A stretch of DNA of 64,000 bases from Escherichia phage ST0: the sequence record MF044457; one strand, given 5' to 3'. Below are positions 1 through 64,000 of the stretch, one piece after another. The notes below the pieces were generated by a model that saw only the letters and a program-made list of their open reading frames with translations, was not told the origin of the DNA and made no database searches. How positions within the stretch are numbered: the first letter of the stretch is position 1; every line of letters starts with the position of its first letter. Position numbers and translations under genes: made by a program.

Positions 1-113
1 ACTACACTGTTCTCCTTGAGAAGACATTTATTAAACCACTTGAAGGATTCACATCAGCAGCGAAACTCGATTACGAGAAGAAAGCATCTCTGTTCGATAT
101 GTTCGATTTTTGA
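1..113 (+). CDS. 43: 3' end of DNA polymerase (gene 43), partial
   Basis: Frame ending TGA at 111-113 translates ...KPLEGFTSAAKLDYEKKASLFDMFDF*; the tail matches the sliding-clamp-binding C-terminal peptide I recall for RB69 polymerase. Position upstream of the 42/uvsX block fits T4 synteny. Confidence 0.6.
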   Translation, partial: YTVLLEKTFIKPLEGFTSAAKLDYEKKASLFDMFDF

Positions 114-153
114 TATAATGACATGGACGGTAAACTAATTAAATGAGAGAAAT

Positions 154-789
154 ATGAAAACTACTCCTATTACTATCGCTATTGACGCAATCATAAAACA
201 AGCTTCTTCTTTGGCCGCTATGGCCAAAGTAATTAGTCAAAACCCTGCTCGTTATAATGCTATTCTAGAAACTCTTCGACGCCCAGGACTTAGTAATTAT
301 GAAAGCCGAGTAATTATTACAGGTGTTGGTAAGAATGCTAATATTGCAACTAAAGCTTCTGAGACATTTGCTTCACTCGGTATCCCGAGTATGTACTTGA
401 ACACCGGGCATTATTCTCACGGTGATGCAGGATTCATTGCGCCTAATGATGTGTTGATTCATATTAGTCGTTCTGGTAAAACTGAAGAAATGATAGGCGT
501 GGCTAAGCATCTTAAAATGATTCGTCCGAACGTCAAACAGATTCTGTTGCATTGTAACCCAGACATTCCACAAGAAAATGAAGCCCTTTTTGATTACTCT
601 TTCTGTACAGGCATCGCAGTAGAGGTTGATGAGAATTCTCTGGCTCCGACCATGTCCACTACATTGTTGTTAGCGCTTATCGATACTTTTGCTATCAACC
701 TTTCGTCTGAGCGTGGATTTACCTCTAATGACTTCCTTAAGTTCCACCCTGGTGGTGCACTAGGTGCCATGTTACGAGGCGAACAATGA
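154..789 (+). CDS. SIS-domain sugar-phosphate isomerase, KdsD/GutQ-like arabinose-5-phosphate isomerase without CBS domains
   Basis: ORF track 211 aa. Motifs typical of the KdsD/KpsF SIS domain: GVGKNANIATK, SHGDAGFI, ISRSGKT, APTMSTT, FHPGGALG. RBS GAGAG upstream. Confidence 0.8.
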   Translation: MKTTPITIAIDAIIKQASSLAAMAKVISQNPARYNAILETLRRPGLSNYESRVIITGVGKNANIATKASETFASLGIPSMYLNTGHYSHGDAGFIAPNDVLIHISRSGKTEEMIGVAKHLKMIRPNVKQILLHCNPDIPQENEALFDYSFCTGIAVEVDENSLAPTMSTTLLLALIDTFAINLSSERGFTSNDFLKFHPGGALGAMLRGEQ

Positions 790-929
790 AAGCAATAACA
801 ATAGGACTTTTACTATTGATGCTTATCATGACTATCTACTGGAGCTTAACGGCTCCGGTAATGATTCCGACTCTTATAATCGGATGGATTATGATTGGAC
901 TACAAGCAAAGTATGAATGCTTTAACTAG
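786..929 (+). CDS. small hydrophobic protein, 47 aa, below ORF-track size cutoff
   Basis: ATG at 786 overlaps the stop of the preceding gene (ATGA). Translation MKAITIGLLLLMLIMTIYWSLTAPVMIPTLIIGWIMIGLQAKYECFN is almost entirely hydrophobic. Confidence 0.35.
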   Translation: MKAITIGLLLLMLIMTIYWSLTAPVMIPTLIIGWIMIGLQAKYECFN

Positions 930-970
930 AATAGTGTACAATACTCCTACTTACCAATGAGGACCACAAT

Positions 971-2656
971 ATGAAAAAAGCTGTTATTCTTGGTGCTGGA
1001 CTGGCAACTCGTTTGTATCCAATAACGCATCATATTCCTAAGGTGCTTGTTAACTATAAACAAGACACTATTCTGAGCAATTTGTATACAATTTATTCTG
1101 ACCTTGGTGCAGACGAAATTATTGTAGTAGTTCATTCAAAATTTGCTGAAACTGTTCGAGCTTATTGTGAGCAAGAAGGGTTCAATGTGACTATTCGTAC
1201 AGTTGATGAAGCATATGGTTCTGCTTATGCTCTTGCTAAATTGCACAAAGATTTAGACGGCCATAATGTAATTGTTAACTGGTGTGATATTATTCCCGAT
1301 TTTGGTTCATGGTCTTGGAATGTTAACGCAATCTATGTTAAGGGTGACGAATGTCGATATAATTTCGACGGTGAAAATATCACTAACGTAGGTTCAACAG
1401 GTGGTAATGTTGTAGGAATTTATCAGTTCAAAGACTGGGAATTCTATATGGGTTCTACTGATGAGGAAATTCATGAATACTGCAAAGGACGTGATTTCGT
1501 AGAATTCCTTTACGGCAGCGCATTCAATAAATCAGAGCTTATGAATCTAATTGATTTAGGTGATATGCCTAAACTTGAAAAAGCTCATGAAGTTCGTGAA
1601 CTTAATCGTAGTTTTAATGCAGTTGAAATCGGTGAAGAAACTGTAACTAAATTCGCATTAACCGAACAGGGCCGAGCTCTTCAGAAAGATGAGATTTCAT
1701 GGTATCTTAAAGTGAAATCAGATTCAGTTCCTCAGTTAGTTTCTGTTAATGAAAATAACTTTGAAATGGAACGCATTAAAGGTAAGCCAGCATTTGAATA
1801 TATTAAATCCAAATCGAGTCTTGCTCGTCCACAAATTGTTGATGCAATTTTAGATGCACTGAAATTCAGCACAGACACTTATTTTGTAAGTCCTGAAACT
1901 GTTCGCCGTGATTTCACTAAAGAGTTCTATACGAAAGTTATTGATCGTTGTGAAAGTATTCAACCATTGATTGATTCATTCGGTAAAATCACACATGTGA
2001 ACTACACTAAGATTGGACGTCTGAAGCCAATGTTGAAACAAGCTTTAGAACACCTTATTCGTTATCATAACCGTTCTCAGGGACAGTACTCTGTTATTCA
2101 TGGTGACCCGAACTTCAGTAATACTATGATTACTGATAATGGTGAAGTCAAGTTTATCGACCCTCGTGGATATTTTGGTGAAACCAAGATTTACGGGCCA
2201 AAATTGTATGATGAAGCTAAAGTGCTTTATGCTGTTTCAGGTTATGATGAATTCAACGCTAATCCGACCTGGGGGCAATTTACTATTGATGAAACAACTT
2301 GTAATGTGACTATTAACATCAATCCATTAGTTTACAAATATGGAAAGATGAGTTCGTTTAACGAGTATCATCATTTGGCAGTTGCAATTATCTGGATTGC
2401 ATTAGGCGGTTATTTCAAGAATAATCCACTTAAAGCGGTAGCCGCATATTATAAAGGTATGGAACTTCTGACTAAGCAATTACGCAACATGGGCCGTGTA
2501 CTTCAGGACGGCTCTATTAGTTATGACGTAGCAGAACCTGTAACGGCTACTCTGATTACAAAAAATCCTGGTAAATGGGTACTAACTGATAAAGAAACTG
2601 GTGTTTCCTATCGTCCAATCGGTGGCGATATCACTCATCAATGGGAACGAATCTAA
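971..2656 (+). CDS. bifunctional sugar-1-phosphate nucleotidyltransferase (N-terminal) / sugar kinase of the choline-kinase/APH fold (C-terminal)
   Basis: ORF track 561 aa. N-terminus ILGAGLATRL is the G-x-G-x-R loop of LicC/RmlA-type nucleotidyltransferases. C-terminal half has HGDPNFSNTMI and FIDPRG, resembling the catalytic loop and DFG-like motif of LicA/APH kinases. RBS GAGGA. Confidence 0.8.
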   Translation: MKKAVILGAGLATRLYPITHHIPKVLVNYKQDTILSNLYTIYSDLGADEIIVVVHSKFAETVRAYCEQEGFNVTIRTVDEAYGSAYALAKLHKDLDGHNVIVNWCDIIPDFGSWSWNVNAIYVKGDECRYNFDGENITNVGSTGGNVVGIYQFKDWEFYMGSTDEEIHEYCKGRDFVEFLYGSAFNKSELMNLIDLGDMPKLEKAHEVRELNRSFNAVEIGEETVTKFALTEQGRALQKDEISWYLKVKSDSVPQLVSVNENNFEMERIKGKPAFEYIKSKSSLARPQIVDAILDALKFSTDTYFVSPETVRRDFTKEFYTKVIDRCESIQPLIDSFGKITHVNYTKIGRLKPMLKQALEHLIRYHNRSQGQYSVIHGDPNFSNTMITDNGEVKFIDPRGYFGETKIYGPKLYDEAKVLYAVSGYDEFNANPTWGQFTIDETTCNVTININPLVYKYGKMSSFNEYHHLAVAIIWIALGGYFKNNPLKAVAAYYKGMELLTKQLRNMGRVLQDGSISYDVAEPVTATLITKNPGKWVLTDKETGVSYRPIGGDITHQWERI

Positions 2657-3042
2657 TGCACCGTGTAGAAAACATGCTTAATCTTTGTTTTGATGTCGAT
2701 GATTGTATAACAGAGTGGAATAACAATCGTGATTACGTGAACTTCAAACCAGACGTCGAAATGGTGTCTGCCATTAATGCCCTGTATGATGCAGGGCATA
2801 CCATAACGCTTTACACTGCTCGCGGTATGAAGTCAGTAGGCCCTGGTCGTATAGCAATTGACATTCTCCCAAGTCTGATTCAGAACTTGGCAAACATTGG
2901 ATTGAAGTACCATAATTTGCTAACACATAAACCAGTATATGATTGGATTATCGACGACAAAGCTATGCGTCCTGACGAATTCAAAGCTCTTATGAATAAA
3001 GGCGAATTCGAAACATTTAAATCATATAAACCGAATCTATAA
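2656..3042 (+). CDS. HAD-superfamily phosphatase-like protein
   Basis: ORF track 2641..3042; start moved to ATG at 2656 overlapping the upstream stop (TAATG). Motif I-like FDVDDC near the N-terminus, T in LYTAR, K in THKP, IIDDK motif IV-like. Confidence 0.6.
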   Translation: MHRVENMLNLCFDVDDCITEWNNNRDYVNFKPDVEMVSAINALYDAGHTITLYTARGMKSVGPGRIAIDILPSLIQNLANIGLKYHNLLTHKPVYDWIIDDKAMRPDEFKALMNKGEFETFKSYKPNL

Positions 3043-3096
3043 TAATTTAAGTAAGACCTGCAAAAACCATCGCAACAATTAACGCGAGATGCAAAA

Positions 3097-4257
3097 ATGA
3101 ATACCTTTAAAATCGGAACGAATTTTGATTTAGCTCTTCTTGATAAAATCGTAGAGCTCAATAAAACTTATCCTAATAGCTTGATAAACGAAGTATACGG
3201 CTCTACAAGAGAAATGGCTTTTGTAGCAGCCAGACCTGATTTTAGGCTTCCTGACGTTGACAAAAAGATGTTAGAAGATTACGTTAAACGTTGTAACGAA
3301 TTAGGTATTTGCTTTAACTATACACTCAACACGATAAATCCTGGTTCAAAAAGAGAACTAGTTGAGTGGAAGAAGAAAGCTATTCAGGATTATGTTCAGT
3401 ATCTTTGGTCAATAGGCGTATGGCGTATTACTATCGCTAACCCTGTTGTTATGGAAATTGTTCGTGAAGTCAATAAAGACATTGAGATTGAAGTTTCAAC
3501 AATTCTACATGTCGATGCTGTAACTCAAATCAAATACTTGCATGACCAATATAATATCAAAAAGGTCTGCTGCGGAATTCATAAGAACCGTTCAGTTTCT
3601 TTCCTGAAGCGTGCAGCAGAGTTTTGTAATAAGAACAATATAATATTTGAAGTTCTTGTAAATGAGTTCTGTTCTAATGCTGGTAAAGGGTATACAACAC
3701 ATTGTAGTTATCGTGACTCTTGCTATATTTTCCATAGCACCGATGTTACAGTAGATGATGCCAAATCTTTAAATGGATATCCAATGCAACATTGTATTAA
3801 AGCTCGTGATACAGATCCATTTAACTGGTTGAGAACTCGTTTTGTTCGTCCTCAAGATTTGAAACTTTATAATGATATTGGTATCACTCAATTCAAAGTT
3901 TCAGGACGTACAGGTAGCACAGACTACATTTTGAAAGTTCTTGAAGCTTATGCTTCTGAAAAGTTTGAAGGTAATTTGTTGGAATTGTGGAAGCCTTTAG
4001 AGACCATTTTCACTCTTGAAAATGAGACTGAGTTTTCACATACGGTAAATATTGAAACCTCTTTGTTAGATGGCTTTTTAGAAAAAAGGTGGTTCAGACA
4101 TCCAGATTTCGATTGTGCTAATGAAATCTGCGGGACGACGTGTACATATTGTGAAAGATATTATAAACGTCAATTATCTAAAAACGGGTTAGCAGAAAAC
4201 TCTATATCTATTATTGATATAACTAACTCTGATGACGCTTTGAGGTACCCGGAATGA
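3097..4257 (+). CDS. Cys-rich protein with U32-family-like signature, function unknown
   Basis: ORF track 386 aa. EVLVNEFCSNAGKGYTTHCSYRDSC resembles the U32 family signature (E-x-F-x2-G-x-x-C...C-x-x-S); C-terminal CANEICGTTCTYC cluster. Confidence 0.55.
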   Translation: MNTFKIGTNFDLALLDKIVELNKTYPNSLINEVYGSTREMAFVAARPDFRLPDVDKKMLEDYVKRCNELGICFNYTLNTINPGSKRELVEWKKKAIQDYVQYLWSIGVWRITIANPVVMEIVREVNKDIEIEVSTILHVDAVTQIKYLHDQYNIKKVCCGIHKNRSVSFLKRAAEFCNKNNIIFEVLVNEFCSNAGKGYTTHCSYRDSCYIFHSTDVTVDDAKSLNGYPMQHCIKARDTDPFNWLRTRFVRPQDLKLYNDIGITQFKVSGRTGSTDYILKVLEAYASEKFEGNLLELWKPLETIFTLENETEFSHTVNIETSLLDGFLEKRWFRHPDFDCANEICGTTCTYCERYYKRQLSKNGLAENSISIIDITNSDDALRYPE

Positions 4258-4397
4258 TTTCTAGAAAAACTTTTAACCACCAACTTAACGAAGAGATTTT
4301 GACTATGAAAATTAACAGCAACGAACAAATTCTTAAAAAGGCCCTAATGGGCCTGTTTGAAACTAAAGCGGCTAAAGTGATTAAAGAACCTGTTTAA
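4254..4397 (+). CDS. small ORF, 47 aa, below ORF-track cutoff
   Basis: ATG overlaps the stop of the preceding gene (ATGA); translation MISRKTFNHQLNEEILTMKINSNEQILKKALMGLFETKAAKVIKEPV. Confidence 0.25.
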   Translation: MISRKTFNHQLNEEILTMKINSNEQILKKALMGLFETKAAKVIKEPV

Positions 4398-4535
4398 TTG
4401 GAATACTACGCTGATGCATTTCTTCATAGTGTTCTTGGAAGTATCGATGCTGAAGCTTTACGTTATATCAACATTGTCAAGAAATTCAAATAAGCTTTAC
4501 GAATTGAGTATATAATAAATTGTATTGAGGTAAAC

Positions 4536-5252
4536 ATGGGAAAACATAACACAATGAAATATATCAAAGCCGCAGATTTTCAAACCGCATTTAAAGCAGT
4601 CAATCGTGAAATTTTAGAAAACCCGGAATTCGTAACTGATTCTCGTATTGGACGTTGTAATGAAATTGGGTCTATGACAGTAGTTGTTGACACTCCGTCA
4701 TCATTCAAAATGACTGACCCACGTATTAACCGCATCTCTTATGAATATGCCGAAGACTTCTGGAAGTTTATGATTTCTGGTGGTACCAACGCAGAAGAAG
4801 CGTTTAAGGCATATCCTAATGTCGCTAAATTTATTTCTAAACCAAAATCAGATGTTTTGCCGGCGAACTTCAACACTTTCTATGGTCCTCGCATTGTGGC
4901 CCAATTACCAGCTCTTCTAAAAGAACTTAAAGAGAAGCCTAACTCTCGAAGAGTTGTGTTCCAAATTCTAGAAAGTTCTGATCAGGCTTTGCTTGATTCG
5001 GACGAAACACTTGAATATCCATGTACTGACTCAGTGACTTATTATATTCGCGATGGTAAGCTTTATACCCACTGTCATATGCGTTCTCAGAACTGTGCTG
5101 TTGTTATGCAGTTGGATTTTTATCTCCAAGGAAAATTACTTCATTATATCGCTAACGAATGTGGTGTAGAAGTTGGTGATTATACTCATACCATGGTAAG
5201 TGCCCATGTGTTTGAACGTGATTTTGATTATGTTAAAGGATTCCTTGACTAA
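4536..5252 (+). CDS. 42: thymidylate-synthase-fold pyrimidine hydroxymethylase, gene 42 (dCMP hydroxymethylase) position
   Basis: ORF track 238 aa. NSRRVVFQI, YPCTDSVTYYIRDGK and HMRSQNCAV parallel the SRR, catalytic Cys and MRSND regions I recall for T4 gp42, but overall divergent. RBS GAGGT. Confidence 0.7.
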   Translation: MGKHNTMKYIKAADFQTAFKAVNREILENPEFVTDSRIGRCNEIGSMTVVVDTPSSFKMTDPRINRISYEYAEDFWKFMISGGTNAEEAFKAYPNVAKFISKPKSDVLPANFNTFYGPRIVAQLPALLKELKEKPNSRRVVFQILESSDQALLDSDETLEYPCTDSVTYYIRDGKLYTHCHMRSQNCAVVMQLDFYLQGKLLHYIANECGVEVGDYTHTMVSAHVFERDFDYVKGFLD

Positions 5253-6151
5253 TGGCTATTTTCCGCGTACCTATCTTGAGTATGCGGTCTTATGAAACTG
5301 GACAGTATGCTATCCTTAAGGATGGCAACTTCCAACTTCATTTGCACCGTGCTAATCCGGGTGATGTGATTACATATCCACGTAATGCATCTGATATTAA
5401 AGAATGTGAACGTCTTTTCCCAGAATTTAAGTTTGTTCCATTATGGTATAAAGATAACGCGTATAACACTCGTAAATATTTCTGGTCTGAAAATGAATTT
5501 GTGGTTGATTCATTAATTGCTTATTATGATTGTGATTTTCTAATCACAGATATCACTGGATACGACGGCGCTTTTGACGTAGAATTCAATTTCAATATCA
5601 CTGCAGACCCTAATAAACCACGTTTTTATATTGACGAATTCTTAAAAACCGATATGTTGTCGGTTAATCGTTCACTTCAAACTACCGTGTTGAATAAACG
5701 TCAAAAGGAAGTGCTGGTTAACGCTGGTGCAGATGGTAATAAGATTATCGTAACGCAGAAAGTTATACGTCCTTCCATCATGCAGCGTCTTGTAGGTGAT
5801 TTGGCTCCTATTCATCTAGATGGTATTTTTCATCCATTTCGAATTAGTGACCCGTGCTATCGTTTTGAACAAGTGGTTGAATGTGCAATTCAATTAGGCC
5901 AACCGCTTTATATAACCGATCCAAATAATAGCTTCGACAGAAATAAGTATCCTGAAGAAGCGCTGATTCGAATTTTTAAACCAACTAAAACTGAGTACTA
6001 TCAAATTCTTAAAGGACGGCCGAAGATTCAATATTTCGAAAATCCTGAAGAAGTATTCCATCCAGGTCTTGGTGAGTTCATCTACTTTAATGCTTTAATT
6101 TCTTCACCGTATAATATACCTAAATACGAAGATGTCGTAATCGAGGAATAA
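5252..6151 (+). CDS. hypothetical protein at the beta-glucosyltransferase locus
   Basis: ORF track 299 aa; start overlaps the stop of the hydroxymethylase gene by 1 nt. No motif recognised. Confidence 0.5.
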   Translation: MAIFRVPILSMRSYETGQYAILKDGNFQLHLHRANPGDVITYPRNASDIKECERLFPEFKFVPLWYKDNAYNTRKYFWSENEFVVDSLIAYYDCDFLITDITGYDGAFDVEFNFNITADPNKPRFYIDEFLKTDMLSVNRSLQTTVLNKRQKEVLVNAGADGNKIIVTQKVIRPSIMQRLVGDLAPIHLDGIFHPFRISDPCYRFEQVVECAIQLGQPLYITDPNNSFDRNKYPEEALIRIFKPTKTEYYQILKGRPKIQYFENPEEVFHPGLGEFIYFNALISSPYNIPKYEDVVIEE

Positions 6152-6152
6152 A

Positions 6153-6701
6153 ATGGCTAAAATTATTTTAGTAGATGGCCCAGATAATGCTGGTAAAACA
6201 ACTTTCATTAATGACATAATGGAAATTAGTGAAAGATATGTAAAGATTGATTTCCCTAAACGAACAGTTGATGGACGTTTCGATGTTAAGTCTCGAAATG
6301 AAGTTGGCTGTTTCGAAACGATGTTGAATTATTTAGACCCTACTAAGATTTATCTGTTAGACCGTGGATATATTAGTAACTGGGTTTATGGACGTATTCG
6401 ACAAGATGCGGACTCGGTTCTTGACGTTTATGAACAGGATTATGTTCGTCTTTGCCAAAACCATGATGTGTTCACAATTATTTTAACACGTAACGAAATG
6501 ACTGAAAGTTTTGAAGACGATCTTATTACTTTGTCTTCATTCGGTTTTAATACAGTCATTTCATATTTTGAAGAGTTTGCAATTCATAACAAAATCCAAA
6601 CGTATCAATTACTTAATCATGACGGTGCTAACAAAGTTATAGGATTTAATGCAAGCGAACGTAATTATTTGATTACAGAAATTATCAAATGGGCTCGTTA
6701 A
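6153..6701 (+). CDS. P-loop NTPase, small nucleotide/sugar-kinase-like
   Basis: ORF track 182 aa; Walker A GPDNAGKTT at residues 9-17; starts 1 nt after the upstream stop. Confidence 0.6.
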   Translation: MAKIILVDGPDNAGKTTFINDIMEISERYVKIDFPKRTVDGRFDVKSRNEVGCFETMLNYLDPTKIYLLDRGYISNWVYGRIRQDADSVLDVYEQDYVRLCQNHDVFTIILTRNEMTESFEDDLITLSSFGFNTVISYFEEFAIHNKIQTYQLLNHDGANKVIGFNASERNYLITEIIKWAR

Positions 6702-6800
6702 GAGCCTGTTTAAAGTTTTAAATGCTGTATAACCCTTAGTATATAATCGTCTTATCTTTTAAACATGAGTAAAATATAATGATGCCTATGGAAAAATACA

Positions 6801-7973
6801 ATGTCTGATTTAAAATCTCGTCTGATTAAAGCTTCTACTTCTAAAATGACTGCAGACTTGACTAAGTCTAAGCTGTTTAATAATCGTGATGAAGTCCCTA
6901 CTCGTATTCCGATGTTGAATATTGCATTAGGTGGTGCACTGAATGCCGGGTTGCAATCAGGCTTAACTATTTTTGCTGCTCCTTCTAAACACTTTAAAAC
7001 GTTGTTTGGACTGACCATGGTTGCAGCATATATGAAGAAATATAAAGATGCAATCTGTTTGTTCTATGATTCAGAATTTGGTGCTTCAGAATCTTATTTT
7101 CGTTCAATGGGTGTTGATTTAGACCGTGTAGTTCATACTCCGATTCAATCTGTCGAACAACTTAAAGTTGATATGACTAATCAGCTTGACGCTATTGAAC
7201 GCGGTGATAAAGTTATTATCTTTATCGATTCAATCGGTAATACTGCATCTAAGAAAGAAACTGAAGATGCATTGAACGAGAAAGTTGTAGGTGATATGTC
7301 TCGTGCTAAGGCACTTAAATCTCTGTTCCGCATTGTGACTCCTTATCTGACTATTAAAGATATTCCATGTGTTGCAATCAACCATACAGCAATGGAAATC
7401 GGTGGATTGTATCCTAAAGAGATTATGGGTGGTGGTACAGGTATTCTTTACTCTGCTAACACTGTATTCTTTATCTCTAAACGTCAGGTTAAAGAAGGTA
7501 CAGAATTGACCGGTTATGACTTCACGTTGAAAGCAGAAAAATCTCGCACCGTTAAAGAAAAATCTACTTTCCCAATCACGGTTAATTTTGATGGCGGTAT
7601 TGACCCATTCAGTGGCTTGTTAGAAATGGCAACTGAAATTGGTTTTGTGGTTAAGCCTAAAGCTGGGTGGTATGCTCGTGAATTTCTTGACGAAGAAACA
7701 GGTGAAATGATTCGTGAAGAAAAATCATGGCGTGCTAAAGCTACTGATTGTGTAGAATTCTGGGGGCCGTTGTTTAAACACAAACCTTTCCGAGATGCAA
7801 TTGAAACTAAATATAAACTAGGTGCTATCTCTTCTATTAAAGAAGTTGATGACGCTGTTAACGACCTTATTAATTGCAAAGCAACAACTAAAGTTCCGGT
7901 TAAAACTTCTGATGCTCCGTCTGCAGCAGATATAGAAAACGACCTTGACGAAATGGAAGATTTCGATGAATAA
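6801..7973 (+). CDS. uvsX: UvsX RecA-like recombinase
   Basis: 390 aa; near-collinear with T4 UvsX as I recall it (MSDLKSRLIKASTSK..., GWYAREFLDEETGEMIREEKSWRAK). Confidence 0.95.
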   Translation: MSDLKSRLIKASTSKMTADLTKSKLFNNRDEVPTRIPMLNIALGGALNAGLQSGLTIFAAPSKHFKTLFGLTMVAAYMKKYKDAICLFYDSEFGASESYFRSMGVDLDRVVHTPIQSVEQLKVDMTNQLDAIERGDKVIIFIDSIGNTASKKETEDALNEKVVGDMSRAKALKSLFRIVTPYLTIKDIPCVAINHTAMEIGGLYPKEIMGGGTGILYSANTVFFISKRQVKEGTELTGYDFTLKAEKSRTVKEKSTFPITVNFDGGIDPFSGLLEMATEIGFVVKPKAGWYAREFLDEETGEMIREEKSWRAKATDCVEFWGPLFKHKPFRDAIETKYKLGAISSIKEVDDAVNDLINCKATTKVPVKTSDAPSAADIENDLDEMEDFDE

Positions 7974-8307
7974 TCTTGATGATTTAAATCTAGAAATCGT
8001 TGATGAATCCCCTTCTTCGGAAGGGGAAGACATTCGCAAAGAACGAGTGTTTAATGAATCTCTTAAAATTATCCGTTCAGCAATGGAAAATGTCATTCAA
8101 GAGATTCTGATTACACTTGAAGATGGTTCTCATCATATAGTCTATATTACAAAACTAGACTGGGTTGATGGTAAAATCGTAATGGACTTTGCAGTTCTTG
8201 ACCAGGACAGAAAAGCAGAACTTGCACCGCATGTTGAAAAATGTGTTACAATGCAAGTACAACAAGCTTTTAATGAACGGACCAAGAAAAAATTTAAATT
8301 CTTTTAA
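7966..8307 (+). CDS. 40: gp40-like head assembly protein
   Basis: ORF track 7945..8307; start moved to ATG at 7966 overlapping the uvsX stop. Position between uvsX and 41 as in T4. Confidence 0.55.
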   Translation: MNNLDDLNLEIVDESPSSEGEDIRKERVFNESLKIIRSAMENVIQEILITLEDGSHHIVYITKLDWVDGKIVMDFAVLDQDRKAELAPHVEKCVTMQVQQAFNERTKKKFKFF

Positions 8308-8316
8308 GGAGTTATC

Positions 8317-9759
8317 GTGGTAGAAATTATTTTGTCTCATCTAGTATATGACCAGGCTTATTTTTCTAAGGTCTGGCCTTATATGGATTCTGAGTATTTT
8401 GAGCGTGGACCGGCAAAAAATGTCTTTAAAATTATAAAGAGCCACGTTAACGAATATAATGCAATGCCGTCTATCAATGCATTAAAGGTGGCTTTAGATA
8501 ACAGTTCTTTAACTGAAGCCGAATATAAAGGAACTTCAGATCTAATTGAAAAATTGGCTGATACTCCTGAAGACCACGAATGGTTGGTTAAAGAAACTGA
8601 GAAATATGTCCAGCAAAAAGCGATGTATAACGCTACGTCTAAAATCATTGAGATTCAGTCTAATGCTGAACTACCTCCAGAACAACGTAACAAGAAAATG
8701 CCTGACGTAGGAGCTATTCCTGATATTATGCGTCAAGCACTTTCAATTTCGTTTGATAGTTATGTTGGACACGACTGGATGGAAGACTATGAAGCACGCT
8801 GGCTTTCTTATCTAAACAAAGCACGTAAGGTCCCGTTCAAATTAAACATTCTGAATAAAATCACTAAAGGTGGTGCTGAAACCGGTACACTGAATGTTTT
8901 AATGGCTGGTGTTAACGTCGGTAAATCTTTAGGCCTTTGTTCACTTGCTGCGGATTATCTTCAAACAGGTCATAATGTTCTTTATATTTCCATGGAAATG
9001 GCTGAAGAAGTTTGTGCTAAGCGTATAGATGCAAACATGCTTGACGTATCACTCGATGATATTGATGATGGTAACGTATCTTATGCTGAATATAAAGCCA
9101 AGATGGAAAAATGGCGTTCAAAATCCACATTAGGACGTTTAGTAGTTAAACAGTATCCTACTGGTGGAGCTAATGCTAATACATTCCGTGCATTGCTTAA
9201 TGAATTGAAACTCAAGAAGAACTTTGTGCCATCTGTAATCATGGTTGATTACTTAGGTATTTGTGGGTCTTGTCGTATCAGAGTTTACACTGAAAATAGT
9301 TACACATTAGTTAAAGCTATCGCAGAAGAACTTCGTGCATTAGCAGTAGAATCTGAAACAGTTCTATGGACTGCAGCTCAAGTAGGACGTGCAGCATGGG
9401 ATGCTTCGGATATGAACATGAGTGATATTGCAGAATCAGCAGGTTTACCAGCAACGGCAGATTTCATGTTGGCCGTAATTGAAACCGAAGAACTTGCACA
9501 AGCTGAACAACAACTTATCAAACAAATCAAATCACGATACGGCGATAAGAATAAGTGGAATAAATTCCTGATGGGTGTACGTAAAGGCAACCAAAAATGG
9601 ATTGAGATTGAGCAAGAAGGCATGAACACATCTAACACAGTAAATGAAAACGCAGGTGCCCAGATGCGTCAGGCAGAGGTGAATCGTACGGAACGCGTAG
9701 GTAAAGCCAAAGCAACACGTGCTGACCTAGATAGCTTAGCCAATGAGTTAAAATTTTAA
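8317..9759 (+). CDS. 41: gp41 replicative DNA helicase (DnaB-like)
   Basis: 480 aa with GTG start; MVEIILSHLVYDQAYFSKVWPYMDSEYFE and Walker A GVNVGKS match T4 gp41. Confidence 0.95.
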   Translation: MVEIILSHLVYDQAYFSKVWPYMDSEYFERGPAKNVFKIIKSHVNEYNAMPSINALKVALDNSSLTEAEYKGTSDLIEKLADTPEDHEWLVKETEKYVQQKAMYNATSKIIEIQSNAELPPEQRNKKMPDVGAIPDIMRQALSISFDSYVGHDWMEDYEARWLSYLNKARKVPFKLNILNKITKGGAETGTLNVLMAGVNVGKSLGLCSLAADYLQTGHNVLYISMEMAEEVCAKRIDANMLDVSLDDIDDGNVSYAEYKAKMEKWRSKSTLGRLVVKQYPTGGANANTFRALLNELKLKKNFVPSVIMVDYLGICGSCRIRVYTENSYTLVKAIAEELRALAVESETVLWTAAQVGRAAWDASDMNMSDIAESAGLPATADFMLAVIETEELAQAEQQLIKQIKSRYGDKNKWNKFLMGVRKGNQKWIEIEQEGMNTSNTVNENAGAQMRQAEVNRTERVGKAKATRADLDSLANELKF

Positions 9760-9765
9760 TAAAAA

Positions 9766-9781
9766 GGAGACTTCGGTCTCC
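9766..9781 (+). terminator. UUCG-tetraloop hairpin terminator after gene 41
   Basis: GGAGAC-TTCG-GTCTCC followed by TTTCGGGG. Confidence 0.6.
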
Positions 9782-9847
9782 TTTCGGGGTTTACATCTTC
9801 CTCTAGGCATGATATGATGTACTTACACAAACCAAGAGGAAAACACT

Positions 9848-10222
9848 ATGAATATGTCTCAAGCAATTTTTACTGCAATCACCGAAAACACAACTGTTGA
9901 AGTAGTTTCTCCGCCGGCAACCTACGTTATTCTTGCTCCTAAAACTATTGTATCTCGTATGGAAAACATGGGCAAACGTATCGTACAAATTGTTGGAGCC
10001 GGAAATCAAAAACTTGATTATCTGCGAACCATCAAAGCTTATGAACATTTCCAACTCGAAAAAGGTTCTCCTATCCAGGTAGAACTCGTAAATGGTGATA
10101 TCGTTCGAGCAATGTTCCATCATTTCTATGCATTGAATGACCCATCTAAAGCGGTTCGTTTAATTGCATATGACGCAAACCAAAACGAAATCAACGCAGA
10201 TATATCTAAATTACATTTTTAA
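9848..10222 (+). CDS. hypothetical early protein
   Basis: ORF track 124 aa; RBS AGAGGA upstream. Confidence 0.5.
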   Translation: MNMSQAIFTAITENTTVEVVSPPATYVILAPKTIVSRMENMGKRIVQIVGAGNQKLDYLRTIKAYEHFQLEKGSPIQVELVNGDIVRAMFHHFYALNDPSKAVRLIAYDANQNEINADISKLHF

Positions 10223-10223
10223 G

Positions 10224-10252
10224 TTTACTTCTCCAGTAGTTGTGTTATTATA
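10224..10252 (+). promoter_or_regulatory. early promoter (GTTTAC -35, TATTAT -10)
   Basis: GTTTAC, 17 bp spacer, TATTAT, then AGACCTATCA extension. Confidence 0.55.
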
Positions 10253-10277
10253 GACCTATCAACTACCGGAGAACAAA

Positions 10278-10595
10278 ATGAAAACCATCGATTGTAAAGC
10301 AGAATTTAAGATTTTTTATCACGGTTCAAGTAGTTCAGCTAACATCGAAAACATGCTTTGTCCTCCTGAGGAAACAGGAGTTCTGTCTGAAACTGGACGT
10401 AAGAAAAACTTGGATCGTGTATTCTTTACTGAAGATATCGGTTTAGCAAAGATTTATGCAGGACGAGCAGCACGCTCTTATGGAGGTGAACCACGTCTCT
10501 ATCGAGTAATTTCTCCGGTAGACGTAGTTCAAATGAATAATACTAAAGGTGCTACAGTTTATCACGCTGAATGGGCATTTTGCGAGGAAATATGA
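10278..10595 (+). CDS. hypothetical early protein
   Basis: ORF track 105 aa; RBS GGAGAA. Confidence 0.5.
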   Translation: MKTIDCKAEFKIFYHGSSSSANIENMLCPPEETGVLSETGRKKNLDRVFFTEDIGLAKIYAGRAARSYGGEPRLYRVISPVDVVQMNNTKGATVYHAEWAFCEEI

Positions 10596-10783
10596 GCAAA
10601 TTAACTAAAGTTACTTTTATTGGCTGGTTTAAAAGCGGTGAGATGTTCACTAAAGATATCATGTTATCAGGTGATCGCGAAGAAATCGAGTGGGTTACGG
10701 TACAACTTGCTGAAGTGAACAACGCATTAGTTAAAGCATTTGTTAATGACGAGAAAGTTTTTGAAGCTGATTTCAGAGGATAA
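10592..10783 (+). CDS. hypothetical small protein
   Basis: Start moved to ATG at 10592 overlapping the upstream stop (ATGA). Confidence 0.4.
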   Translation: MSKLTKVTFIGWFKSGEMFTKDIMLSGDREEIEWVTVQLAEVNNALVKAFVNDEKVFEADFRG

Positions 10784-10784
10784 T

Positions 10785-10997
10785 ATGTATTCAACTGTGT
10801 TTAAACCATCAACATACGAATTTGCATCAACTACACAATGGAAAGCTCTTATTCTGGAAGGATGGGAACTAATGATGGACTGTGAAGCATCTGAAAAGTT
10901 TCCACACGGCAAAGTGGACTTCGTTAAATTTGCTGTACGTCCGACTAAACGACAGATTCGTCAAGAAAAACGCAAATTTCGCAAAAGTTTAAAATAA
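10785..10997 (+). CDS. hypothetical small basic protein
   Basis: Start moved to ATG at 10785, 2 nt after the upstream stop. Confidence 0.4.
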   Translation: MYSTVFKPSTYEFASTTQWKALILEGWELMMDCEASEKFPHGKVDFVKFAVRPTKRQIRQEKRKFRKSLK

Positions 10998-11000
10998 CTG

Positions 11001-11030
11001 TTTACAAGCACCACATACTGTGTTACTATC
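11001..11030 (+). promoter_or_regulatory. early promoter
   Basis: GTTTAC, about 18 bp, TACTAT. Confidence 0.5.
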
Positions 11031-11057
11031 TTTTTATCAACTACAGAGGAAATTAAA

Positions 11058-11426
11058 ATGAAAAAATTAATCGCTTTAACAATGATATTTGGATTAACCG
11101 GATGTGGTGCCCATGGCTTTATCCCTAATAACGTTGGCCAACTGATTTACAATCCGAATGTTAAACAGTATGACCAACCTAAAGTTGAAGTGGAAGACCC
11201 GGTTACTGTAGGTAATCGAATGGTTCAAGCTGATGCCCATGCTCAACGTTATCGTGACTCTGATACTGTAGCATTGCCAAAAGAACAACGCGTTAAAGAA
11301 CATTGTCTACAGGCTACTGAAATCGCATTCATTCGCTATGTTGAAACAACCGGTAAAGAGCCCACCCAGAAACAAATCGCAAATAACTACGTCCAGTGTA
11401 TTGAACGTTTAAACAAATTTAACTAA
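11058..11426 (+). CDS. putative lipoprotein
   Basis: 122 aa; signal peptide MKKLIALTMIFGLTGC with lipobox LTGC. Confidence 0.6.
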   Translation: MKKLIALTMIFGLTGCGAHGFIPNNVGQLIYNPNVKQYDQPKVEVEDPVTVGNRMVQADAHAQRYRDSDTVALPKEQRVKEHCLQATEIAFIRYVETTGKEPTQKQIANNYVQCIERLNKFN

Positions 11427-11429
11427 TTG

Positions 11430-11459
11430 GTTTACACCAAAGTTAAAATAAGATATTAT
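11430..11459 (+). promoter_or_regulatory. early promoter
   Basis: GTTTAC, about 18 bp, TATTAT. Confidence 0.5.
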
Positions 11460-11487
11460 AAACATAACAAATCAAGAGGAAATTAAC

Positions 11488-11736
11488 ATGGAATTATTCG
11501 TAGCTAGTTCAGTAGCGGTTTTAATCGCAGGTATTGGTTCAATCATCATTTACATGTTGCCTTGGGTAATCGCACTTATTCGTGGCACAAAAAGCACAAC
11601 AGCAATCTTCTTTGTATCTTTACTCTTTAACTGGACGATGGTTGGTTGGATTGGAACTTTAATTTGGTCTATCGTTGCCGAAAAGAAATCTGCTCAGCAG
11701 CCTCAACAAGTAATTATTATTCGCGAAAAAGAATAA
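11488..11736 (+). CDS. small integral membrane protein (two predicted TM helices)
   Basis: 82 aa; two long hydrophobic segments; RBS AGAGGA. Confidence 0.6.
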   Translation: MELFVASSVAVLIAGIGSIIIYMLPWVIALIRGTKSTTAIFFVSLLFNWTMVGWIGTLIWSIVAEKKSAQQPQQVIIIREKE

Positions 11737-11740
11737 ACTT

Positions 11741-11770
11741 GTTTACATTATAGATGGACTATAGTATAGT
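11741..11770 (+). promoter_or_regulatory. early promoter
   Basis: GTTTAC, about 18 bp, TATAGT, then TAGTCCTATCA extension. Confidence 0.55.
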
Positions 11771-11799
11771 AGTCCTATCAAATCAACTAAGGAGTTAAA

Positions 11800-12093
11800 A
11801 TGAAAAAGTTATCATTGGCAGCAATCTTACTCGCAGTATCATGTGCACCAGCTCCAGTTACGGCAGGTTATGATAAAGACCTCTGTGAGTGGTCAATGAC
11901 TGCAAATCAAGAAGATGTTGAACAACAAATCTTCTCTGATATCATGAACATCACTAAACGAGACCGTCCTAATATGGTTAATAAAGTTGTTGAACAACTT
12001 AAGTCTGGCGGTATCATGCAGTACAATTATGTTTTGTATTGTGACCCTAATTTCGATAACAAAGATATCGTAACCGAAATCACAGGTGAATAA
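11800..12093 (+). CDS. secreted periplasmic protein, possibly spackle (Sp)-like
   Basis: 97 aa with N-terminal signal peptide MKKLSLAAILLAVSCAPAPVTA; size and signal peptide match T4 Sp (97 aa precursor). Sequence match is from vague recall only. Confidence 0.55.
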   Translation: MKKLSLAAILLAVSCAPAPVTAGYDKDLCEWSMTANQEDVEQQIFSDIMNITKRDRPNMVNKVVEQLKSGGIMQYNYVLYCDPNFDNKDIVTEITGE

Positions 12094-12094
12094 T

Positions 12095-12745
12095 ATGATT
12101 TATTACATGCACAAAAACGCGCCATTTAAATATGGTAAATTTCCTAATGCACAATGTTATAATATAACGCCGAACGAAAATAATAACGGATACCATATTG
12201 GTGTAATTTTTGTAATTGTTAAAGATAACGAAATCGTTGCCTGGGCAGATTTTAAAGGTACAACGTATGATGTTAATCCGGTGCCTTTCACATATTACAA
12301 TATAATGGATTTGGCATATGATTATAATTGGTTTAATCATGACGCGTTGGCTCATATTGAAGGTGTAGGATTTGACATCTCTTATTCTAGCTATTCATTA
12401 TGTCCTATGAGCCGAGCTCACGGTAAAGATGCATCATATCTTTCATTTCGGAAACGCGTAAACTTCAAACGTAGTACAGAGTATGTTGGTGGTCTCTTTG
12501 TTAAAGATAATAAAATAACCCGTATTAGTTATCCTTTAAGTGTAGGTCAAAAAGATGTTGATGTTGATTTAGACTTAACCGAAAATAACATTAATCGTAT
12601 TGCTTCTGTATATTTTGATATCGATGAAAAAATTGTAGTGTGTGGATACGAATTACCACCTGAAGAAAAGGCTGAAGCAATCGAAGTCGAATTAGAAATT
12701 TCTGTTGATGACCAAATATTTAATGCATTTATGAATCGAGGTTAA
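12095..12745 (+). CDS. hypothetical protein
   Basis: ORF track 12086..12745 (GTG); start moved to ATG at 12095 just after the upstream stop. Confidence 0.5.
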   Translation: MIYYMHKNAPFKYGKFPNAQCYNITPNENNNGYHIGVIFVIVKDNEIVAWADFKGTTYDVNPVPFTYYNIMDLAYDYNWFNHDALAHIEGVGFDISYSSYSLCPMSRAHGKDASYLSFRKRVNFKRSTEYVGGLFVKDNKITRISYPLSVGQKDVDVDLDLTENNINRIASVYFDIDEKIVVCGYELPPEEKAEAIEVELEISVDDQIFNAFMNRG

Positions 12746-12746
12746 A

Positions 12747-12944
12747 ATGACTACTGCAATTTGCACTGGTTCTAAAATTAGTGTTTTTACAAGTTTTGAA
12801 GATTATGAAGTTGTTTCAAAACACCAATACCATATTAGCGTAAAAGCTAATGACGGTGTAATTTGGAATATTCCACAGTATGAAGGCACTACGTATGAAG
12901 TCACAGATATAAATGGTGACAAAGCAATCTTTGTAATTGATTAA
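12747..12944 (+). CDS. hypothetical small protein
   Basis: ORF track 65 aa; starts 2 nt after the upstream stop. Confidence 0.4.
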   Translation: MTTAICTGSKISVFTSFEDYEVVSKHQYHISVKANDGVIWNIPQYEGTTYEVTDINGDKAIFVID

Positions 12945-12963
12945 ATATACTCAGGAGGTACCT

Positions 12964-13431
12964 ATGGGTATTATTAACACTGCAATAGATTCTGTTTATG
13001 CATATAAGTTTATTCGACTAATGCAAAAACCTTTTACCGAATGGAAAGCATACGAAGCCAAAATCATCGATGAACGTGGAAGTGTTCTTAAACGTCCTTC
13101 TACTCCCGAAGAAAAAGCGGCTTATACACCTTTTCATGCTTCAGTTCGTTCAATGAAGCGAATGATGAGCACTGTTCCAGGTCTTAATGGAATGGCCTCA
13201 ATGATGTCTGCCTGGAGTGCTGTAGCTTCACGCTATAACATTACGGAAGAACAACAGAAAGAAATATTTAAAGAACTCCCTTTATTTGAGGATATGGTTG
13301 CTGGTGATTCAGGTGGCAGCTCTCAAGCTATTGCATCAGGAACAACTACAGGTGCAGTCGTAAATAAAGGTCCAGAACAAATTCCTTCCAAGAAAAGAAA
13401 GCGAATTAAAGTAAATATTAATAAGTTGTGA
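12964..13431 (+). CDS. hypothetical protein
   Basis: ORF track 12937..13431; start moved to ATG at 12964 preceded by AGGAGG. Confidence 0.5.
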   Translation: MGIINTAIDSVYAYKFIRLMQKPFTEWKAYEAKIIDERGSVLKRPSTPEEKAAYTPFHASVRSMKRMMSTVPGLNGMASMMSAWSAVASRYNITEEQQKEIFKELPLFEDMVAGDSGGSSQAIASGTTTGAVVNKGPEQIPSKKRKRIKVNINKL

Positions 13432-13470
13432 TATGATGGCCTTATTAATTTAAGGCCTCTGGAGAATACT

Positions 13471-14493
13471 ATGGCTGAATGGATAGATAATGAATTTGCT
13501 TATCGTGCGTTTTCTCACCTACCTCGTTTTAGACAAATCAATAATTCAAGCACATTTAAATTAACATTTCGTTGTCCAGTTTGTGGCGACTCCCAGACAG
13601 ATGCAATGAAAGCTCGCGGATGGTATTACGGCGGTACTCCTGGTAATGTACATTGCTATAATTGTCAATACCACAATACAATTTCCGGATACTTAAAAGA
13701 ATATGACGAAGAGCTTTATCGCGAATATCTAATGGAAGTTCGTAAAGAAAAAGCTAGAATGGAACCAAAGATTGAAAAGGTTCCTGAAACTAAGCCGGAG
13801 CCAGAGAAAAAGACTATAAATTCTTTGCCGTCTTGTTCTCGTCTGGACAAGCTGCCTGAAGAGCATCCTATTGTGAAATATGTTAAGTCTCGATGCATTC
13901 CTAAAGAATCATGGAACAGATTATGGTTCACATTAGAATGGCCTAAATTGGTCAACAAGATTCAACCTGGTACGTATAAGAAAGAGATTCCCGAACCACG
14001 TTTAGTGATTCCTATTTTTAATAAAGACGGGAAGGCTGAGTCATTCCAAGGACGTGCACTTCGTAAAGATGCTCCTCAGAAATATATCACTATTAAAGCG
14101 TTTGAGTCTGCAACAAAAATTTATGGTGTTGAACGTGTTAAGGAAGGAGACGTCTGGGTAATGGAAGGCCCTATTGATAGTTTATTCATACCCAATGCAA
14201 TCGCTATTACAGGCGGCTCAATAGATTTAGATGTAGTACCATTTAAAGAACGTCGGGTATGGGTAATGGATAATGAACCTAGGCATCCGGATACTATAGC
14301 TCGCATGAAGCGATTAGTTGATGCAGGCGAACGTGTCATGTTCTGGGACCGAGCTCCGTGGAGATCAAAGGATGTGAATGATATGGTAATGAAAGAAAAT
14401 GCAACACCACAAGAAATTTTAGAATATATGAAACAGAATATTTCAAGTGGGTTGCATGCTAAAATGAGATTATCTCGTTATTCTAAGATTTAA
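13471..14493 (+). CDS. 61: gp61 DNA primase
   Basis: 340 aa; zinc ribbon CPVCGD...CYNCQY and near-identity with remembered T4 gp61 (FKLTFRCPVCGDSQTD, RVWVMDNEPRHPDTIARMKRLVDAGERVMFWD). Confidence 0.95.
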   Translation: MAEWIDNEFAYRAFSHLPRFRQINNSSTFKLTFRCPVCGDSQTDAMKARGWYYGGTPGNVHCYNCQYHNTISGYLKEYDEELYREYLMEVRKEKARMEPKIEKVPETKPEPEKKTINSLPSCSRLDKLPEEHPIVKYVKSRCIPKESWNRLWFTLEWPKLVNKIQPGTYKKEIPEPRLVIPIFNKDGKAESFQGRALRKDAPQKYITIKAFESATKIYGVERVKEGDVWVMEGPIDSLFIPNAIAITGGSIDLDVVPFKERRVWVMDNEPRHPDTIARMKRLVDAGERVMFWDRAPWRSKDVNDMVMKENATPQEILEYMKQNISSGLHAKMRLSRYSKI

Positions 14494-14687
14494 ACAAGCC
14501 CTATAATAGCAAATGCCAAATCAACTACAGTATCCAATGGAACAGAAGGAACCATAACACCATGGGCAACTAACAATGGCGCAATCCCGAAGTTCCATGA
14601 AATAATGCCACCTACAACTATTGCGGCGATAGCAGTTTTCTTTTTATTGCCTTTAATAGCGTTGATTAACGATGGAAGTTTAAACAT
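14490..14687 (-). CDS. small hydrophobic membrane protein encoded antisense to the surrounding early genes
   Basis: 65 aa; strong RBS AAGGAGA 5 nt upstream of ATG on the minus strand; two hydrophobic stretches. Confidence 0.5.
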   Translation of the reverse strand: MFKLPSLINAIKGNKKKTAIAAIVVGGIISWNFGIAPLLVAHGVMVPSVPLDTVVDLAFAIIGLV

Positions 14688-14775
14688 AATATCTCCTTAG
14701 TTACCTATTATTTATTACGCTTTATAAAATTAATGTTAGAATTAACTCTCTTATACTGAATTGAAAGGAAAAATA

Positions 14776-15297
14776 ATGGCACACTTTAACGAATGTTCAC
14801 AACTTATTTCTGGTGTTGATAAAGCAGAAGAAGCTTATTTTAATGCTCTGATTCACGAAGATAAAGACCCACTGCAGGTAATGCTTGATATGCAGAAATC
14901 TTTACAGGTTCGTCTGGCAAATGACAAGCCTGAACATAACAAACATCCTGATGAATTGGCCACTGCTGGTGATGTTGTTGATTGGCTGCGTAATCAGAAA
15001 GATTATATTGATGATGAATTCCGTGAACTGCTGACTTCACTTGGTGGTATGAGCAATGGTGAAAAAGCCGCTAGCTCTGTATGGAAACCGTGGAAGGCGC
15101 AACACGCTGAATATCGAAATCGTCGTATCGATGAACTGTCTCCTGAAGACCAGCTTGAAATTAAATTCGAGATGATTGATATTCTACATTTCGTTCTAAA
15201 TATGTTCCAAGGTCTAGGACTTTCTGCTGAAGAAATCTTCAAACTGTATTACCTGAAAAACCAACACAACTTTGAACGCCAGGATAATGGTTACTAA
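14776..15297 (+). CDS. 56: gp56 dCTP pyrophosphatase (MazG-like dCTPase/dUTPase)
   Basis: ORF track starts at a TTG at 14761; ATG at 14776 gives MAHFNECSQLI... matching the remembered T4 gp56 N-terminus; RELLTSLGGMSNGEK and EIKFEMIDILHFVLNMF conserved. Confidence 0.85.
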   Translation: MAHFNECSQLISGVDKAEEAYFNALIHEDKDPLQVMLDMQKSLQVRLANDKPEHNKHPDELATAGDVVDWLRNQKDYIDDEFRELLTSLGGMSNGEKAASSVWKPWKAQHAEYRNRRIDELSPEDQLEIKFEMIDILHFVLNMFQGLGLSAEEIFKLYYLKNQHNFERQDNGY

Positions 15298-15303
15298 TTA
15301 AGT

Positions 15304-15311
15304 TATAAATA
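15304..15311 (+). promoter_or_regulatory. late promoter TATAAATA upstream of soc
   Basis: Exact TATAAATA about 30 nt upstream of the soc start. Confidence 0.6.
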
Positions 15312-15342
15312 CACCTGTAATTAAACAACAAAGGAGTTAATT

Positions 15343-15579
15343 ATGGGTGGTTATGTAAACATCAAAACCTTTACGCATCCTGCTGGTGAAGGTAAAGAAG
15401 TTAAAGGTATGGAAGTTTCTGTGCCGTTTGAGATTTATTCAAACGAACATCGGATTGCAGATTCTCATTACCAAATCTTTCCATCAGAAAAGGCAGCATA
15501 TTCTACTGTAGTTTCTGATGCAGCTGATTGGAAAACTAAGAACGCTGCAATGTTTACGCCTACAGCAGTAAGTGGTTAA
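15343..15579 (+). CDS. soc: Soc small outer capsid protein
   Basis: 78 aa; GYVNIKTF...HYQIFPSEKAAYSTV matches remembered T4 Soc. Confidence 0.9.
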   Translation: MGGYVNIKTFTHPAGEGKEVKGMEVSVPFEIYSNEHRIADSHYQIFPSEKAAYSTVVSDAADWKTKNAAMFTPTAVSG

Positions 15580-15588
15580 ATAATTTAA

Positions 15589-15615
15589 GGAATCCTTCGG
15601 GATTCCTTTTTTTTT
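15589..15615 (+). terminator. UUCG-tetraloop terminator after soc
   Basis: GGAATCC-TTCG-GGATTCC followed by nine T. Confidence 0.8.
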
Positions 15616-15624
15616 GTTTCTACA

Positions 15625-15654
15625 GTTTACAACCACTAAAAACTGTGTTAAGAT
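15625..15654 (+). promoter_or_regulatory. early promoter
   Basis: GTTTAC (duplicated GTTTACAGTTTAC), about 18 bp, TAAGAT. Confidence 0.45.
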
Positions 15655-15682
15655 ATTCTTACTTACTCAAGAGGAGAACAAT

Positions 15683-15910
15683 ATGTTAAATCGTTGGATT
15701 AAACCTAATAACACATTAGGTGCTTTGATTGCTCAAGAAGTTTCGTTGAAATACGGTCTTGGATATTACGATGATGTAGTCGTACACTCATTCATGATGG
15801 ACGGCGAAGACGTCAAATTTAATGCCGAAATCCGTTGGGATGACGGTGGTGTCCGTTTTGTTCGAGGAACAATTAATGCTTACGATGCTGAAGAAGTTGT
15901 TTGCTGTTAA
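15683..15910 (+). CDS. hypothetical small protein
   Basis: Start moved to ATG at 15683 after RBS GAGGAGAA; the ORF-track start lies inside the terminator/promoter. Confidence 0.4.
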   Translation: MLNRWIKPNNTLGALIAQEVSLKYGLGYYDDVVVHSFMMDGEDVKFNAEIRWDDGGVRFVRGTINAYDAEEVVCC

Positions 15911-15923
15911 ACCAGGCGAAGGT

Positions 15924-16124
15924 ATGATGCCTATTCCTGATACACACGAAAAAAGTTGGGAATATATCGGTGACGGAATGATGGAAGAAGTTGTTCGTCC
16001 AAAAACAAAACAGGTTAATGCTTCAAGCTCTTCCGATTATAATCATTCATACGTATCGTCTTGGCCTGGTGATTCCGGGTCAAGTTATTCTGATTGTGGT
16101 TCAAGCTCAGGGAGCTGCGAATGA
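15924..16124 (+). CDS. hypothetical small protein with Ser/Gly-rich C-terminus
   Basis: Start moved to ATG at 15924 after RBS GAAGG. Confidence 0.35.
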   Translation: MMPIPDTHEKSWEYIGDGMMEEVVRPKTKQVNASSSSDYNHSYVSSWPGDSGSSYSDCGSSSGSCE

Positions 16125-16300
16125 ACAAGATAGTTAAATGGTTTAAAAGCTGGGACGATGGTGTCGGTCCAGAAGATTGGCTGGATGTTCTTGAAGAGAA
16201 TATGGCTAAAGAATTCCAGAAACACGAAGAGAAGCTCATCGAAGATGAAGGCGAACGTATTGTAAAACTTTATATGGGTGAACCATCGAGGAAATTATAA
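16121..16300 (+). CDS. hypothetical small protein
   Basis: Start ATG at 16121 overlaps the upstream stop (ATGA). Confidence 0.35.
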   Translation: MNKIVKWFKSWDDGVGPEDWLDVLEENMAKEFQKHEEKLIEDEGERIVKLYMGEPSRKL

Positions 16301-16764
16301 TGGATGCTATGTTATTTAAAATGTATTTGCTTGAAGCCAAGTCGTTTAAACATATACCAGTAGAAGATAAGACTCCACTAGAAATAGCTATTCTCATTAA
16401 CAAAAGTCTAAATAATCCGCAATATATCGTAGAAGAATTCTGCAAATTGCAGATTCCTAAAGGTTACAAAATTCGTGTAGAGCGAGTTGGAGCTATTACT
16501 CATTCTAAAAATTCTCCGTTTAGTCTTGAAGAAGGCATAAAGGACTTAGGTTATGAATCTACGGAAAATGCAATTTATGTGAATCCTGAAAAGCGTTTAG
16601 ACTTGTTTGAAAAGCGAGACCATAAGTATTTTGCCAAAAAATACTTTATTACATCATTAGCAGATTTAATCCATTTGCAACGAGCTATTTGGAAATTTTT
16701 TAAGACAAAAGGTGTAGCGCTAGAAACATTCTCCGAACCTGCTAGTTTTTATCTCGGTGAATAA
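16300..16764 (+). CDS. hypothetical protein
   Basis: ORF track 154 aa. Confidence 0.5.
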   Translation: MDAMLFKMYLLEAKSFKHIPVEDKTPLEIAILINKSLNNPQYIVEEFCKLQIPKGYKIRVERVGAITHSKNSPFSLEEGIKDLGYESTENAIYVNPEKRLDLFEKRDHKYFAKKYFITSLADLIHLQRAIWKFFKTKGVALETFSEPASFYLGE

Positions 16765-16945
16765 TATGGACTTGATGAGTATGTTTGATGAGCCTGAAGT
16801 TGAGGCTCCTAAAGTGCATCGTAGTGAACTTGTTGATGAACTAGATAGTATTATACAACGTCACGGCTTTAGTTTACCTGTTGAAGCCCTGAAAGACCTT
16901 GCCTCTTATTATGACGACCCTCCACCATGGAGTCCTTGGAAATGA
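16757..16945 (+). CDS. hypothetical small protein
   Basis: ORF track 62 aa; overlaps the upstream gene end. Confidence 0.4.
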   Translation: MNNMDLMSMFDEPEVEAPKVHRSELVDELDSIIQRHGFSLPVEALKDLASYYDDPPPWSPWK

Positions 16946-17105
16946 AAGAGAAATTTAAAGAGAAATTCTTACTAGAAATCAAGGAAAAAGACTTTGAGAC
17001 ATGGTATCGAATGGTGAAAGGGTTGGCATTGCTTTTTAAAGCATCCTTATTCATGTTAGAACAACCTGGACCTGATGGACCTTTAGTAGGAAAGCTTAAA
17101 AAGTA

Positions 17106-17134
17106 GTTTACATTCCCTCCTCTCGTGTTATGAT
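17106..17134 (+). promoter_or_regulatory. early promoter
   Basis: GTTTAC, 17 bp, TATGAT. Confidence 0.5.
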
Positions 17135-17161
17135 AGGCTTATCTTTAAATGGAGGTCTATC

Positions 17162-17743
17162 ATGACATGTCAATCTGAACTTCAAGAACGCGAATACCTA
17201 ACAAATCTGATTGATAGCAAATTCACCAACCAAGAACAAAACATTCTCTGGGCTTGCACCGATTCTAAGGAAGACCCGGATTTCCACTATGAATTAGACC
17301 ATCTTGTTCGTAAGCATATGACTTCTACAGTACCAGTAGAACTCTACCGTGGTGTAACTCCAGAAGAAGTAGAACGTCTTTCCCTTCTTTCTGTTGGATG
17401 TCATTGGTCTCCTGGACGAGTAACATCGTTCACAACTGATTTCAGTACAGCTCGTCAATTCTCCGGGAGCTGGGAATATCAGACGTACACTATTCTTAGT
17501 CTCAGGAATGCTCCATTCATTTTTGATTACTACCAAAACATGGTTAACATTGTACTTGCCGGAAAGAATCCTAAGCATGTTATGGAAGAAACTCGTATCG
17601 ATGTCCTAGATATGATTGAATCTGAACAAGAGTATATGGTCTCAGGTATCTCTAGATTTGAGATTGTGGAAATTGAAGACTTAGAATATGACCCTTTATC
17701 TCGGTTATACAAAATCATTCATTTGAAAATGTTGAATTTTTAG
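17162..17743 (+). CDS. ADP-ribosyltransferase, ModA/ModB family (R-S-E type)
   Basis: 193 aa; ELYRGV (Arg), VTSFTTDFSTARQF (S-x-S/T region), ESEQEYMVSG (catalytic E-x-E-like). Confidence 0.75.
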   Translation: MTCQSELQEREYLTNLIDSKFTNQEQNILWACTDSKEDPDFHYELDHLVRKHMTSTVPVELYRGVTPEEVERLSLLSVGCHWSPGRVTSFTTDFSTARQFSGSWEYQTYTILSLRNAPFIFDYYQNMVNIVLAGKNPKHVMEETRIDVLDMIESEQEYMVSGISRFEIVEIEDLEYDPLSRLYKIIHLKMLNF

Positions 17744-17772
17744 TGTACAAACTCTACCGACGATGATACTAT
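17743..17772 (+). promoter_or_regulatory. early promoter
   Basis: GTGTAC, about 18 bp, TACTAT. Confidence 0.45.
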
Positions 17773-17800
17773 ACTTTTATCAACCACAGGAGAAACCTAA

Positions 17801-18409
17801 ATGTTTATGCCGTGTAATGAATGTGAAATTGAGGAAATGGTTCGACGTGCTCAATGCCCAGACTATCAGGATATGCTTCAGTACAAAATCGATGAGCAAT
17901 TCAGTGACATTGAACAAAGTGTACTATGGCAGTGTATGGAAAACAAGCCAGACAGCATCCAACAAGATTTAAGTGCAATTGTTCGTAGAAATTGGTCTTC
18001 TTCAGTTCCTGAGACAATGTATCGTGGAATCTCTAAGAAAACTATGGCCACACTCGATGATAAAGGCGTTGGTAGTATTATTAAATTTGACAGAGTAATG
18101 AGCTTCAGCCCAGTGTTCAGTGTAGCACGTAACTTCGCTTCATATAATTTTTATGGAACATTTAATATGTTCTGCATCAAAGATGTACCATTTGCTTTCA
18201 ACTTCCGTGAACATATGCTTAATATGATTCTGGCTGCACCGTCTTGTGAGTTCAATGGAGCTTTCCCTGAAGCGACAAGACGGTCTAATGCTAGACTTAT
18301 ATCTGACGAATGTGAATTTATGCTCCCTATAGGGACTACACTGCGTGTAGATTCTATTATTCAAGATGGACGTTATACAATCTGGAATCTGTCTATTGTC
18401 GGTTACTGA
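17801..18409 (+). CDS. ADP-ribosyltransferase, ModA/ModB family (second paralog)
   Basis: 202 aa; TMYRGIS, VMSFSPVFSVARNF, SDECEFMLP follow the same R / S-x-S / E-x-E layout. Confidence 0.75.
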   Translation: MFMPCNECEIEEMVRRAQCPDYQDMLQYKIDEQFSDIEQSVLWQCMENKPDSIQQDLSAIVRRNWSSSVPETMYRGISKKTMATLDDKGVGSIIKFDRVMSFSPVFSVARNFASYNFYGTFNMFCIKDVPFAFNFREHMLNMILAAPSCEFNGAFPEATRRSNARLISDECEFMLPIGTTLRVDSIIQDGRYTIWNLSIVGY

Positions 18410-18483
18410 CTGGATTGGAATAACCGGATGGAACTCAGAACCATTATAACACATAAAAAATTAAAGCATTTTATGAAAAAAGA

Positions 18484-18512
18484 GTGTACACTACCTGAGG
18501 GCATGATATTAT
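18484..18512 (+). promoter_or_regulatory. early promoter
   Basis: GTGTAC, 17 bp, TATTAT, then AGACCTATCA. Confidence 0.5.
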
Positions 18513-18561
18513 AGACCTATCAGCTAAATGACCTAACGTCCGTAAGACAGAGGAAAATATT

Positions 18562-19308
18562 ATGTTATCAAATAATAAAATTAACAAAATCAATCGTCGT
18601 CTTGACCACACCAGAGCTTCTGCGAAGAGACGCTCTAAGGATTTTAACTTAGACTTTAATTACCTTAAAAACATTCTTGATCAAAAGGTCTGCGCTTACT
18701 CAGGTGAATCTTTCAATAACTCTGTTGAAGGTGAGAAATTATCCTTAGAACGTTTTAATAATGATATAGGCTACATTAAAGGTAATGTTATCCCAGTTAA
18801 GAAAAAATATAACACGGCTCGTTCTGATTTAACATTAGAAGAACTTATTGAGAAACGTGACGCTGTTGCAAGACGTATCGCTAATCCTTCTGCCCGTAAA
18901 GTAGAGAAACTTAATCTCGACGAGAAGAAATGGGCCCAAATTAAAAAGGTTTATGGTACTATTTTAAAAATCCGAGCAAAACGTGAAAATCGTGTTAAGC
19001 ATATGGCGAACATGATGAAAAATCAACCTTTATCTAACGAATCTAAACTTAGAATTGTTGCTTTGAAAGCACGCATTAATGGCTCACATCAAGCAGAAGG
19101 CCATGAACTTACTAAACTCAACGTTCTTCTTAAAGGCTCTGACTGGAAAACTAAAACTAAATTAACTGACGCTGAATCGCTTTTCGATACATATGATAAA
19201 GTTATCCAAGGTCTGCAACGTTTTGAAAAGATCGGTTTCATTGGTAAATTAAAATTGAAACGTGGCTTACCACTTAGCGCATCATTATTCCAACTGATTA
19301 AAGGTTAA
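18562..19308 (+). CDS. basic protein at the srd position
   Basis: 248 aa, Lys/Arg-rich; position between the mod genes and dda matches T4 srd; no sequence recall. Confidence 0.45.
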   Translation: MLSNNKINKINRRLDHTRASAKRRSKDFNLDFNYLKNILDQKVCAYSGESFNNSVEGEKLSLERFNNDIGYIKGNVIPVKKKYNTARSDLTLEELIEKRDAVARRIANPSARKVEKLNLDEKKWAQIKKVYGTILKIRAKRENRVKHMANMMKNQPLSNESKLRIVALKARINGSHQAEGHELTKLNVLLKGSDWKTKTKLTDAESLFDTYDKVIQGLQRFEKIGFIGKLKLKRGLPLSASLFQLIKG

Positions 19309-19310
19309 TT

Positions 19311-19622
19311 ATGGTTTATGTATATGCAATAGTTTATCGAGATATGGAAGGATTTACTGTCCCGGTTCCACTTGATGAGCATTGTCCTGCGGTATTTTTT
19401 AGAAAGGATATTGCAGATAAAGTTTTCGATACTCTGAAAACACAGTATAAAACAGATTTAAAAATGGGAGTTCTAAGAATGGTCGAAACTCCGCGTAAGT
19501 TCTGGTTTAATAAGCTTGAAATGAAACACGTTAAACTAGATGCGGAGACGCAAAAATTGTATCAACGAATCCTGGATACAGGCCGTATTGTTAGTATTCC
19601 AATTGCAGGGACTTTACGATGA
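19311..19622 (+). CDS. hypothetical protein (dda.1 position)
   Basis: ORF track 103 aa; overlaps the dda start. Confidence 0.45.
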   Translation: MVYVYAIVYRDMEGFTVPVPLDEHCPAVFFRKDIADKVFDTLKTQYKTDLKMGVLRMVETPRKFWFNKLEMKHVKLDAETQKLYQRILDTGRIVSIPIAGTLR

Positions 19623-20932
19623 CATTTGATGATTTGACTGAAGGCCAGAAAAACGCCTTCAACGTTGTTATGAACGCTATTAAAGAAAAGAAACATCACG
19701 TAACTATTAATGGGCCTGCTGGTACAGGTAAAACAACCCTTACTAGATTCATCGTTGAAGCCCTTATTTCTTCTGGAGAATCAGGTATTATTTTAGCAGC
19801 CCCTACACATGCCGCTAAAAAGGTTCTAAGCAAACTTGCTGGTCAAGAAGCATCGACTATTCATAGCATTCTTAAAATCAACCCAACTACATACGAAGAA
19901 AACGTATTGTTTGAACAGAAAAAGGTTCCAGACTTAGCCTTGTGCCGTGTACTGTTATTTGATGAAGCGTCAATGTGCGACCGCTCTCTGTTTAAAATAA
20001 TGTTAGCTAGTATCCCTAAATGGTGTACAGTAATTGGAATCGGCGACCGATGCCAGATTCGTCCGGTAGACCCAGGCGAATCAACTGCGTATCTAAGTCC
20101 TTTCTTCACTCACAAAGACTTCGTGCAATGCAACCTTACAGAAGTTAAACGTAGCAATGCACCAATTATTGATGTTGCTACTGATATTCGTAATGGCAAA
20201 TGGATTTACGATAAAGTAGTTGATGGACATGGTGTTCACGGATATACAGACCTTAAATCGTATATGATGAACTATTTTAACGTCGTTAAAACTCCTGAAG
20301 ACCTTTTCGAAAATCGAATGATGGCATTCACAAATAAGTCGGTGGACAAGTTAAATTCAATTATTCGCCGAAAACTTCTTGAAACAGAAAAACCATTTAT
20401 TAAAGACGAAGTCATTGTTCTACAGGAGCCATTTACTAAGACATATAAGCTAGATGGTAAAAATATGACCGAAATGCTTTTCAATAACGGCCAATTCGTT
20501 CGTATTCGAGATGCTGTAGAAACGTCTACATTCGTTAAAGCACGTGGTGTTTCAGGCGAATATATGATACGATACTGGAATCTTACAGTAGAAACATATG
20601 GGGATGATGAAGAATACATCCGCGAAGATATAAAGGTTATTTCTTCCGAAGAAGAGCTTTATAAATTCAATTTGTTTTTGGCTAAGACCGCAGAAACATA
20701 CAAATTTTGGAATAAAGGTGGTAAAGCTCCATGGAGCGAATTCTGGGATGCTAAACGTATGTTCACTAAGGTGAAGGCACTACCAGTATCAACCTTCCAT
20801 AAGGCCCAGGGTATGTCTGTTGACACGGCCTTTGTTTATACACCGTGTATCCATTATGCCGATTCAGAATTAGCTAAACAGTTATTGTATGTCGGCACAA
20901 CTCGTGGTCGGTTTGACGTCCATTTTATTTGA
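19619..20932 (+). CDS. dda: Dda SF1 DNA helicase
   Basis: 437 aa; MTFDDLTEGQKNAFN..., Walker A GPAGTGKTT, and C-terminal region match remembered T4 Dda. Confidence 0.95.
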   Translation: MTFDDLTEGQKNAFNVVMNAIKEKKHHVTINGPAGTGKTTLTRFIVEALISSGESGIILAAPTHAAKKVLSKLAGQEASTIHSILKINPTTYEENVLFEQKKVPDLALCRVLLFDEASMCDRSLFKIMLASIPKWCTVIGIGDRCQIRPVDPGESTAYLSPFFTHKDFVQCNLTEVKRSNAPIIDVATDIRNGKWIYDKVVDGHGVHGYTDLKSYMMNYFNVVKTPEDLFENRMMAFTNKSVDKLNSIIRRKLLETEKPFIKDEVIVLQEPFTKTYKLDGKNMTEMLFNNGQFVRIRDAVETSTFVKARGVSGEYMIRYWNLTVETYGDDEEYIREDIKVISSEEELYKFNLFLAKTAETYKFWNKGGKAPWSEFWDAKRMFTKVKALPVSTFHKAQGMSVDTAFVYTPCIHYADSELAKQLLYVGTTRGRFDVHFI

Positions 20933-20943
20933 GAGAGAAAATT

Positions 20944-21621
20944 ATGAGCACTGATGTTATTATAGATTTTGAAACATTCGGCAATACATCAAAAGCGGCT
21001 GTTATTGACCTTGCGGTTATTGCATATAATTCCGACCCTGAAGTTGTTGAATCATTTGAAGAACTTGTTCAACGAGGTAAGCGAATTAAATTTAATTTGG
21101 CTTCTCAGAAAGGGAAGCGAGTTTTTGCTAAATCCACTATGAAATGGTGGAAAGAACAATCGGCTGAAGCACGTAAAAACTTGGCTCCGTCTGAAGACGA
21201 TGTCACTACGCTTGAAGGCATTAAAATCTTTTTAGACTATTGCCGAGCTAATAAAGTTGACCAATGGAAATCACAGATGTGGTGCCGTGGTATGAGCTTT
21301 GACTTCCCGATCTTGGTCGATTTGATTCGTGACCTCTATCGTGATGAAGGTGTTCTTGAACCAGATATTGATACTGATAAATTAGAACCGGTTAAATTCT
21401 GGGCTCAGCGCGATATTCGTACTGCAATCGAAGCTTACTCGTTGACACGAGGATTAAGTATGTGTCCATTACCGATGGGTACGCTAAAAGGATTCGTTGC
21501 CCATGATAGTATTCATGATTGTGCTAAAGATATTTTGATGTTAAAATATGCTCAGCGTTATGCGCTTGGTCTTGAAGATGTCCCTGAGAATCCTGATCCG
21601 TTAAGTGTAAAACAGCGATAA
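20944..21621 (+). CDS. dexA: DexA exonuclease A (DEDD 3'-5' exonuclease)
   Basis: ORF track 20929..21621; ATG at 20944 gives MSTDVIIDFETFGN..., resembling the remembered T4 DexA start. Confidence 0.8.
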   Translation: MSTDVIIDFETFGNTSKAAVIDLAVIAYNSDPEVVESFEELVQRGKRIKFNLASQKGKRVFAKSTMKWWKEQSAEARKNLAPSEDDVTTLEGIKIFLDYCRANKVDQWKSQMWCRGMSFDFPILVDLIRDLYRDEGVLEPDIDTDKLEPVKFWAQRDIRTAIEAYSLTRGLSMCPLPMGTLKGFVAHDSIHDCAKDILMLKYAQRYALGLEDVPENPDPLSVKQR

Positions 21622-21626
21622 AACCA

Positions 21627-21656
21627 GTTTACAACCAAGGACGGTTGGAGTATAAT
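21627..21656 (+). promoter_or_regulatory. early promoter
   Basis: GTTTAC, about 18 bp, TATAAT. Confidence 0.55.
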
Positions 21657-21686
21657 CTTTCTATCTTAACCAAACAGGAAAACATT

Positions 21687-22181
21687 ATGAATATCAATAC
21701 TACGGCTACTTACATCCTGAAAGACGAAAAACAAATCAACTGGTACGGTGCTTCAGTGCGAGCTTATGAAAAGTTTTGTGAAATTTTAGGCGCCACTCAA
21801 GGTAATAGTTTCACTATTGTTAACTTCATTAAACAAGCTGAAGGCCCTTGGTTATTCTTAGAAATTAAAAATTCATATGGTACAATTTCTACTACCGCCC
21901 TTCCAAGCACCGACTTTGAACTCTTGATTGAAGAAGCACCTGTTAAAGATGGTCTCCACTTTGATATGGATATCGTTTGTATGTACGGTACTCTGATTAA
22001 GCCTATTGAGCCTACTGATTTATTGTGTAAATATGTTTCAATTCGACGCCCATTCGCTGGTCCAGTAAATGGATGGGTAACTGACCAATGGATTGAAGAT
22101 GGTGTTGAACTTCTGAACGTTGTTCATGCAGGTGATTTTAGTGTAGTTCCGCGTAGTGCTGTGGTTAATATCCTTAATTAA
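21687..22181 (+). CDS. hypothetical protein, tandem paralog family member 1
   Basis: ORF-track TTG start lies inside the promoter; ATG at 21687. C-terminus GWVTDQWIEDGVELLNVVHAGDFSVVP is shared with the next two genes. Confidence 0.5.
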   Translation: MNINTTATYILKDEKQINWYGASVRAYEKFCEILGATQGNSFTIVNFIKQAEGPWLFLEIKNSYGTISTTALPSTDFELLIEEAPVKDGLHFDMDIVCMYGTLIKPIEPTDLLCKYVSIRRPFAGPVNGWVTDQWIEDGVELLNVVHAGDFSVVPRSAVVNILN

Positions 22182-22183
22182 TG

Positions 22184-22213
22184 TTGTACATCCAAGGATG
22201 GATGGAGTATAGT
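22184..22213 (+). promoter_or_regulatory. early promoter
   Basis: TTGTAC, about 18 bp, TATAGT. Confidence 0.45.
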
Positions 22214-22243
22214 GAATTCAATTTAAACAAAGAGAGAGAAATT

Positions 22244-22774
22244 ATGATTACTATTGGTGAAATCCTTCGTGTATCTCCTGCTTCTCGTTCTAAAGCTGCA
22301 GGTCGTCTGGTTGAAGTAGCAGGGCTTCGTACTAACGGCATGGGACGTGTTAAAGAAGTTAAAGTTCGAATCATGCCCAGTTTTGGCGGACAAGATGCCC
22401 AGTATGCTTACGTAAGTCCTAAATTCCTGGAAAAACATATACGAGTCCAATTTGCTTCAAGCGAAGAAGTTGCACCTGCACACTTTGCTTCTGTTGAAGA
22501 AGTTGAATCACGTGATGGATACGTATGTGAATCCGCTGAGCCTAATGTACAGTTCAAATGGGCCCTTTGCAAAGGCGTTGAATTTATAACCGATAAAGAA
22601 TTTGATTACATCGACGAATACGGTTATCCAAGCACAACTGATATCATGTGTGGCTTCATTAGTGACCAATGGGTTGAAGATGGTGAAAAGCTATACAATA
22701 TCGTATTCTTAGGTGACTTCCGAGTTGTTAAAGAATCTGAAATCACTCGCTATGCTTCTCCTCGTAAAGCTTAA
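22244..22774 (+). CDS. hypothetical protein, tandem paralog family member 2
   Basis: Start at ATG 22244 (MITIGEILRVSPASRSKAAGRLVEV); C-terminus GFISDQWVEDGEKLYNIVFLGDFRVV. Confidence 0.5.
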   Translation: MITIGEILRVSPASRSKAAGRLVEVAGLRTNGMGRVKEVKVRIMPSFGGQDAQYAYVSPKFLEKHIRVQFASSEEVAPAHFASVEEVESRDGYVCESAEPNVQFKWALCKGVEFITDKEFDYIDEYGYPSTTDIMCGFISDQWVEDGEKLYNIVFLGDFRVVKESEITRYASPRKA

Positions 22775-22783
22775 GGAATTATT

Positions 22784-23203
22784 ATGAATATTGTAAATCT
22801 CTCTACTGGTGATTACGTATATGTATCTGTTGCTTCTCGCTCTAAAGTTGCCGGGAAGTTGGTTGAAGTTCTTTATGTGAGTGATCCGGTTTTTGGACGT
22901 AACGAAGTTAAAGTTCGTGACGCCGATGGTAACATTGGTTATGTTAAAAGCCAATTCATTGAACCAGAAGAACGTGCGTTCAAATGGAAACTGTGCAGGT
23001 CTGTTTTAGTTGTAAAAGACCATGAATTTACTATTGCTTCTGCAACTGACGGGTCTCCATGGACAACGAATCAAGTTGCTGGTTTTATTTCGGACCGTTG
23101 GGTAGAAGATGGTGTTAAGCTTTATAACATCGTTTTCGCTGGACAGTTCATGGTAGTTCCTGAGTTCCAAATCAAAAAATATTGTCCAGCATCTTTTGCA
23201 TAA
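22784..23203 (+). CDS. hypothetical protein, tandem paralog family member 3
   Basis: 139 aa; N-terminus VSVASRSKVAGKLVEV and C-terminus GFISDRWVEDGVKLYNIVFAGQFMVV. Confidence 0.5.
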   Translation: MNIVNLSTGDYVYVSVASRSKVAGKLVEVLYVSDPVFGRNEVKVRDADGNIGYVKSQFIEPEERAFKWKLCRSVLVVKDHEFTIASATDGSPWTTNQVAGFISDRWVEDGVKLYNIVFAGQFMVVPEFQIKKYCPASFA

Positions 23204-23207
23204 AGTT

Positions 23208-23236
23208 GTTTACTTCTCCTCCGGTTTTGATATTAT
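23208..23236 (+). promoter_or_regulatory. early promoter
   Basis: GTTTAC, 17 bp, TATTAT. Confidence 0.55.
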
Positions 23237-23262
23237 AACCATATCAACCAGAGGAGAATAAT

Positions 23263-23787
23263 ATGTTAGTTTACCGCGTAGAACGTAGTTTTTGTACTCA
23301 ACGTGAATCATTACCAGGAATTGCTATCAAAGACGGTAAAGCCGTCAGAATTTGGGAAACCTCTTGGAATAAAGAACCTCGTTCGCCATACGGTTGGTCG
23401 GGCACCGACAACTCTGAAGAAACATGGGAGTTCCTTGATAAACATGGAATAATCTCAGGTAACTTCTACCATCACGGCGACAACTACAATGTCCCTAATC
23501 GTCCTACAGTAAATGAAGACAAACTCCTTGAACAAAATATCTTAAGATACTATAGAATTGAGCACACATTTGAATTGAGTGAAGATTGGGCTCAAGGGTT
23601 CTATTTTGGATTTGAAAGTGTTGACGCGGTTTATGCATGGTTTGATGACCAGGTGGATGTTGAACTCTTGAAAGCTAAAGGATACTACATCGCGGTCTAT
23701 GAAGCACCTGATTTCATCCTCGGAAGTTGTCAATTAATGTTTAGACGTTCATTGGCAGAACAAGTTGATTTTATTTTGCTAAAATGA
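23263..23787 (+). CDS. hypothetical protein
   Basis: ORF track 174 aa; RBS AGAGGAGAA. Confidence 0.5.
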   Translation: MLVYRVERSFCTQRESLPGIAIKDGKAVRIWETSWNKEPRSPYGWSGTDNSEETWEFLDKHGIISGNFYHHGDNYNVPNRPTVNEDKLLEQNILRYYRIEHTFELSEDWAQGFYFGFESVDAVYAWFDDQVDVELLKAKGYYIAVYEAPDFILGSCQLMFRRSLAEQVDFILLK

Positions 23788-23844
23788 TGTACAACAACTA
23801 TGGTCTATGATACTATAGACCTATCAAAACAAGAGGAGAATATT

Positions 23845-24072
23845 ATGAAACGTCAAATCATTAAAAACGTAACTACAGATTCAAACATCGATGAGTTTGA
23901 AGATGTTCTGTTTAATCCTGATTTAGTTGTTGTACAGAAAAACTGGACCGAATTTTTATGCTACACCGAAGTGGTTTACGTTTACGAAAAACTCGGTGAT
24001 GAAATGCCTATCTATGGTATCTTCCGTGAAATCACTGAAAATGGTACAACTTATTGGAAGGAAACTTACTAA
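23845..24072 (+). CDS. hypothetical small protein
   Basis: ORF-track ATG lies in the promoter -10 region; start moved to ATG at 23845 after AGAGGAGAA. Confidence 0.4.
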
Positions 24073-24482
24073 TGGCTAATAAATTCCGCGTTAACTCATG
24101 GTACCAATTTATAGATAAACGTGCCCAAGAAGAGTTTATTAAAGACCACACTGATAATGGGATTTATGCACGACGTCTTGGCATGGAACCATTTAAAGTA
24201 TTAGATGTTGACCATCTTGGACGTCCTACTAAAATTGTGACATCTACCGGCACGGTTGGATACGCAACAGGCGGTGATATCCTTGATGAAAACTTTATCT
24301 GGCTCTCCACGAATGAAGCAGAGTTTTTTGATGAAGTGGGAAATCCATATCAAGCGTCCGAAGAGCAAGATTCTGATGAACTTGACGAATTGTCTGAATT
24401 TCCGGTGATGACGATTACTATCGAAAATAACGACCAGGCATGGTCTTTGTATCAAATGTTGAAAGCACATTTTAAGGAATAA
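24072..24482 (+). CDS. hypothetical acidic protein
   Basis: Start moved to ATG at 24072 ([10 protein letters not shown]...), overlapping the upstream stop. Confidence 0.45.
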
Positions 24483-24484
24483 TA

Positions 24485-24664
24485 ATGCCATTATACGACT
24501 ATAAATGTCAATCTGAAGATTGTGGCCATGAATATGAAAAAATTAAAAGAATTTCTGAACGAGAAAACGATGTTTGCCCTGAATGTCATCGTCTGTCTAC
24601 TCGTCGGGTTTCTGCTCCTAAACATGTGAACGGTGGTTTTTACGACTTACTTAAGAAGGGTTAA
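24485..24664 (+). CDS. FmdB-family-like zinc-ribbon protein, 59 aa, missed by the ORF track
   Basis: Translation MPLYDYKCQSEDCGHEYEKIKRISERENDVCPECHRLSTRRVSAPK... has two CxxC pairs and the MP-x-Y-x-Y-x-C N-terminus typical of FmdB zinc ribbons. Confidence 0.5.
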   Translation: MPLYDYKCQSEDCGHEYEKIKRISERENDVCPECHRLSTRRVSAPKHVNGGFYDLLKKG

Positions 24665-24666
24665 TT

Positions 24667-25092
24667 ATGGCTTTTAAAGGTTTTGAAGTTGGTAAGAAAT
24701 ATCGTATTATCAAAGGACAGGAAGATAATTTCTTGAGAATTCTTAATACGACTGGTAAACGTCTTAATACTAATCTGCATACTACTTTATTGTCCAAAGA
24801 TTTTATTGTGGAAGAGATGATTGGTTACGGCGTTTCGGTGATTGCTGTAGAAGCCGTAGGCGATTATGGCCGAACTATTCATAGTATGCAAGGTGATATT
24901 CTGCTTTATGGTGCAGAATTTAAATTCTTTGAAGAAGTTCCGGAACCAGATACAGCTGTCGATTTCAAAAAAGGCTCTATAGAATTTGTTGATGGTTCGG
25001 TGATCGTATCAGGCGATGTGGTCATTACAGTTAAAAGTGAACAAGGGCGTTTGGCTGCAATTGATGCACTTCAGAAAATTAAATTTAAATAA
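24667..25092 (+). CDS. hypothetical protein
   Basis: ORF track 141 aa; followed directly by a terminator. Confidence 0.5.
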   Translation: MAFKGFEVGKKYRIIKGQEDNFLRILNTTGKRLNTNLHTTLLSKDFIVEEMIGYGVSVIAVEAVGDYGRTIHSMQGDILLYGAEFKFFEEVPEPDTAVDFKKGSIEFVDGSVIVSGDVVITVKSEQGRLAAIDALQKIKFK

Positions 25093-25109
25093 GGGCTTCG
25101 GCCCTTTTT
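25093..25109 (+). terminator. UUCG-tetraloop terminator
   Basis: GGGC-TTCG-GCCC followed by TTTTT. Confidence 0.75.
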
Positions 25110-25133
25110 GCTTTAGATTTCGGATGATAGAAT
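25107..25133 (+). promoter_or_regulatory. middle (MotA-dependent) promoter upstream of gene 39
   Basis: MotA-box-like TTTGCTTTA about 12 bp upstream of a TAGAAT -10; no -35 GTTTAC. Confidence 0.45.
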
Positions 25134-25155
25134 ACCTTCATAACGAGGAGACAAC

Positions 25156-26973
25156 ATGATTAAAAATGAAATTAAGGTATTGTCAGATGTAGAACATATT
25201 AAGAAACGCAGTGGCATGTATATTGGTTCTTCGGCCAAAGAAGCCCACGAGCGTTTTTTGTTTGGTAAATATCAACAAGTTGAATATGTTCCTGGTCTGG
25301 TTAAATTAATCGATGAGATTATTGACAACTCGGTTGATGAAGCTATTCGTACATCATTTAAGTTTGCAAATAAAATCGATGTGCAAATTAAAAATAATCA
25401 AGTTTCGGTGGAAGATAACGGACGTGGTATTCCTCAAGCAATGGTCACCGACCAAAATGGTGAACAGATTCCAGGTCCTGTAGCTGCCTGGACTATTCCA
25501 AAGGCCGGTGGTAACTTTGGTGATGACTCTGAACGTAAGACCGGTGGTATGAACGGCGTCGGGAGTAGTTTAACTAATATCTTCTCTACGTTGTTTACAG
25601 GCATAACGTCAGATGGCGAAAATGAAATCACTGTTAACTGTTCAAACGGGATGGAAAACAAATCATGGTCTTCTAAGAAATCTAAAGGTAAAGGCACTAA
25701 AGTAATCTTCACTCCTGATTTCTCTTCATTTGAAGAGCATAATTTATCTCAAATTTATTTAGATATTACTTTAGACCGACTTCAAACGTTGGCAGTCGTT
25801 TATCCTGATATCAAGTTCACATTTAATGGTAAAAAGGTTGACGGTAATTTTAAACGATTTGCTAAACAATTTGGCGAAGATAACATCATTCAAGAAAATG
25901 ATAAAGTCTCTATAGCATTCACAACATCACCAGACGGCTTCCGTCATTTAACTTATGTGAATAACATCCATACTAAAAATGGTGGTCATCATGTTGAATG
26001 TGTAATGGATGATATCTGCGAACATCTTTTGCCCGGCATTAAAAAGAAATATAAGGGTATTGAAGTCACTAAAGCTCGTGTTAAAGAATGTCTCACAATG
26101 TTGATGTTTATTAGAGACATGAGCAACATGCGTTTTGATTCTCAGACTAAAGAACGTTTAACGTCAACGTATGGTGATATTCGTAATCATATCCAATTAG
26201 ATGCTAAGAAAATTGCTCAGGCACTTCTTAAAAACGAAGCCTTGATTATGCCTATTGTTGAAGCAGCATTAGCTCGTAAATTGGCAGCAGAAAAGGCTGC
26301 AGAAACTAAAGCAGCTAAAAAGGCAACTAAAGCTAAGGTTCATAAGCATATTAAAGCTAACCAATGTGGTAAAGATGCAGATACGACATTGTTTTTAACA
26401 GAAGGTGATTCGGCAATTGGTTATCTCATTGATGTTCGTGACCGTGAACTACACGGTGGATTCCCATTACGTGGTAAGGTGATGAATAGCTGGGGTATGA
26501 CATATGCTGATATGATGAAGAACAAAGAGCTCTTTGATATCTGTGCTATCACAGGTCTTATTCTTGGTGAAAAGGCAGAGAATACGAACTATCGTAATAT
26601 TGCAATTATGACCGATGCCGATCATGACGGTCTTGGAAGTATTTATCCGGCTTTGCTTGCTTTCTTTAGTAATTGGCCTGAATTGTTTGAACAAGGACGT
26701 ATTCGCTTTGTTAAAACGCCTGTAATTATTGCACAAATTGGCAAAACTCAAAAATGGTTTTATACTGTAGCTGAGTATGAAGAAGCTAAAGATACACTAC
26801 CTAAGCATAGTATTCGATACATCAAGGGATTAGGCTCCCTTGAAAAGTCAGAATATCGTGAAATGATTCAGAACCCTGTGTACGACGTAGTTAAACTTCC
26901 TGAAAATTGGAAAGAACTCTTTGAAATGTTGTTGGGTGATGATTCAGAACTTCGTAAAGAATGGATGTCCTAA
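25156..26973 (+). CDS. 39: DNA topoisomerase II large subunit, genes 39 and 60 fused in one ORF
   Basis: 605 aa; N-terminal GHKL ATPase (LSDVEHIKKRSGMYIGS, IDNSVDEA); C-terminal 130 aa match remembered T4 gp60 (IAIMTDADHDGLGSIYP...KLPENWKELFEMLLGD). Confidence 0.95.
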   Translation: MIKNEIKVLSDVEHIKKRSGMYIGSSAKEAHERFLFGKYQQVEYVPGLVKLIDEIIDNSVDEAIRTSFKFANKIDVQIKNNQVSVEDNGRGIPQAMVTDQNGEQIPGPVAAWTIPKAGGNFGDDSERKTGGMNGVGSSLTNIFSTLFTGITSDGENEITVNCSNGMENKSWSSKKSKGKGTKVIFTPDFSSFEEHNLSQIYLDITLDRLQTLAVVYPDIKFTFNGKKVDGNFKRFAKQFGEDNIIQENDKVSIAFTTSPDGFRHLTYVNNIHTKNGGHHVECVMDDICEHLLPGIKKKYKGIEVTKARVKECLTMLMFIRDMSNMRFDSQTKERLTSTYGDIRNHIQLDAKKIAQALLKNEALIMPIVEAALARKLAAEKAAETKAAKKATKAKVHKHIKANQCGKDADTTLFLTEGDSAIGYLIDVRDRELHGGFPLRGKVMNSWGMTYADMMKNKELFDICAITGLILGEKAENTNYRNIAIMTDADHDGLGSIYPALLAFFSNWPELFEQGRIRFVKTPVIIAQIGKTQKWFYTVAEYEEAKDTLPKHSIRYIKGLGSLEKSEYREMIQNPVYDVVKLPENWKELFEMLLGDDSELRKEWMS

Positions 26974-26988
26974 GCTCCTTCTGGAGCT
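26973..26988 (+). terminator. hairpin after gene 39/60
   Basis: AGCTCC-TTCT-GGAGCT followed by TTCATTTTAATTTT. Confidence 0.5.
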
Positions 26989-27015
26989 TCATTTTAATTT
27001 TAATAAGGCTTAATT

Positions 27016-28116
27016 ATGAAAGTTATGTTTATCCCATCTCGTGCAGTCCCATTTAATCCTGACCGTGTACAAGGTGGCCTTGAAGCAGTACATTTAAATG
27101 TGTTGAAATATCTTGTGTCCATCGGTGCTGATATTGATTATATCGGCTTTGATAATGACACGTTTGGTGACTGGAAAGTTACACACCATCCTGTTGGTCA
27201 TCTGACTAAATTCAGTCTAGGTATGAGTTATACTATGGCTCGTAAGATTGTTGAACTAGCCGACATCCATGAATACGATTTTGTTGTTACTATGGAACCG
27301 ACTAAACTAACCGTTCAGGCAATTAAAGACGCAGGTCTCTCTAAAGTTCATAAGAATTTTATGGCAACACCATTTGAACCGGTATCTCGTGGCATTGTTC
27401 AAATTTGGGACCAGACTATTCAAATTCATAAGAATGGTGGTAAGAGTTATGCTCCTACTAAAGCCTTCCGTGAATTTGAACGTAAATATTGCCATATGAC
27501 TTCAGCTCTGACTGACAAAATTGATTATGATTATTGGCGAGCAAATCCGTTGTTTGAAGCCGAAGATTATCCGGTTATTTGTTTGAATGAGAAACCTGAA
27601 GTTCTTCCAGCGACTGATCTGATTATTAGTGCACAACGTTATGACACTAAAATGCGTCGTACTGATGTTGCTCTTGAAGCAATTAAAGCACTAGGCGAAA
27701 ATGGTATTGGTTATTGTCCTAGTAAATGGGCACCACCAGCTAAATATCCTGTTATTATTGATGCTCCACACAGTGAAATCATGGAACGTCTTAAAACAGC
27801 TAAAGCACTTATTAATACGTGTCCTGACACAGGTACGGTAGAGAATAGTTCTATTGAAGCCATCTCTAAAGGTGTCCCTGTAATCCAGTTAGCTTTTAAG
27901 GATTATCCTCATGCGACATTCGAATACGACCCAGATACTGTGCGTGTCGAAATTGATTCCTCTACTCCTAAGAAAGAAGTAGTTGCGCTTTACACAAAAG
28001 CTGTATTAGAATTCACTGACACATACGAAGCTCGAGTTAAACGTGCTGAAGCAGTATGGAAGAAGTATAATCGAGATGCAGTTGTTGCGATGTGGGATAA
28101 AATCTTCACAGCGTAA
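27016..28116 (+). CDS. GT-B-fold glycosyltransferase-like protein (candidate DNA hmC glycosyltransferase)
   Basis: 366 aa; C-terminal ENSSIEAISKGVPVI resembles the E-x-x-x-x-EA...G-x-PVI donor-binding motif of GT4-type GT-B enzymes. Lies between 39/60 and rIIA. Confidence 0.65.
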   Translation: MKVMFIPSRAVPFNPDRVQGGLEAVHLNVLKYLVSIGADIDYIGFDNDTFGDWKVTHHPVGHLTKFSLGMSYTMARKIVELADIHEYDFVVTMEPTKLTVQAIKDAGLSKVHKNFMATPFEPVSRGIVQIWDQTIQIHKNGGKSYAPTKAFREFERKYCHMTSALTDKIDYDYWRANPLFEAEDYPVICLNEKPEVLPATDLIISAQRYDTKMRRTDVALEAIKALGENGIGYCPSKWAPPAKYPVIIDAPHSEIMERLKTAKALINTCPDTGTVENSSIEAISKGVPVIQLAFKDYPHATFEYDPDTVRVEIDSSTPKKEVVALYTKAVLEFTDTYEARVKRAEAVWKKYNRDAVVAMWDKIFTA

Positions 28117-28208
28117 ATCCTGAATAGCCTGAGGCACTATTACACATAAGATGATAAATTATATGGTCTTTAGTAATAGTGCCCTAGGAATCTACTGAAG
28201 AGAATATT

Positions 28209-28409
28209 ATGAGAACATATAACGTGGACTTGGACCTTTTTGATAAAGCGGTGCTCCGGGAATTCCGGCTTATCCAAAGATTTTTTGATATCGAATCAGC
28301 TGAAGCCTTTAAAGAACGCTTTAAGGAAATTCGATATAAAATACAAACCGATACAGCTACTAAAGAAGAACTTCTTGAAGTAGCAGAAATTTTTAAACGT
28401 AACTTGTGA
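28209..28409 (+). CDS. hypothetical small protein (rIIA.1 position)
   Basis: ORF track 66 aa. Confidence 0.4.
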   Translation: MRTYNVDLDLFDKAVLREFRLIQRFFDIESAEAFKERFKEIRYKIQTDTATKEELLEVAEIFKRNL

Positions 28410-28421
28410 TGAGAGAAAAAT

Positions 28422-30635
28422 ATGATTATTGAAACGGCTAAAGAAACGATTATTGGTTCAGGCGGTAAGAGCACAGCATTTACTATTCAAGGCAATAGCA
28501 AAGTTTATAAGATTTTGTCTAATGACCTTTATACAAACAAAGAATTGGCTTGTGTACGTGAATTAATCACAAACTGTATCGATGGCCAAATTCTTAATGG
28601 TTGCACTGATAAGTTTATTGTTCAGGCTCCAGGTCGTTTAGACCCACGTTTTGTAGTTCGTGATTTTGGACCTGGTATGAGTGATTTCACTATTCGTGGT
28701 AATGACGAAGAGCCAGGAATTTATAACTCATATTTTGCTTCAACTAAAACATCGAGTAACGATTTCATTGGTGGATTCGGACTCGGCTCTAAAGCTCCAT
28801 TAGCATATACTGATACGTTTAACCTTACGTCTTATCATAATGGTGAAGTTCGTGGTTACGTAATCTACCAAGATGACACAGGTCCACAGATTAAGCCGAC
28901 CTTTGTAGATAAGATGGGTCCTGATGACCGTACGGGTGTAGAAGTAGTTGTACCGGTTAACCCGGAAGATTTTGAAAAGTTTGCATCCGAAATTGCATAT
29001 GTTATGCGTCCTCTAGGTGATATTGCAGAAGTTCGTGGTGTTAAAGATATTAAATACTTCCCAGAATTTGATGATGTATATTTGGCCAAGGAAGCTCCAT
29101 GGGGTGAACGTGGTAATATCATGGCTGTTTATGGCGGTATTGTATATCCAATCGGAAGTGTTATTAAAGAACAAACATGGATGATGACACGATGCACTAC
29201 AGCTTATATTAAATTCCCAATGGGTGAACTAGATGTTGCTCCGTCTCGCGAAGCATTGTCATTTGATAAACGTACAGTAGCAAATATCCATAAACGCGTT
29301 GCAGAAATCGATGCTAAATTGTTCGCTGAAGATTCTAAGAAATGGATTGATTGTAAATACCCACGACATGTGTTCCGCGAAATTGATTCTCTTGGCTATA
29401 CCGCTCGTAAATACATGGAAAAGGCCGGGTCTAATATTGAATCACTGAAATACTCTAAAGAACAACTAACCTATTCTGAGTTGTACAAACGTTTTAAAAT
29501 GGGACCTGAGTGGTGTAATCTTGGTGTCGTATACGATATCGTTGAATCCCCTCGTCTTCGTCGTATTCGTGAAAGTGGTAGCTCATCATCAACCATTTCA
29601 ATTAACAGCCTGATTGGCATTAACATTAAAAACGTTGAAATTGTTATTGACGATGTTAAGGGACGCGTTCCATTAATGCGAGCTCTTAATTCAATTGAAA
29701 TGTCTAAAGACGAGGTTAAATTATCCGGTAAAGTTCCACGCGGTTTTGGTAAAAGCGTACTATTCGTTGACCCTACAGACGAAGATGCAATGAAACTTCT
29801 GGAACGCCTTAAAGTTATCTTTGATGGCGACAACATTAACATATACAAGACTTCAGAGCTTTTACAAATCGTTAAGCCATGGATTGAAGTCAGGAAACGG
29901 ACTAATGAGCCTCGTCCTAAATCCCCGAGTGCTCATCGATTCTTTAAGAATGAAAACGATGTTTGGGTATCAGAAGACCTCTTTATTCCGGCAAGTGAAG
30001 CAGATGAAATCCAAGGTTATGCTATAGTTCGTAATCGTTCTAATGCTGAATGTCTTGACGCAGATAAAGGTTGGTTGAACTATGACTCCAATTTCTTGAC
30101 CCGTATTGCTGATTTGTCAGGTATTAAAGAGTTCACTGTAGTTCGTCCACAGATTGCTAAGAAAGTTCGTAAACTTGGTGAAGTAGAATGCTTGTTCGAA
30201 AAATCAATTAATGACTATATTACGCTAATTGATAAAGTGGATTATGATGAGTATGTATCACCAAGTCGTAGAGCACAGCCTTATTTGAATCATATTACTC
30301 GTAACGAAGAGCTTAACTTCCTTAGTAAGTATTTTAGCTCTAAGAACAAAGAAATCAGTAAAGACTTTGCAAAACTCTCAACAGTAAATAATCGTTGGGG
30401 ATGGAATCGATTCGCAGGTGCTACTAATACAGACCTGAATAAGAAGTTAGAATTGTGTGCTAAAATTTTCGATAAGCTTAAAGATAATGCTTACGATAAT
30501 GATGATAAAATGGTTATTGAATTCGAAACCAATTATCATATTGTGTCAGAATACATGGGACGACGTGGTACTCTTTCCAAAGAACAGGTCGCTCAAATCG
30601 TTAAATTCATGAAGGCCGTGGAAGCGGCCAAATAA
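28422..30635 (+). CDS. rIIA: rIIA protein
   Basis: 737 aa; N-terminus MIIETAKETIIGSGGKS... and GHKL-like ELITNCIDG match remembered T4 rIIA. Confidence 0.9.
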   Translation: MIIETAKETIIGSGGKSTAFTIQGNSKVYKILSNDLYTNKELACVRELITNCIDGQILNGCTDKFIVQAPGRLDPRFVVRDFGPGMSDFTIRGNDEEPGIYNSYFASTKTSSNDFIGGFGLGSKAPLAYTDTFNLTSYHNGEVRGYVIYQDDTGPQIKPTFVDKMGPDDRTGVEVVVPVNPEDFEKFASEIAYVMRPLGDIAEVRGVKDIKYFPEFDDVYLAKEAPWGERGNIMAVYGGIVYPIGSVIKEQTWMMTRCTTAYIKFPMGELDVAPSREALSFDKRTVANIHKRVAEIDAKLFAEDSKKWIDCKYPRHVFREIDSLGYTARKYMEKAGSNIESLKYSKEQLTYSELYKRFKMGPEWCNLGVVYDIVESPRLRRIRESGSSSSTISINSLIGINIKNVEIVIDDVKGRVPLMRALNSIEMSKDEVKLSGKVPRGFGKSVLFVDPTDEDAMKLLERLKVIFDGDNINIYKTSELLQIVKPWIEVRKRTNEPRPKSPSAHRFFKNENDVWVSEDLFIPASEADEIQGYAIVRNRSNAECLDADKGWLNYDSNFLTRIADLSGIKEFTVVRPQIAKKVRKLGEVECLFEKSINDYITLIDKVDYDEYVSPSRRAQPYLNHITRNEELNFLSKYFSSKNKEISKDFAKLSTVNNRWGWNRFAGATNTDLNKKLELCAKIFDKLKDNAYDNDDKMVIEFETNYHIVSEYMGRRGTLSKEQVAQIVKFMKAVEAAK

Positions 30636-30644
30636 GGAAACATT

Positions 30645-31592
30645 ATGTACAATATTAAATGCTTGTCCCAAGAAGAACAGTTAGAAGCTTATGGCCTGGT
30701 TGAATCAGGCAAATGGACTCGTAAAGAAATTGCCGATTACTTCGACATTTCAACAGATACTCTTCGTAAGATTGTTAAGAATTTTAAAGCAGAAGGCGTT
30801 GTCCCTGAAGCAAACGATGCCTCTTATGTAATCGAAGAAGTTCCAGAAAATGATGAACCTATTATCGGCGGACATCGTCCTGAAATCGTATGGAACGCGT
30901 CATCTAAATTTATTTCAATTATTGAAGGACGCGTAGCATACAATGCGACTCCATCAAGTCATGCAAATTTTGAAGAAATTAAAGCTAATCTGGTCGCAGG
31001 AAACCTTAATAAAGCTGTCGAACTTATTAACATCAAGAAAGCTATTAGTAAGTTTGTTGACGGTAATGTTGTTATTGAAGGTGGTAGTTTATTTTATCAA
31101 GGTATAGAGATTCGTTCTGGTCTGGTTAATCGTATTATTGATTCTATGGAAAAAGGCGAAGACTTTAAATTCTATCTACCGTTCCTTGAAAACCTGTTAG
31201 AAAACCCAAGCGAAAAAGCTGTACAACGTTTATTCGACTTCTTGGTTGCAAATGATATTGAAATCACTGAAGATGGGCATTTCTACGCGTGGAAAGTAGT
31301 TCGTAAAGATTATTTAGATTGCTATAGCGGTACATTTGATAACTCACCAGGTAAAGTTGTTTCAATGCCTCGTACTCGTGTTAACGATGATGATACACAA
31401 ACCTGCTCCCGTGGTCTACATGTTTGCGCTAAATCGTATATTCGTTACTTTGGTTCTAGCTCAGATAAAGTTGTTAAGGTTAAAGTTCATCCACGTGATG
31501 TTGTGTCCATCCCAGTTGACTATGGCGATGCTAAGATGCGTACTTGTCGTTATGAAGTAATTTCAGACGTTACTGAATTATTTGCAGAATAA
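30645..31592 (+). CDS. rIIB: rIIB protein
   Basis: 315 aa; MYNIKCL..., FLENLLENPS, DFLVANDIEITEDG, KMRTCRYEVI match remembered T4 rIIB. Confidence 0.9.
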   Translation: MYNIKCLSQEEQLEAYGLVESGKWTRKEIADYFDISTDTLRKIVKNFKAEGVVPEANDASYVIEEVPENDEPIIGGHRPEIVWNASSKFISIIEGRVAYNATPSSHANFEEIKANLVAGNLNKAVELINIKKAISKFVDGNVVIEGGSLFYQGIEIRSGLVNRIIDSMEKGEDFKFYLPFLENLLENPSEKAVQRLFDFLVANDIEITEDGHFYAWKVVRKDYLDCYSGTFDNSPGKVVSMPRTRVNDDDTQTCSRGLHVCAKSYIRYFGSSSDKVVKVKVHPRDVVSIPVDYGDAKMRTCRYEVISDVTELFAE

Positions 31593-31597
31593 TAATT

Positions 31598-31620
31598 GGG
31601 GACTTCGGTCCCCTTTTTTT
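31598..31620 (+). terminator. UUCG-tetraloop terminator after rIIB
   Basis: GGGGAC-TTCG-GTCCCC followed by seven T. Confidence 0.8.
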
Positions 31621-31634
31621 CTTTAGGGGTAATT

Positions 31635-31922
31635 ATGATTCATCCATTTGACGTATCAGAATCCAAAATTGCTAATCTTCGTGGTCATCATAAGTGTAAA
31701 TCAGTTTATTGTGCTAAATTGGTAAAACATCCTGGCGATGCACACTATGGTTGGTTAGAATGCGACGAAGTTGTTATTGAAATCCCACCGGTAGATGCAG
31801 AATATCTTGAAGAAGGTGACCGCATTTATTTTGGCGAACTACACATCAGAGGTATCTATGGTAAAGACGAACTTGGGACTGTTGAGACTGAAGAATCTTC
31901 CGACATTTATCCTGTCGAATGA
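31635..31922 (+). CDS. hypothetical protein
   Basis: ORF-track start overlaps the terminator; start moved to ATG at 31635. Confidence 0.4.
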   Translation: MIHPFDVSESKIANLRGHHKCKSVYCAKLVKHPGDAHYGWLECDEVVIEIPPVDAEYLEEGDRIYFGELHIRGIYGKDELGTVETEESSDIYPVE

Positions 31923-31938
31923 GTTTTTGACTAGTGAA

Positions 31939-32415
31939 ATGAAGGTGAAGATTGCTGACACTGCTCGGTATTCCCTGAGCCAAAATCCTGACCAAAACAA
32001 AGAAGATGTAGTTCGACGTTGTAAGGTTGCGGTCTTTGCAGAGTATGTAGTAGCAAATTGGCTAGACGGATATGTTAATAAAGGTATTGAAGACGTAGAA
32101 GACCCGTACACGTATGCATGGGACGTGTTAGCCCATCCCAAGTATTGTGGAATTCGTGTAGAAGTCAAGACACACCAGATAGATTCTAAATGGATTTCTG
32201 TTACCACAGGATACAGTGGTGATTATCCAGGTGGCAACGGAATCAACATAGGGCCCTTCTTGAACCATCGAGTCGCAGATTGCATTATTATATTAGATGT
32301 CAAAGAAACCTCACCTGACGTCTTCTCTTATTCTATAAAGTTCGTGGGAGACCATGAAGACCTAAAGAAAATCGTCCGCAAGAGCAACTACAACGGGTGG
32401 TATCTTCAACTTTAA
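31939..32415 (+). CDS. hypothetical protein (denB position by synteny only)
   Basis: ORF track 31795..32415 overlaps the previous gene in another frame; in-frame ATG at 31939 gives a 158 aa product. Confidence 0.4.
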   Translation: MKVKIADTARYSLSQNPDQNKEDVVRRCKVAVFAEYVVANWLDGYVNKGIEDVEDPYTYAWDVLAHPKYCGIRVEVKTHQIDSKWISVTTGYSGDYPGGNGINIGPFLNHRVADCIIILDVKETSPDVFSYSIKFVGDHEDLKKIVRKSNYNGWYLQL

Positions 32416-32427
32416 TTTCATAAAAGT

Positions 32428-32457
32428 GTTTACAACTAAGTAGGACTATGATATAGT
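32428..32457 (+). promoter_or_regulatory. early promoter with inverted repeat around the -10
   Basis: GTTTAC, about 18 bp, TATAGT; TAGGACTA and TAGTCCTA flank the -10. Confidence 0.55.
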
Positions 32458-32483
32458 AGTCCTATCTAAAAGAGGATAACATC

Positions 32484-32747
32484 ATGAAATTTAAATTTTT
32501 CTACGCAAAACATAAAGTAACAGGCGAATTTGTTTCAATGTACAACACTGCAGATGACGAAGGGATGATTTATACCCATTTGGGTCTATCTCATTGGGAC
32601 TCAGACGTGCCTTATATGTCATCTGAAGCCGAAATAACTCGTCTGGTTAATGGACATATGAACGACCATTTTAGTGTTATTCTTTCTAAAGACCTTAAAG
32701 AGGTTATCAACAAAGGATATATGGAACTCGCGGAAGTTGAGATATGA
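32484..32747 (+). CDS. hypothetical protein
   Basis: ORF track 87 aa; RBS AGAGGA. Confidence 0.45.
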   Translation: MKFKFFYAKHKVTGEFVSMYNTADDEGMIYTHLGLSHWDSDVPYMSSEAEITRLVNGHMNDHFSVILSKDLKEVINKGYMELAEVEI

Positions 32748-32939
32748 GCTCTAAAATGTGGATCGGAATATGGTTGCTTAGTATCCCTATGATTTGTATA
32801 GTATTTTCAATTGTATTGAGGTACTTATGAAAAATGCACTTATTATTGTACTAAGAACAATTTGTGATACGGGTTTTTACATCGCATGTTCGTTCACTGG
32901 ATCATGGTTGGCTTTAACATATTTTAATGTAATTTAATT

Positions 32940-32969
32940 GTTTACAACAAGGTAGGATTATGGTATAGT
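32940..32969 (+). promoter_or_regulatory. early promoter
   Basis: GTTTAC, about 18 bp, TATAGT, then TAGTCCTAC. Confidence 0.55.
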
Positions 32970-32997
32970 AGTCCTACTGAAACATGAGGAACACAAA

Positions 32998-33198
32998 ATG
33001 GCTAAGCTTTTTAAAGATGTTGAAATTGGTGAAAAATTTGTTCTGAATAATGGTCAGCAGCTTATTCGTGTAGCTTCTATCGCCGGACAAACTCATAACT
33101 GTATCGCCCCAACGTGTTGGACTCGATTCTTTATTGAAGATGACACTGAATGTTTAACTGTTGAAGAGCTTTTTGAACGTTCTGATATAGCCGAATAA
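32998..33198 (+). CDS. hypothetical small protein
   Basis: ORF track 66 aa; RBS GAGGAA. Confidence 0.45.
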   Translation: MAKLFKDVEIGEKFVLNNGQQLIRVASIAGQTHNCIAPTCWTRFFIEDDTECLTVEELFERSDIAE

Positions 33199-33200
33199 AA

Positions 33201-33230
33201 TTGTACAAACTCTTGAGAGCAGAGTATAAT
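33201..33230 (+). promoter_or_regulatory. early promoter with -10 inside a GAGAGC/GCTCTC inverted repeat
   Basis: TTGTAC, about 18 bp, TATAAT. Confidence 0.55.
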
Positions 33231-33274
33231 GCTCTCATGGATTACAAAAACATTAATCAATTGAGGAAATTAGC

Positions 33275-33721
33275 ATGTCCAAATATTTAACTCGTAAAGA
33301 CCTTCTGGCAGTTGGCGGTGAAGTTGTTGCAGTAGTTCGTAATGGCGAATACGGTTCTGAAGTTTCTAAAGAGTTTCGTTCTCGTGAAGGTTTTTACTTC
33401 TTTGTTAAAGGTTCATCTGACTGGCGTCAAGTTGCAGCACGATTCTTTGTAGGACGTCAACGTTCTAAACAAGGGTTGGATGCAATTCTTTCTCACATTC
33501 GTCAAGGCCGTTCGCAACTAGCCCGTACTATGGGCACTAACAATATTGAATATGATGTAATCTTTGTTGCAGCTAAGAACATGAAACCCCTGACTACTGG
33601 TTATGGTAAAGGACAATTGGCTCTGGCATTCACTCGCAATCATACATCAGAATATCAAACACTCACTGAAATGAACCGTCTTCTGGCAGATAATTTCAAA
33701 TTCGTTCTGCAGAGTTACTAA
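33275..33721 (+). CDS. ndd: Ndd nucleoid disruption protein
   Basis: 148 aa; QRSKQG...[34 protein letters not shown] and C-terminal ADNFKFVLQ match remembered T4 Ndd. Confidence 0.8.
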
Positions 33722-33728
33722 TTTATAC

Positions 33729-33760
33729 GGGCCTATTAAGTTAGGCCTTTAATTTATTTT
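33729..33760 (+). terminator. hairpin plus T-rich tract after ndd
   Basis: GGCCT-attaagtt-AGGCC followed by TTTAATTTATTTTT. Confidence 0.5.
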
Positions 33761-34064
33761 TGAGGTAATTAAAATGGTAGCATGGATTATTGCATTGCTG
33801 TGTTGGTCGTTTTTATTCGTTAACACTTTAGTTACAGGCGAAACAACAGTATTTCAACAGGCTGTGTCACAAGGTACCTTAGCGGTCTTAGCTCTTCTTA
33901 ACGTATTAAAAGGCGAGCAATGATTAAGAAAATCTTAGCAGGAGCCTTCGGGCTCTTGTTTTTGCTTACGGTTCTGTACTACGGTGTGATGTTTGGGCTA
34001 ATCCAAGTAGTGCTTTTCATTTCAGATGTTATAATGGTTATTCGTTCATTAATATGGTGAAAAT

Positions 34065-35390
34065 ATGCAATTGAATTCTCGTAATCTAAAAAGTATTATT
34101 GATAACGAAGCCTTAGCATATGCGATGTACACCGTTGAAAACCGTGCAATCCCAAACATGATTGATGGATTTAAGCCGGTTCAACGTTTTGTGGTTCATC
34201 GTGCGTTAGATTTGGCTCGTGGTAATAAAGAAAAATTTCATAAACTTGCGTCAATTGCAGGAGGTGTTGCAGATTTAGGTTATCATCATGGCGAATCTTC
34301 TGCACAAGATGCAGGTGCATTGATGGCTAACACATGGAACAACAACTATCCGTTGTTAGATGGCCAAGGCAACTTTGGTTCTAGAACAGTCCAAAAAGCT
34401 GCAGCATCTCGTTATATTTTTGCTCGTGTAAGTAAAAATTTCTATAACGTATATAAAGATACTGAATATGCTCCAGCTCATGAAGATAAAGAACACATTC
34501 CGCCAAAATTCTATCTTCCTATTATTCCGACAGTTCTTTTGAATGGCGTCTCCGGTATTGCAACCGGTTACGCAACAAATATTCTGCCTCATAGTTTTAA
34601 ATCAGTCAAAAAGGCTGTATTACAAGCTCTTCAAGGTAAAAATGTCACTAAGCCAAAAGTTGAATTCCCGGAATTCCGTGGTGAAGTACATGAAGTTGAT
34701 GGGCGTTATGAGATTCACGGAACATATAAGTTCACATCTCGCACTCAAATGCAGATAACTGAAATCCCATATAAATTCGACCGTGAAACGTATGTGAGTA
34801 AGGTTCTTGACCCGTTGGAAGACAAAGGTCTAATCTCATGGGAAGATGATTGTGGTGAACACGGCTTTGGGTTTAAGGTGAAGTTCCGTAAAGAGTACTC
34901 GCTTCCTGATGATGAAGAGCTACGTCATGAAAAAATCATGAAAGATTTTAGTCTCATCGAACGTCGTTCACAAAACATCACAGTGATTAATGAAAAGGGT
35001 AAATTAGCAGTCTACGATAACGTAGTGGACTTAATCAAAGATTTTGTTGAAGTCCGTAAGACTTACGTTCAGAAACGTATTGACAACAAAATCCTTGAAT
35101 CTGAAAAAGCGTTTAAACTTGCTTTTGCTAAGGCACACTTCATCAAAAAAGTTATTACAGGTGAAATTGTGATTCAGGGCAAGACTCGTAAAGCTTTGAC
35201 TGAAGAGCTAGCACAAATCGAAATGTATAAAGAACATGTCGATAAACTGGTAGGTCTTAACATCTTCCATATCACTTCCGACGAAGCACGTAAACTGGCA
35301 GAAGAAGCTAAAGCTAAGAAAGAAGAAAATGAGTATTGGAAGTCTACCGATGTTGTGACAGAGTACACTAAAGACTTGGAGGCACTTTGA
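34065..35390 (+). CDS. 52: DNA topoisomerase II medium subunit gp52
   Basis: 441 aa; MQLNSRNLKSIIDNEALAYAMYTVENRAIPNMIDGFKPVQR... matches the GyrA-like N-terminus of T4 gp52. Confidence 0.95.
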   Translation: MQLNSRNLKSIIDNEALAYAMYTVENRAIPNMIDGFKPVQRFVVHRALDLARGNKEKFHKLASIAGGVADLGYHHGESSAQDAGALMANTWNNNYPLLDGQGNFGSRTVQKAAASRYIFARVSKNFYNVYKDTEYAPAHEDKEHIPPKFYLPIIPTVLLNGVSGIATGYATNILPHSFKSVKKAVLQALQGKNVTKPKVEFPEFRGEVHEVDGRYEIHGTYKFTSRTQMQITEIPYKFDRETYVSKVLDPLEDKGLISWEDDCGEHGFGFKVKFRKEYSLPDDEELRHEKIMKDFSLIERRSQNITVINEKGKLAVYDNVVDLIKDFVEVRKTYVQKRIDNKILESEKAFKLAFAKAHFIKKVITGEIVIQGKTRKALTEELAQIEMYKEHVDKLVGLNIFHITSDEARKLAEEAKAKKEENEYWKSTDVVTEYTKDLEAL

Positions 35391-35466
35391 GTGCCCTAGC
35401 CTTAGGATTTCTCGGTGCAATAGCTGCACTAGTGATTTGGCTGTATTGGTTGGACAAACATGATTA

Positions 35467-35486
35467 GGGAGCTTCGGCTCCCTTTT
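35467..35486 (+). terminator. UUCG-tetraloop terminator after gene 52
   Basis: GGGAGC-TTCG-GCTCCC followed by TTTT. Confidence 0.75.
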
Positions 35487-35507
35487 GTGCATTTTTCTCG
35501 CAAAACA

Positions 35508-35536
35508 GTTTACATGTGCTTCAAACATGATATTAT
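35508..35536 (+). promoter_or_regulatory. early promoter
   Basis: GTTTAC, 17 bp, TATTAT, then AGACCTATCAAAACAAA. Confidence 0.55.
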
Positions 35537-35575
35537 AGACCTATCAAAACAAAACAACCAAATTGGAGAAATAAA

Positions 35576-35791
35576 ATGTCTAAAATGAAATTAACCCAAA
35601 ACACAACTACTCGTTTTGGTAAAGTTAAACCTGGTATGAATGCTCCCCGTAAAGCACTTGTTGAAGAATTAAATTTCTTAGAAGTTGAAATCAATTCTTT
35701 AGTGGTTCGCGGTTCAAATGGTCATCATTTAGAAAAGCTTCGTTCTAAAAAGGCAAAACTTATTGGCCTTATTAAAGAAATGAGTTTGTAA
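35576..35791 (+). CDS. hypothetical small basic protein
   Basis: ORF track 71 aa; leader and first codons near-identical to those of motA. Confidence 0.45.
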   Translation: MSKMKLTQNTTTRFGKVKPGMNAPRKALVEELNFLEVEINSLVVRGSNGHHLEKLRSKKAKLIGLIKEMSL

Positions 35792-35827
35792 ATTTTACCA
35801 GGGCTTTTGAAAAAGAGCCCAAAATAA

Positions 35828-35856
35828 AGTTTACTTTTGCTTCAAACATGATATTA
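35828..35856 (+). promoter_or_regulatory. early promoter of motA
   Basis: GTTTAC, 17 bp, TATTAT. Confidence 0.55.
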
Positions 35857-35894
35857 TAGACCTATCAAAACAAATACTAATTTGGAGAAATAAA

Positions 35895-36527
35895 ATGTCT
35901 AAAGTTACTTACATCATCAAAGCTTCTGAAAACGCTCTGAATGAAAAAACTGCTGCAATAATGGTTTATATCATTAAGAACAACTTCACCACTGCTGCCA
36001 ATGTCCGTGAAGCTCTGGAAGCGGAATACAATGCATCGGTTGTTAACTCTAACATTGGTGTATTGATTAAGAAAGGTTTAGTCGAAAAATCTGGTGATGG
36101 ACTTATAGCAACAGGCGAAGCAATGGATATTATCCAAAAAGCTGCAGACCTCTTTGCCCAAGAAAATGCTCCAGAACTTCTTCAGAAACGTAACACTAGA
36201 AAAGCACGTGGAGTTACTCCTGAAATGCATGAATTAGCAAACTTTGTTTTTGAAAATATTAAAGATAAAGTTGAAGTTAAAGAAATTGGTGAAAACCGTA
36301 GTAACTTGGAAGTTCGATTTGCAAAACGAGTTCTAGGTATTCGTCAGATCGAAATTCGTCGAAATGGTTCTCTTAGAATCTTTGCATACAACATGTCAGA
36401 AACCGAATCAAAGCTGTTTACTTCTCTTGAAAATGATGTTAAGATTAAGATCGGTGGTAAATATACTTACATTGACTTCCCTAATGTGTCCAAAGAAATC
36501 ATTACCCTTGTAACTAACGTACTGTGA
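35895..36527 (+). CDS. motA: MotA middle-transcription activator
   Basis: 210 aa; MSKVTYIIKAS...NSNIGVLIKKGLVEKSGDGLI...QENAPELL matches remembered T4 MotA. Confidence 0.9.
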   Translation: MSKVTYIIKASENALNEKTAAIMVYIIKNNFTTAANVREALEAEYNASVVNSNIGVLIKKGLVEKSGDGLIATGEAMDIIQKAADLFAQENAPELLQKRNTRKARGVTPEMHELANFVFENIKDKVEVKEIGENRSNLEVRFAKRVLGIRQIEIRRNGSLRIFAYNMSETESKLFTSLENDVKIKIGGKYTYIDFPNVSKEIITLVTNVL

Positions 36528-36537
36528 GGAATACATA

Positions 36538-36882
36538 ATGAATAAGCTGAATATTATTAACGAACTTCGTAAATGTGCAGAACCTACTCAGGAAGGATGG
36601 GATATTTGGTACCACGGGGCTTATCTTGGAACTATAGTTAAAGTTAAAGCTGGGTTATATTTAATTATTCGCGAAAATTCTGAATTCCCTAATGGAGTAG
36701 CTCCTGGCGGTATACGTAAAAACTTTATGGCAGCGATCAGTTCATTTGTTGATGCCGCTTACGAAATCTATAAAGAAGATTATAAAGAATATCAGCAGTC
36801 ACAACCGGTTATTCGTTCGATTGGTGTAAATAAACAAGCACAAAAATCTATTTGGCAACGTATTAAGGAATGGTTTAAATGA
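36538..36882 (+). CDS. hypothetical protein
   Basis: ORF track 114 aa. Confidence 0.45.
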
Positions 36883-37340
36883 AATCATTTAAAGAACGTT
36901 TAGAGCTATTAGATTTGGCCTTGTCTCGTGAGACTCCTGAAAGTCTAGCAGAAAAATTCCAGTCCTACGGTTATAATTATTCTGCTGATGATATAATGAA
37001 TGAAGTTCCTGAAATCTGTTGGCAAACGTGCTATTGGAATAATGACCAAAAAGTTCAACGTGTTATAGTATGTGCAGCTAATAGGTTTAAATTGAAGAGT
37101 GGTGGAACTCTGGTTATTCCTGGAGTTCGTCATTACTCTAAAGATATGGCTGAAGTACTTGATATAGTTGGTCCTCAATTAGTCTCGCAACAAGTTTGTG
37201 GTGACGACCAAGGCTTTATCGACCAATACTCTAATTACTGGACTCGTGAAGAAGCAATGATTATTGCAACGTATGCTGGACAGGCACGTATTGAACGTGG
37301 CGGAAGTGAGAAAGAACTTTATTCAGAGGACCTTTATTAA
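36879..37340 (+). CDS. hypothetical protein
   Basis: ORF track 153 aa; ATGA overlap with upstream gene. Confidence 0.45.
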
Positions 37341-37621
37341 TGAATATTAAACAACTCCAGAAAGATGCTATTGAATCACGTATCCAAGATATCAAACGTC
37401 TTAATCATATGATGGAAGAAAACTATGGTATGTATGCTAATCAGCCTGGTTGGGACGCTTTAGACCATCCTTATTTGGTTAATTTATGTAAAGGTGATAC
37501 GTTAGCAATTATTCGTGATGGGTTAAAACCTTTCTTGCGTGACATGTATATTAAAATGAACGAAGAAATTATTAGCTCGTTGCAATATCAATTAAGGAAA
37601 TTAGATGATAAGAATAATTGA
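37340..37621 (+). CDS. hypothetical protein
   Basis: ORF track 93 aa. Confidence 0.4.
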   Translation: MNIKQLQKDAIESRIQDIKRLNHMMEENYGMYANQPGWDALDHPYLVNLCKGDTLAIIRDGLKPFLRDMYIKMNEEIISSLQYQLRKLDDKNN

Positions 37622-37823
37622 TTCTAAAGTAGATTATTTTAATTCTGTTAATGATAAGAATAAAGCTTTAATTCGCCACTTTATTACTGAGATGGGATAT
37701 ACTGACTCTAAAGATTTGAAAGAGCACATTATCGAATGTTCTGTGGCTAAAAAGTTTTCTTTTACCGATAAATGTTTAAATGAGGTTATAAATCATTATG
37801 AACAATCTTGTAGCAAAACATGA
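37605..37823 (+). CDS. hypothetical small protein
   Basis: ORF track 72 aa. Confidence 0.35.
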   Translation: MIRIIDSKVDYFNSVNDKNKALIRHFITEMGYTDSKDLKEHIIECSVAKKFSFTDKCLNEVINHYEQSCSKT

Positions 37824-37906
37824 TTTCAATAAGGCTTCCGTCCATAAGGACAAGAAGAAATCAGAACTTCAATCTAAACGTAAACAAAAACATAAGGGTA
37901 AAGACT

Positions 37907-38206
37907 ATGCTTACTAAAATCAAAGAAAATCCTGCCACTGAACTTGTTATTCGTTGTGAAGAACTTGCAGAGCTTTATCAGGTTAACCGAGAAGTATATC
38001 GTAGTGTTGTTGCAGATATGGCAGACGAAGTATGTTCTCGTATTCCTTTTAGTGTTGATTTCAATCACATGAAGCCTGGTGAAATCACTATCGTCTTTGG
38101 TTCTGACTATACTGAAGAACGGGCTCTTAATGCCCTAGAATATGAAATGTCATTCTTCGACATACAGGACTACATTGATAGTTATAAGGAACGATATGAG
38201 TCATAA
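37907..38206 (+). CDS. hypothetical acidic protein (arn position by synteny only)
   Basis: ORF track 37820..38206; start moved to ATG at 37907 after AAGGG. Confidence 0.4.
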   Translation: MLTKIKENPATELVIRCEELAELYQVNREVYRSVVADMADEVCSRIPFSVDFNHMKPGEITIVFGSDYTEERALNALEYEMSFFDIQDYIDSYKERYES

Positions 38207-38340
38207 TCTTCAGAACGTAGTAGAGGCCGAACGTGAGCGTGAGGCTTTAGTCTATAATGAACTATTAGTTCAGTTCTTGGCCTTACACTCGTACGAACAG
38301 GAAGACTATACCAATTACGTTAAAAGCGTAGAAAAAGCCG

Positions 38341-38370
38341 TTTACAATCAACACTGATATTGGTACTATA
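38341..38370 (+). promoter_or_regulatory. early promoter of asiA
   Basis: GTTTAC, about 18 bp, TACTAT. Confidence 0.5.
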
Positions 38371-38403
38371 TCCATATCAACTAAGTGGAATGAATAAAAC
38401 GTT

Positions 38404-38676
38404 ATGAATAAAGACATTGAAATCGTACGTGAAATTATTACTATTGCTTCTATTTTGATTAAATTCTCTAGGGAAGATATTGTTGAAGACCGAGCAAGTT
38501 TCATCGGATTCTTGAATGAGATTGGAATTAAAAAAGATGGTCGGCAGCTAAATCAGAATTCGTTTAGAAAACTAATTACAAATTTAACTGCCGAAGAAAA
38601 GAAAACACTGATTAGTGAATTCAATGAAGGTTTTGAAAATATTTATCGTCATTTAGCGATGTATTCTAACAACTAA
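38404..38676 (+). CDS. asiA: AsiA anti-sigma-70 factor
   Basis: 90 aa; MNKDIEIVREIITIASILIKFSREDIVE...NQNSFRK matches remembered T4 AsiA. Confidence 0.9.
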   Translation: MNKDIEIVREIITIASILIKFSREDIVEDRASFIGFLNEIGIKKDGRQLNQNSFRKLITNLTAEEKKTLISEFNEGFENIYRHLAMYSNN

Positions 38677-39336
38677 TTATTTAGCCCTTCCTAGTATTCG
38701 GACCGCTTGGTTGCATATAGCCGCTAAGCGGTCTTCCTCAAGTATATTACTCCCCTTATACCAATACATCGTCACAGTTCCGGCATAGATGTTATCCAAA
38801 TTAAAGTATGGACAACTATACATATAAGAAAGTTCGGCAGTCTTAGATTTTGTAGGCAAAAATGCAAATTCTGATTTAGATGAGAAATGACGGCCACTTA
38901 AATGAATTATATATTCATTGGCCGTTTTATCCACCGGGAATCCGCCAAGGGACTTTTCAGAAATTGTGCTAGGTAGTTTGCCTTCATAAGCTATAAGGTC
39001 GACGAAATAATTTAAGTTTTTAGGTCTGAAAGAATACACAGCACTAAAATCCGCACCAGATGAGATATGAACTATTTGCAGTTGTTCTAGAGCCGCAGAT
39101 TCAAAACGTAAAGCTCGTTCTTTTTGGATTATTTCAGTATAAGTATCATACTTAGCTCTTACATAATAATCCAGCAAAATACTTCCTTTGTACCATATTA
39201 GTGCCATTAGGAACAAAAGAATAATTACCGCTACTCGGGACATTAAAACCTTTCCAGTAGCGTTATCTTTGAAAATACGATCTAGCAACCCAAATAGAAT
39301 ATCACTAAGTGAAAATGATACTTTTGGTGTTGCCAT
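38677..39336 (-). CDS. t: holin T
   Basis: 219 aa; MATPKVSFSLSDILFGLLDRIFKDNATGKVL...AVYSFRPKNLNYFVDLIAYEGKLPSTISEKSLGG matches remembered T4 holin. Confidence 0.92.
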   Translation of the reverse strand: MATPKVSFSLSDILFGLLDRIFKDNATGKVLMSRVAVIILLFLMALIWYKGSILLDYYVRAKYDTYTEIIQKERALRFESAALEQLQIVHISSGADFSAVYSFRPKNLNYFVDLIAYEGKLPSTISEKSLGGFPVDKTANEYIIHLSGRHFSSKSEFAFLPTKSKTAELSYMYSCPYFNLDNIYAGTVTMYWYKGSNILEEDRLAAICNQAVRILGRAK

Positions 39337-39345
39337 AATACCTCC

Positions 39346-39897
39346 TTACTTAAAGATATTTATAATCGCTTTGACAATAGATTTGTTTTCAAGGTCAGGG
39401 AATTTAGGGAATTCACCGCCAAGATGTTCATGCTTTTCTAAAAGGGCAAAGAATTTTTTGAGCTCTTTATATTTTCGTTTTTCTTCTCTATTAGCAACCT
39501 CTGCGTCAATAAGAGAATTTAAAACACTGAATAATTTATAGAGTTCATGAATTTTCTTATCACGTTGAACTACGCGTTTATATGCTTCATCTTCCTTCCA
39601 CCCGTCGCCGGTCCAAATGTCAAATTCACCAGGTTCTTCTGTAGTAACATTTTGAAGAGCACCTGGTGTGTCAATAACAATTTTTTGCTTATCATAAGTC
39701 CATACTGTTTTTCCACGATGGTCTTCAACATATACCCATTCTTGCTCGCGTTCGTCAAATATAACAGCATAGCCTTCTTTAGGGTCTAAAGGTTTTTTTG
39801 GTGTCGAATGAGCCGGAAATCCTACGCCTTTTAATGGTTTATAATTTTCTTCTTTGTAAAATTCTTTAGTGTCAAAATAATAGTGATAGAGTTTCAT
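39346..39897 (-). CDS. 38: gp38 distal tail fibre assembly chaperone (T4 type)
   Basis: 183 aa; MKLYHYYFDTKEFYKEENYKP...FALLEKHEHLGGEFP matches remembered T4 gp38. Confidence 0.92.
   Translation of the reverse strand: MKLYHYYFDTKEFYKEENYKPLKGVGFPAHSTPKKPLDPKEGYAVIFDEREQEWVYVEDHRGKTVWTYDKQKIVIDTPGALQNVTTEEPGEFDIWTGDGWKEDEAYKRVVQRDKKIHELYKLFSVLNSLIDAEVANREEKRKYKELKKFFALLEKHEHLGGEFPKFPDLENKSIVKAIINIFK
39357..39364 (-). promoter_or_regulatory. late promoter TATAAATA for holin t
   Basis: Minus strand reads TATAAATA, then AAGGAGGT RBS and ATG of t. Confidence 0.6.
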
Positions 39898-39906
39898 ATT
39901 ATAAAA

Positions 39907-39920
39907 GGGACAGAAGTCCC
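39907..39920 (-). promoter_or_regulatory. hairpin between Shine-Dalgarno and start codon of gene 38
   Basis: Minus strand: GGAG right after the gene 37 stop, then GGGAC-TTCT-GTCCC, then TTTTATAT-ATG. Confidence 0.55.
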
Positions 39921-39926
39921 TTCTCC

Positions 39927-42900
39927 TTATGCTAAACGAACGATATAGTTAAAAGCAACGTTTTTAACTGTGTTTTCTGTATTACCTGTACTATTTACAG
40001 TGATAGTATGACCGTGCGAACCAATAGCTACTGAATGAGTGTGAGCGCCAATACCTACGGTGTGAGTATGAGCGCCAATACCTACCGTATGCGCATGGTT
40101 GCCTGTGGTGCTAGTAGTACCAGACCAACTATGGGTGTGGGCACCATCATTTGATGTTTTACCGACCTTAGTTGCTAAAGTCGAACCAGTGATACCTGAG
40201 TTAAGTTTAGCGTATGCGTTTGCACTTATCGTAGTAACCCCGTCTCTAAACAAATCGTCTGCCCATGCAGCAGTGACCTGTGGACCTGAACGCGTGTGTT
40301 GGTGAGCACCAGCGGAACTAGTATTACCACTCACTGTATGGCTATGGTTGCCAGTGGTATTACTGGTCTTAGTACCATAATCAAAGCTTGAAGTCGTTTT
40401 GCTACCGTAATCAAAACTTGACGTATTTTTAGTACCCAAATCTGTGTTTGATGCACTTGCACTATGGCTATGTGACTTAACACCGTCTGCTTCTGTACTT
40501 AATACAGCACGACCAGATGGTTTACCCTTGATAGTTTGACCACGCATATCAGGCAGAGTGCCGGAAGGATACACTGCAGCTAACTTAGGATACAAGCCAG
40601 CATCAAATGTTTGACCTTCCATTATGGCATAGCCTTCAGGAGGTGTATCAGTAGGCCAAGGAATCGGAGCACCAATCGGGTAACTCGAGACAATATCCGT
40701 CTTAAGGTTATTTATTGTGGTATTCAAGTTAGCAAAATTACCAGAACCACCAGTGATATTACCATCAGTACCAATACGAACATTACCAGCGCCTAATTTA
40801 CCAGGAGAATAAAAATCACCGTTTTTATTAAATTCCCATCCAAGATCCTTTATAACAGCACCAGTAGAAACGCCGTCACCACCTTCGTGATAATGAACTC
40901 TAAAGTTACCACCATTAATTAAAGTACCAATAGAATAGCAACTATTATTTTGAACGTATCTTTGTTTCACAATAGGAACATAAGTGCTTGTATCGGTTCT
41001 ATCTATATTCATGTAGAACGGAGCACGAACGTTTTCATTATTTTGTGAAGCAAAAGAACCAGCTCCAGCAGGTCGTGCAGTATCAGTACATTCAGCGTCG
41101 ATATATGCCGATTGTCCTAATTGCATACGGTAATTAGGAGAAATGCGACTATGGCTAGTTATAACAACAAGTTTATTATCATTATCAACGGTCACCATAT
41201 TACCGCCAGCACCGTCATCACCTAACGTAACAGAATGGCGCATTTGAACCATACCATTATTAAGACTAATACTTAGTGGACGGAGATTACTTATTCCACC
41301 ACTTTCACCTGCATCTTTAAGTGTAGGTATAATATGCAAAGACGCTTCAGAACGACGGAAAATAGCTCCATATTCAGCATTGTAAATACGGAAAGCATCT
41401 GCGGTATTACCGATTTTAACTTGACCGGTAATAGAACCGCCACCGGATAAAACAAGCCCGTTATCCATAGTAACTTGTCCGGATAATGCACTTAATCCAT
41501 TAACTCTAAGACTTCCATCGGTGATAATGCTCCCTCTAGCATTAACTTGTCCATTGAACTGGGTTACAACAGGTCCCACAGTTTCTGAATCGGTTGGAGC
41601 TATGCGCTGAGAATAAAAATAATATCCCTGCCCGTCAGCTACTTCAAAAACTGTTTCACGAGTACGATCGCCGGATGCGTTAAATGAATTACCCCATGCT
41701 TTAACAGTTACGTAGCTTTTATTCTGCCCAGCACGAGTACCACCTTCCCACAAAATTTGCTTAGTGCCATCAACTGTAGTAGTTGGAGCGAATGTTAGCC
41801 CGGCAGTAGAATTATTAGCTGCTAAATATACACCATTATATATTGAAAGCTGCTTAGTGGATGTAATACCGCCATCAGCATAAAACATCACATTATTTGC
41901 ACCGGTTACCAATTTCAAAATACCCGGGTTAATTTCCATACCTTGTTGGGTATTGATATTCATCTGACCTGTACCACGGAAATAATGGGAAAATTTACCG
42001 CCAGAATTATATCCAATGTGGGTTTGACCATCACCTGCATTGTTTGTATCAGCCTGGGTTTGAACCGATAAAAGCGCGGCGTTGGTTCCAGGCATTGTCC
42101 AGGTTCCGCCTTGGTCTTCTGAGCGTCCAAATAATGCTTTACGAGTACTACGGAAACTATCAGGAGTAATAGAAGCAACAGAATTCCAATTACCTACTAA
42201 ATCATAAACGCCTTGCTTAATATATTTTAAACCAGTTGCAGCATCGCCCAAAGCAATATATCTTTCTCCCATTGGAGTAGGAGAGCCATAGTTGTTAGTA
42301 TTTTCGTCAGCAGTAATTGTGCCAATAGCAAGTGAACGACGTAATACCATTGCGCCATCATTACGAAGACCCATTAATTTAGTAGTAAGTGTATTTCCGG
42401 TCCACCAAGAAATTTCATCGTTCTTACCAGTTTGAGCTGAAGCGATTTCATGGTAAATAGTTCCGCCTGATTTAGCTCGAACTTTACGAAGATAGTTTAT
42501 ACCATTTTCTTCACCTGTTCCAGGATAAACATATTGAACTAATGATTGTGAATCATATTGTCCGAATGCCTTTGTATCTAAAATAATATTTTTAGTATTA
42601 ATCTGAGGTGAAGTAATATTTCCGAGAGCTGCAATATTTCCAGATGTAGTTATACTACCTCCTGATACTGCTAAACCTCCGCCGTCAACAGTAAATCCGC
42701 CGTCGCGTCGAAACGTCCAATATTTCGAATCGCCAGATTCATTGATATAATGAATCTTCAACGAACCTTCAGAAACTAAAGTACCTAATGAAAAAGTTCC
42801 ATCTTTAAAGCGTTGTTTAATTATAGGATTATATTCCGAAGTAGCGGTTGATGCGGAAATATCCATGAAAATAGGGGCTTTTGCCGTGTGTTGACCTGCC

Positions 42901-43199
42901 CAAGAACCAACTCCGGTGGCCTTATAAGCAAATTCGATATATCCACCAGATGCAACATTTTGTGAGCCTATTAAATTAAATGTACCTGTCTGAGTATAGT
43001 TACCTACGTGAGTTACATTACCGTTAATATCGCCGCCTTTAGCAAAGCCTAGGCTAATAATATTACCGAGGTCATCTTTAGTAAAAAGAGTTCGATCTTT
43101 TAAGTTTATCGCTAATTCGCCTTCGGCTAATTGTGCTGCAGTAGGATTAACTCCTGCCACTTTGCTTCTTTTAAATTGTATCTGTTTTAATGTAGCCAT
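39927..43199 (-). CDS. 37: gp37 long tail fibre distal subunit
   Basis: 1090 aa; N-terminus [13 protein letters not shown]...; C-terminal His-x-His repeats ([34 protein letters not shown]). Confidence 0.95.
39995..40100 (-). repeat. tandem nucleotide repeats encoding the His-x-His units of gp37
   Basis: GTGTGAGCGCCAATACCTACGGT and GTATGAGCGCCAATACCTACCGT are adjacent near-identical copies. Confidence 0.6.
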
Positions 43200-43207
43200 A
43201 AGTCCTC

Positions 43208-43873
43208 TTAATAATAGCCGAAATCTTGAACAGAATCTTTAATTACAATCTGGTCGAAACGAGGAACATGATTAGCCTCAGACGCCGGATTCTGTGAGAA
43301 AAAGTTTGGTGCTGTTAAAGTACCAGCCATGGTATCGCCAGAACGCAATACACGGGAATTTGCGTTATCTGTAACAATATTTATTCGTCCATCAACGTAA
43401 TCTTTTCTTGTGAGATCATTTGCTGCAACCGGAGCAGTCATATCGCTTCTTACTTGTCCTGAAGCAGATACAACGCCTTTTGTACTAATATCGCCATTAC
43501 GTGTGTTAATTACAACAGTTCGAGCTGCTGAACCTTGCGATGATTTAAAACCAATACCATTCCACGAAACAATATCGATATTTGCTACAGCAAAAGTAGC
43601 ATTATCACCGTTACCTGGATAAACGCCGCATGGGTTTGTGTTGTTTACAGCATACGGAACTTGAACGCCACCGTTAAATGTTACCTTTGATGCATACGTA
43701 CCACCATTAGCTTTAGAAACGAAATCATTATCAGCCGCTTGTGGTTTATTATATTCTGAATAGAGTTTAAACGTTTTATACAGGACGTCATCACCTGCTG
43801 GCATTAAAGGGAAATTACCTTGATGCCATATGACAGCACCGCCAGTTGTACTACCAGCTTTTAAATCGGCCAT
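43208..43873 (-). CDS. 36: gp36 tail fibre hinge connector
   Basis: 221 aa; position and length as T4 gp36. Confidence 0.9.
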
Positions 43874-43897
43874 AGTTGTCTCCTTATATGTATACCA

Positions 43898-43905
43898 TAT
43901 TTATA
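43898..43905 (-). promoter_or_regulatory. late promoter TATAAATA for gene 36
   Basis: Minus strand reads TATAAATA about 25 nt upstream of the gene 36 ATG. Confidence 0.55.
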
Positions 43906-43912
43906 CAAAAAT

Positions 43913-43930
43913 GGGAGACCGAAGTCTCCC
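43913..43930 (-). terminator. UUCG-type hairpin between genes 35 and 36
   Basis: Minus strand GGGAGAC-TTCG-GTCTCCC followed by ATTTTTG. Confidence 0.5.
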
Positions 43931-43935
43931 TAAAT

Positions 43936-45063
43936 TTATTCCGATGCTTCTTTAAATTCTTGTCCAAATACCTTACCAGTATCAGTTGAAGATTGAGTAG
44001 GTAATGTCATTATGTCTGGGGCACTTAAAGATTCTGAAACATAATTTACACGAATACCATTTATACCAAACTCGGCAGGTTTTGAAACGCTTCCATTACA
44101 TGATACTTCAGTGAATATAACGTTTCTTAATCCACCTTGCCCGACTGGAGCTGTACGATAACAATAAATCGTGAACCCGTCAGCACCAGCAGGAATTTCT
44201 ACGTAGTCTTCATATATCTTCCATTCACCTGCGGCCCCATCAAAGTTTGTATCTTTAAATGAAATAGGTGAAGTAGAAGGAGATTTAAAGAAACGAATAG
44301 AAAGTCGTGTCGTCCCTTGTGCTAACAAATCAGCATCGGCCATTAGTTGGAATTTCATATAAAGGAAATCTCCAGGCTTCAATTTATACCCAGCGAGAGG
44401 TGTAATAAGGGATGTTGTAGGCATCCTTTTAATTTCATTATTAGTACCTCCAACAGCAGATAAAAATGTGTCTGTCGATTCGTACGTACGACTAGGGAAG
44501 CCGGTAGCACCAATATCATCGATCGTGTCGTACACAACATCAAGTGGTGTACTATAGTCGGTTGAAGTTTTCTTATTACTATACTTAATATGCTCTAGTG
44601 CTATAGCATTCTTACCAGAAATATAAAATGCTGAATAAGAAATGTCCACTATATTTAAAACTTGTTGAGCTAATGGAATAACAGAACTCCCAGCTTTAGT
44701 AAACCACGCAAGAACTTCTGGCGGAAAGTTTGTTTTAGCGTTAGTAACAAGAGCAAATATAAAATTAGAAGCGTATGTGTCCATGTAAGTAACAAATGCA
44801 CTTGACGTGGCGTCGTTTTCAGTAGAGAAATTATATGACTTAGATTCAACTACTGCACCTGTTGTAGGATTTATTACACGAACGTTTAATCCAACAGAAA
44901 AAACCTGGGACCCAAGTGGATTATCTTGGAACTTAATATAAGCAGGAGATGTTGATAGCGGGCAAGAGCCCGCTATGCTTAATTTAAATCGTACTGAATT
45001 GCTTTCCGATAAAAATGGCGTTTGGACGTATCCTTGTCCGAACTTAGCCATAAATTTTTCCAT
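43936..45063 (-). CDS. 35: gp35 tail fibre hinge protein
   Basis: 375 aa; position and length as T4 gp35. Confidence 0.9.
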   Translation of the reverse strand: MEKFMAKFGQGYVQTPFLSESNSVRFKLSIAGSCPLSTSPAYIKFQDNPLGSQVFSVGLNVRVINPTTGAVVESKSYNFSTENDATSSAFVTYMDTYASNFIFALVTNAKTNFPPEVLAWFTKAGSSVIPLAQQVLNIVDISYSAFYISGKNAIALEHIKYSNKKTSTDYSTPLDVVYDTIDDIGATGFPSRTYESTDTFLSAVGGTNNEIKRMPTTSLITPLAGYKLKPGDFLYMKFQLMADADLLAQGTTRLSIRFFKSPSTSPISFKDTNFDGAAGEWKIYEDYVEIPAGADGFTIYCYRTAPVGQGGLRNVIFTEVSCNGSVSKPAEFGINGIRVNYVSESLSAPDIMTLPTQSSTDTGKVFGQEFKEASE

Positions 45064-45071
45064 AATACCTC

Positions 45072-48000
45072 TTATTCAATCCACTCAAATTTAACAGTTT
45101 TATTCACAGGGTCTGGAATAATGCGAACATTACCAATCCTTAAGAAATCCCTTATTGTCAAGTTTCCGATTGTTGCATTATCAGAAGGTAAAGCGCCAAT
45201 ATCAGAAGGTTGAGGAGGGTTTCCGCCATCAAATACCTGAACAAAACTCGACCAAGAATTTTTAGTTTTCTGCCATGTACGTGTCCAACGGGTTGTACGT
45301 GCTTCTGGAGTTGTTGGATAAGTAATCCAATCTTGGTAAAGTGAATCAAGTGTATTACCAAACTGAGTCAATGTACCAGGAGATTTAACTTCTTCGCCAC
45401 GTTCTAAGTATGGAAGCCCAGTCACTTCATTAGTTTTTTCAACCATTTTAAAATAACCCGGGAATTGGTTATAAGTAGCTGAATCATTAATGTCAATTGA
45501 CCAGAATCCTACAGTATCAGATGTCGGTGCACGGGTGTATAAATCAGCGGTTTTAGTGCCCTGAGAACGAATTCTCGAGTTAACAGTTAAACCACCTGAA
45601 TTTATAGTAGCACCTTTGGCAATGATTAAGCTTTCACCAACCGTTACTTGGCCGGATGCATTATTAATAGCTAAAGGACGTAATCCATTAAATCCGCCAG
45701 TCTGATCACCTGATGCAGTAAGCATAAAATAGGTATTAGCAGCATCATTACGAATAAAGAATCCGTAATTACCACTAATTGCTCTGAATGCGTTTGCACT
45801 ATAGGTTATAAATTCACCCTGTGCTGTCACCGAACGTCCAAATGTTGCCGCACCATTAGCATTCAATGTTCCGGATGCATTAACATTAATCGGCCGAACT
45901 GTACCGTTGATGCTGAAAGTAATATTACCAAGGTTATCCCGTTGTGAATAAAAGTGGTTAGATGTTTCATCACCAACTTCAAATATCGTAGCACGAGATG
46001 TATCAGAACCGCCGGCGAATTGGTTACCCCATACACGGATATTCATCGCCTGAGCAGGGTTGTTTCCAGTTTGTGGACCTTTTTCAAATATTAAGCGAGT
46101 TGAAGCACCTGTATTAGAAATAGTTAATGTACTATTAGCAGATACCGAACCACCAAACGTAGCCGTACTAGATGATACAAGAGGGGCACTCAGATTCGTT
46201 TGTTGGGTTAAGGTTAGTGAACCATTAACCGTCTGTGCAATGTCCCTACGAATGAACTGAGATGAATCTAGGCCATCTAATAAATTTGCGTCAGCAGCTT
46301 TTGCTTTTAATGGCAAGTAATTTGCCAATACACGGTTTAATTCATACGGTGATACTGCATAGCTATTTTTCTCGTATAGCTCTAAGTTTTGTGTAGAACC
46401 GACTGTATCATTACCAACGAATGTAATAGAACCGGATGAAGTTTTAACGAATCCGCGAATTGCTGTAGTAGCAGCCCATGTTGGTTCGTTCTGGACAATC
46501 CATTTTAAATTCTTAGGAGATACAGCAGTGTTCGCTGACGTTCCAGTCACAGTTTCAGCCTGAGTAGCAACCTTGATTACACCTTCAGACGTTTCAGTGG
46601 ACTTAGTCCCTAAAAGCTTTTTAGGAGTAATAAGAACATCATCTAAAGTTCCTGCATTAGATTCTGCCTGGGTCGCTACGCGAAGTGTACCACGTTGTGT
46701 TTCATTTGCTTTAGAAATATCAAGAGTATAATGGTTCCACAAGGTTCCTTCTTCAATAAGTCCGGAATCAGAATTAACACTGGTACGGTCAGAAGAATCA
46801 AAATGAGTTTTAATTTTCAGTGGAGTCGAGATACGAGTATCATCAGTTCCAGTATCAAATTCAACTTGCGTAGCAATTTCGGCTATGCCGGATAATCCTT
46901 CCGTCGCTCTCCTATCATTTAACGTCTTAGGCGTTACTGCACGTGTATAATCAGTCCCAGCATTAGTTTCTGCTTGCGTAGCAATTTCAATTAAACCAAT
47001 ACGTCCATCAGTAGAAGTTTTCTTATGTAGTGTTTCAGGAGTTACTACAGCATGAGAGTATCCAGACTGAGATTGTCCAGCAATTACTTCACTATCAATA
47101 GCTAAAATTACTGCACCTTGTTGGGCGTAAGTTGCTTTATATTGGTCAAGGGCTTTAGGAGAAATAGTTAAATTATTTACGGTTTTATTATAAACGTTAG
47201 TGCCTGCGGCCCCACGAGTTTCAGCAGGAGTAGCAGAAGTAGTTGATACATATTTAACTATACCCGATAGTGTTTCGGAACCCTGACGTGCCTGTAATTT
47301 CTTAGGTGTAATAATCGTTGTGTCATCAAGACCAGCATCGGTTTCAGTCTGAGTAGCAATTTCAGCAAGACCGCGACGAGTTTCAGTTGCTGTACGCTCA
47401 TTTAGTTTTTTAGGCGTAACAATAGTATCGTCCACAAATGATGCTGTGGAATTCTGGTTAACTTGTGCTGTTGTAGCAATTTTAGCGATACCACGTCGAG
47501 CTTCAGTTGCTGTACGATTTGCCAATGTTTCCGGAGTAATAGCAACTTCTTTAGCCGGAGTATTCTCTAAATCAACATTTGCTTGCGCTTGAGTAGCAAG
47601 AGCAATAACACCTAAACGAGCTCGTGTAGCATCAGTTCCAGCATCAACACGTTCTACAGTTGGGACGTTTTGTTGAACAACCCAATAACGTGTACCAGCA
47701 ACGGTGTCTTCGATATACGATAATTCTAATACAGGAACATATGAAGTAGTGCCATTGAATTCTAGTTCAGTAACAGAGACCCATTGAGCATCAGGTGGAT
47801 ATTCAGAACGTTTAGGGAACTGAAGCAACGCAACAGAAGAAGCAATTGTATCACCTTCGGCAGCTTTAATTTTTACGGTTTGGCCTTTACGCATGTAGTT
47901 CATTGAAATTTTAACAGTGTCACCACTCAAAATTCCAGTAGGCAGCGTAAGATTAATAGTTCCGGTTGTAGCGTTATTTGTGCCAAAAATAAGAACTTCT

Positions 48001-48947
48001 TCATTTGGACGAATATTTGAATCAGCACGGATAATACGAAGACGCGATTTCTGGTCGCCTTCCCATATACGCCATAAACTATTTGAAGCATCAAAAACAA
48101 AAAACGCGTCAGAGTCATTTCTGCCTTCGGCAATATGAGTCCCGACTTCACCAATAGACGTTGTATCATCAAATGTTTTAACAATTGTATGATACAGTGG
48201 GTTTAATTTATCTAAATCGACTAGGGTGATTATATCACCATTGTTAGCATTACGTGGAAGTGTAATGTTGATTGGTGCTGCACTAGTAAAACGACGAACG
48301 ATAAAATCATTTGCTTGTGCTTGATATGGTGTCGCAGGTGTAACAGTGATTGATTCTTTACCGTAATCAATGATATACATCTGCCACAAACGATTACTAA
48401 ACACAAACAATAGTTGTGAACGTGGACGCGTCATTAAAACTGTACGAACTTGTTCACCTCTAAAGTTTAAAATACTCTGCACAGACGCGTTAATCTGTAC
48501 TTTAACTGTCCCGGTTCTTCCACCAATATCAGCCAAAACAACAGTATCACCATCAACCGGCGCATTTGGCAACGTGAAAACCATATCATTGCCGGCCCCA
48601 GTGTTAACCGAAATAGAATCACCTGAAGAAAGTTGATAAGTCCCAGAAGAGACAGTTATCCATTGTGCATCGGTACGAACTGCACGCCATTGTAAAAGGT
48701 TAAATGCCCCGGAAGGAGACACGATATCATTTATTGCTTGATATAAACGGTTGTCATAAAGAACAACAAATCCTTTGTTATATCCACGCGTAGAATCATA
48801 TACTTGAACGGTGTTTTCTTGTACCAGGAAGTCAACGTTTACGCCATCAGTACCTACTGTACGGTCGGCTAATGCTACGTTAACAATCTTGTCGCCACCG
48901 GCGTCCAGACCGTCTTCGGCTCTGAACTTACGTTTGATGTCGGCCAT
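45072..48947 (-). CDS. 34: gp34 long tail fibre proximal subunit
   Basis: 1291 aa; N-terminus MADIKRKFRAEDGLDAGGDKIVNVALADRTV...; internal repeats of the TPKKL type. Confidence 0.95.
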   Translation of the reverse strand: MADIKRKFRAEDGLDAGGDKIVNVALADRTVGTDGVNVDFLVQENTVQVYDSTRGYNKGFVVLYDNRLYQAINDIVSPSGAFNLLQWRAVRTDAQWITVSSGTYQLSSGDSISVNTGAGNDMVFTLPNAPVDGDTVVLADIGGRTGTVKVQINASVQSILNFRGEQVRTVLMTRPRSQLLFVFSNRLWQMYIIDYGKESITVTPATPYQAQANDFIVRRFTSAAPINITLPRNANNGDIITLVDLDKLNPLYHTIVKTFDDTTSIGEVGTHIAEGRNDSDAFFVFDASNSLWRIWEGDQKSRLRIIRADSNIRPNEEVLIFGTNNATTGTINLTLPTGILSGDTVKISMNYMRKGQTVKIKAAEGDTIASSVALLQFPKRSEYPPDAQWVSVTELEFNGTTSYVPVLELSYIEDTVAGTRYWVVQQNVPTVERVDAGTDATRARLGVIALATQAQANVDLENTPAKEVAITPETLANRTATEARRGIAKIATTAQVNQNSTASFVDDTIVTPKKLNERTATETRRGLAEIATQTETDAGLDDTTIITPKKLQARQGSETLSGIVKYVSTTSATPAETRGAAGTNVYNKTVNNLTISPKALDQYKATYAQQGAVILAIDSEVIAGQSQSGYSHAVVTPETLHKKTSTDGRIGLIEIATQAETNAGTDYTRAVTPKTLNDRRATEGLSGIAEIATQVEFDTGTDDTRISTPLKIKTHFDSSDRTSVNSDSGLIEEGTLWNHYTLDISKANETQRGTLRVATQAESNAGTLDDVLITPKKLLGTKSTETSEGVIKVATQAETVTGTSANTAVSPKNLKWIVQNEPTWAATTAIRGFVKTSSGSITFVGNDTVGSTQNLELYEKNSYAVSPYELNRVLANYLPLKAKAADANLLDGLDSSQFIRRDIAQTVNGSLTLTQQTNLSAPLVSSSTATFGGSVSANSTLTISNTGASTRLIFEKGPQTGNNPAQAMNIRVWGNQFAGGSDTSRATIFEVGDETSNHFYSQRDNLGNITFSINGTVRPINVNASGTLNANGAATFGRSVTAQGEFITYSANAFRAISGNYGFFIRNDAANTYFMLTASGDQTGGFNGLRPLAINNASGQVTVGESLIIAKGATINSGGLTVNSRIRSQGTKTADLYTRAPTSDTVGFWSIDINDSATYNQFPGYFKMVEKTNEVTGLPYLERGEEVKSPGTLTQFGNTLDSLYQDWITYPTTPEARTTRWTRTWQKTKNSWSSFVQVFDGGNPPQPSDIGALPSDNATIGNLTIRDFLRIGNVRIIPDPVNKTVKFEWIE

Positions 48948-48977
48948 TCGTTTTTCCTTTATTGTTTCAATAATACT

Positions 48978-48985
48978 TATTTATA
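48978..48985 (-). promoter_or_regulatory. late promoter TATAAATA for gene 34
   Basis: Minus strand reads GGTATAAATAAG about 30 nt upstream of the gene 34 ATG. Confidence 0.6.
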
Positions 48986-49050
48986 CCAGTTTACGCTTTC
49001 AAATGAGTATGTTACTATAGATAAGTTGACTAACTGAACAAGAGGTTCAT

Positions 49051-49968
49051 ATGGATTTAGAAATGATGTTGGATGAAGATTACAAAGAAGGTATTGCACT
49101 TGCCGACTTTAGTAACATTGCATTAGCAGCCGCATTAAACAACTTTGAAGACGGTGATAAAATTACTGTTCCGATGGTTCGTCATGTAATCTTGAATTCA
49201 ATTCGTAAAAACGTAGTGATGTTCCGTAAGCAAGGCTATACAAAATTTGTATTGTGTATGGATAATGCTACTTCAGGTTATTGGCGTCGTGACTTTGCTT
49301 ACTATTACAAGAAAAATCGTAAAACCGATCGTGAAGCTTCAAAGTGGGATTGGGAAGGATATTTTACTGCGCTCCGTCAAGTTGTTGATGAGATTAAGAA
49401 ATACATGCCATACGTTGTAATGGATATTGACAAGTATGAAGCGGATGACCATATCGGTGTATTAACTAAATATTTGTCATTAGCTGGACATAAGGTATGT
49501 ATTGTTGCATCAGATGGTGACTTTACACAATTACACAAATATCCTAACGTTAAACAGTGGTCGCCACCACAGAAAAAATGGGTTAAAATTAAGAACGGTT
49601 CTGCTGAAATTGATTGCATGACTAAAATTCTTAAAGGTGACCGTAAAGACGGCGTTGCATCTGTTCGAGTTCGTGGCGACTTCTGGTTTACCAGAGTTGA
49701 TGGTGAACGAACTCCGAGCATGAAAACAACGATTATTGAAGCAATTGCCAATGACCGTTCTCAAGCTGAAGTATTATTAAGTGCGGAAGAATATAAACGG
49801 TATCAAGAAAATTTGGTTCTTATTGATTTTGATTATATCCCTGATAATATTGCTTCAACCATTATAGAGTATTATAACTCATATAAACCACAACCTAAAG
49901 GCAAGATTTATTCATACTTTGTAAAATCTGGACTTTCTAAATTAACAAGTGTAATTAATGAATTCTGA
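49051..49968 (+). CDS. rnh: RNase H (5'-3' exonuclease, FEN family)
   Basis: 305 aa; MDLEMMLDEDYKEG...GYWRRDFAYYYKKNR...DKYEADDHIGVL match remembered T4 RNase H. Confidence 0.95.
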   Translation: MDLEMMLDEDYKEGIALADFSNIALAAALNNFEDGDKITVPMVRHVILNSIRKNVVMFRKQGYTKFVLCMDNATSGYWRRDFAYYYKKNRKTDREASKWDWEGYFTALRQVVDEIKKYMPYVVMDIDKYEADDHIGVLTKYLSLAGHKVCIVASDGDFTQLHKYPNVKQWSPPQKKWVKIKNGSAEIDCMTKILKGDRKDGVASVRVRGDFWFTRVDGERTPSMKTTIIEAIANDRSQAEVLLSAEEYKRYQENLVLIDFDYIPDNIASTIIEYYNSYKPQPKGKIYSYFVKSGLSKLTSVINEF

Positions 49969-49975
49969 GGTAAAC

Positions 49976-50245
49976 ATGGCTAAGAAAGAAGCAGTTGAAT
50001 TTAATCAAGATGTGCATGGTGAAGAACTGGCTAAACTAGTCAAGGAAGCTTCCGATAACAAACTTAAAATTTCTGGTTATAATGAACTGATTAAAGACAT
50101 TCGTACTCGTGCTAAAGAAGAGCTTGGCGTCGATGGAAAAATGTTTAATCGTTTGTTAGCTCTTTATCATAAAGACGCTCGTGATCAATTTGAAGCTGAA
50201 AACGAAGAGGTAGTCGAGCTTTATGACACAGTTTTCACTAAGTGA
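49976..50245 (+). CDS. dsbA: DsbA double-stranded DNA-binding late transcription factor
   Basis: ORF track 49958..50245; ATG at 49976 gives MAKKEAVEFNQDVHGEELAKLVKEASDNKLKISGYNELIKDIR... matching remembered T4 DsbA. Confidence 0.85.
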   Translation: MAKKEAVEFNQDVHGEELAKLVKEASDNKLKISGYNELIKDIRTRAKEELGVDGKMFNRLLALYHKDARDQFEAENEEVVELYDTVFTK

Positions 50246-50561
50246 TATTAAACCGGTTGATGAGGCCGGTTTATCTGAACAAGAATTAGCAGTAAAACAC
50301 GATAAAGATGATATCGCTAAATTACTTGACCGACAAGAAAACGGATTCATTATCGAATCCATGGTTGAACGATTTGGTATGTCTTATTTAGAAGCAACAA
50401 CTGCTTTCTTGGAAGAAAATTCTATTCCAGAAACACAATTTGCTAAATTTATTCCTACAGGAATTGTTGAAAAAATTACAAGCGAAGCAATTGACGAAAA
50501 CATGCTTCGCCCATCAGTTGCTCGTGGTGAAAAAACTAATACGTTAGATTTCTTATTATGA
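50223..50561 (+). CDS. 33: gp33 late transcription co-activator
   Basis: 112 aa, same length and position as T4 gp33; partial sequence recall only. Confidence 0.7.
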   Translation: MTQFSLSDIKPVDEAGLSEQELAVKHDKDDIAKLLDRQENGFIIESMVERFGMSYLEATTAFLEENSIPETQFAKFIPTGIVEKITSEAIDENMLRPSVARGEKTNTLDFLL

Positions 50562-51211
50562 TTAAAATACGCATGCCTCCTGACGGAGAACGTTATATTA
50601 ACGGAAAATCGGTATACAAACTATACTTGATGTGCAAACAACATTTTAATGGTCGGTATGACGTAATCAAATATAACTGGTGCATGCGTGTTTCGGATAA
50701 TGCGTATCAAAAACGCCGAGATAAATATTTCTTTGAAAAGCTAGCAGAGAAATATAAATTGAAGGAACTCACCTTGATATTCATCAGTAACTTAGTTGCT
50801 AACCAAGATGCATGGATTGGTGAGATATCAGACGCTGATGCATTAGTTTTCTATAGGGAATATATTGGACGTCTCAAACAAGCCAAGGAGACGTTTGCTG
50901 AAGATGTACGTAACATCTACTATTTCAGTAAGAAAGTTGAAGTTAGCGCGCTTCAAGAGATATTTGATTATAATAACAACGTTCAGTCGAGCTACATATT
51001 CAAATTGCTACAAAGCAATATAATTTCATTTGAGACTTTCTTATTGTTGGACTCATTTTTGAATATTATAGATAAGCACGACGAACTTACTGACAATTTA
51101 GTCTGGCAAAATTATTCTACCAAATTAAAGGCATATCGAAAAATACTTCAAATCGATGGAAATGCTGCTAAGAAATTGTTCATAGAAACAATCAAATCAT
51201 GTAGGTATTAA
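50558..51211 (+). CDS. 59: gp59 helicase loader
   Basis: 217 aa; MIKIRMPPDGERYINGKSVYKLYLMCKQHFNGRYDVIKYNWCMRVSD... matches remembered T4 gp59. Confidence 0.92.
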   Translation: MIKIRMPPDGERYINGKSVYKLYLMCKQHFNGRYDVIKYNWCMRVSDNAYQKRRDKYFFEKLAEKYKLKELTLIFISNLVANQDAWIGEISDADALVFYREYIGRLKQAKETFAEDVRNIYYFSKKVEVSALQEIFDYNNNVQSSYIFKLLQSNIISFETFLLLDSFLNIIDKHDELTDNLVWQNYSTKLKAYRKILQIDGNAAKKLFIETIKSCRY

Positions 51212-51240
51212 GCTTTATTTCTTGTGTGTTAAAATTACTT

Positions 51241-51248
51241 TATAAATA
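51241..51248 (+). promoter_or_regulatory. late-type promoter TATAAATA upstream of gene 32
   Basis: Exact TATAAATA about 85 nt upstream of the gene 32 ATG. Confidence 0.4.
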
Positions 51249-51333
51249 AATCATACCAGCTACGAGGTATAAGTGTCGTAGCAACCAACTGTAAGTAAAT
51301 AAATTAAATAATCTAAATAAAAGGTAATAATCC

Positions 51334-52236
51334 ATGTTTAAACGTAAATCTACTGCTGACCTCGCTGCTCAAATGGCTAAACTGAATGGTAACAAAGGTT
51401 TCTCTTCAGAAGATAAAGGCGAATGGAAGCTGAAGCTAGATGCATCCGGTAATGGTCAAGCGGTAATTCGTTTCTTGCCAGCAAAAACTGATGATGCACT
51501 ACCATTTGCAATTCTTGTTAACCACGGTTTCAAGAAAAATGGTAAATGGTATATTGAAAATTGCTCTTCTACACATGGTGATTACGACTCTTGTCCTGTA
51601 TGTCAGTACATTAGTAAAAATGACCTGTACAATACCAACAAAGCTGAATATTCTCAACTGAAACGTAAAACTTCTTATTGGGCTAATATTCTGGTTGTTA
51701 AAGACCCTCAAGCTCCAGATAACGAAGGTAAAGTATTTAAATATCGTTTCGGTAAAAAGATTTGGGACAAAATCAATGCAATGATTGCAGTTGATACCGA
51801 AATGGGTGAAACTCCAGTTGATGTTACTTGTCCGTTTGAAGGTGCTAACTTCGTTCTGAAAGCTAAGCAGGTTTCTGGTTTTAGCAACTATGACGAATCT
51901 AAATTCTTGGGTCAATCTGAAATTCCTCGTATTAATGATGAAGCATTCCAGAAAGAACTATATGACCAGATGGTAGACCTTACCACTTTGACGGCTAAAG
52001 ACCAGTTCAAATCCTTTGAAAAATTAAATGAATCTTTCGCTAAGGTTCTTGGTACTGCCGCTCTTGGTGGTGCAGCAGCCGCAGCAGCTTCTGTTGCAGA
52101 TAAAGTTGCTTCTGACCTTGACGATTTTGATAAAGACATGGAAGCCTTTAGTTCTGCAAAAACTGAAGATGACTTCATGAGCTCTACCTCATCCTCTGAT
52201 GATGGTGACCTCGATGACCTGTTAGCCGGTCTATAA
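51334..52236 (+). CDS. 32: gp32 single-stranded DNA-binding protein
   Basis: 300 aa; [36 protein letters not shown]...[12 protein letters not shown] matches remembered T4 gp32; acidic C-terminal tail. Confidence 0.95.
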
Positions 52237-52242
52237 TAAATC

Positions 52243-52264
52243 GGGAGACTTCGGTCTCCCTTTT
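52243..52264 (+). terminator. UUCG-tetraloop terminator after gene 32
   Basis: GGGAGAC-TTCG-GTCTCCC followed by TTTT. Confidence 0.8.
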
Positions 52265-52291
52265 GAGTATCTGTAAATTGCCAAAAAAGAT

Positions 52292-52320
52292 GTTTACTTC
52301 TTCCCTAGATGTGATATTAT
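52292..52320 (+). promoter_or_regulatory. early promoter
   Basis: GTTTAC, 17 bp, TATTAT, then AGTCCTATCA. Confidence 0.55.
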
Positions 52321-52349
52321 AGTCCTATCAACAACATGAGGAAATCAAA

Positions 52350-52754
52350 ATGGAAATCGGAAAATCTTATATCATTAACCCTTTGTTTAAAGACGACTTT
52401 GTTCAAGAAGCACCACACAATAACGCTAAGATGTTAAAATTGATTGAACTCCACGGGCCTAGTTTTGTTGTAAACGGAATGGAACCTGATTATGACGGCG
52501 ATACGCCAAACGTAGTAAGTGTAACTATGGAAGATGGTACTGTATGTTCTGCCGGTGGTGAAATTGAAACTTATTTTGAGATTTATCCTGACGAGTTCAA
52601 ATACTTTATTGAGTACTTTACTGAGGTAACTTTAGAAAAGCCTCAACCTACTAACGAAGGTATAACTTTAGGTGTAACAAAAATCCATTGTATCGTAGAT
52701 GAAACCAACGTCGACGAAATCATCAAACTTTTGCAAAAAACTTTTAAAAAGTAG
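52350..52754 (+). CDS. hypothetical protein
   Basis: ORF track 134 aa; RBS GAGGAAA. Confidence 0.45.
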   Translation: MEIGKSYIINPLFKDDFVQEAPHNNAKMLKLIELHGPSFVVNGMEPDYDGDTPNVVSVTMEDGTVCSAGGEIETYFEIYPDEFKYFIEYFTEVTLEKPQPTNEGITLGVTKIHCIVDETNVDEIIKLLQKTFKK

Positions 52755-52783
52755 TGTACAATCAGATAGGGTTATGTTATAGT
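52755..52783 (+). promoter_or_regulatory. early promoter with GATAGGG/CCCTATC inverted repeat around the -10
   Basis: GTGTAC, 17 bp, TATAGT. Confidence 0.5.
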
Positions 52784-52818
52784 AGCCCTATCAAATCAAA
52801 AGTGAAGCGGAGAATAAA

Positions 52819-53067
52819 ATGAGATTGCAACGCCAGAGCATCAAAGATTCGGAAGTTAGAGGTAAATGGTACTTCAACATCGTCGGTAAAGACGCTGAAC
52901 TCCTTGAACAAGCTGAAGAAGCTTTACGAGAAATGGGTTGGAACGAAGAATGTGATGGATGTCCACTCTACGAAGATGGTGAAAGTGCAGGATTCTGGAT
53001 TTATCATTCTGACGTCGATCAGTTTAAAGCTGATTGGAAAGTTGTTAAGAAAAATCTGAGGAAATAA
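52819..53067 (+). CDS. hypothetical small protein
   Basis: ORF track 82 aa. Confidence 0.4.
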   Translation: MRLQRQSIKDSEVRGKWYFNIVGKDAELLEQAEEALREMGWNEECDGCPLYEDGESAGFWIYHSDVDQFKADWKVVKKNLRK

Positions 53068-53069
53068 TT

Positions 53070-53318
53070 ATGAATGTTGTTGTTGAATACTCTCAAGGCG
53101 CTGATGTCGGATATGAAGTTTATACTTCAGTTAATTTAGACCATCCGGATTTGGCCGAATTCATTGGCGACGCATTTGATTTGTCTGGGCGATACACAAC
53201 AAAACCTCGCGTTTGTGTTATAACATTTGACCCGACCGACGGCTGTCAAATCCAGACTGATTTGGTTTCTTCTAAATCACAAATCCAAAAAGTTATTAAA
53301 GGACTTAAAAATGCTTAA
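53070..53318 (+). CDS. hypothetical small protein
   Basis: ORF track 82 aa. Confidence 0.4.
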   Translation: MNVVVEYSQGADVGYEVYTSVNLDHPDLAEFIGDAFDLSGRYTTKPRVCVITFDPTDGCQIQTDLVSSKSQIQKVIKGLKNA

Positions 53319-53898
53319 ATTAGTATTCGCATGTGCTCCGACTAAAACAGTTGATGATAAGCTGGAATATGCTTTTGGATTAGGTGATATGCTTCCATGG
53401 AAGCATATCAAACAAGATATGAGTAACTTTGTTGCTCGCACTAAAAACACTGTAATGGTTATGGGTGCTAAGACTTTTGCATCATTACCTCGTCTACTCC
53501 CAGACCGTACTCATGTGGTTGTCACTGATATGGCCAGAAAACTGCCTAGGACTAAAACTGATGAACTTGCACGGTTCTATATCACCCAATCTGAATTTAT
53601 TACCTTGGTAACAGGTGGTGAAATTAACCTGTTTAGCCATGCAACTGACGTACCGTTTAAACTTTCTACTGAACATGTTGATGTCTCGGTTATTGGTGGT
53701 CCTGCTTTATTAAAACAAGCACTGCCTTATGCCGATGAAATCGTGATGACTAAAATCATTAAGAAATGTCGTGTTAATTCCGATGTTCAACTTGATAAAG
53801 ATTTCGTCCAAGATATTATGCTTCAACGTTCTATGGTAGAATCTCATTACTACAGAATCGATGAACTCACCGAAATTACTGAGAGCGTTTATAAATGA
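53311..53898 (+). CDS. frd: Frd dihydrofolate reductase
   Basis: ORF track 53227..53898; ATG at 53311 (overlapping the upstream stop) gives MLKLVFACAPTKTVDDKLEYAFGLGDMLPW..., close to remembered T4 Frd; C-terminus ...ITESVYK. Confidence 0.9.
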   Translation: MLKLVFACAPTKTVDDKLEYAFGLGDMLPWKHIKQDMSNFVARTKNTVMVMGAKTFASLPRLLPDRTHVVVTDMARKLPRTKTDELARFYITQSEFITLVTGGEINLFSHATDVPFKLSTEHVDVSVIGGPALLKQALPYADEIVMTKIIKKCRVNSDVQLDKDFVQDIMLQRSMVESHYYRIDELTEITESVYK

Positions 53899-54755
53899 AA
53901 CAATACCAATACCTGATTAAAGATATCTTAGAAAATGGCTACGAAACAGACGACCGTACAGGTACCGGCACTATTGCCCTGTTCGGAACTAAATTGCGAT
54001 GGGATCTGACTAAAGGATTCCCTGCGGTAACAACTAAGAAATTAGCATGGAAAGCTTGTATTGCCGAGTTACTGTGGTTCATGTCTGGTTCTACCAATGT
54101 TAATGATTTGCGTATTCGTACTCATGGTAGTCTTATTCAAGGTAAAACTATTTGGGACGACAACTATGAAAATCAGGCAAAAGACCTTGGGTATCATAGC
54201 GGCGAACTTGGTCCTATTTATGGTAAGCAATGGCGTGATTTTGGTGGTGTAGACCAATTAGTTGAAACAATCGACCGTATTAAAAAATTACCAACTGATC
54301 GTCGTCAAATTGTTTCTGCCTGGAATCCAGCTGAAATAAATCAAATGGCTCTTCCTCCTTGCCATATGTTCTATCAGTTCAATGTGCGTAATGGTCATCT
54401 TGATTTACAATGGTATCAACGCAGTGTAGATGTTTTCTTGGGTCTGCCGTTCAACATTGCCTCGTACGCTGCCTTGACGCATATTGTAGCGAAGATGTGT
54501 AACCTTATCCCAGGTGATTTAGTGTTCTCAGGCGGCAACACGCATATCTACAGCAATCATGTAGAACAATGCAAAGAAGTTCTTCGTCGTGAACCTAAAG
54601 AGTTATGTTCTCTTGAAATTAATTGGCCTAGTAATTTTGAGAATTGGCCTACAAAAATCCAAATGGACTGGGTTACTGGAACGATGACATATTCTGATTT
54701 CGTTCTTAAAAATTACGAATCACATCCAGCTATCAAAGCTAAAATGGCGGTATAA
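53895..54755 (+). CDS. td: Td thymidylate synthase, uninterrupted
   Basis: 286 aa in one frame; MKQYQYLIKDILENGYETDDRTGTGTIALFG and catalytic PPCHMFYQFNV match T4 Td. Confidence 0.95.
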   Translation: MKQYQYLIKDILENGYETDDRTGTGTIALFGTKLRWDLTKGFPAVTTKKLAWKACIAELLWFMSGSTNVNDLRIRTHGSLIQGKTIWDDNYENQAKDLGYHSGELGPIYGKQWRDFGGVDQLVETIDRIKKLPTDRRQIVSAWNPAEINQMALPPCHMFYQFNVRNGHLDLQWYQRSVDVFLGLPFNIASYAALTHIVAKMCNLIPGDLVFSGGNTHIYSNHVEQCKEVLRREPKELCSLEINWPSNFENWPTKIQMDWVTGTMTYSDFVLKNYESHPAIKAKMAV

Positions 54756-54756
54756 A

Positions 54757-55011
54757 ATGATTTTACGTTTTATTAATTCATATGGCACCACAATTTTTGA
54801 AATGAAAAATCCTACCGAACTGGATATCCCTTCACCGAATAGTGAAATCACAGTTAAAGGTGAACGATTCATTTGCTATTCACATGAACGAATTTATGAC
54901 TATCGTGAATTTTGTGGTGGTTACGGTATAGAAAAAGAACCGTTGGTTTATTTCGATATCACAGTCTTGACACCTAAAGAATACGAAGAAATTATTGCTG
55001 AGGATAATTAA
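54757..55011 (+). CDS. hypothetical small protein
   Basis: ORF track 84 aa. Confidence 0.4.
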   Translation: MILRFINSYGTTIFEMKNPTELDIPSPNSEITVKGERFICYSHERIYDYREFCGGYGIEKEPLVYFDITVLTPKEYEEIIAEDN

Positions 55012-55098
55012 CGCTTCAGTTTAAAAGTGTATAATAAATTAACGGGATAAATACTATCCCGTTTGGAGTAATGTCTATCAACCTATACTGAGGACTAT

Positions 55099-57354
55099 AT
55101 GCAAGTAACTAAGAGCAGTGGTGTATCCCAAAATTTTGATGCACAGAAAATTATTCAAGTCTTAACTTGGCAATGTGAAGGAACACAAATTGACCCATAT
55201 GAATTGTACGAAGAAATTAAGACCCATCTTGTTGACGGGATGAGCACCAAAGATATCCAGAAGATTTGTATTAAAGTTGCAGCTAACTCGATTTCTGTCG
55301 AAGAACCTGATTATCAGTATGTCGCCGCCAAAGGGCTAATGTTTGCACTCCGTAAAGATGTATACGGACAGTTTGAACCGCCTGCTTTTATCGACCATAT
55401 TTCTTATTGTGTTAATGAAGGCAAATACGACCCTGAGTTGTTGTCTAGATATTCTGCAGAAGAAATCATTTATCTTGATTCTCAGATTAAACATGAGCGA
55501 GATTTTGACCTGACTTATGCTGGTGCTATGCAGCTTAAAGAAAAATATCTAGTTAAAGATAAAACAACTGGGAAGATTTATGAAACTCCCCAGTTTGCTA
55601 TCATGGCTATTGGCATGGCCTTACATCAAGACGAAACTCATGACCGTTTGAAACATATTATTCGTTTTTATGATGCCGTTTCTACTCATCAAGTTTCATT
55701 GCCTACCCCAATTATGGCAGGTGCTCGTACTCCGACTCGCCAGTTCTCTAGTTGTGTAGTTATTGAAGCAGGTGATTCGTTAAAATCTATTAACAAAACT
55801 TCAGCATCAATTATTGAATATATTTCTAAACGAGCTGGTATCGGTATCAACGTTGGTATGCTTCGTGCAGAAGGTTCTAAGATCGGTATGGGTGAAGTTC
55901 GACATACAGGTGTTATTCCATTCTGGAAACATTTCCAAACTGCAGTAAAATCTTGTTCTCAAGGTGGTATTCGTGGTGGTGCTGCTACAGCGTATTATCC
56001 GATGTGGCACTTAGAAGTAGAGAACCTATTAGTTCTGAAAAATAACAAAGGCGTGGATGAAAACCGTATTCGACATATGGACTACGGAATTCAGATTAAT
56101 GACCTTATGATGGAACGCCTTGGTAAAAATGATTATATTACTTTATTTAGCCCTCACGAAATGTCAGGCGAACTATACTACTCGTTCTTTGAAGATCAAG
56201 ATAAATTCCGTGAGCTTTATGAGAAAGCTGAAAAAGACCCGACAATCAGAAAGAAAAGAATCAAAGCACTAGAACTCTTTGAATTGTTCATGACTGAACG
56301 TTCTGGCACTGCTCGAATTTATCCACAATTCGTTGATAACACGAATAACTACACTCCGTTTATTCGCGAAAAAGCTCCAATTCGTCAGAGTAACTTATGT
56401 TGTGAAATCGCTATTCCGACTAATGACGTGAATGGTCCTGATGCTGAAATTGGTTTATGCACATTATCTGCTTTTGTATTAGATAAATTTGATTGGCAAG
56501 ACCAAGATAAAATTAATGAACTTGCTGAAGTACAAGTACGTGCACTTGATAACCTGTTAGACTATCAAGATTATCCGGTTCCAGAAGCTTTAAAAGCTAA
56601 AAAGCGACGTAACTTGGGTATTGGTGTTACGAACTATGCCGCATGGTTAGCTTCTAACTTTGCTTCATATGAAGACGCTAACGATTTGACTCATGAATTG
56701 TTTGAGAGATTGCAATATGGCCTTATCAAAGCTTCAATCAAACTCGCCAAAGAAAAAGGACCTTGTGAGTATTATTCAGACACTAAATGGTCTAGAGGCG
56801 AATTACCTATCGACTGGTACAATAAAAAGATTGACCAAATCGCAGCCCCGAACTACGTCTGTGACTGGGAAGAACTTCGAGCTGAACTCAAAGAACATGG
56901 AATTCGTAACTCAACGTTGTCTGCACTCATGCCTTGTGAGTCAAGCAGTCAAGTATCGAACTCTACAAACGGTATCGAACCTCCGCGCGGTCCAGTAAGT
57001 ATTAAAGAATCTAAAGAAGGCAACTTCCGTCAGGTTGTTCCTAATATAGAACATAACATGGGTCTTTATGACTACGCGTGGAAACTTGCTAAGAAAGGTA
57101 ATAAACCTTATTTGACCCAAGTTGCTATCATGTTGAAATGGGTGTGCCAATCTGCTTCTGCTAATACTTACTATGACCCTGCAGTATTTGAGAAAGGTAA
57201 AGTGCCAATGTCAGTAATGCTTGACGATCTGCTTTACTTCTGGTACTTTGGCGGAAAAAACCTCTACTATCATAACACTCGTGATGGGTCAGGTACAGAT
57301 GACTATGAATTAGAAACACCTAAAGCTGAAGATTGTTCTGCTTGTAAGCTTTAA
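55099..57354 (+). CDS. nrdA: NrdA ribonucleotide reductase class Ia large subunit
   Basis: 751 aa; active-site region SNLCCEIAIP, C-terminal Cys pair CSACKL; ATP-cone N-terminus. Confidence 0.95.
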   Translation: MQVTKSSGVSQNFDAQKIIQVLTWQCEGTQIDPYELYEEIKTHLVDGMSTKDIQKICIKVAANSISVEEPDYQYVAAKGLMFALRKDVYGQFEPPAFIDHISYCVNEGKYDPELLSRYSAEEIIYLDSQIKHERDFDLTYAGAMQLKEKYLVKDKTTGKIYETPQFAIMAIGMALHQDETHDRLKHIIRFYDAVSTHQVSLPTPIMAGARTPTRQFSSCVVIEAGDSLKSINKTSASIIEYISKRAGIGINVGMLRAEGSKIGMGEVRHTGVIPFWKHFQTAVKSCSQGGIRGGAATAYYPMWHLEVENLLVLKNNKGVDENRIRHMDYGIQINDLMMERLGKNDYITLFSPHEMSGELYYSFFEDQDKFRELYEKAEKDPTIRKKRIKALELFELFMTERSGTARIYPQFVDNTNNYTPFIREKAPIRQSNLCCEIAIPTNDVNGPDAEIGLCTLSAFVLDKFDWQDQDKINELAEVQVRALDNLLDYQDYPVPEALKAKKRRNLGIGVTNYAAWLASNFASYEDANDLTHELFERLQYGLIKASIKLAKEKGPCEYYSDTKWSRGELPIDWYNKKIDQIAAPNYVCDWEELRAELKEHGIRNSTLSALMPCESSSQVSNSTNGIEPPRGPVSIKESKEGNFRQVVPNIEHNMGLYDYAWKLAKKGNKPYLTQVAIMLKWVCQSASANTYYDPAVFEKGKVPMSVMLDDLLYFWYFGGKNLYYHNTRDGSGTDDYELETPKAEDCSACKL

Positions 57355-57407
57355 GACTTTTTATTATAATTTACTCATGGATGAGTTAAACTAAGTGAGA
57401 AAATATA

Positions 57408-58586
57408 ATGAGTACAGTTTTTAACACACAACAAGTCGATGTTTTGAATGAACCGATGTTCTTTGGTTCTGGTCTTGGTATTGCGCGTTATGATATTCAA
57501 CGCCATAAAGTTTTTGAAGATTTGACCGAAAAGCAATTATCATTTTTTTGGCGCCCAGAAGAGGTAAACTTGATGTTGGACTCTGCGCAGTTCAATAAGC
57601 TTCCTCAGTTCCAACAGGACATCTTTACAAACAATCTTAAGTATCAATCATTATTAGATTCTATCCAAGGCAGGGCCCCGTCTGCGGTACTTATGGCACT
57701 GATTTCTGACCCTTCATTAGATACATGGGTTGCAACATGGACATTCAGTGAAACTATTCACTCTCGTTCGTATACTCATATTATGCGAAATCTTTATACT
57801 GATCCATCCAAAGTATTTGATGAGATTGTATTAGACGAAGCAATCATGAAACGAGCTGAATCAATAGGTAAATATTACGATGATGTTCTGGTTAAAACTC
57901 GTTATTGGGAAAACGCTAAAGCTGATATCGAATACCAAAAAGAAATTAATGCAGACGAAGACGTTATTGAAGATGCTATTGAGCATGAGACATATTGGAA
58001 GCGTGAGCTAATGAAATCTCTTTATCTCTGTTTGCATGTTATCAACGCCTTAGAAGCTATTCGTTTTTACGTATCATTTGCATGTACCTTTAACTTCCAT
58101 AAAAACATGGAAATTATGGAAGGTAATGCAAAGATTATGAAGTTCATTGCTCGTGACGAACAACTCCACCTCAAGGGTACTCAGTACATTATCCGTCAAC
58201 TTCAATCTGGTACTGATGGTGATGAGTGGGTTCAAATTGCTAAAGAATGTGAACAGGAAGCAGTTGACATTTTTATGGAAGTAAATAGACAAGAGAAGGA
58301 ATGGGCTGCACATCTCTTTAAAGACGGTACATGCCCAGGTATCAATACACAGAGTATGTGTGCTTTTGTTGATTACTTGACTGTGTCTCGTATGAAACAG
58401 TGTGGTTTGCCATGTCCAATTACTGATGCTCCTACAAAGCATCCGTATCCTTGGATTCGTGAATATCTGAACTCTGATTTAGTTCAAGCAGCTCCTCAGG
58501 AAGTTGAAATCAGTTCTTATCTTGTCGCACAAATTGATAATGATGTAGACCAAAATGTAATCAATTCATACAAAAAATATTTCTAA
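57408..58586 (+). CDS. nrdB: NrdB ribonucleotide reductase small subunit, uninterrupted
   Basis: 392 aa continuous ORF; di-iron ligand regions (TFSETIHSRSY, FIARDEQLHL). Confidence 0.95.
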   Translation: MSTVFNTQQVDVLNEPMFFGSGLGIARYDIQRHKVFEDLTEKQLSFFWRPEEVNLMLDSAQFNKLPQFQQDIFTNNLKYQSLLDSIQGRAPSAVLMALISDPSLDTWVATWTFSETIHSRSYTHIMRNLYTDPSKVFDEIVLDEAIMKRAESIGKYYDDVLVKTRYWENAKADIEYQKEINADEDVIEDAIEHETYWKRELMKSLYLCLHVINALEAIRFYVSFACTFNFHKNMEIMEGNAKIMKFIARDEQLHLKGTQYIIRQLQSGTDGDEWVQIAKECEQEAVDIFMEVNRQEKEWAAHLFKDGTCPGINTQSMCAFVDYLTVSRMKQCGLPCPITDAPTKHPYPWIREYLNSDLVQAAPQEVEISSYLVAQIDNDVDQNVINSYKKYF

Positions 58587-58589
58587 GGA

Positions 58590-58603
58590 CGGGACTTCGG
58601 TCC
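58590..58603 (+). terminator. UUCG-tetraloop hairpin after nrdB
   Basis: GGGAC-TTCG-GTCCC; weak T tract. Confidence 0.5.
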
Positions 58604-58612
58604 CACTTTATT

Positions 58613-59023
58613 ATGAAAGATATTGCCGCCGAATATTCCTTTATTAAATATACAGAATTGGAGCTATTAGAAGATGCAACAATTAAAACAGTTGATGTCC
58701 CTAATAAGAAAAATGTCATATACGCTATTGCTATAGATGACGAACTTGTGTATATTGGTAAAACCAAGAATTTAAAGAAACGCATTAACTATTATCGAAC
58801 AGCCATAAATCGAAAAGACCAGACTTCAGATTCAAGAAAATCTCTTATGATTTTGGATGCCTTAATGCAAGGCAAAAAGGTTGAATTCTGGGCCCGCCAA
58901 TGTTTTGACCTTTCAGTCACCAACGAACTTGGTTCAATGACCATCGCAACAATGGACCTTGAAGAACCGCTTTTTATCAAAAAGTTCAACCCGCCTTGGA
59001 ATATCCAACATAAGAAAAAGTAG
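58613..59023 (+). CDS. denA: DenA endonuclease II (GIY-YIG family)
   Basis: 136 aa; IYAIAIDDELVYIGKTKNLKKRINYYRT carries the GIY-YIG core; C-terminus LFIKKFNPPWNIQHKKK matches remembered T4 EndoII. Confidence 0.85.
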   Translation: MKDIAAEYSFIKYTELELLEDATIKTVDVPNKKNVIYAIAIDDELVYIGKTKNLKKRINYYRTAINRKDQTSDSRKSLMILDALMQGKKVEFWARQCFDLSVTNELGSMTIATMDLEEPLFIKKFNPPWNIQHKKK

Positions 59024-59052
59024 TTTACATACCACAAGGATTGTGGTACAAT
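59023..59052 (+). promoter_or_regulatory. early promoter of rnlA
   Basis: GTTTAC, about 18 bp, TACAAT. Confidence 0.5.
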
Positions 59053-59070
59053 TTAAAAAAAACTAACTGA

Positions 59071-60204
<1,134 letters not shown>

Positions 60205-60206
60205 TG

Positions 60207-60236
60207 GTTTACAAACACCAAGGATGGTGTTACTAT
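60207..60236 (+). promoter_or_regulatory. early promoter
   Basis: GTTTAC, about 18 bp, TACTAT; lies inside the ORF-track start of the next gene. Confidence 0.5.
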
Positions 60237-60266
60237 GGCTTTTATCAACATCACGAGGAGAAAATT

Positions 60267-60767
60267 ATGAATATGCAATTGATTACTAACGATATGGTTG
60301 TGGCAGCATTTGGTGATTCTTCAGATGGAATCAGGGTCTTTAAGAAAGGACGTCCAGTTGGTTATCTTACTGACCTACGTGTTACACTGGCCAAAAATCT
60401 TAAAAAGAAAGTAAAACAAAAAGAGTATTCCACCCGATACGCTGAAGAGAAACGCGAAGCGATGCCGGAAGCAGTTAATGCTATGGTAGAATTTCTTCAA
60501 AACAATTTGTCTAAATACGACGCTAACGTGTTCATTAATATTAGTCAACCAAATGTACATATCGCAGGTATAAAATTCTACATTATTTGCGACCCTCTTA
60601 CCGACAAATTCAACCGCCTCGGAATTTCAAGTCCGTATCATACAGCAGAAGAGTTGTGTGTATTGTTTGAATCGTACAAAATCCAGTGCGATGGTCCGAA
60701 AACCGTTCTTATCAATGGATTATCCCGAGATGAAATCATTGAGATTATTAAAACATGCTTAAAGTAA
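60267..60767 (+). CDS. hypothetical protein at the alc position
   Basis: ORF track 60204..60767; start moved to ATG at 60267 after GAGGAG; 166 aa, same size and position as T4 Alc; no sequence recall. Confidence 0.45.
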   Translation: MNMQLITNDMVVAAFGDSSDGIRVFKKGRPVGYLTDLRVTLAKNLKKKVKQKEYSTRYAEEKREAMPEAVNAMVEFLQNNLSKYDANVFINISQPNVHIAGIKFYIICDPLTDKFNRLGISSPYHTAEELCVLFESYKIQCDGPKTVLINGLSRDEIIEIIKTCLK

Positions 60768-61111
60768 ATCCGATTTATACTATAGTAGCAGCTTTTGCTC
60801 TAGTTTCTACGGTAACAATAGTTGTCTTAAACAACAAAGTTGATTCGTTGAATACTGAATTAGCTTCTGTCAAAGAGACCGCTAAAAACAATGCTAAAGT
60901 ATTAGACGACTTCAAGGTTCAGTATCAGTCAATCGAAGAAATGACTTATAAGAACCGTGTTTTAGTTGACCAACTTAAGGCCGAAAATGAAAAGCTCCGT
61001 AAGGATTCGAAGAAGAAGAACGTGGTGGCGAGTAAGCCAGGATTGGTCGAAAAACAAATCAACAAGTCCTTCGATTCCTTTGCAGAAGACCTCAGGAAGC
61101 TCTCAGAATGA
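60755..61111 (+). CDS. i-spanin-like protein (N-terminal TM helix plus coiled coil)
   Basis: 118 aa; hydrophobic IYTIVAAFALVSTVTIVVL then charged helical region (ENEKLRKDSKKK). Confidence 0.6.
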   Translation: MLKVNPIYTIVAAFALVSTVTIVVLNNKVDSLNTELASVKETAKNNAKVLDDFKVQYQSIEEMTYKNRVLVDQLKAENEKLRKDSKKKNVVASKPGLVEKQINKSFDSFAEDLRKLSE

Positions 61112-61398
61112 TTAAATTAACCGCAGTTGTATTATTTATTGGCATTTTGGCCGGATGTGCCCAGGATGTGCCTTTAAGCCCTAAAGAAACTTTACATCCG
61201 CCATGGCCAGAATCTATTGTTGAATATAACCAGAAATGGCAAGTAAAGGTTATTGATGGTAATCCATGGGTTGGAATGCCATTTGAAGACTCTCAAGAAT
61301 TTCGTATCTGGTTAAACGACGTAAAAAGATATGTACATGACCAGAAGACTATGTTATGTTATTATCGTAGTGGTTTAAAAGAGGAAAAATGCCAATGA
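61108..61398 (+). CDS. o-spanin-like outer-membrane lipoprotein
   Basis: 96 aa; signal peptide with lipobox LAGC; start overlaps the upstream stop (ATGA); several Pro and two C-terminal Cys. Confidence 0.6.
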   Translation: MIKLTAVVLFIGILAGCAQDVPLSPKETLHPPWPESIVEYNQKWQVKVIDGNPWVGMPFEDSQEFRIWLNDVKRYVHDQKTMLCYYRSGLKEEKCQ

Positions 61399-61613
61399 CT
61401 AAAGAACAGCATGAATACATTAAAGGGCTTATCTATGAATCTGAAATGGCGGCCATGATTTACGGGCGACAGATTCAACGATTAGAATCTTTGCCTCCGA
61501 CTAATGACCGCTTGTTAGTTCAGTCTCGTGCTAATCTGAAAAATGAATATCAGAATAAGTGGGCGGTAGCGACTAAAGCTCTTCATGAGTATATTGAATC
61601 TTTAGTAAAATAG
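61389..61613 (+). CDS. hypothetical small protein
   Basis: ORF track 74 aa. Confidence 0.4.
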   Translation: MPMTKEQHEYIKGLIYESEMAAMIYGRQIQRLESLPPTNDRLLVQSRANLKNEYQNKWAVATKALHEYIESLVK

Positions 61614-61642
61614 TTTACAAACTCTCGGGAGCAGAGTATAAT
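61613..61642 (+). promoter_or_regulatory. early promoter, near-duplicate of the one at 33201
   Basis: GTTTAC, about 18 bp, TATAAT inside a GGAGC/GCTCC inverted repeat. Confidence 0.55.
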
Positions 61643-61670
61643 GCTCCTATGGATAATTGAGGAAATCTAA

Positions 61671-61969
61671 ATGAAAACAATACTAGAGAATTACGTCAAA
61701 CGGTCTGATGAGTATATTGATATCTGCCGTGGAATGTCACTTGCCAATTATGACAAAGATGCAGCAAAGGCACTAGATGAAGCAGGTAAAGCTCTTCGTA
61801 AAGCTGCTAAAGAAAAAGGGTTGGATTTGCAACAACTCAAAAGTCATATGATTAAATTTATTTCTTCAAACGTTAGAAGTAAGTCAATTAATAAAAACGT
61901 TGCTGAAATTAATAAAGACCGGCGCGAGCATAACATTCGTATTCTTGAAACTTTCTTAGGAATAAAATA

Positions 61970-61970
<1 letters not shown>
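61671..61970 (+). CDS. hypothetical protein
   Basis: ORF track 99 aa. Confidence 0.4.
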
Positions 61971-63056
<1,086 letters not shown>

Positions 63057-63057
<1 letters not shown>

Positions 63058-63248
63058 TGAAACGATTATATGAAGTGATTGAGGCCATCGAACAGCATAA
63101 AGAATATTTGTTTGTAGTATGGCCTTTAGTAAATGGACGGTTCGGTATTGATGTGCTGGACTATGAACATGAAGAATGGTTGGACGGCGGTATATTTGAT
63201 AACGTCGACCAGGCAATTGAATGGTTAAATGAAAACTATGTACGATAA
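63057..63248 (+). CDS. hypothetical small protein
   Basis: ORF track 63 aa. Confidence 0.35.
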
Positions 63249-63453
63249 ACATCATGAAATCGAAGATGAAGCATACAAAATGCTTCGTAAACTAGTGGGA
63301 CTTAATATGAGTCCTACATTAATCAACAAACTCGCAGGAATTCGTAATGATCTGAATACTCGTTACAAAGGTGAATATCATGTAGAGTTTGTTCCTGTAG
63401 GTGAACCGACCGAGCGATTTGTTGTTCGAGTTAAAGTAAATACTGTACACTGA
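63229..63453 (+). CDS. hypothetical small protein
   Basis: ORF track 74 aa. Confidence 0.35.
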   Translation: MKTMYDKHHEIEDEAYKMLRKLVGLNMSPTLINKLAGIRNDLNTRYKGEYHVEFVPVGEPTERFVVRVKVNTVH

Positions 63454-63460
63454 GGTAATT

Positions 63461-63736
63461 ATGTTCCCAACTTATTCTGAAATTGTAAAGGTAGTCTTCA
63501 GTCAGATTATTGCTAATAATATGTTTGAAGTGCTTGATAATGCAGCCGAACTCAGAGTTCATGCTCAACTAACTCATGTACTCAATGCTTTGCTCCCAGA
63601 CCAAGTAGATTCTATTGCTATTACTCTTCTCCCTGGGTCTGCACACGTCATAGTGGTATTTGATCTTGACGGCGATTTAGTTATCCAATGTGATATCAAT
63701 TTCGGTACACAAAAAATTGAATGCAAAGCAATTTAA
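63461..63736 (+). CDS. hypothetical protein
   Basis: ORF track 91 aa. Confidence 0.4.
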   Translation: MFPTYSEIVKVVFSQIIANNMFEVLDNAAELRVHAQLTHVLNALLPDQVDSIAITLLPGSAHVIVVFDLDGDLVIQCDINFGTQKIECKAI

Positions 63737-63739
63737 TGG

Positions 63740-63770
63740 GTTTACAACATGGTGGAGTTGTGATACTATA
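63740..63770 (+). promoter_or_regulatory. early promoter
   Basis: GTTTAC, 17-19 bp, GATACT/TACTAT. Confidence 0.45.
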
Positions 63771-63797
63771 ACTCTACCAACAAATGAGGAAATAGAA

Positions 63798-64000
63798 ATG
63801 CTAAGTGAAAACCCAATTACAGTACACGAATTTCAGATTAAAGTAAAAGAATTTGCTCAAGCACTCATCAATAAAGTGTCTGAACGTTTCCAAGATGCAA
63901 CATTACGAGTTATTCAAGAATCTCCACGTTCTTTTCTCATAATCGTTAATCCTAAAGATGGTGACCAAATTACTAATCTTAAATTAGGCAGTGATGGTCT
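63798..64000 (+). CDS. hypothetical protein, 5' part only (runs off window end)
   Basis: ATG at 63798 after AATGAGGAAATAGAA; open to the window end. Confidence 0.3.
   Translation, partial: MLSENPITVHEFQIKVKEFAQALINKVSERFQDATLRVIQESPRSFLIIVNPKDGDQITNLKLGSDG

Follow-up and report, generated by a model that had tools for sequence, protein, structure and literature searches.

Paired stem repeats and a variable tip in the C-terminal needle of a T4-type gp37

The gp37 locus and its histidine motifs

The window, by which we mean the whole 64,000-nucleotide stretch of Escherichia phage ST0 DNA that was analysed (sequence record MF044457), carries a tail-fibre locus on its minus strand. The tandem-repeat interval at 39927-40400, which had been singled out in a first-pass annotation, is the 3' end of the open reading frame for gp37, the distal subunit of the long tail fibre. 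The genes at the locus are the following.

38677-39336, minus strand: holin t, downstream of gp37 (Pfam PF11031, E=1e-90)
39346-39897, minus strand: gp38, a T4-type tail-fibre assembly chaperone of 183 aa (Pfam PF02413, Caudo_TAP, E=1.2e-5)
39927-43199, minus strand: gp37, distal long-tail-fibre subunit (3273-nt open reading frame, 1090 aa plus stop)
43208-43873, minus strand: gp36, upstream of gp37 (PF03903, E=7e-38)
near gp37, minus strand: a 375-aa open reading frame in the position of gp35 (by its place in the gene order)

The 183-aa Caudo_TAP protein shares 69% identity with T4 gp38 over the first 90 aa of the latter, its N-terminal half, and a search of the PDB found the middle of gp37 to resemble gp34 fibre structures. 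For the full-length gp37 gene the closest phage record is that of LH01 (93.5% nucleotide identity), where it is annotated as 'long tail fiber protein distal subunit'. The tail-fibre gene diverges more than the backbone of the genome, the first 20 kb of the window being 98% identical to JS09-like phages, a group whose relatives carry the Mosigvirus label in their records. The phage is a JS09-like Mosigvirus with a T4-type gp37.

The C-terminal 278 aa of the protein correspond to T4 gp37 residues 786-1026 (chain positions 2-242 of 2XGF, by phmmer), and the domain can be divided as listed here from its N-terminal to its C-terminal end.

39930-40763, minus strand: C-terminal receptor-binding domain as a whole, aa 813-1090 (phmmer against PDB 2xgf_A, E=9.8e-87, chain 2-242)
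40530-40673, minus strand: collar domain, aa 843-890 (Pfam PF07484, E=7.4e-11, 42.3 bits against a cut-off of 24)
40464-40472, minus strand: HxH motif 1, HSH, aa 910-912, start of the ascending stem (aligns with T4 H883/H885)
40365-40454, minus strand: three 10-aa (30-nt) units of the ascending strand (repeat search and a gap in the T4 alignment)
40338-40346, minus strand: HxH motif 2, HSH, aa 952-954 (aligns with T4 H915/H917)
40296-40304, minus strand: HxH motif 3, HQH, aa 966-968, the last ascending motif (aligns with T4 H929/H931)
40140-40295, minus strand: hypervariable tip cassette between HxH3 and HxH4, aa 969-1020 (52 aa), the presumed receptor-contacting head (identity against relatives)
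40131-40139, minus strand: HxH motif 4, HTH, aa 1021-1023, the first descending motif (aligns with T4 H966/H968)
40008-40097, minus strand: descending HxH motifs 5-8 at 9-aa (27-nt) spacing (Tandem Repeats Finder, repeat search and a 9-aa gap in T4)
40089-40097, minus strand: HxH motif 5, HAH
40062-40070, minus strand: HxH motif 6, HTH
40035-40043, minus strand: HxH motif 7, HTH
40008-40016, minus strand: HxH motif 8, HGH
39930-40007, minus strand: conserved C-terminal tail (invariant alignment columns and nucleotide identity)

The first-pass annotation was right about the histidine repeats themselves, and the peptides that it quoted, HSHTVSG, HQHT and HTHSWSG among them, are all present; its interval takes in motifs 2-8 but leaves out motif 1 and part of the 30-nt repeat. 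Eight HxH motifs lie within the C-terminal 185 aa of gp37, and every one of the 16 histidines in that stretch belongs to an HxH pair. Shuffling the 185 aa 5000 times gave a mean of 1.3 HxH and a maximum of 6, which rules out a chance origin of the run. Motifs 1, 2, 7 and 8 keep both their histidines without exception across 31 homologues; in motif 6 this is true of the second histidine alone, and the first histidine of motif 5 is nearly invariant. The tail, whose conserved GN(T/A) stretch the window protein shares, has the invariant alignment columns T255, G260, N261, E263-N268, N272, Y273, V275 and R276, and its codons 261-278 are identical at the nucleotide level in five of six relatives of the same length (in R5505, identity is 93% over codons 261-270).

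That these motifs bind metal, as had been suggested from the T4 tip, is well borne out by homology: the match to 2XGF is strong (E=1e-86), all seven HxH motifs of T4 align with HxH motifs of the window, which has an eighth, and the T4 needle holds seven coordinated iron atoms along its length, with H929 and H931 both iron-binding and essential (PMC6957217). In T4 the stem comprises residues 882-931 and 960-1009 and the tip residues 932-959 (PMC6957217), the fold being a six-stranded antiparallel beta needle (PMC9659904). A single-chain AlphaFold2 model of the window domain, built on the 31-sequence alignment, was poor (pLDDT 58, pTM 0.28) and was set aside because the needle is an intertwined trimer.

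Variation in the tip and in the stems

Amino-acid identity of the tip to that of its relatives is bimodal, at 92-98% in PNJ-6 and ATK47 and 15-42% in 15 others, and the collar and both stems are 80-100% identical among close relatives. The borders of the variable part are sharp in the DNA. AV110 and p000v follow the window at 93-100% nucleotide identity until about codon 160 of the domain, just past HxH3, and identity recovers in both from about codon 201, just ahead of HxH4; over codons 161-200 it is 33-63% in AV110, p000v, O157tp3 and R5505. The gene is also a mosaic: PNJ-6 and AV110 match it at 97-100% in the collar and ascending stem but at only 70-90% in the descending stem, and codons 251-260 of the domain resemble the R5505 type. 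Recombination within the conserved flanks that bear the HxH motifs would fit such wholesale differences of tip between genes that are otherwise nearly identical. In T4, host specificity has been mapped to residues 907-996 (PMC9659904), and we take host specificity to be decided for the most part by the cassette that forms the tip, from HxH3 to HxH4.

The position of the histidine motifs at these borders allows a further reading, in which the HxH-coding DNA on either side of the tip is mainly a short recombination homology (a set of 'His boxes') for exchange or duplication of tips, its nucleotides being conserved under selection for that role beyond what metal binding demands. The sharp breakpoints next to HxH3 and HxH4 and the mosaic structure of the gene fit this reading, as does a 35-nt direct repeat (74%) with one copy in the region of HxH5 and the other in that of HxH2, on opposite sides of the tip. 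It also has a precedent, since Tetart et al. reportedly described in 1996 and 1998 an expansion of host range via duplications of small adhesin domains and recombination between conserved motifs, and the duplicated domains were reportedly bounded by GxHxH motifs. However, constraint on the protein suffices to explain the conservation, the histidines being invariant here and essential in T4, and synonymous sites within the units are not unusually conserved. A direct-repeat search found no duplication of the tip in the window, where a single tip is present. We therefore consider a dedicated recombination role for this DNA improbable as the main reason for its conservation, and it would in any case be compatible with a metal-binding stem and would not replace it. 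An adhesin cassette with conserved histidine-motif borders is a description linked to Montag 1990 and Tetart 1996/1998; the window agrees with it in its variable tip between conserved HxH-bearing stretches, and not in the tandem tip duplication known from T4 host-range mutants.

DNA repeats, copy number and the coupling of the strands

The first-pass annotation had pointed to tandem nucleotide repeats near 40040-40095 and had proposed that slippage there might change the number of units and with it the host range. The repeats exist, but they are short and imperfect: the single array that Tandem Repeats Finder gives spans 40021-40085, with a period of 27, 2.4 copies, 86% matches and a score of 95. 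By repeat search 27-nt units lie at 40008, 40035 and 40062. Pairs of units are identical at 23, 19 and 13 of 27 bases. The best pair (23-24 of 27, depending on the frame) holds an exact run of 15-17 nt at 27-nt spacing, which is the only substrate for mispairing in the units. Three further units, of 30 nt each, are repeated in tandem at about 40365-40455, with copies that are 77% and 63% identical.

Mostly, the DNA repeats are a by-product of the peptide repeat. Between HAHTVGIGA and HTHTVGIGA, six of the eight common residues use the same codon where 3.45 would be expected from the codon usage of the gene (P=0.07), and for the remaining 27-nt unit pairs codon identity is at expectation; so it is for the two SFDYG units, with 4 of 9 codons in common and an expectation of 3.98. 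Only one pair, of 10-aa units, rises nominally above what is expected, with 4 of 4 codons against 1.81 (P=0.03 before any correction for the seven comparisons made). In a test for concerted evolution, the best two of the 27-nt units are slightly more alike within genomes than between them (21.05 against 20.25 of 27 bases), a value reached in 5 of 5000 permutations; the effect is small, and a handful of highly divergent sequences confound it. The HAH/HTH difference between these two units is identical from lambda Stf to the window, which implies that the duplication is old and has not been homogenised.

Copy number was followed by comparing the C-terminal domains of 16 GenBank phage records, TuIa and one IMG/VR contig. 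The layout of the window, with three ascending units and five descending HxH, is found in 13 T-even-type phages, in lambda Stf and in TuIa, each strand being one unit shorter in T4 and W143. Set against T4, the window has one more 10-aa (30-nt) ascending unit, a second TSSFDYG(S/T)KT where T4 has one SFDYG unit fewer, and one more 9-aa (27-nt) descending unit, HTHTVGIGA, that has no T4 counterpart. The comparison of repeat counts with T4 that the first-pass annotation had in mind thus does find a difference, of 8 against 7 HxH (3+5 against 3+4), with a wider range across the family.

Near relatives give a different picture. A 219-nt query from the descending stem matched 276 phage records, and in a spread sample of 60 of these no 27-nt gain or loss was seen, each sampled match across the units being one piece with a span in the record equal to that in the query; genes of the T4 class align to the query only from a point past the missing unit. 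All sampled isolates with window-type DNA in the descending stem have the same copy number. Imperfect units together with a constant copy number had been named beforehand as what would speak against slippage: the units are indeed imperfect, and their number is constant among the sampled window-type isolates but not at longer range, where T4, W143 and a single metagenomic contig differ.

That contig, L001 (IMGVR_UViG_3300030021_000020), has three ascending units and only four descending HxH. A clean deletion of 27 nt lies between two GGTGCTCATACCCA direct repeats in its DNA, which is R5505-like on either side, and among the matches listed all 25 isolates that match it are longer by 27 nt. Recombination between a T4-class and a window-class gene was considered as its source and is ruled out by the descending stem, which is R5505-like and not T4-like on both sides of the deletion. 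L001 is either a genuine product of one-unit slippage or unequal exchange, or an assembly collapse; it shows that loss of one unit can happen, yet rarely.

The relation between the two strands was examined in two collections of needles. While close relatives were taken from GenBank phage records, family-wide length classes were drawn from IMG/VR loci and a large protein search, which yield mostly prophage side-fibre genes. In the first set, of 119 distinct needle regions from all these sources, the span from the first to the last HxH was measured on each strand, and the regions fall into five classes with one region, L001, outside them.

Ascending span 32, descending span 18: 1 region
Ascending span 42, descending span 27: 32 regions
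Ascending span 46, descending span 32-33: 51 regions
Ascending span 55-56, descending span 41: 33 regions
Ascending span 62, descending span 45: 1 region

The second set, independent of the first and more diverse, consists of 96 usable representatives clustered at 50% identity, one of which has too few ascending HxH for the gap to be measured. The gap from HxH1 to HxH2, within which the 10-aa units lie, comes to about 12+10n in 94 of the 95 measurable representatives, n being the count of 9-aa steps at the terminal end.

Gap 32, n=2: 54 representatives
Gap 41-42, n=3: 34 representatives
Gap 52, n=4: 4 representatives
Gap 62, n=5: 1 representative
Gap 73, n=6: 1 representative

In the one outlier an extra HxH splits a 52-residue gap, so that the rule is still satisfied. 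Altogether 213 of 214 scorable needles have ascending and descending strands in balance (from about 215 related ones, n=2 to n=6, with T4 at n=2 and the window at n=3), the sole true exception being L001. In an antiparallel up-and-down needle a layer on one strand needs a partner on the other, and hence the numbers of units would be coupled. The data support a rare gain and loss of units over evolutionary time, coupled between the strands, although each length class may perhaps descend from a single ancestor and the independent coupled changes may be as few as four. L001 counts against a strict balance, in that natural DNA can at least yield an assembled gene for an unbalanced needle.

These results bear directly on the idea that the 27-nt tract is prone to slippage, its copy number shifting readily and altering the length of the needle and so the host range. 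The window and T4 are exactly one 27-nt unit apart, the family ranges from 2 to 6 nine-residue steps, the window offers a 17-nt exact direct repeat at the right spacing, and L001 has just the clean one-unit deletion between direct repeats that slipped mispairing or unequal crossing-over would give. Yet the array is only 2.4 copies long with an 86% match, codon identity of its units stays near what the peptide repeat predicts, L001 is possibly an assembly artefact, and sampled isolates aligned across the units do not differ in copy number. A change on one strand would moreover upset the balance that nearly all needles keep; one 27-nt slip alone unbalances the needle because the number of descending units is tied to that of the ascending ones. 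The repeats also sit in the buried metal-binding stem, away from the tip that contacts the receptor, and slippage as a routine mechanism of host range is unsupported because the part that varies is the 52-aa segment between HxH3 and HxH4. We regard it as very unlikely, and on this point the first-pass annotation finds no support.

Another role for unit number can be imagined, in which the length of the needle throughout the T4 gp37/lambda Stf family is a quantised and evolvable trait: n = 2 to 6 layers, each of a 10-aa ascending and a 9-aa HxH descending unit, would be changed by paired gain or loss of 30 nt and 27 nt, unbalanced intermediates of the kind seen in L001 would be rare and could persist for a while, and layer number would be adjusted to the surface of the host, and with it the iron content and how far the tip reaches. 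We offer this as speculation to which we would give rather long odds. The explicit 10-aa/9-aa coupling rule for n = 2 to 6 may be the only new point in this analysis, a statement of the rule not having been found in the literature examined.

The proposed layered needle and known receptor-binding proteins

The explanation that best accounts for the whole is that the feature is the C-terminal receptor-binding needle of a T4-type gp37, with a layered stem and a tip that sets specificity, and we put its probability at roughly 0.9. By homology with T4, three chains would form a six-stranded antiparallel beta needle, each of them running up through the ascending stem to the receptor-binding tip and down again through the descending stem. 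Each HxH would give two histidines per chain, and hence, over three chains, six ligands that could hold one iron ion octahedrally on the axis of the fibre. The 27-nt and 30-nt periodicities of the DNA would then reflect layers in the structure, in each of which a 9-aa descending unit pairs with a 10-aa ascending one. The number of layers is fixed in the lineage of the window and seldom altered in evolution, on both strands together with one exception.

With eight HxH (three on the ascending strand, five on the descending one), each fibre tip is predicted to hold eight metal ions here against seven in T4, and the coupling rule predicts the same. The eighth ion in the window needle, like the pairing of the extra ascending with the extra descending unit, which follows from the bookkeeping of lengths, is what we infer from the alignment with T4. 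The rule has a practical side for those who engineer chimeric tail fibres, who should choose junctions that respect it, since stems joined from different length classes would make an unbalanced needle. Annotation of the gene is also tidied, in that what matters to host range is the cassette of 52 aa at the tip (40140-40295) and not the repeats.

T4 gp37, lambda Stf and the proteins of more than 200 other phages form one family of receptor-binding proteins (PMC9659904), to which gp37 of the window belongs. The closest structural guide is the T4 tip, which shares with the window the order of collar, ascending stem, tip, descending stem and C-terminal tail, and both phages have a gene for a T4-type gp38 chaperone downstream. 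The structure of the T4 tip (PDB 2XGF) was reportedly described by Bartual et al. in 2010. Overall the two needle domains are about 60% identical. They differ in the size of the stems, about 60+59 residues in the window against 50+50 in T4, and above all in the segment between HxH3 and HxH4, which has 52 aa in the window and 34 aa in T4 and is unrelated in sequence (15% identity).

Nearer relatives share the architecture completely. The gp37 proteins of TuIa (X55190; Montag et al. 1990), PNJ-6, ATK47, R5505 and O157 typing phage 3 all have three ascending units and five descending HxH, PNJ-6 and ATK47 having the tip type of the window as well (92-98%), and the gp37 proteins of TuIa and of the Mosigvirus and Tequatrovirus phages differ from that of the window only at single positions and in mosaic stretches. 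GenBank has contained this architecture ever since the TuIa record, and many isolates have it, so the gene is a standard receptor-binding protein of the T4/lambda type and the feature is already known. Lambda Stf (orf-314/orf-401) is a more distant case of the same needle class, with eight HxH, n=3, an equal C-terminal tail and a Tfa-family chaperone downstream, although it is a siphovirus side fibre with another N-terminal shaft and a tip that is 26% identical.

Two further systems resemble the window in part. Fibres of the T2/T6/S16 type occupy the equivalent locus and have the same role in host recognition, but there a separate gp38 adhesin caps gp37 (PMC3157838), whereas in the window gp38 is a Caudo_TAP chaperone and gp37 itself bears the tip. 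Contingency loci that vary by slipped-strand mispairing likewise have an in-frame tandem DNA repeat in a gene for surface recognition; the window differs from them in its few and imperfect copies, in the lack of polymorphism among the sampled aligned isolates, and in the structural coupling of its repeat to a second one.

Unit number in the needle

The gp37 tip encoded at L001:1501-2310, where L001 is the metagenomic contig IMGVR_UViG_3300030021_000020, is of the R5505-like type and carries an exact 27-nt deletion, equal to one unit and flanked by two GGTGCTCATACCCA repeats. As a result of this deletion the needle is unbalanced, having three units on the ascending strand against four His-x-His (HxH) motifs on the descending one, and it is the sole example of such a needle among the roughly 215 that we compared. 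All of the isolates among the matches listed for L001 (25/25) are longer by 27 nt.

Considerably longer needles also occur in the family, namely at the locus L053, which has five 10-aa ascending units and six 9-aa HxH units, and in the proteins P0165 and P0228, in which there are 5-6 paired units, so that the unit number across the family ranges from 2 to 6.

Mosaicism of and within gp37

The backbone of the window (1-20000) shares 98% identity with JS09-like Mosigvirus genomes, and the top match of gp37 (39927-43199) is LH01 at 93.5%, a phage other than the relatives of the backbone. This difference is tail-fibre mosaicism of the usual kind. On nucleotide comparison, gp37 itself is also an internal mosaic, 39930-40140 against 40300-40763 on the minus strand. 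Its collar and ascending stem are 97-100% identical at the nucleotide level to those of PNJ-6 and AV110; the descending stem reaches only 70-90% with all relatives sampled, and codons 251-260 of the C-terminal domain match the R5505 type without difference.

Other modules of the fibre genes

Three further features lie in this region:
40887-40895, minus strand: ninth HxH (FRVHYHEGG), gp37 aa 769-771, in the module directly upstream of the collar
41226-41876, minus strand: gp34-like middle of gp37, aa 442-658, with solved-structure matches
43936-45063, minus strand: 375-aa ORF at the gp35 (hinge) position, Pfam ILEI (PF15711)

The ORF at the gp35 position matches ILEI, the interleukin-like EMT inducer family, at E=8e-7, barely over the gathering score, which is a surprising label for the hinge protein of a phage fibre.

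The ninth HxH sits beyond the needle; it is missing from relatives whose pre-collar module is of the alternative type (MHSYTYSH), and it is kept in T4 and in relatives having the same pre-collar module. The middle of gp37 resembles the proximal half-fibre protein gp34 in the structures 4UXE, 5NXF and 9X3R (E about 1e-12), so the proximal and distal half-fibres have a shaft module in common.
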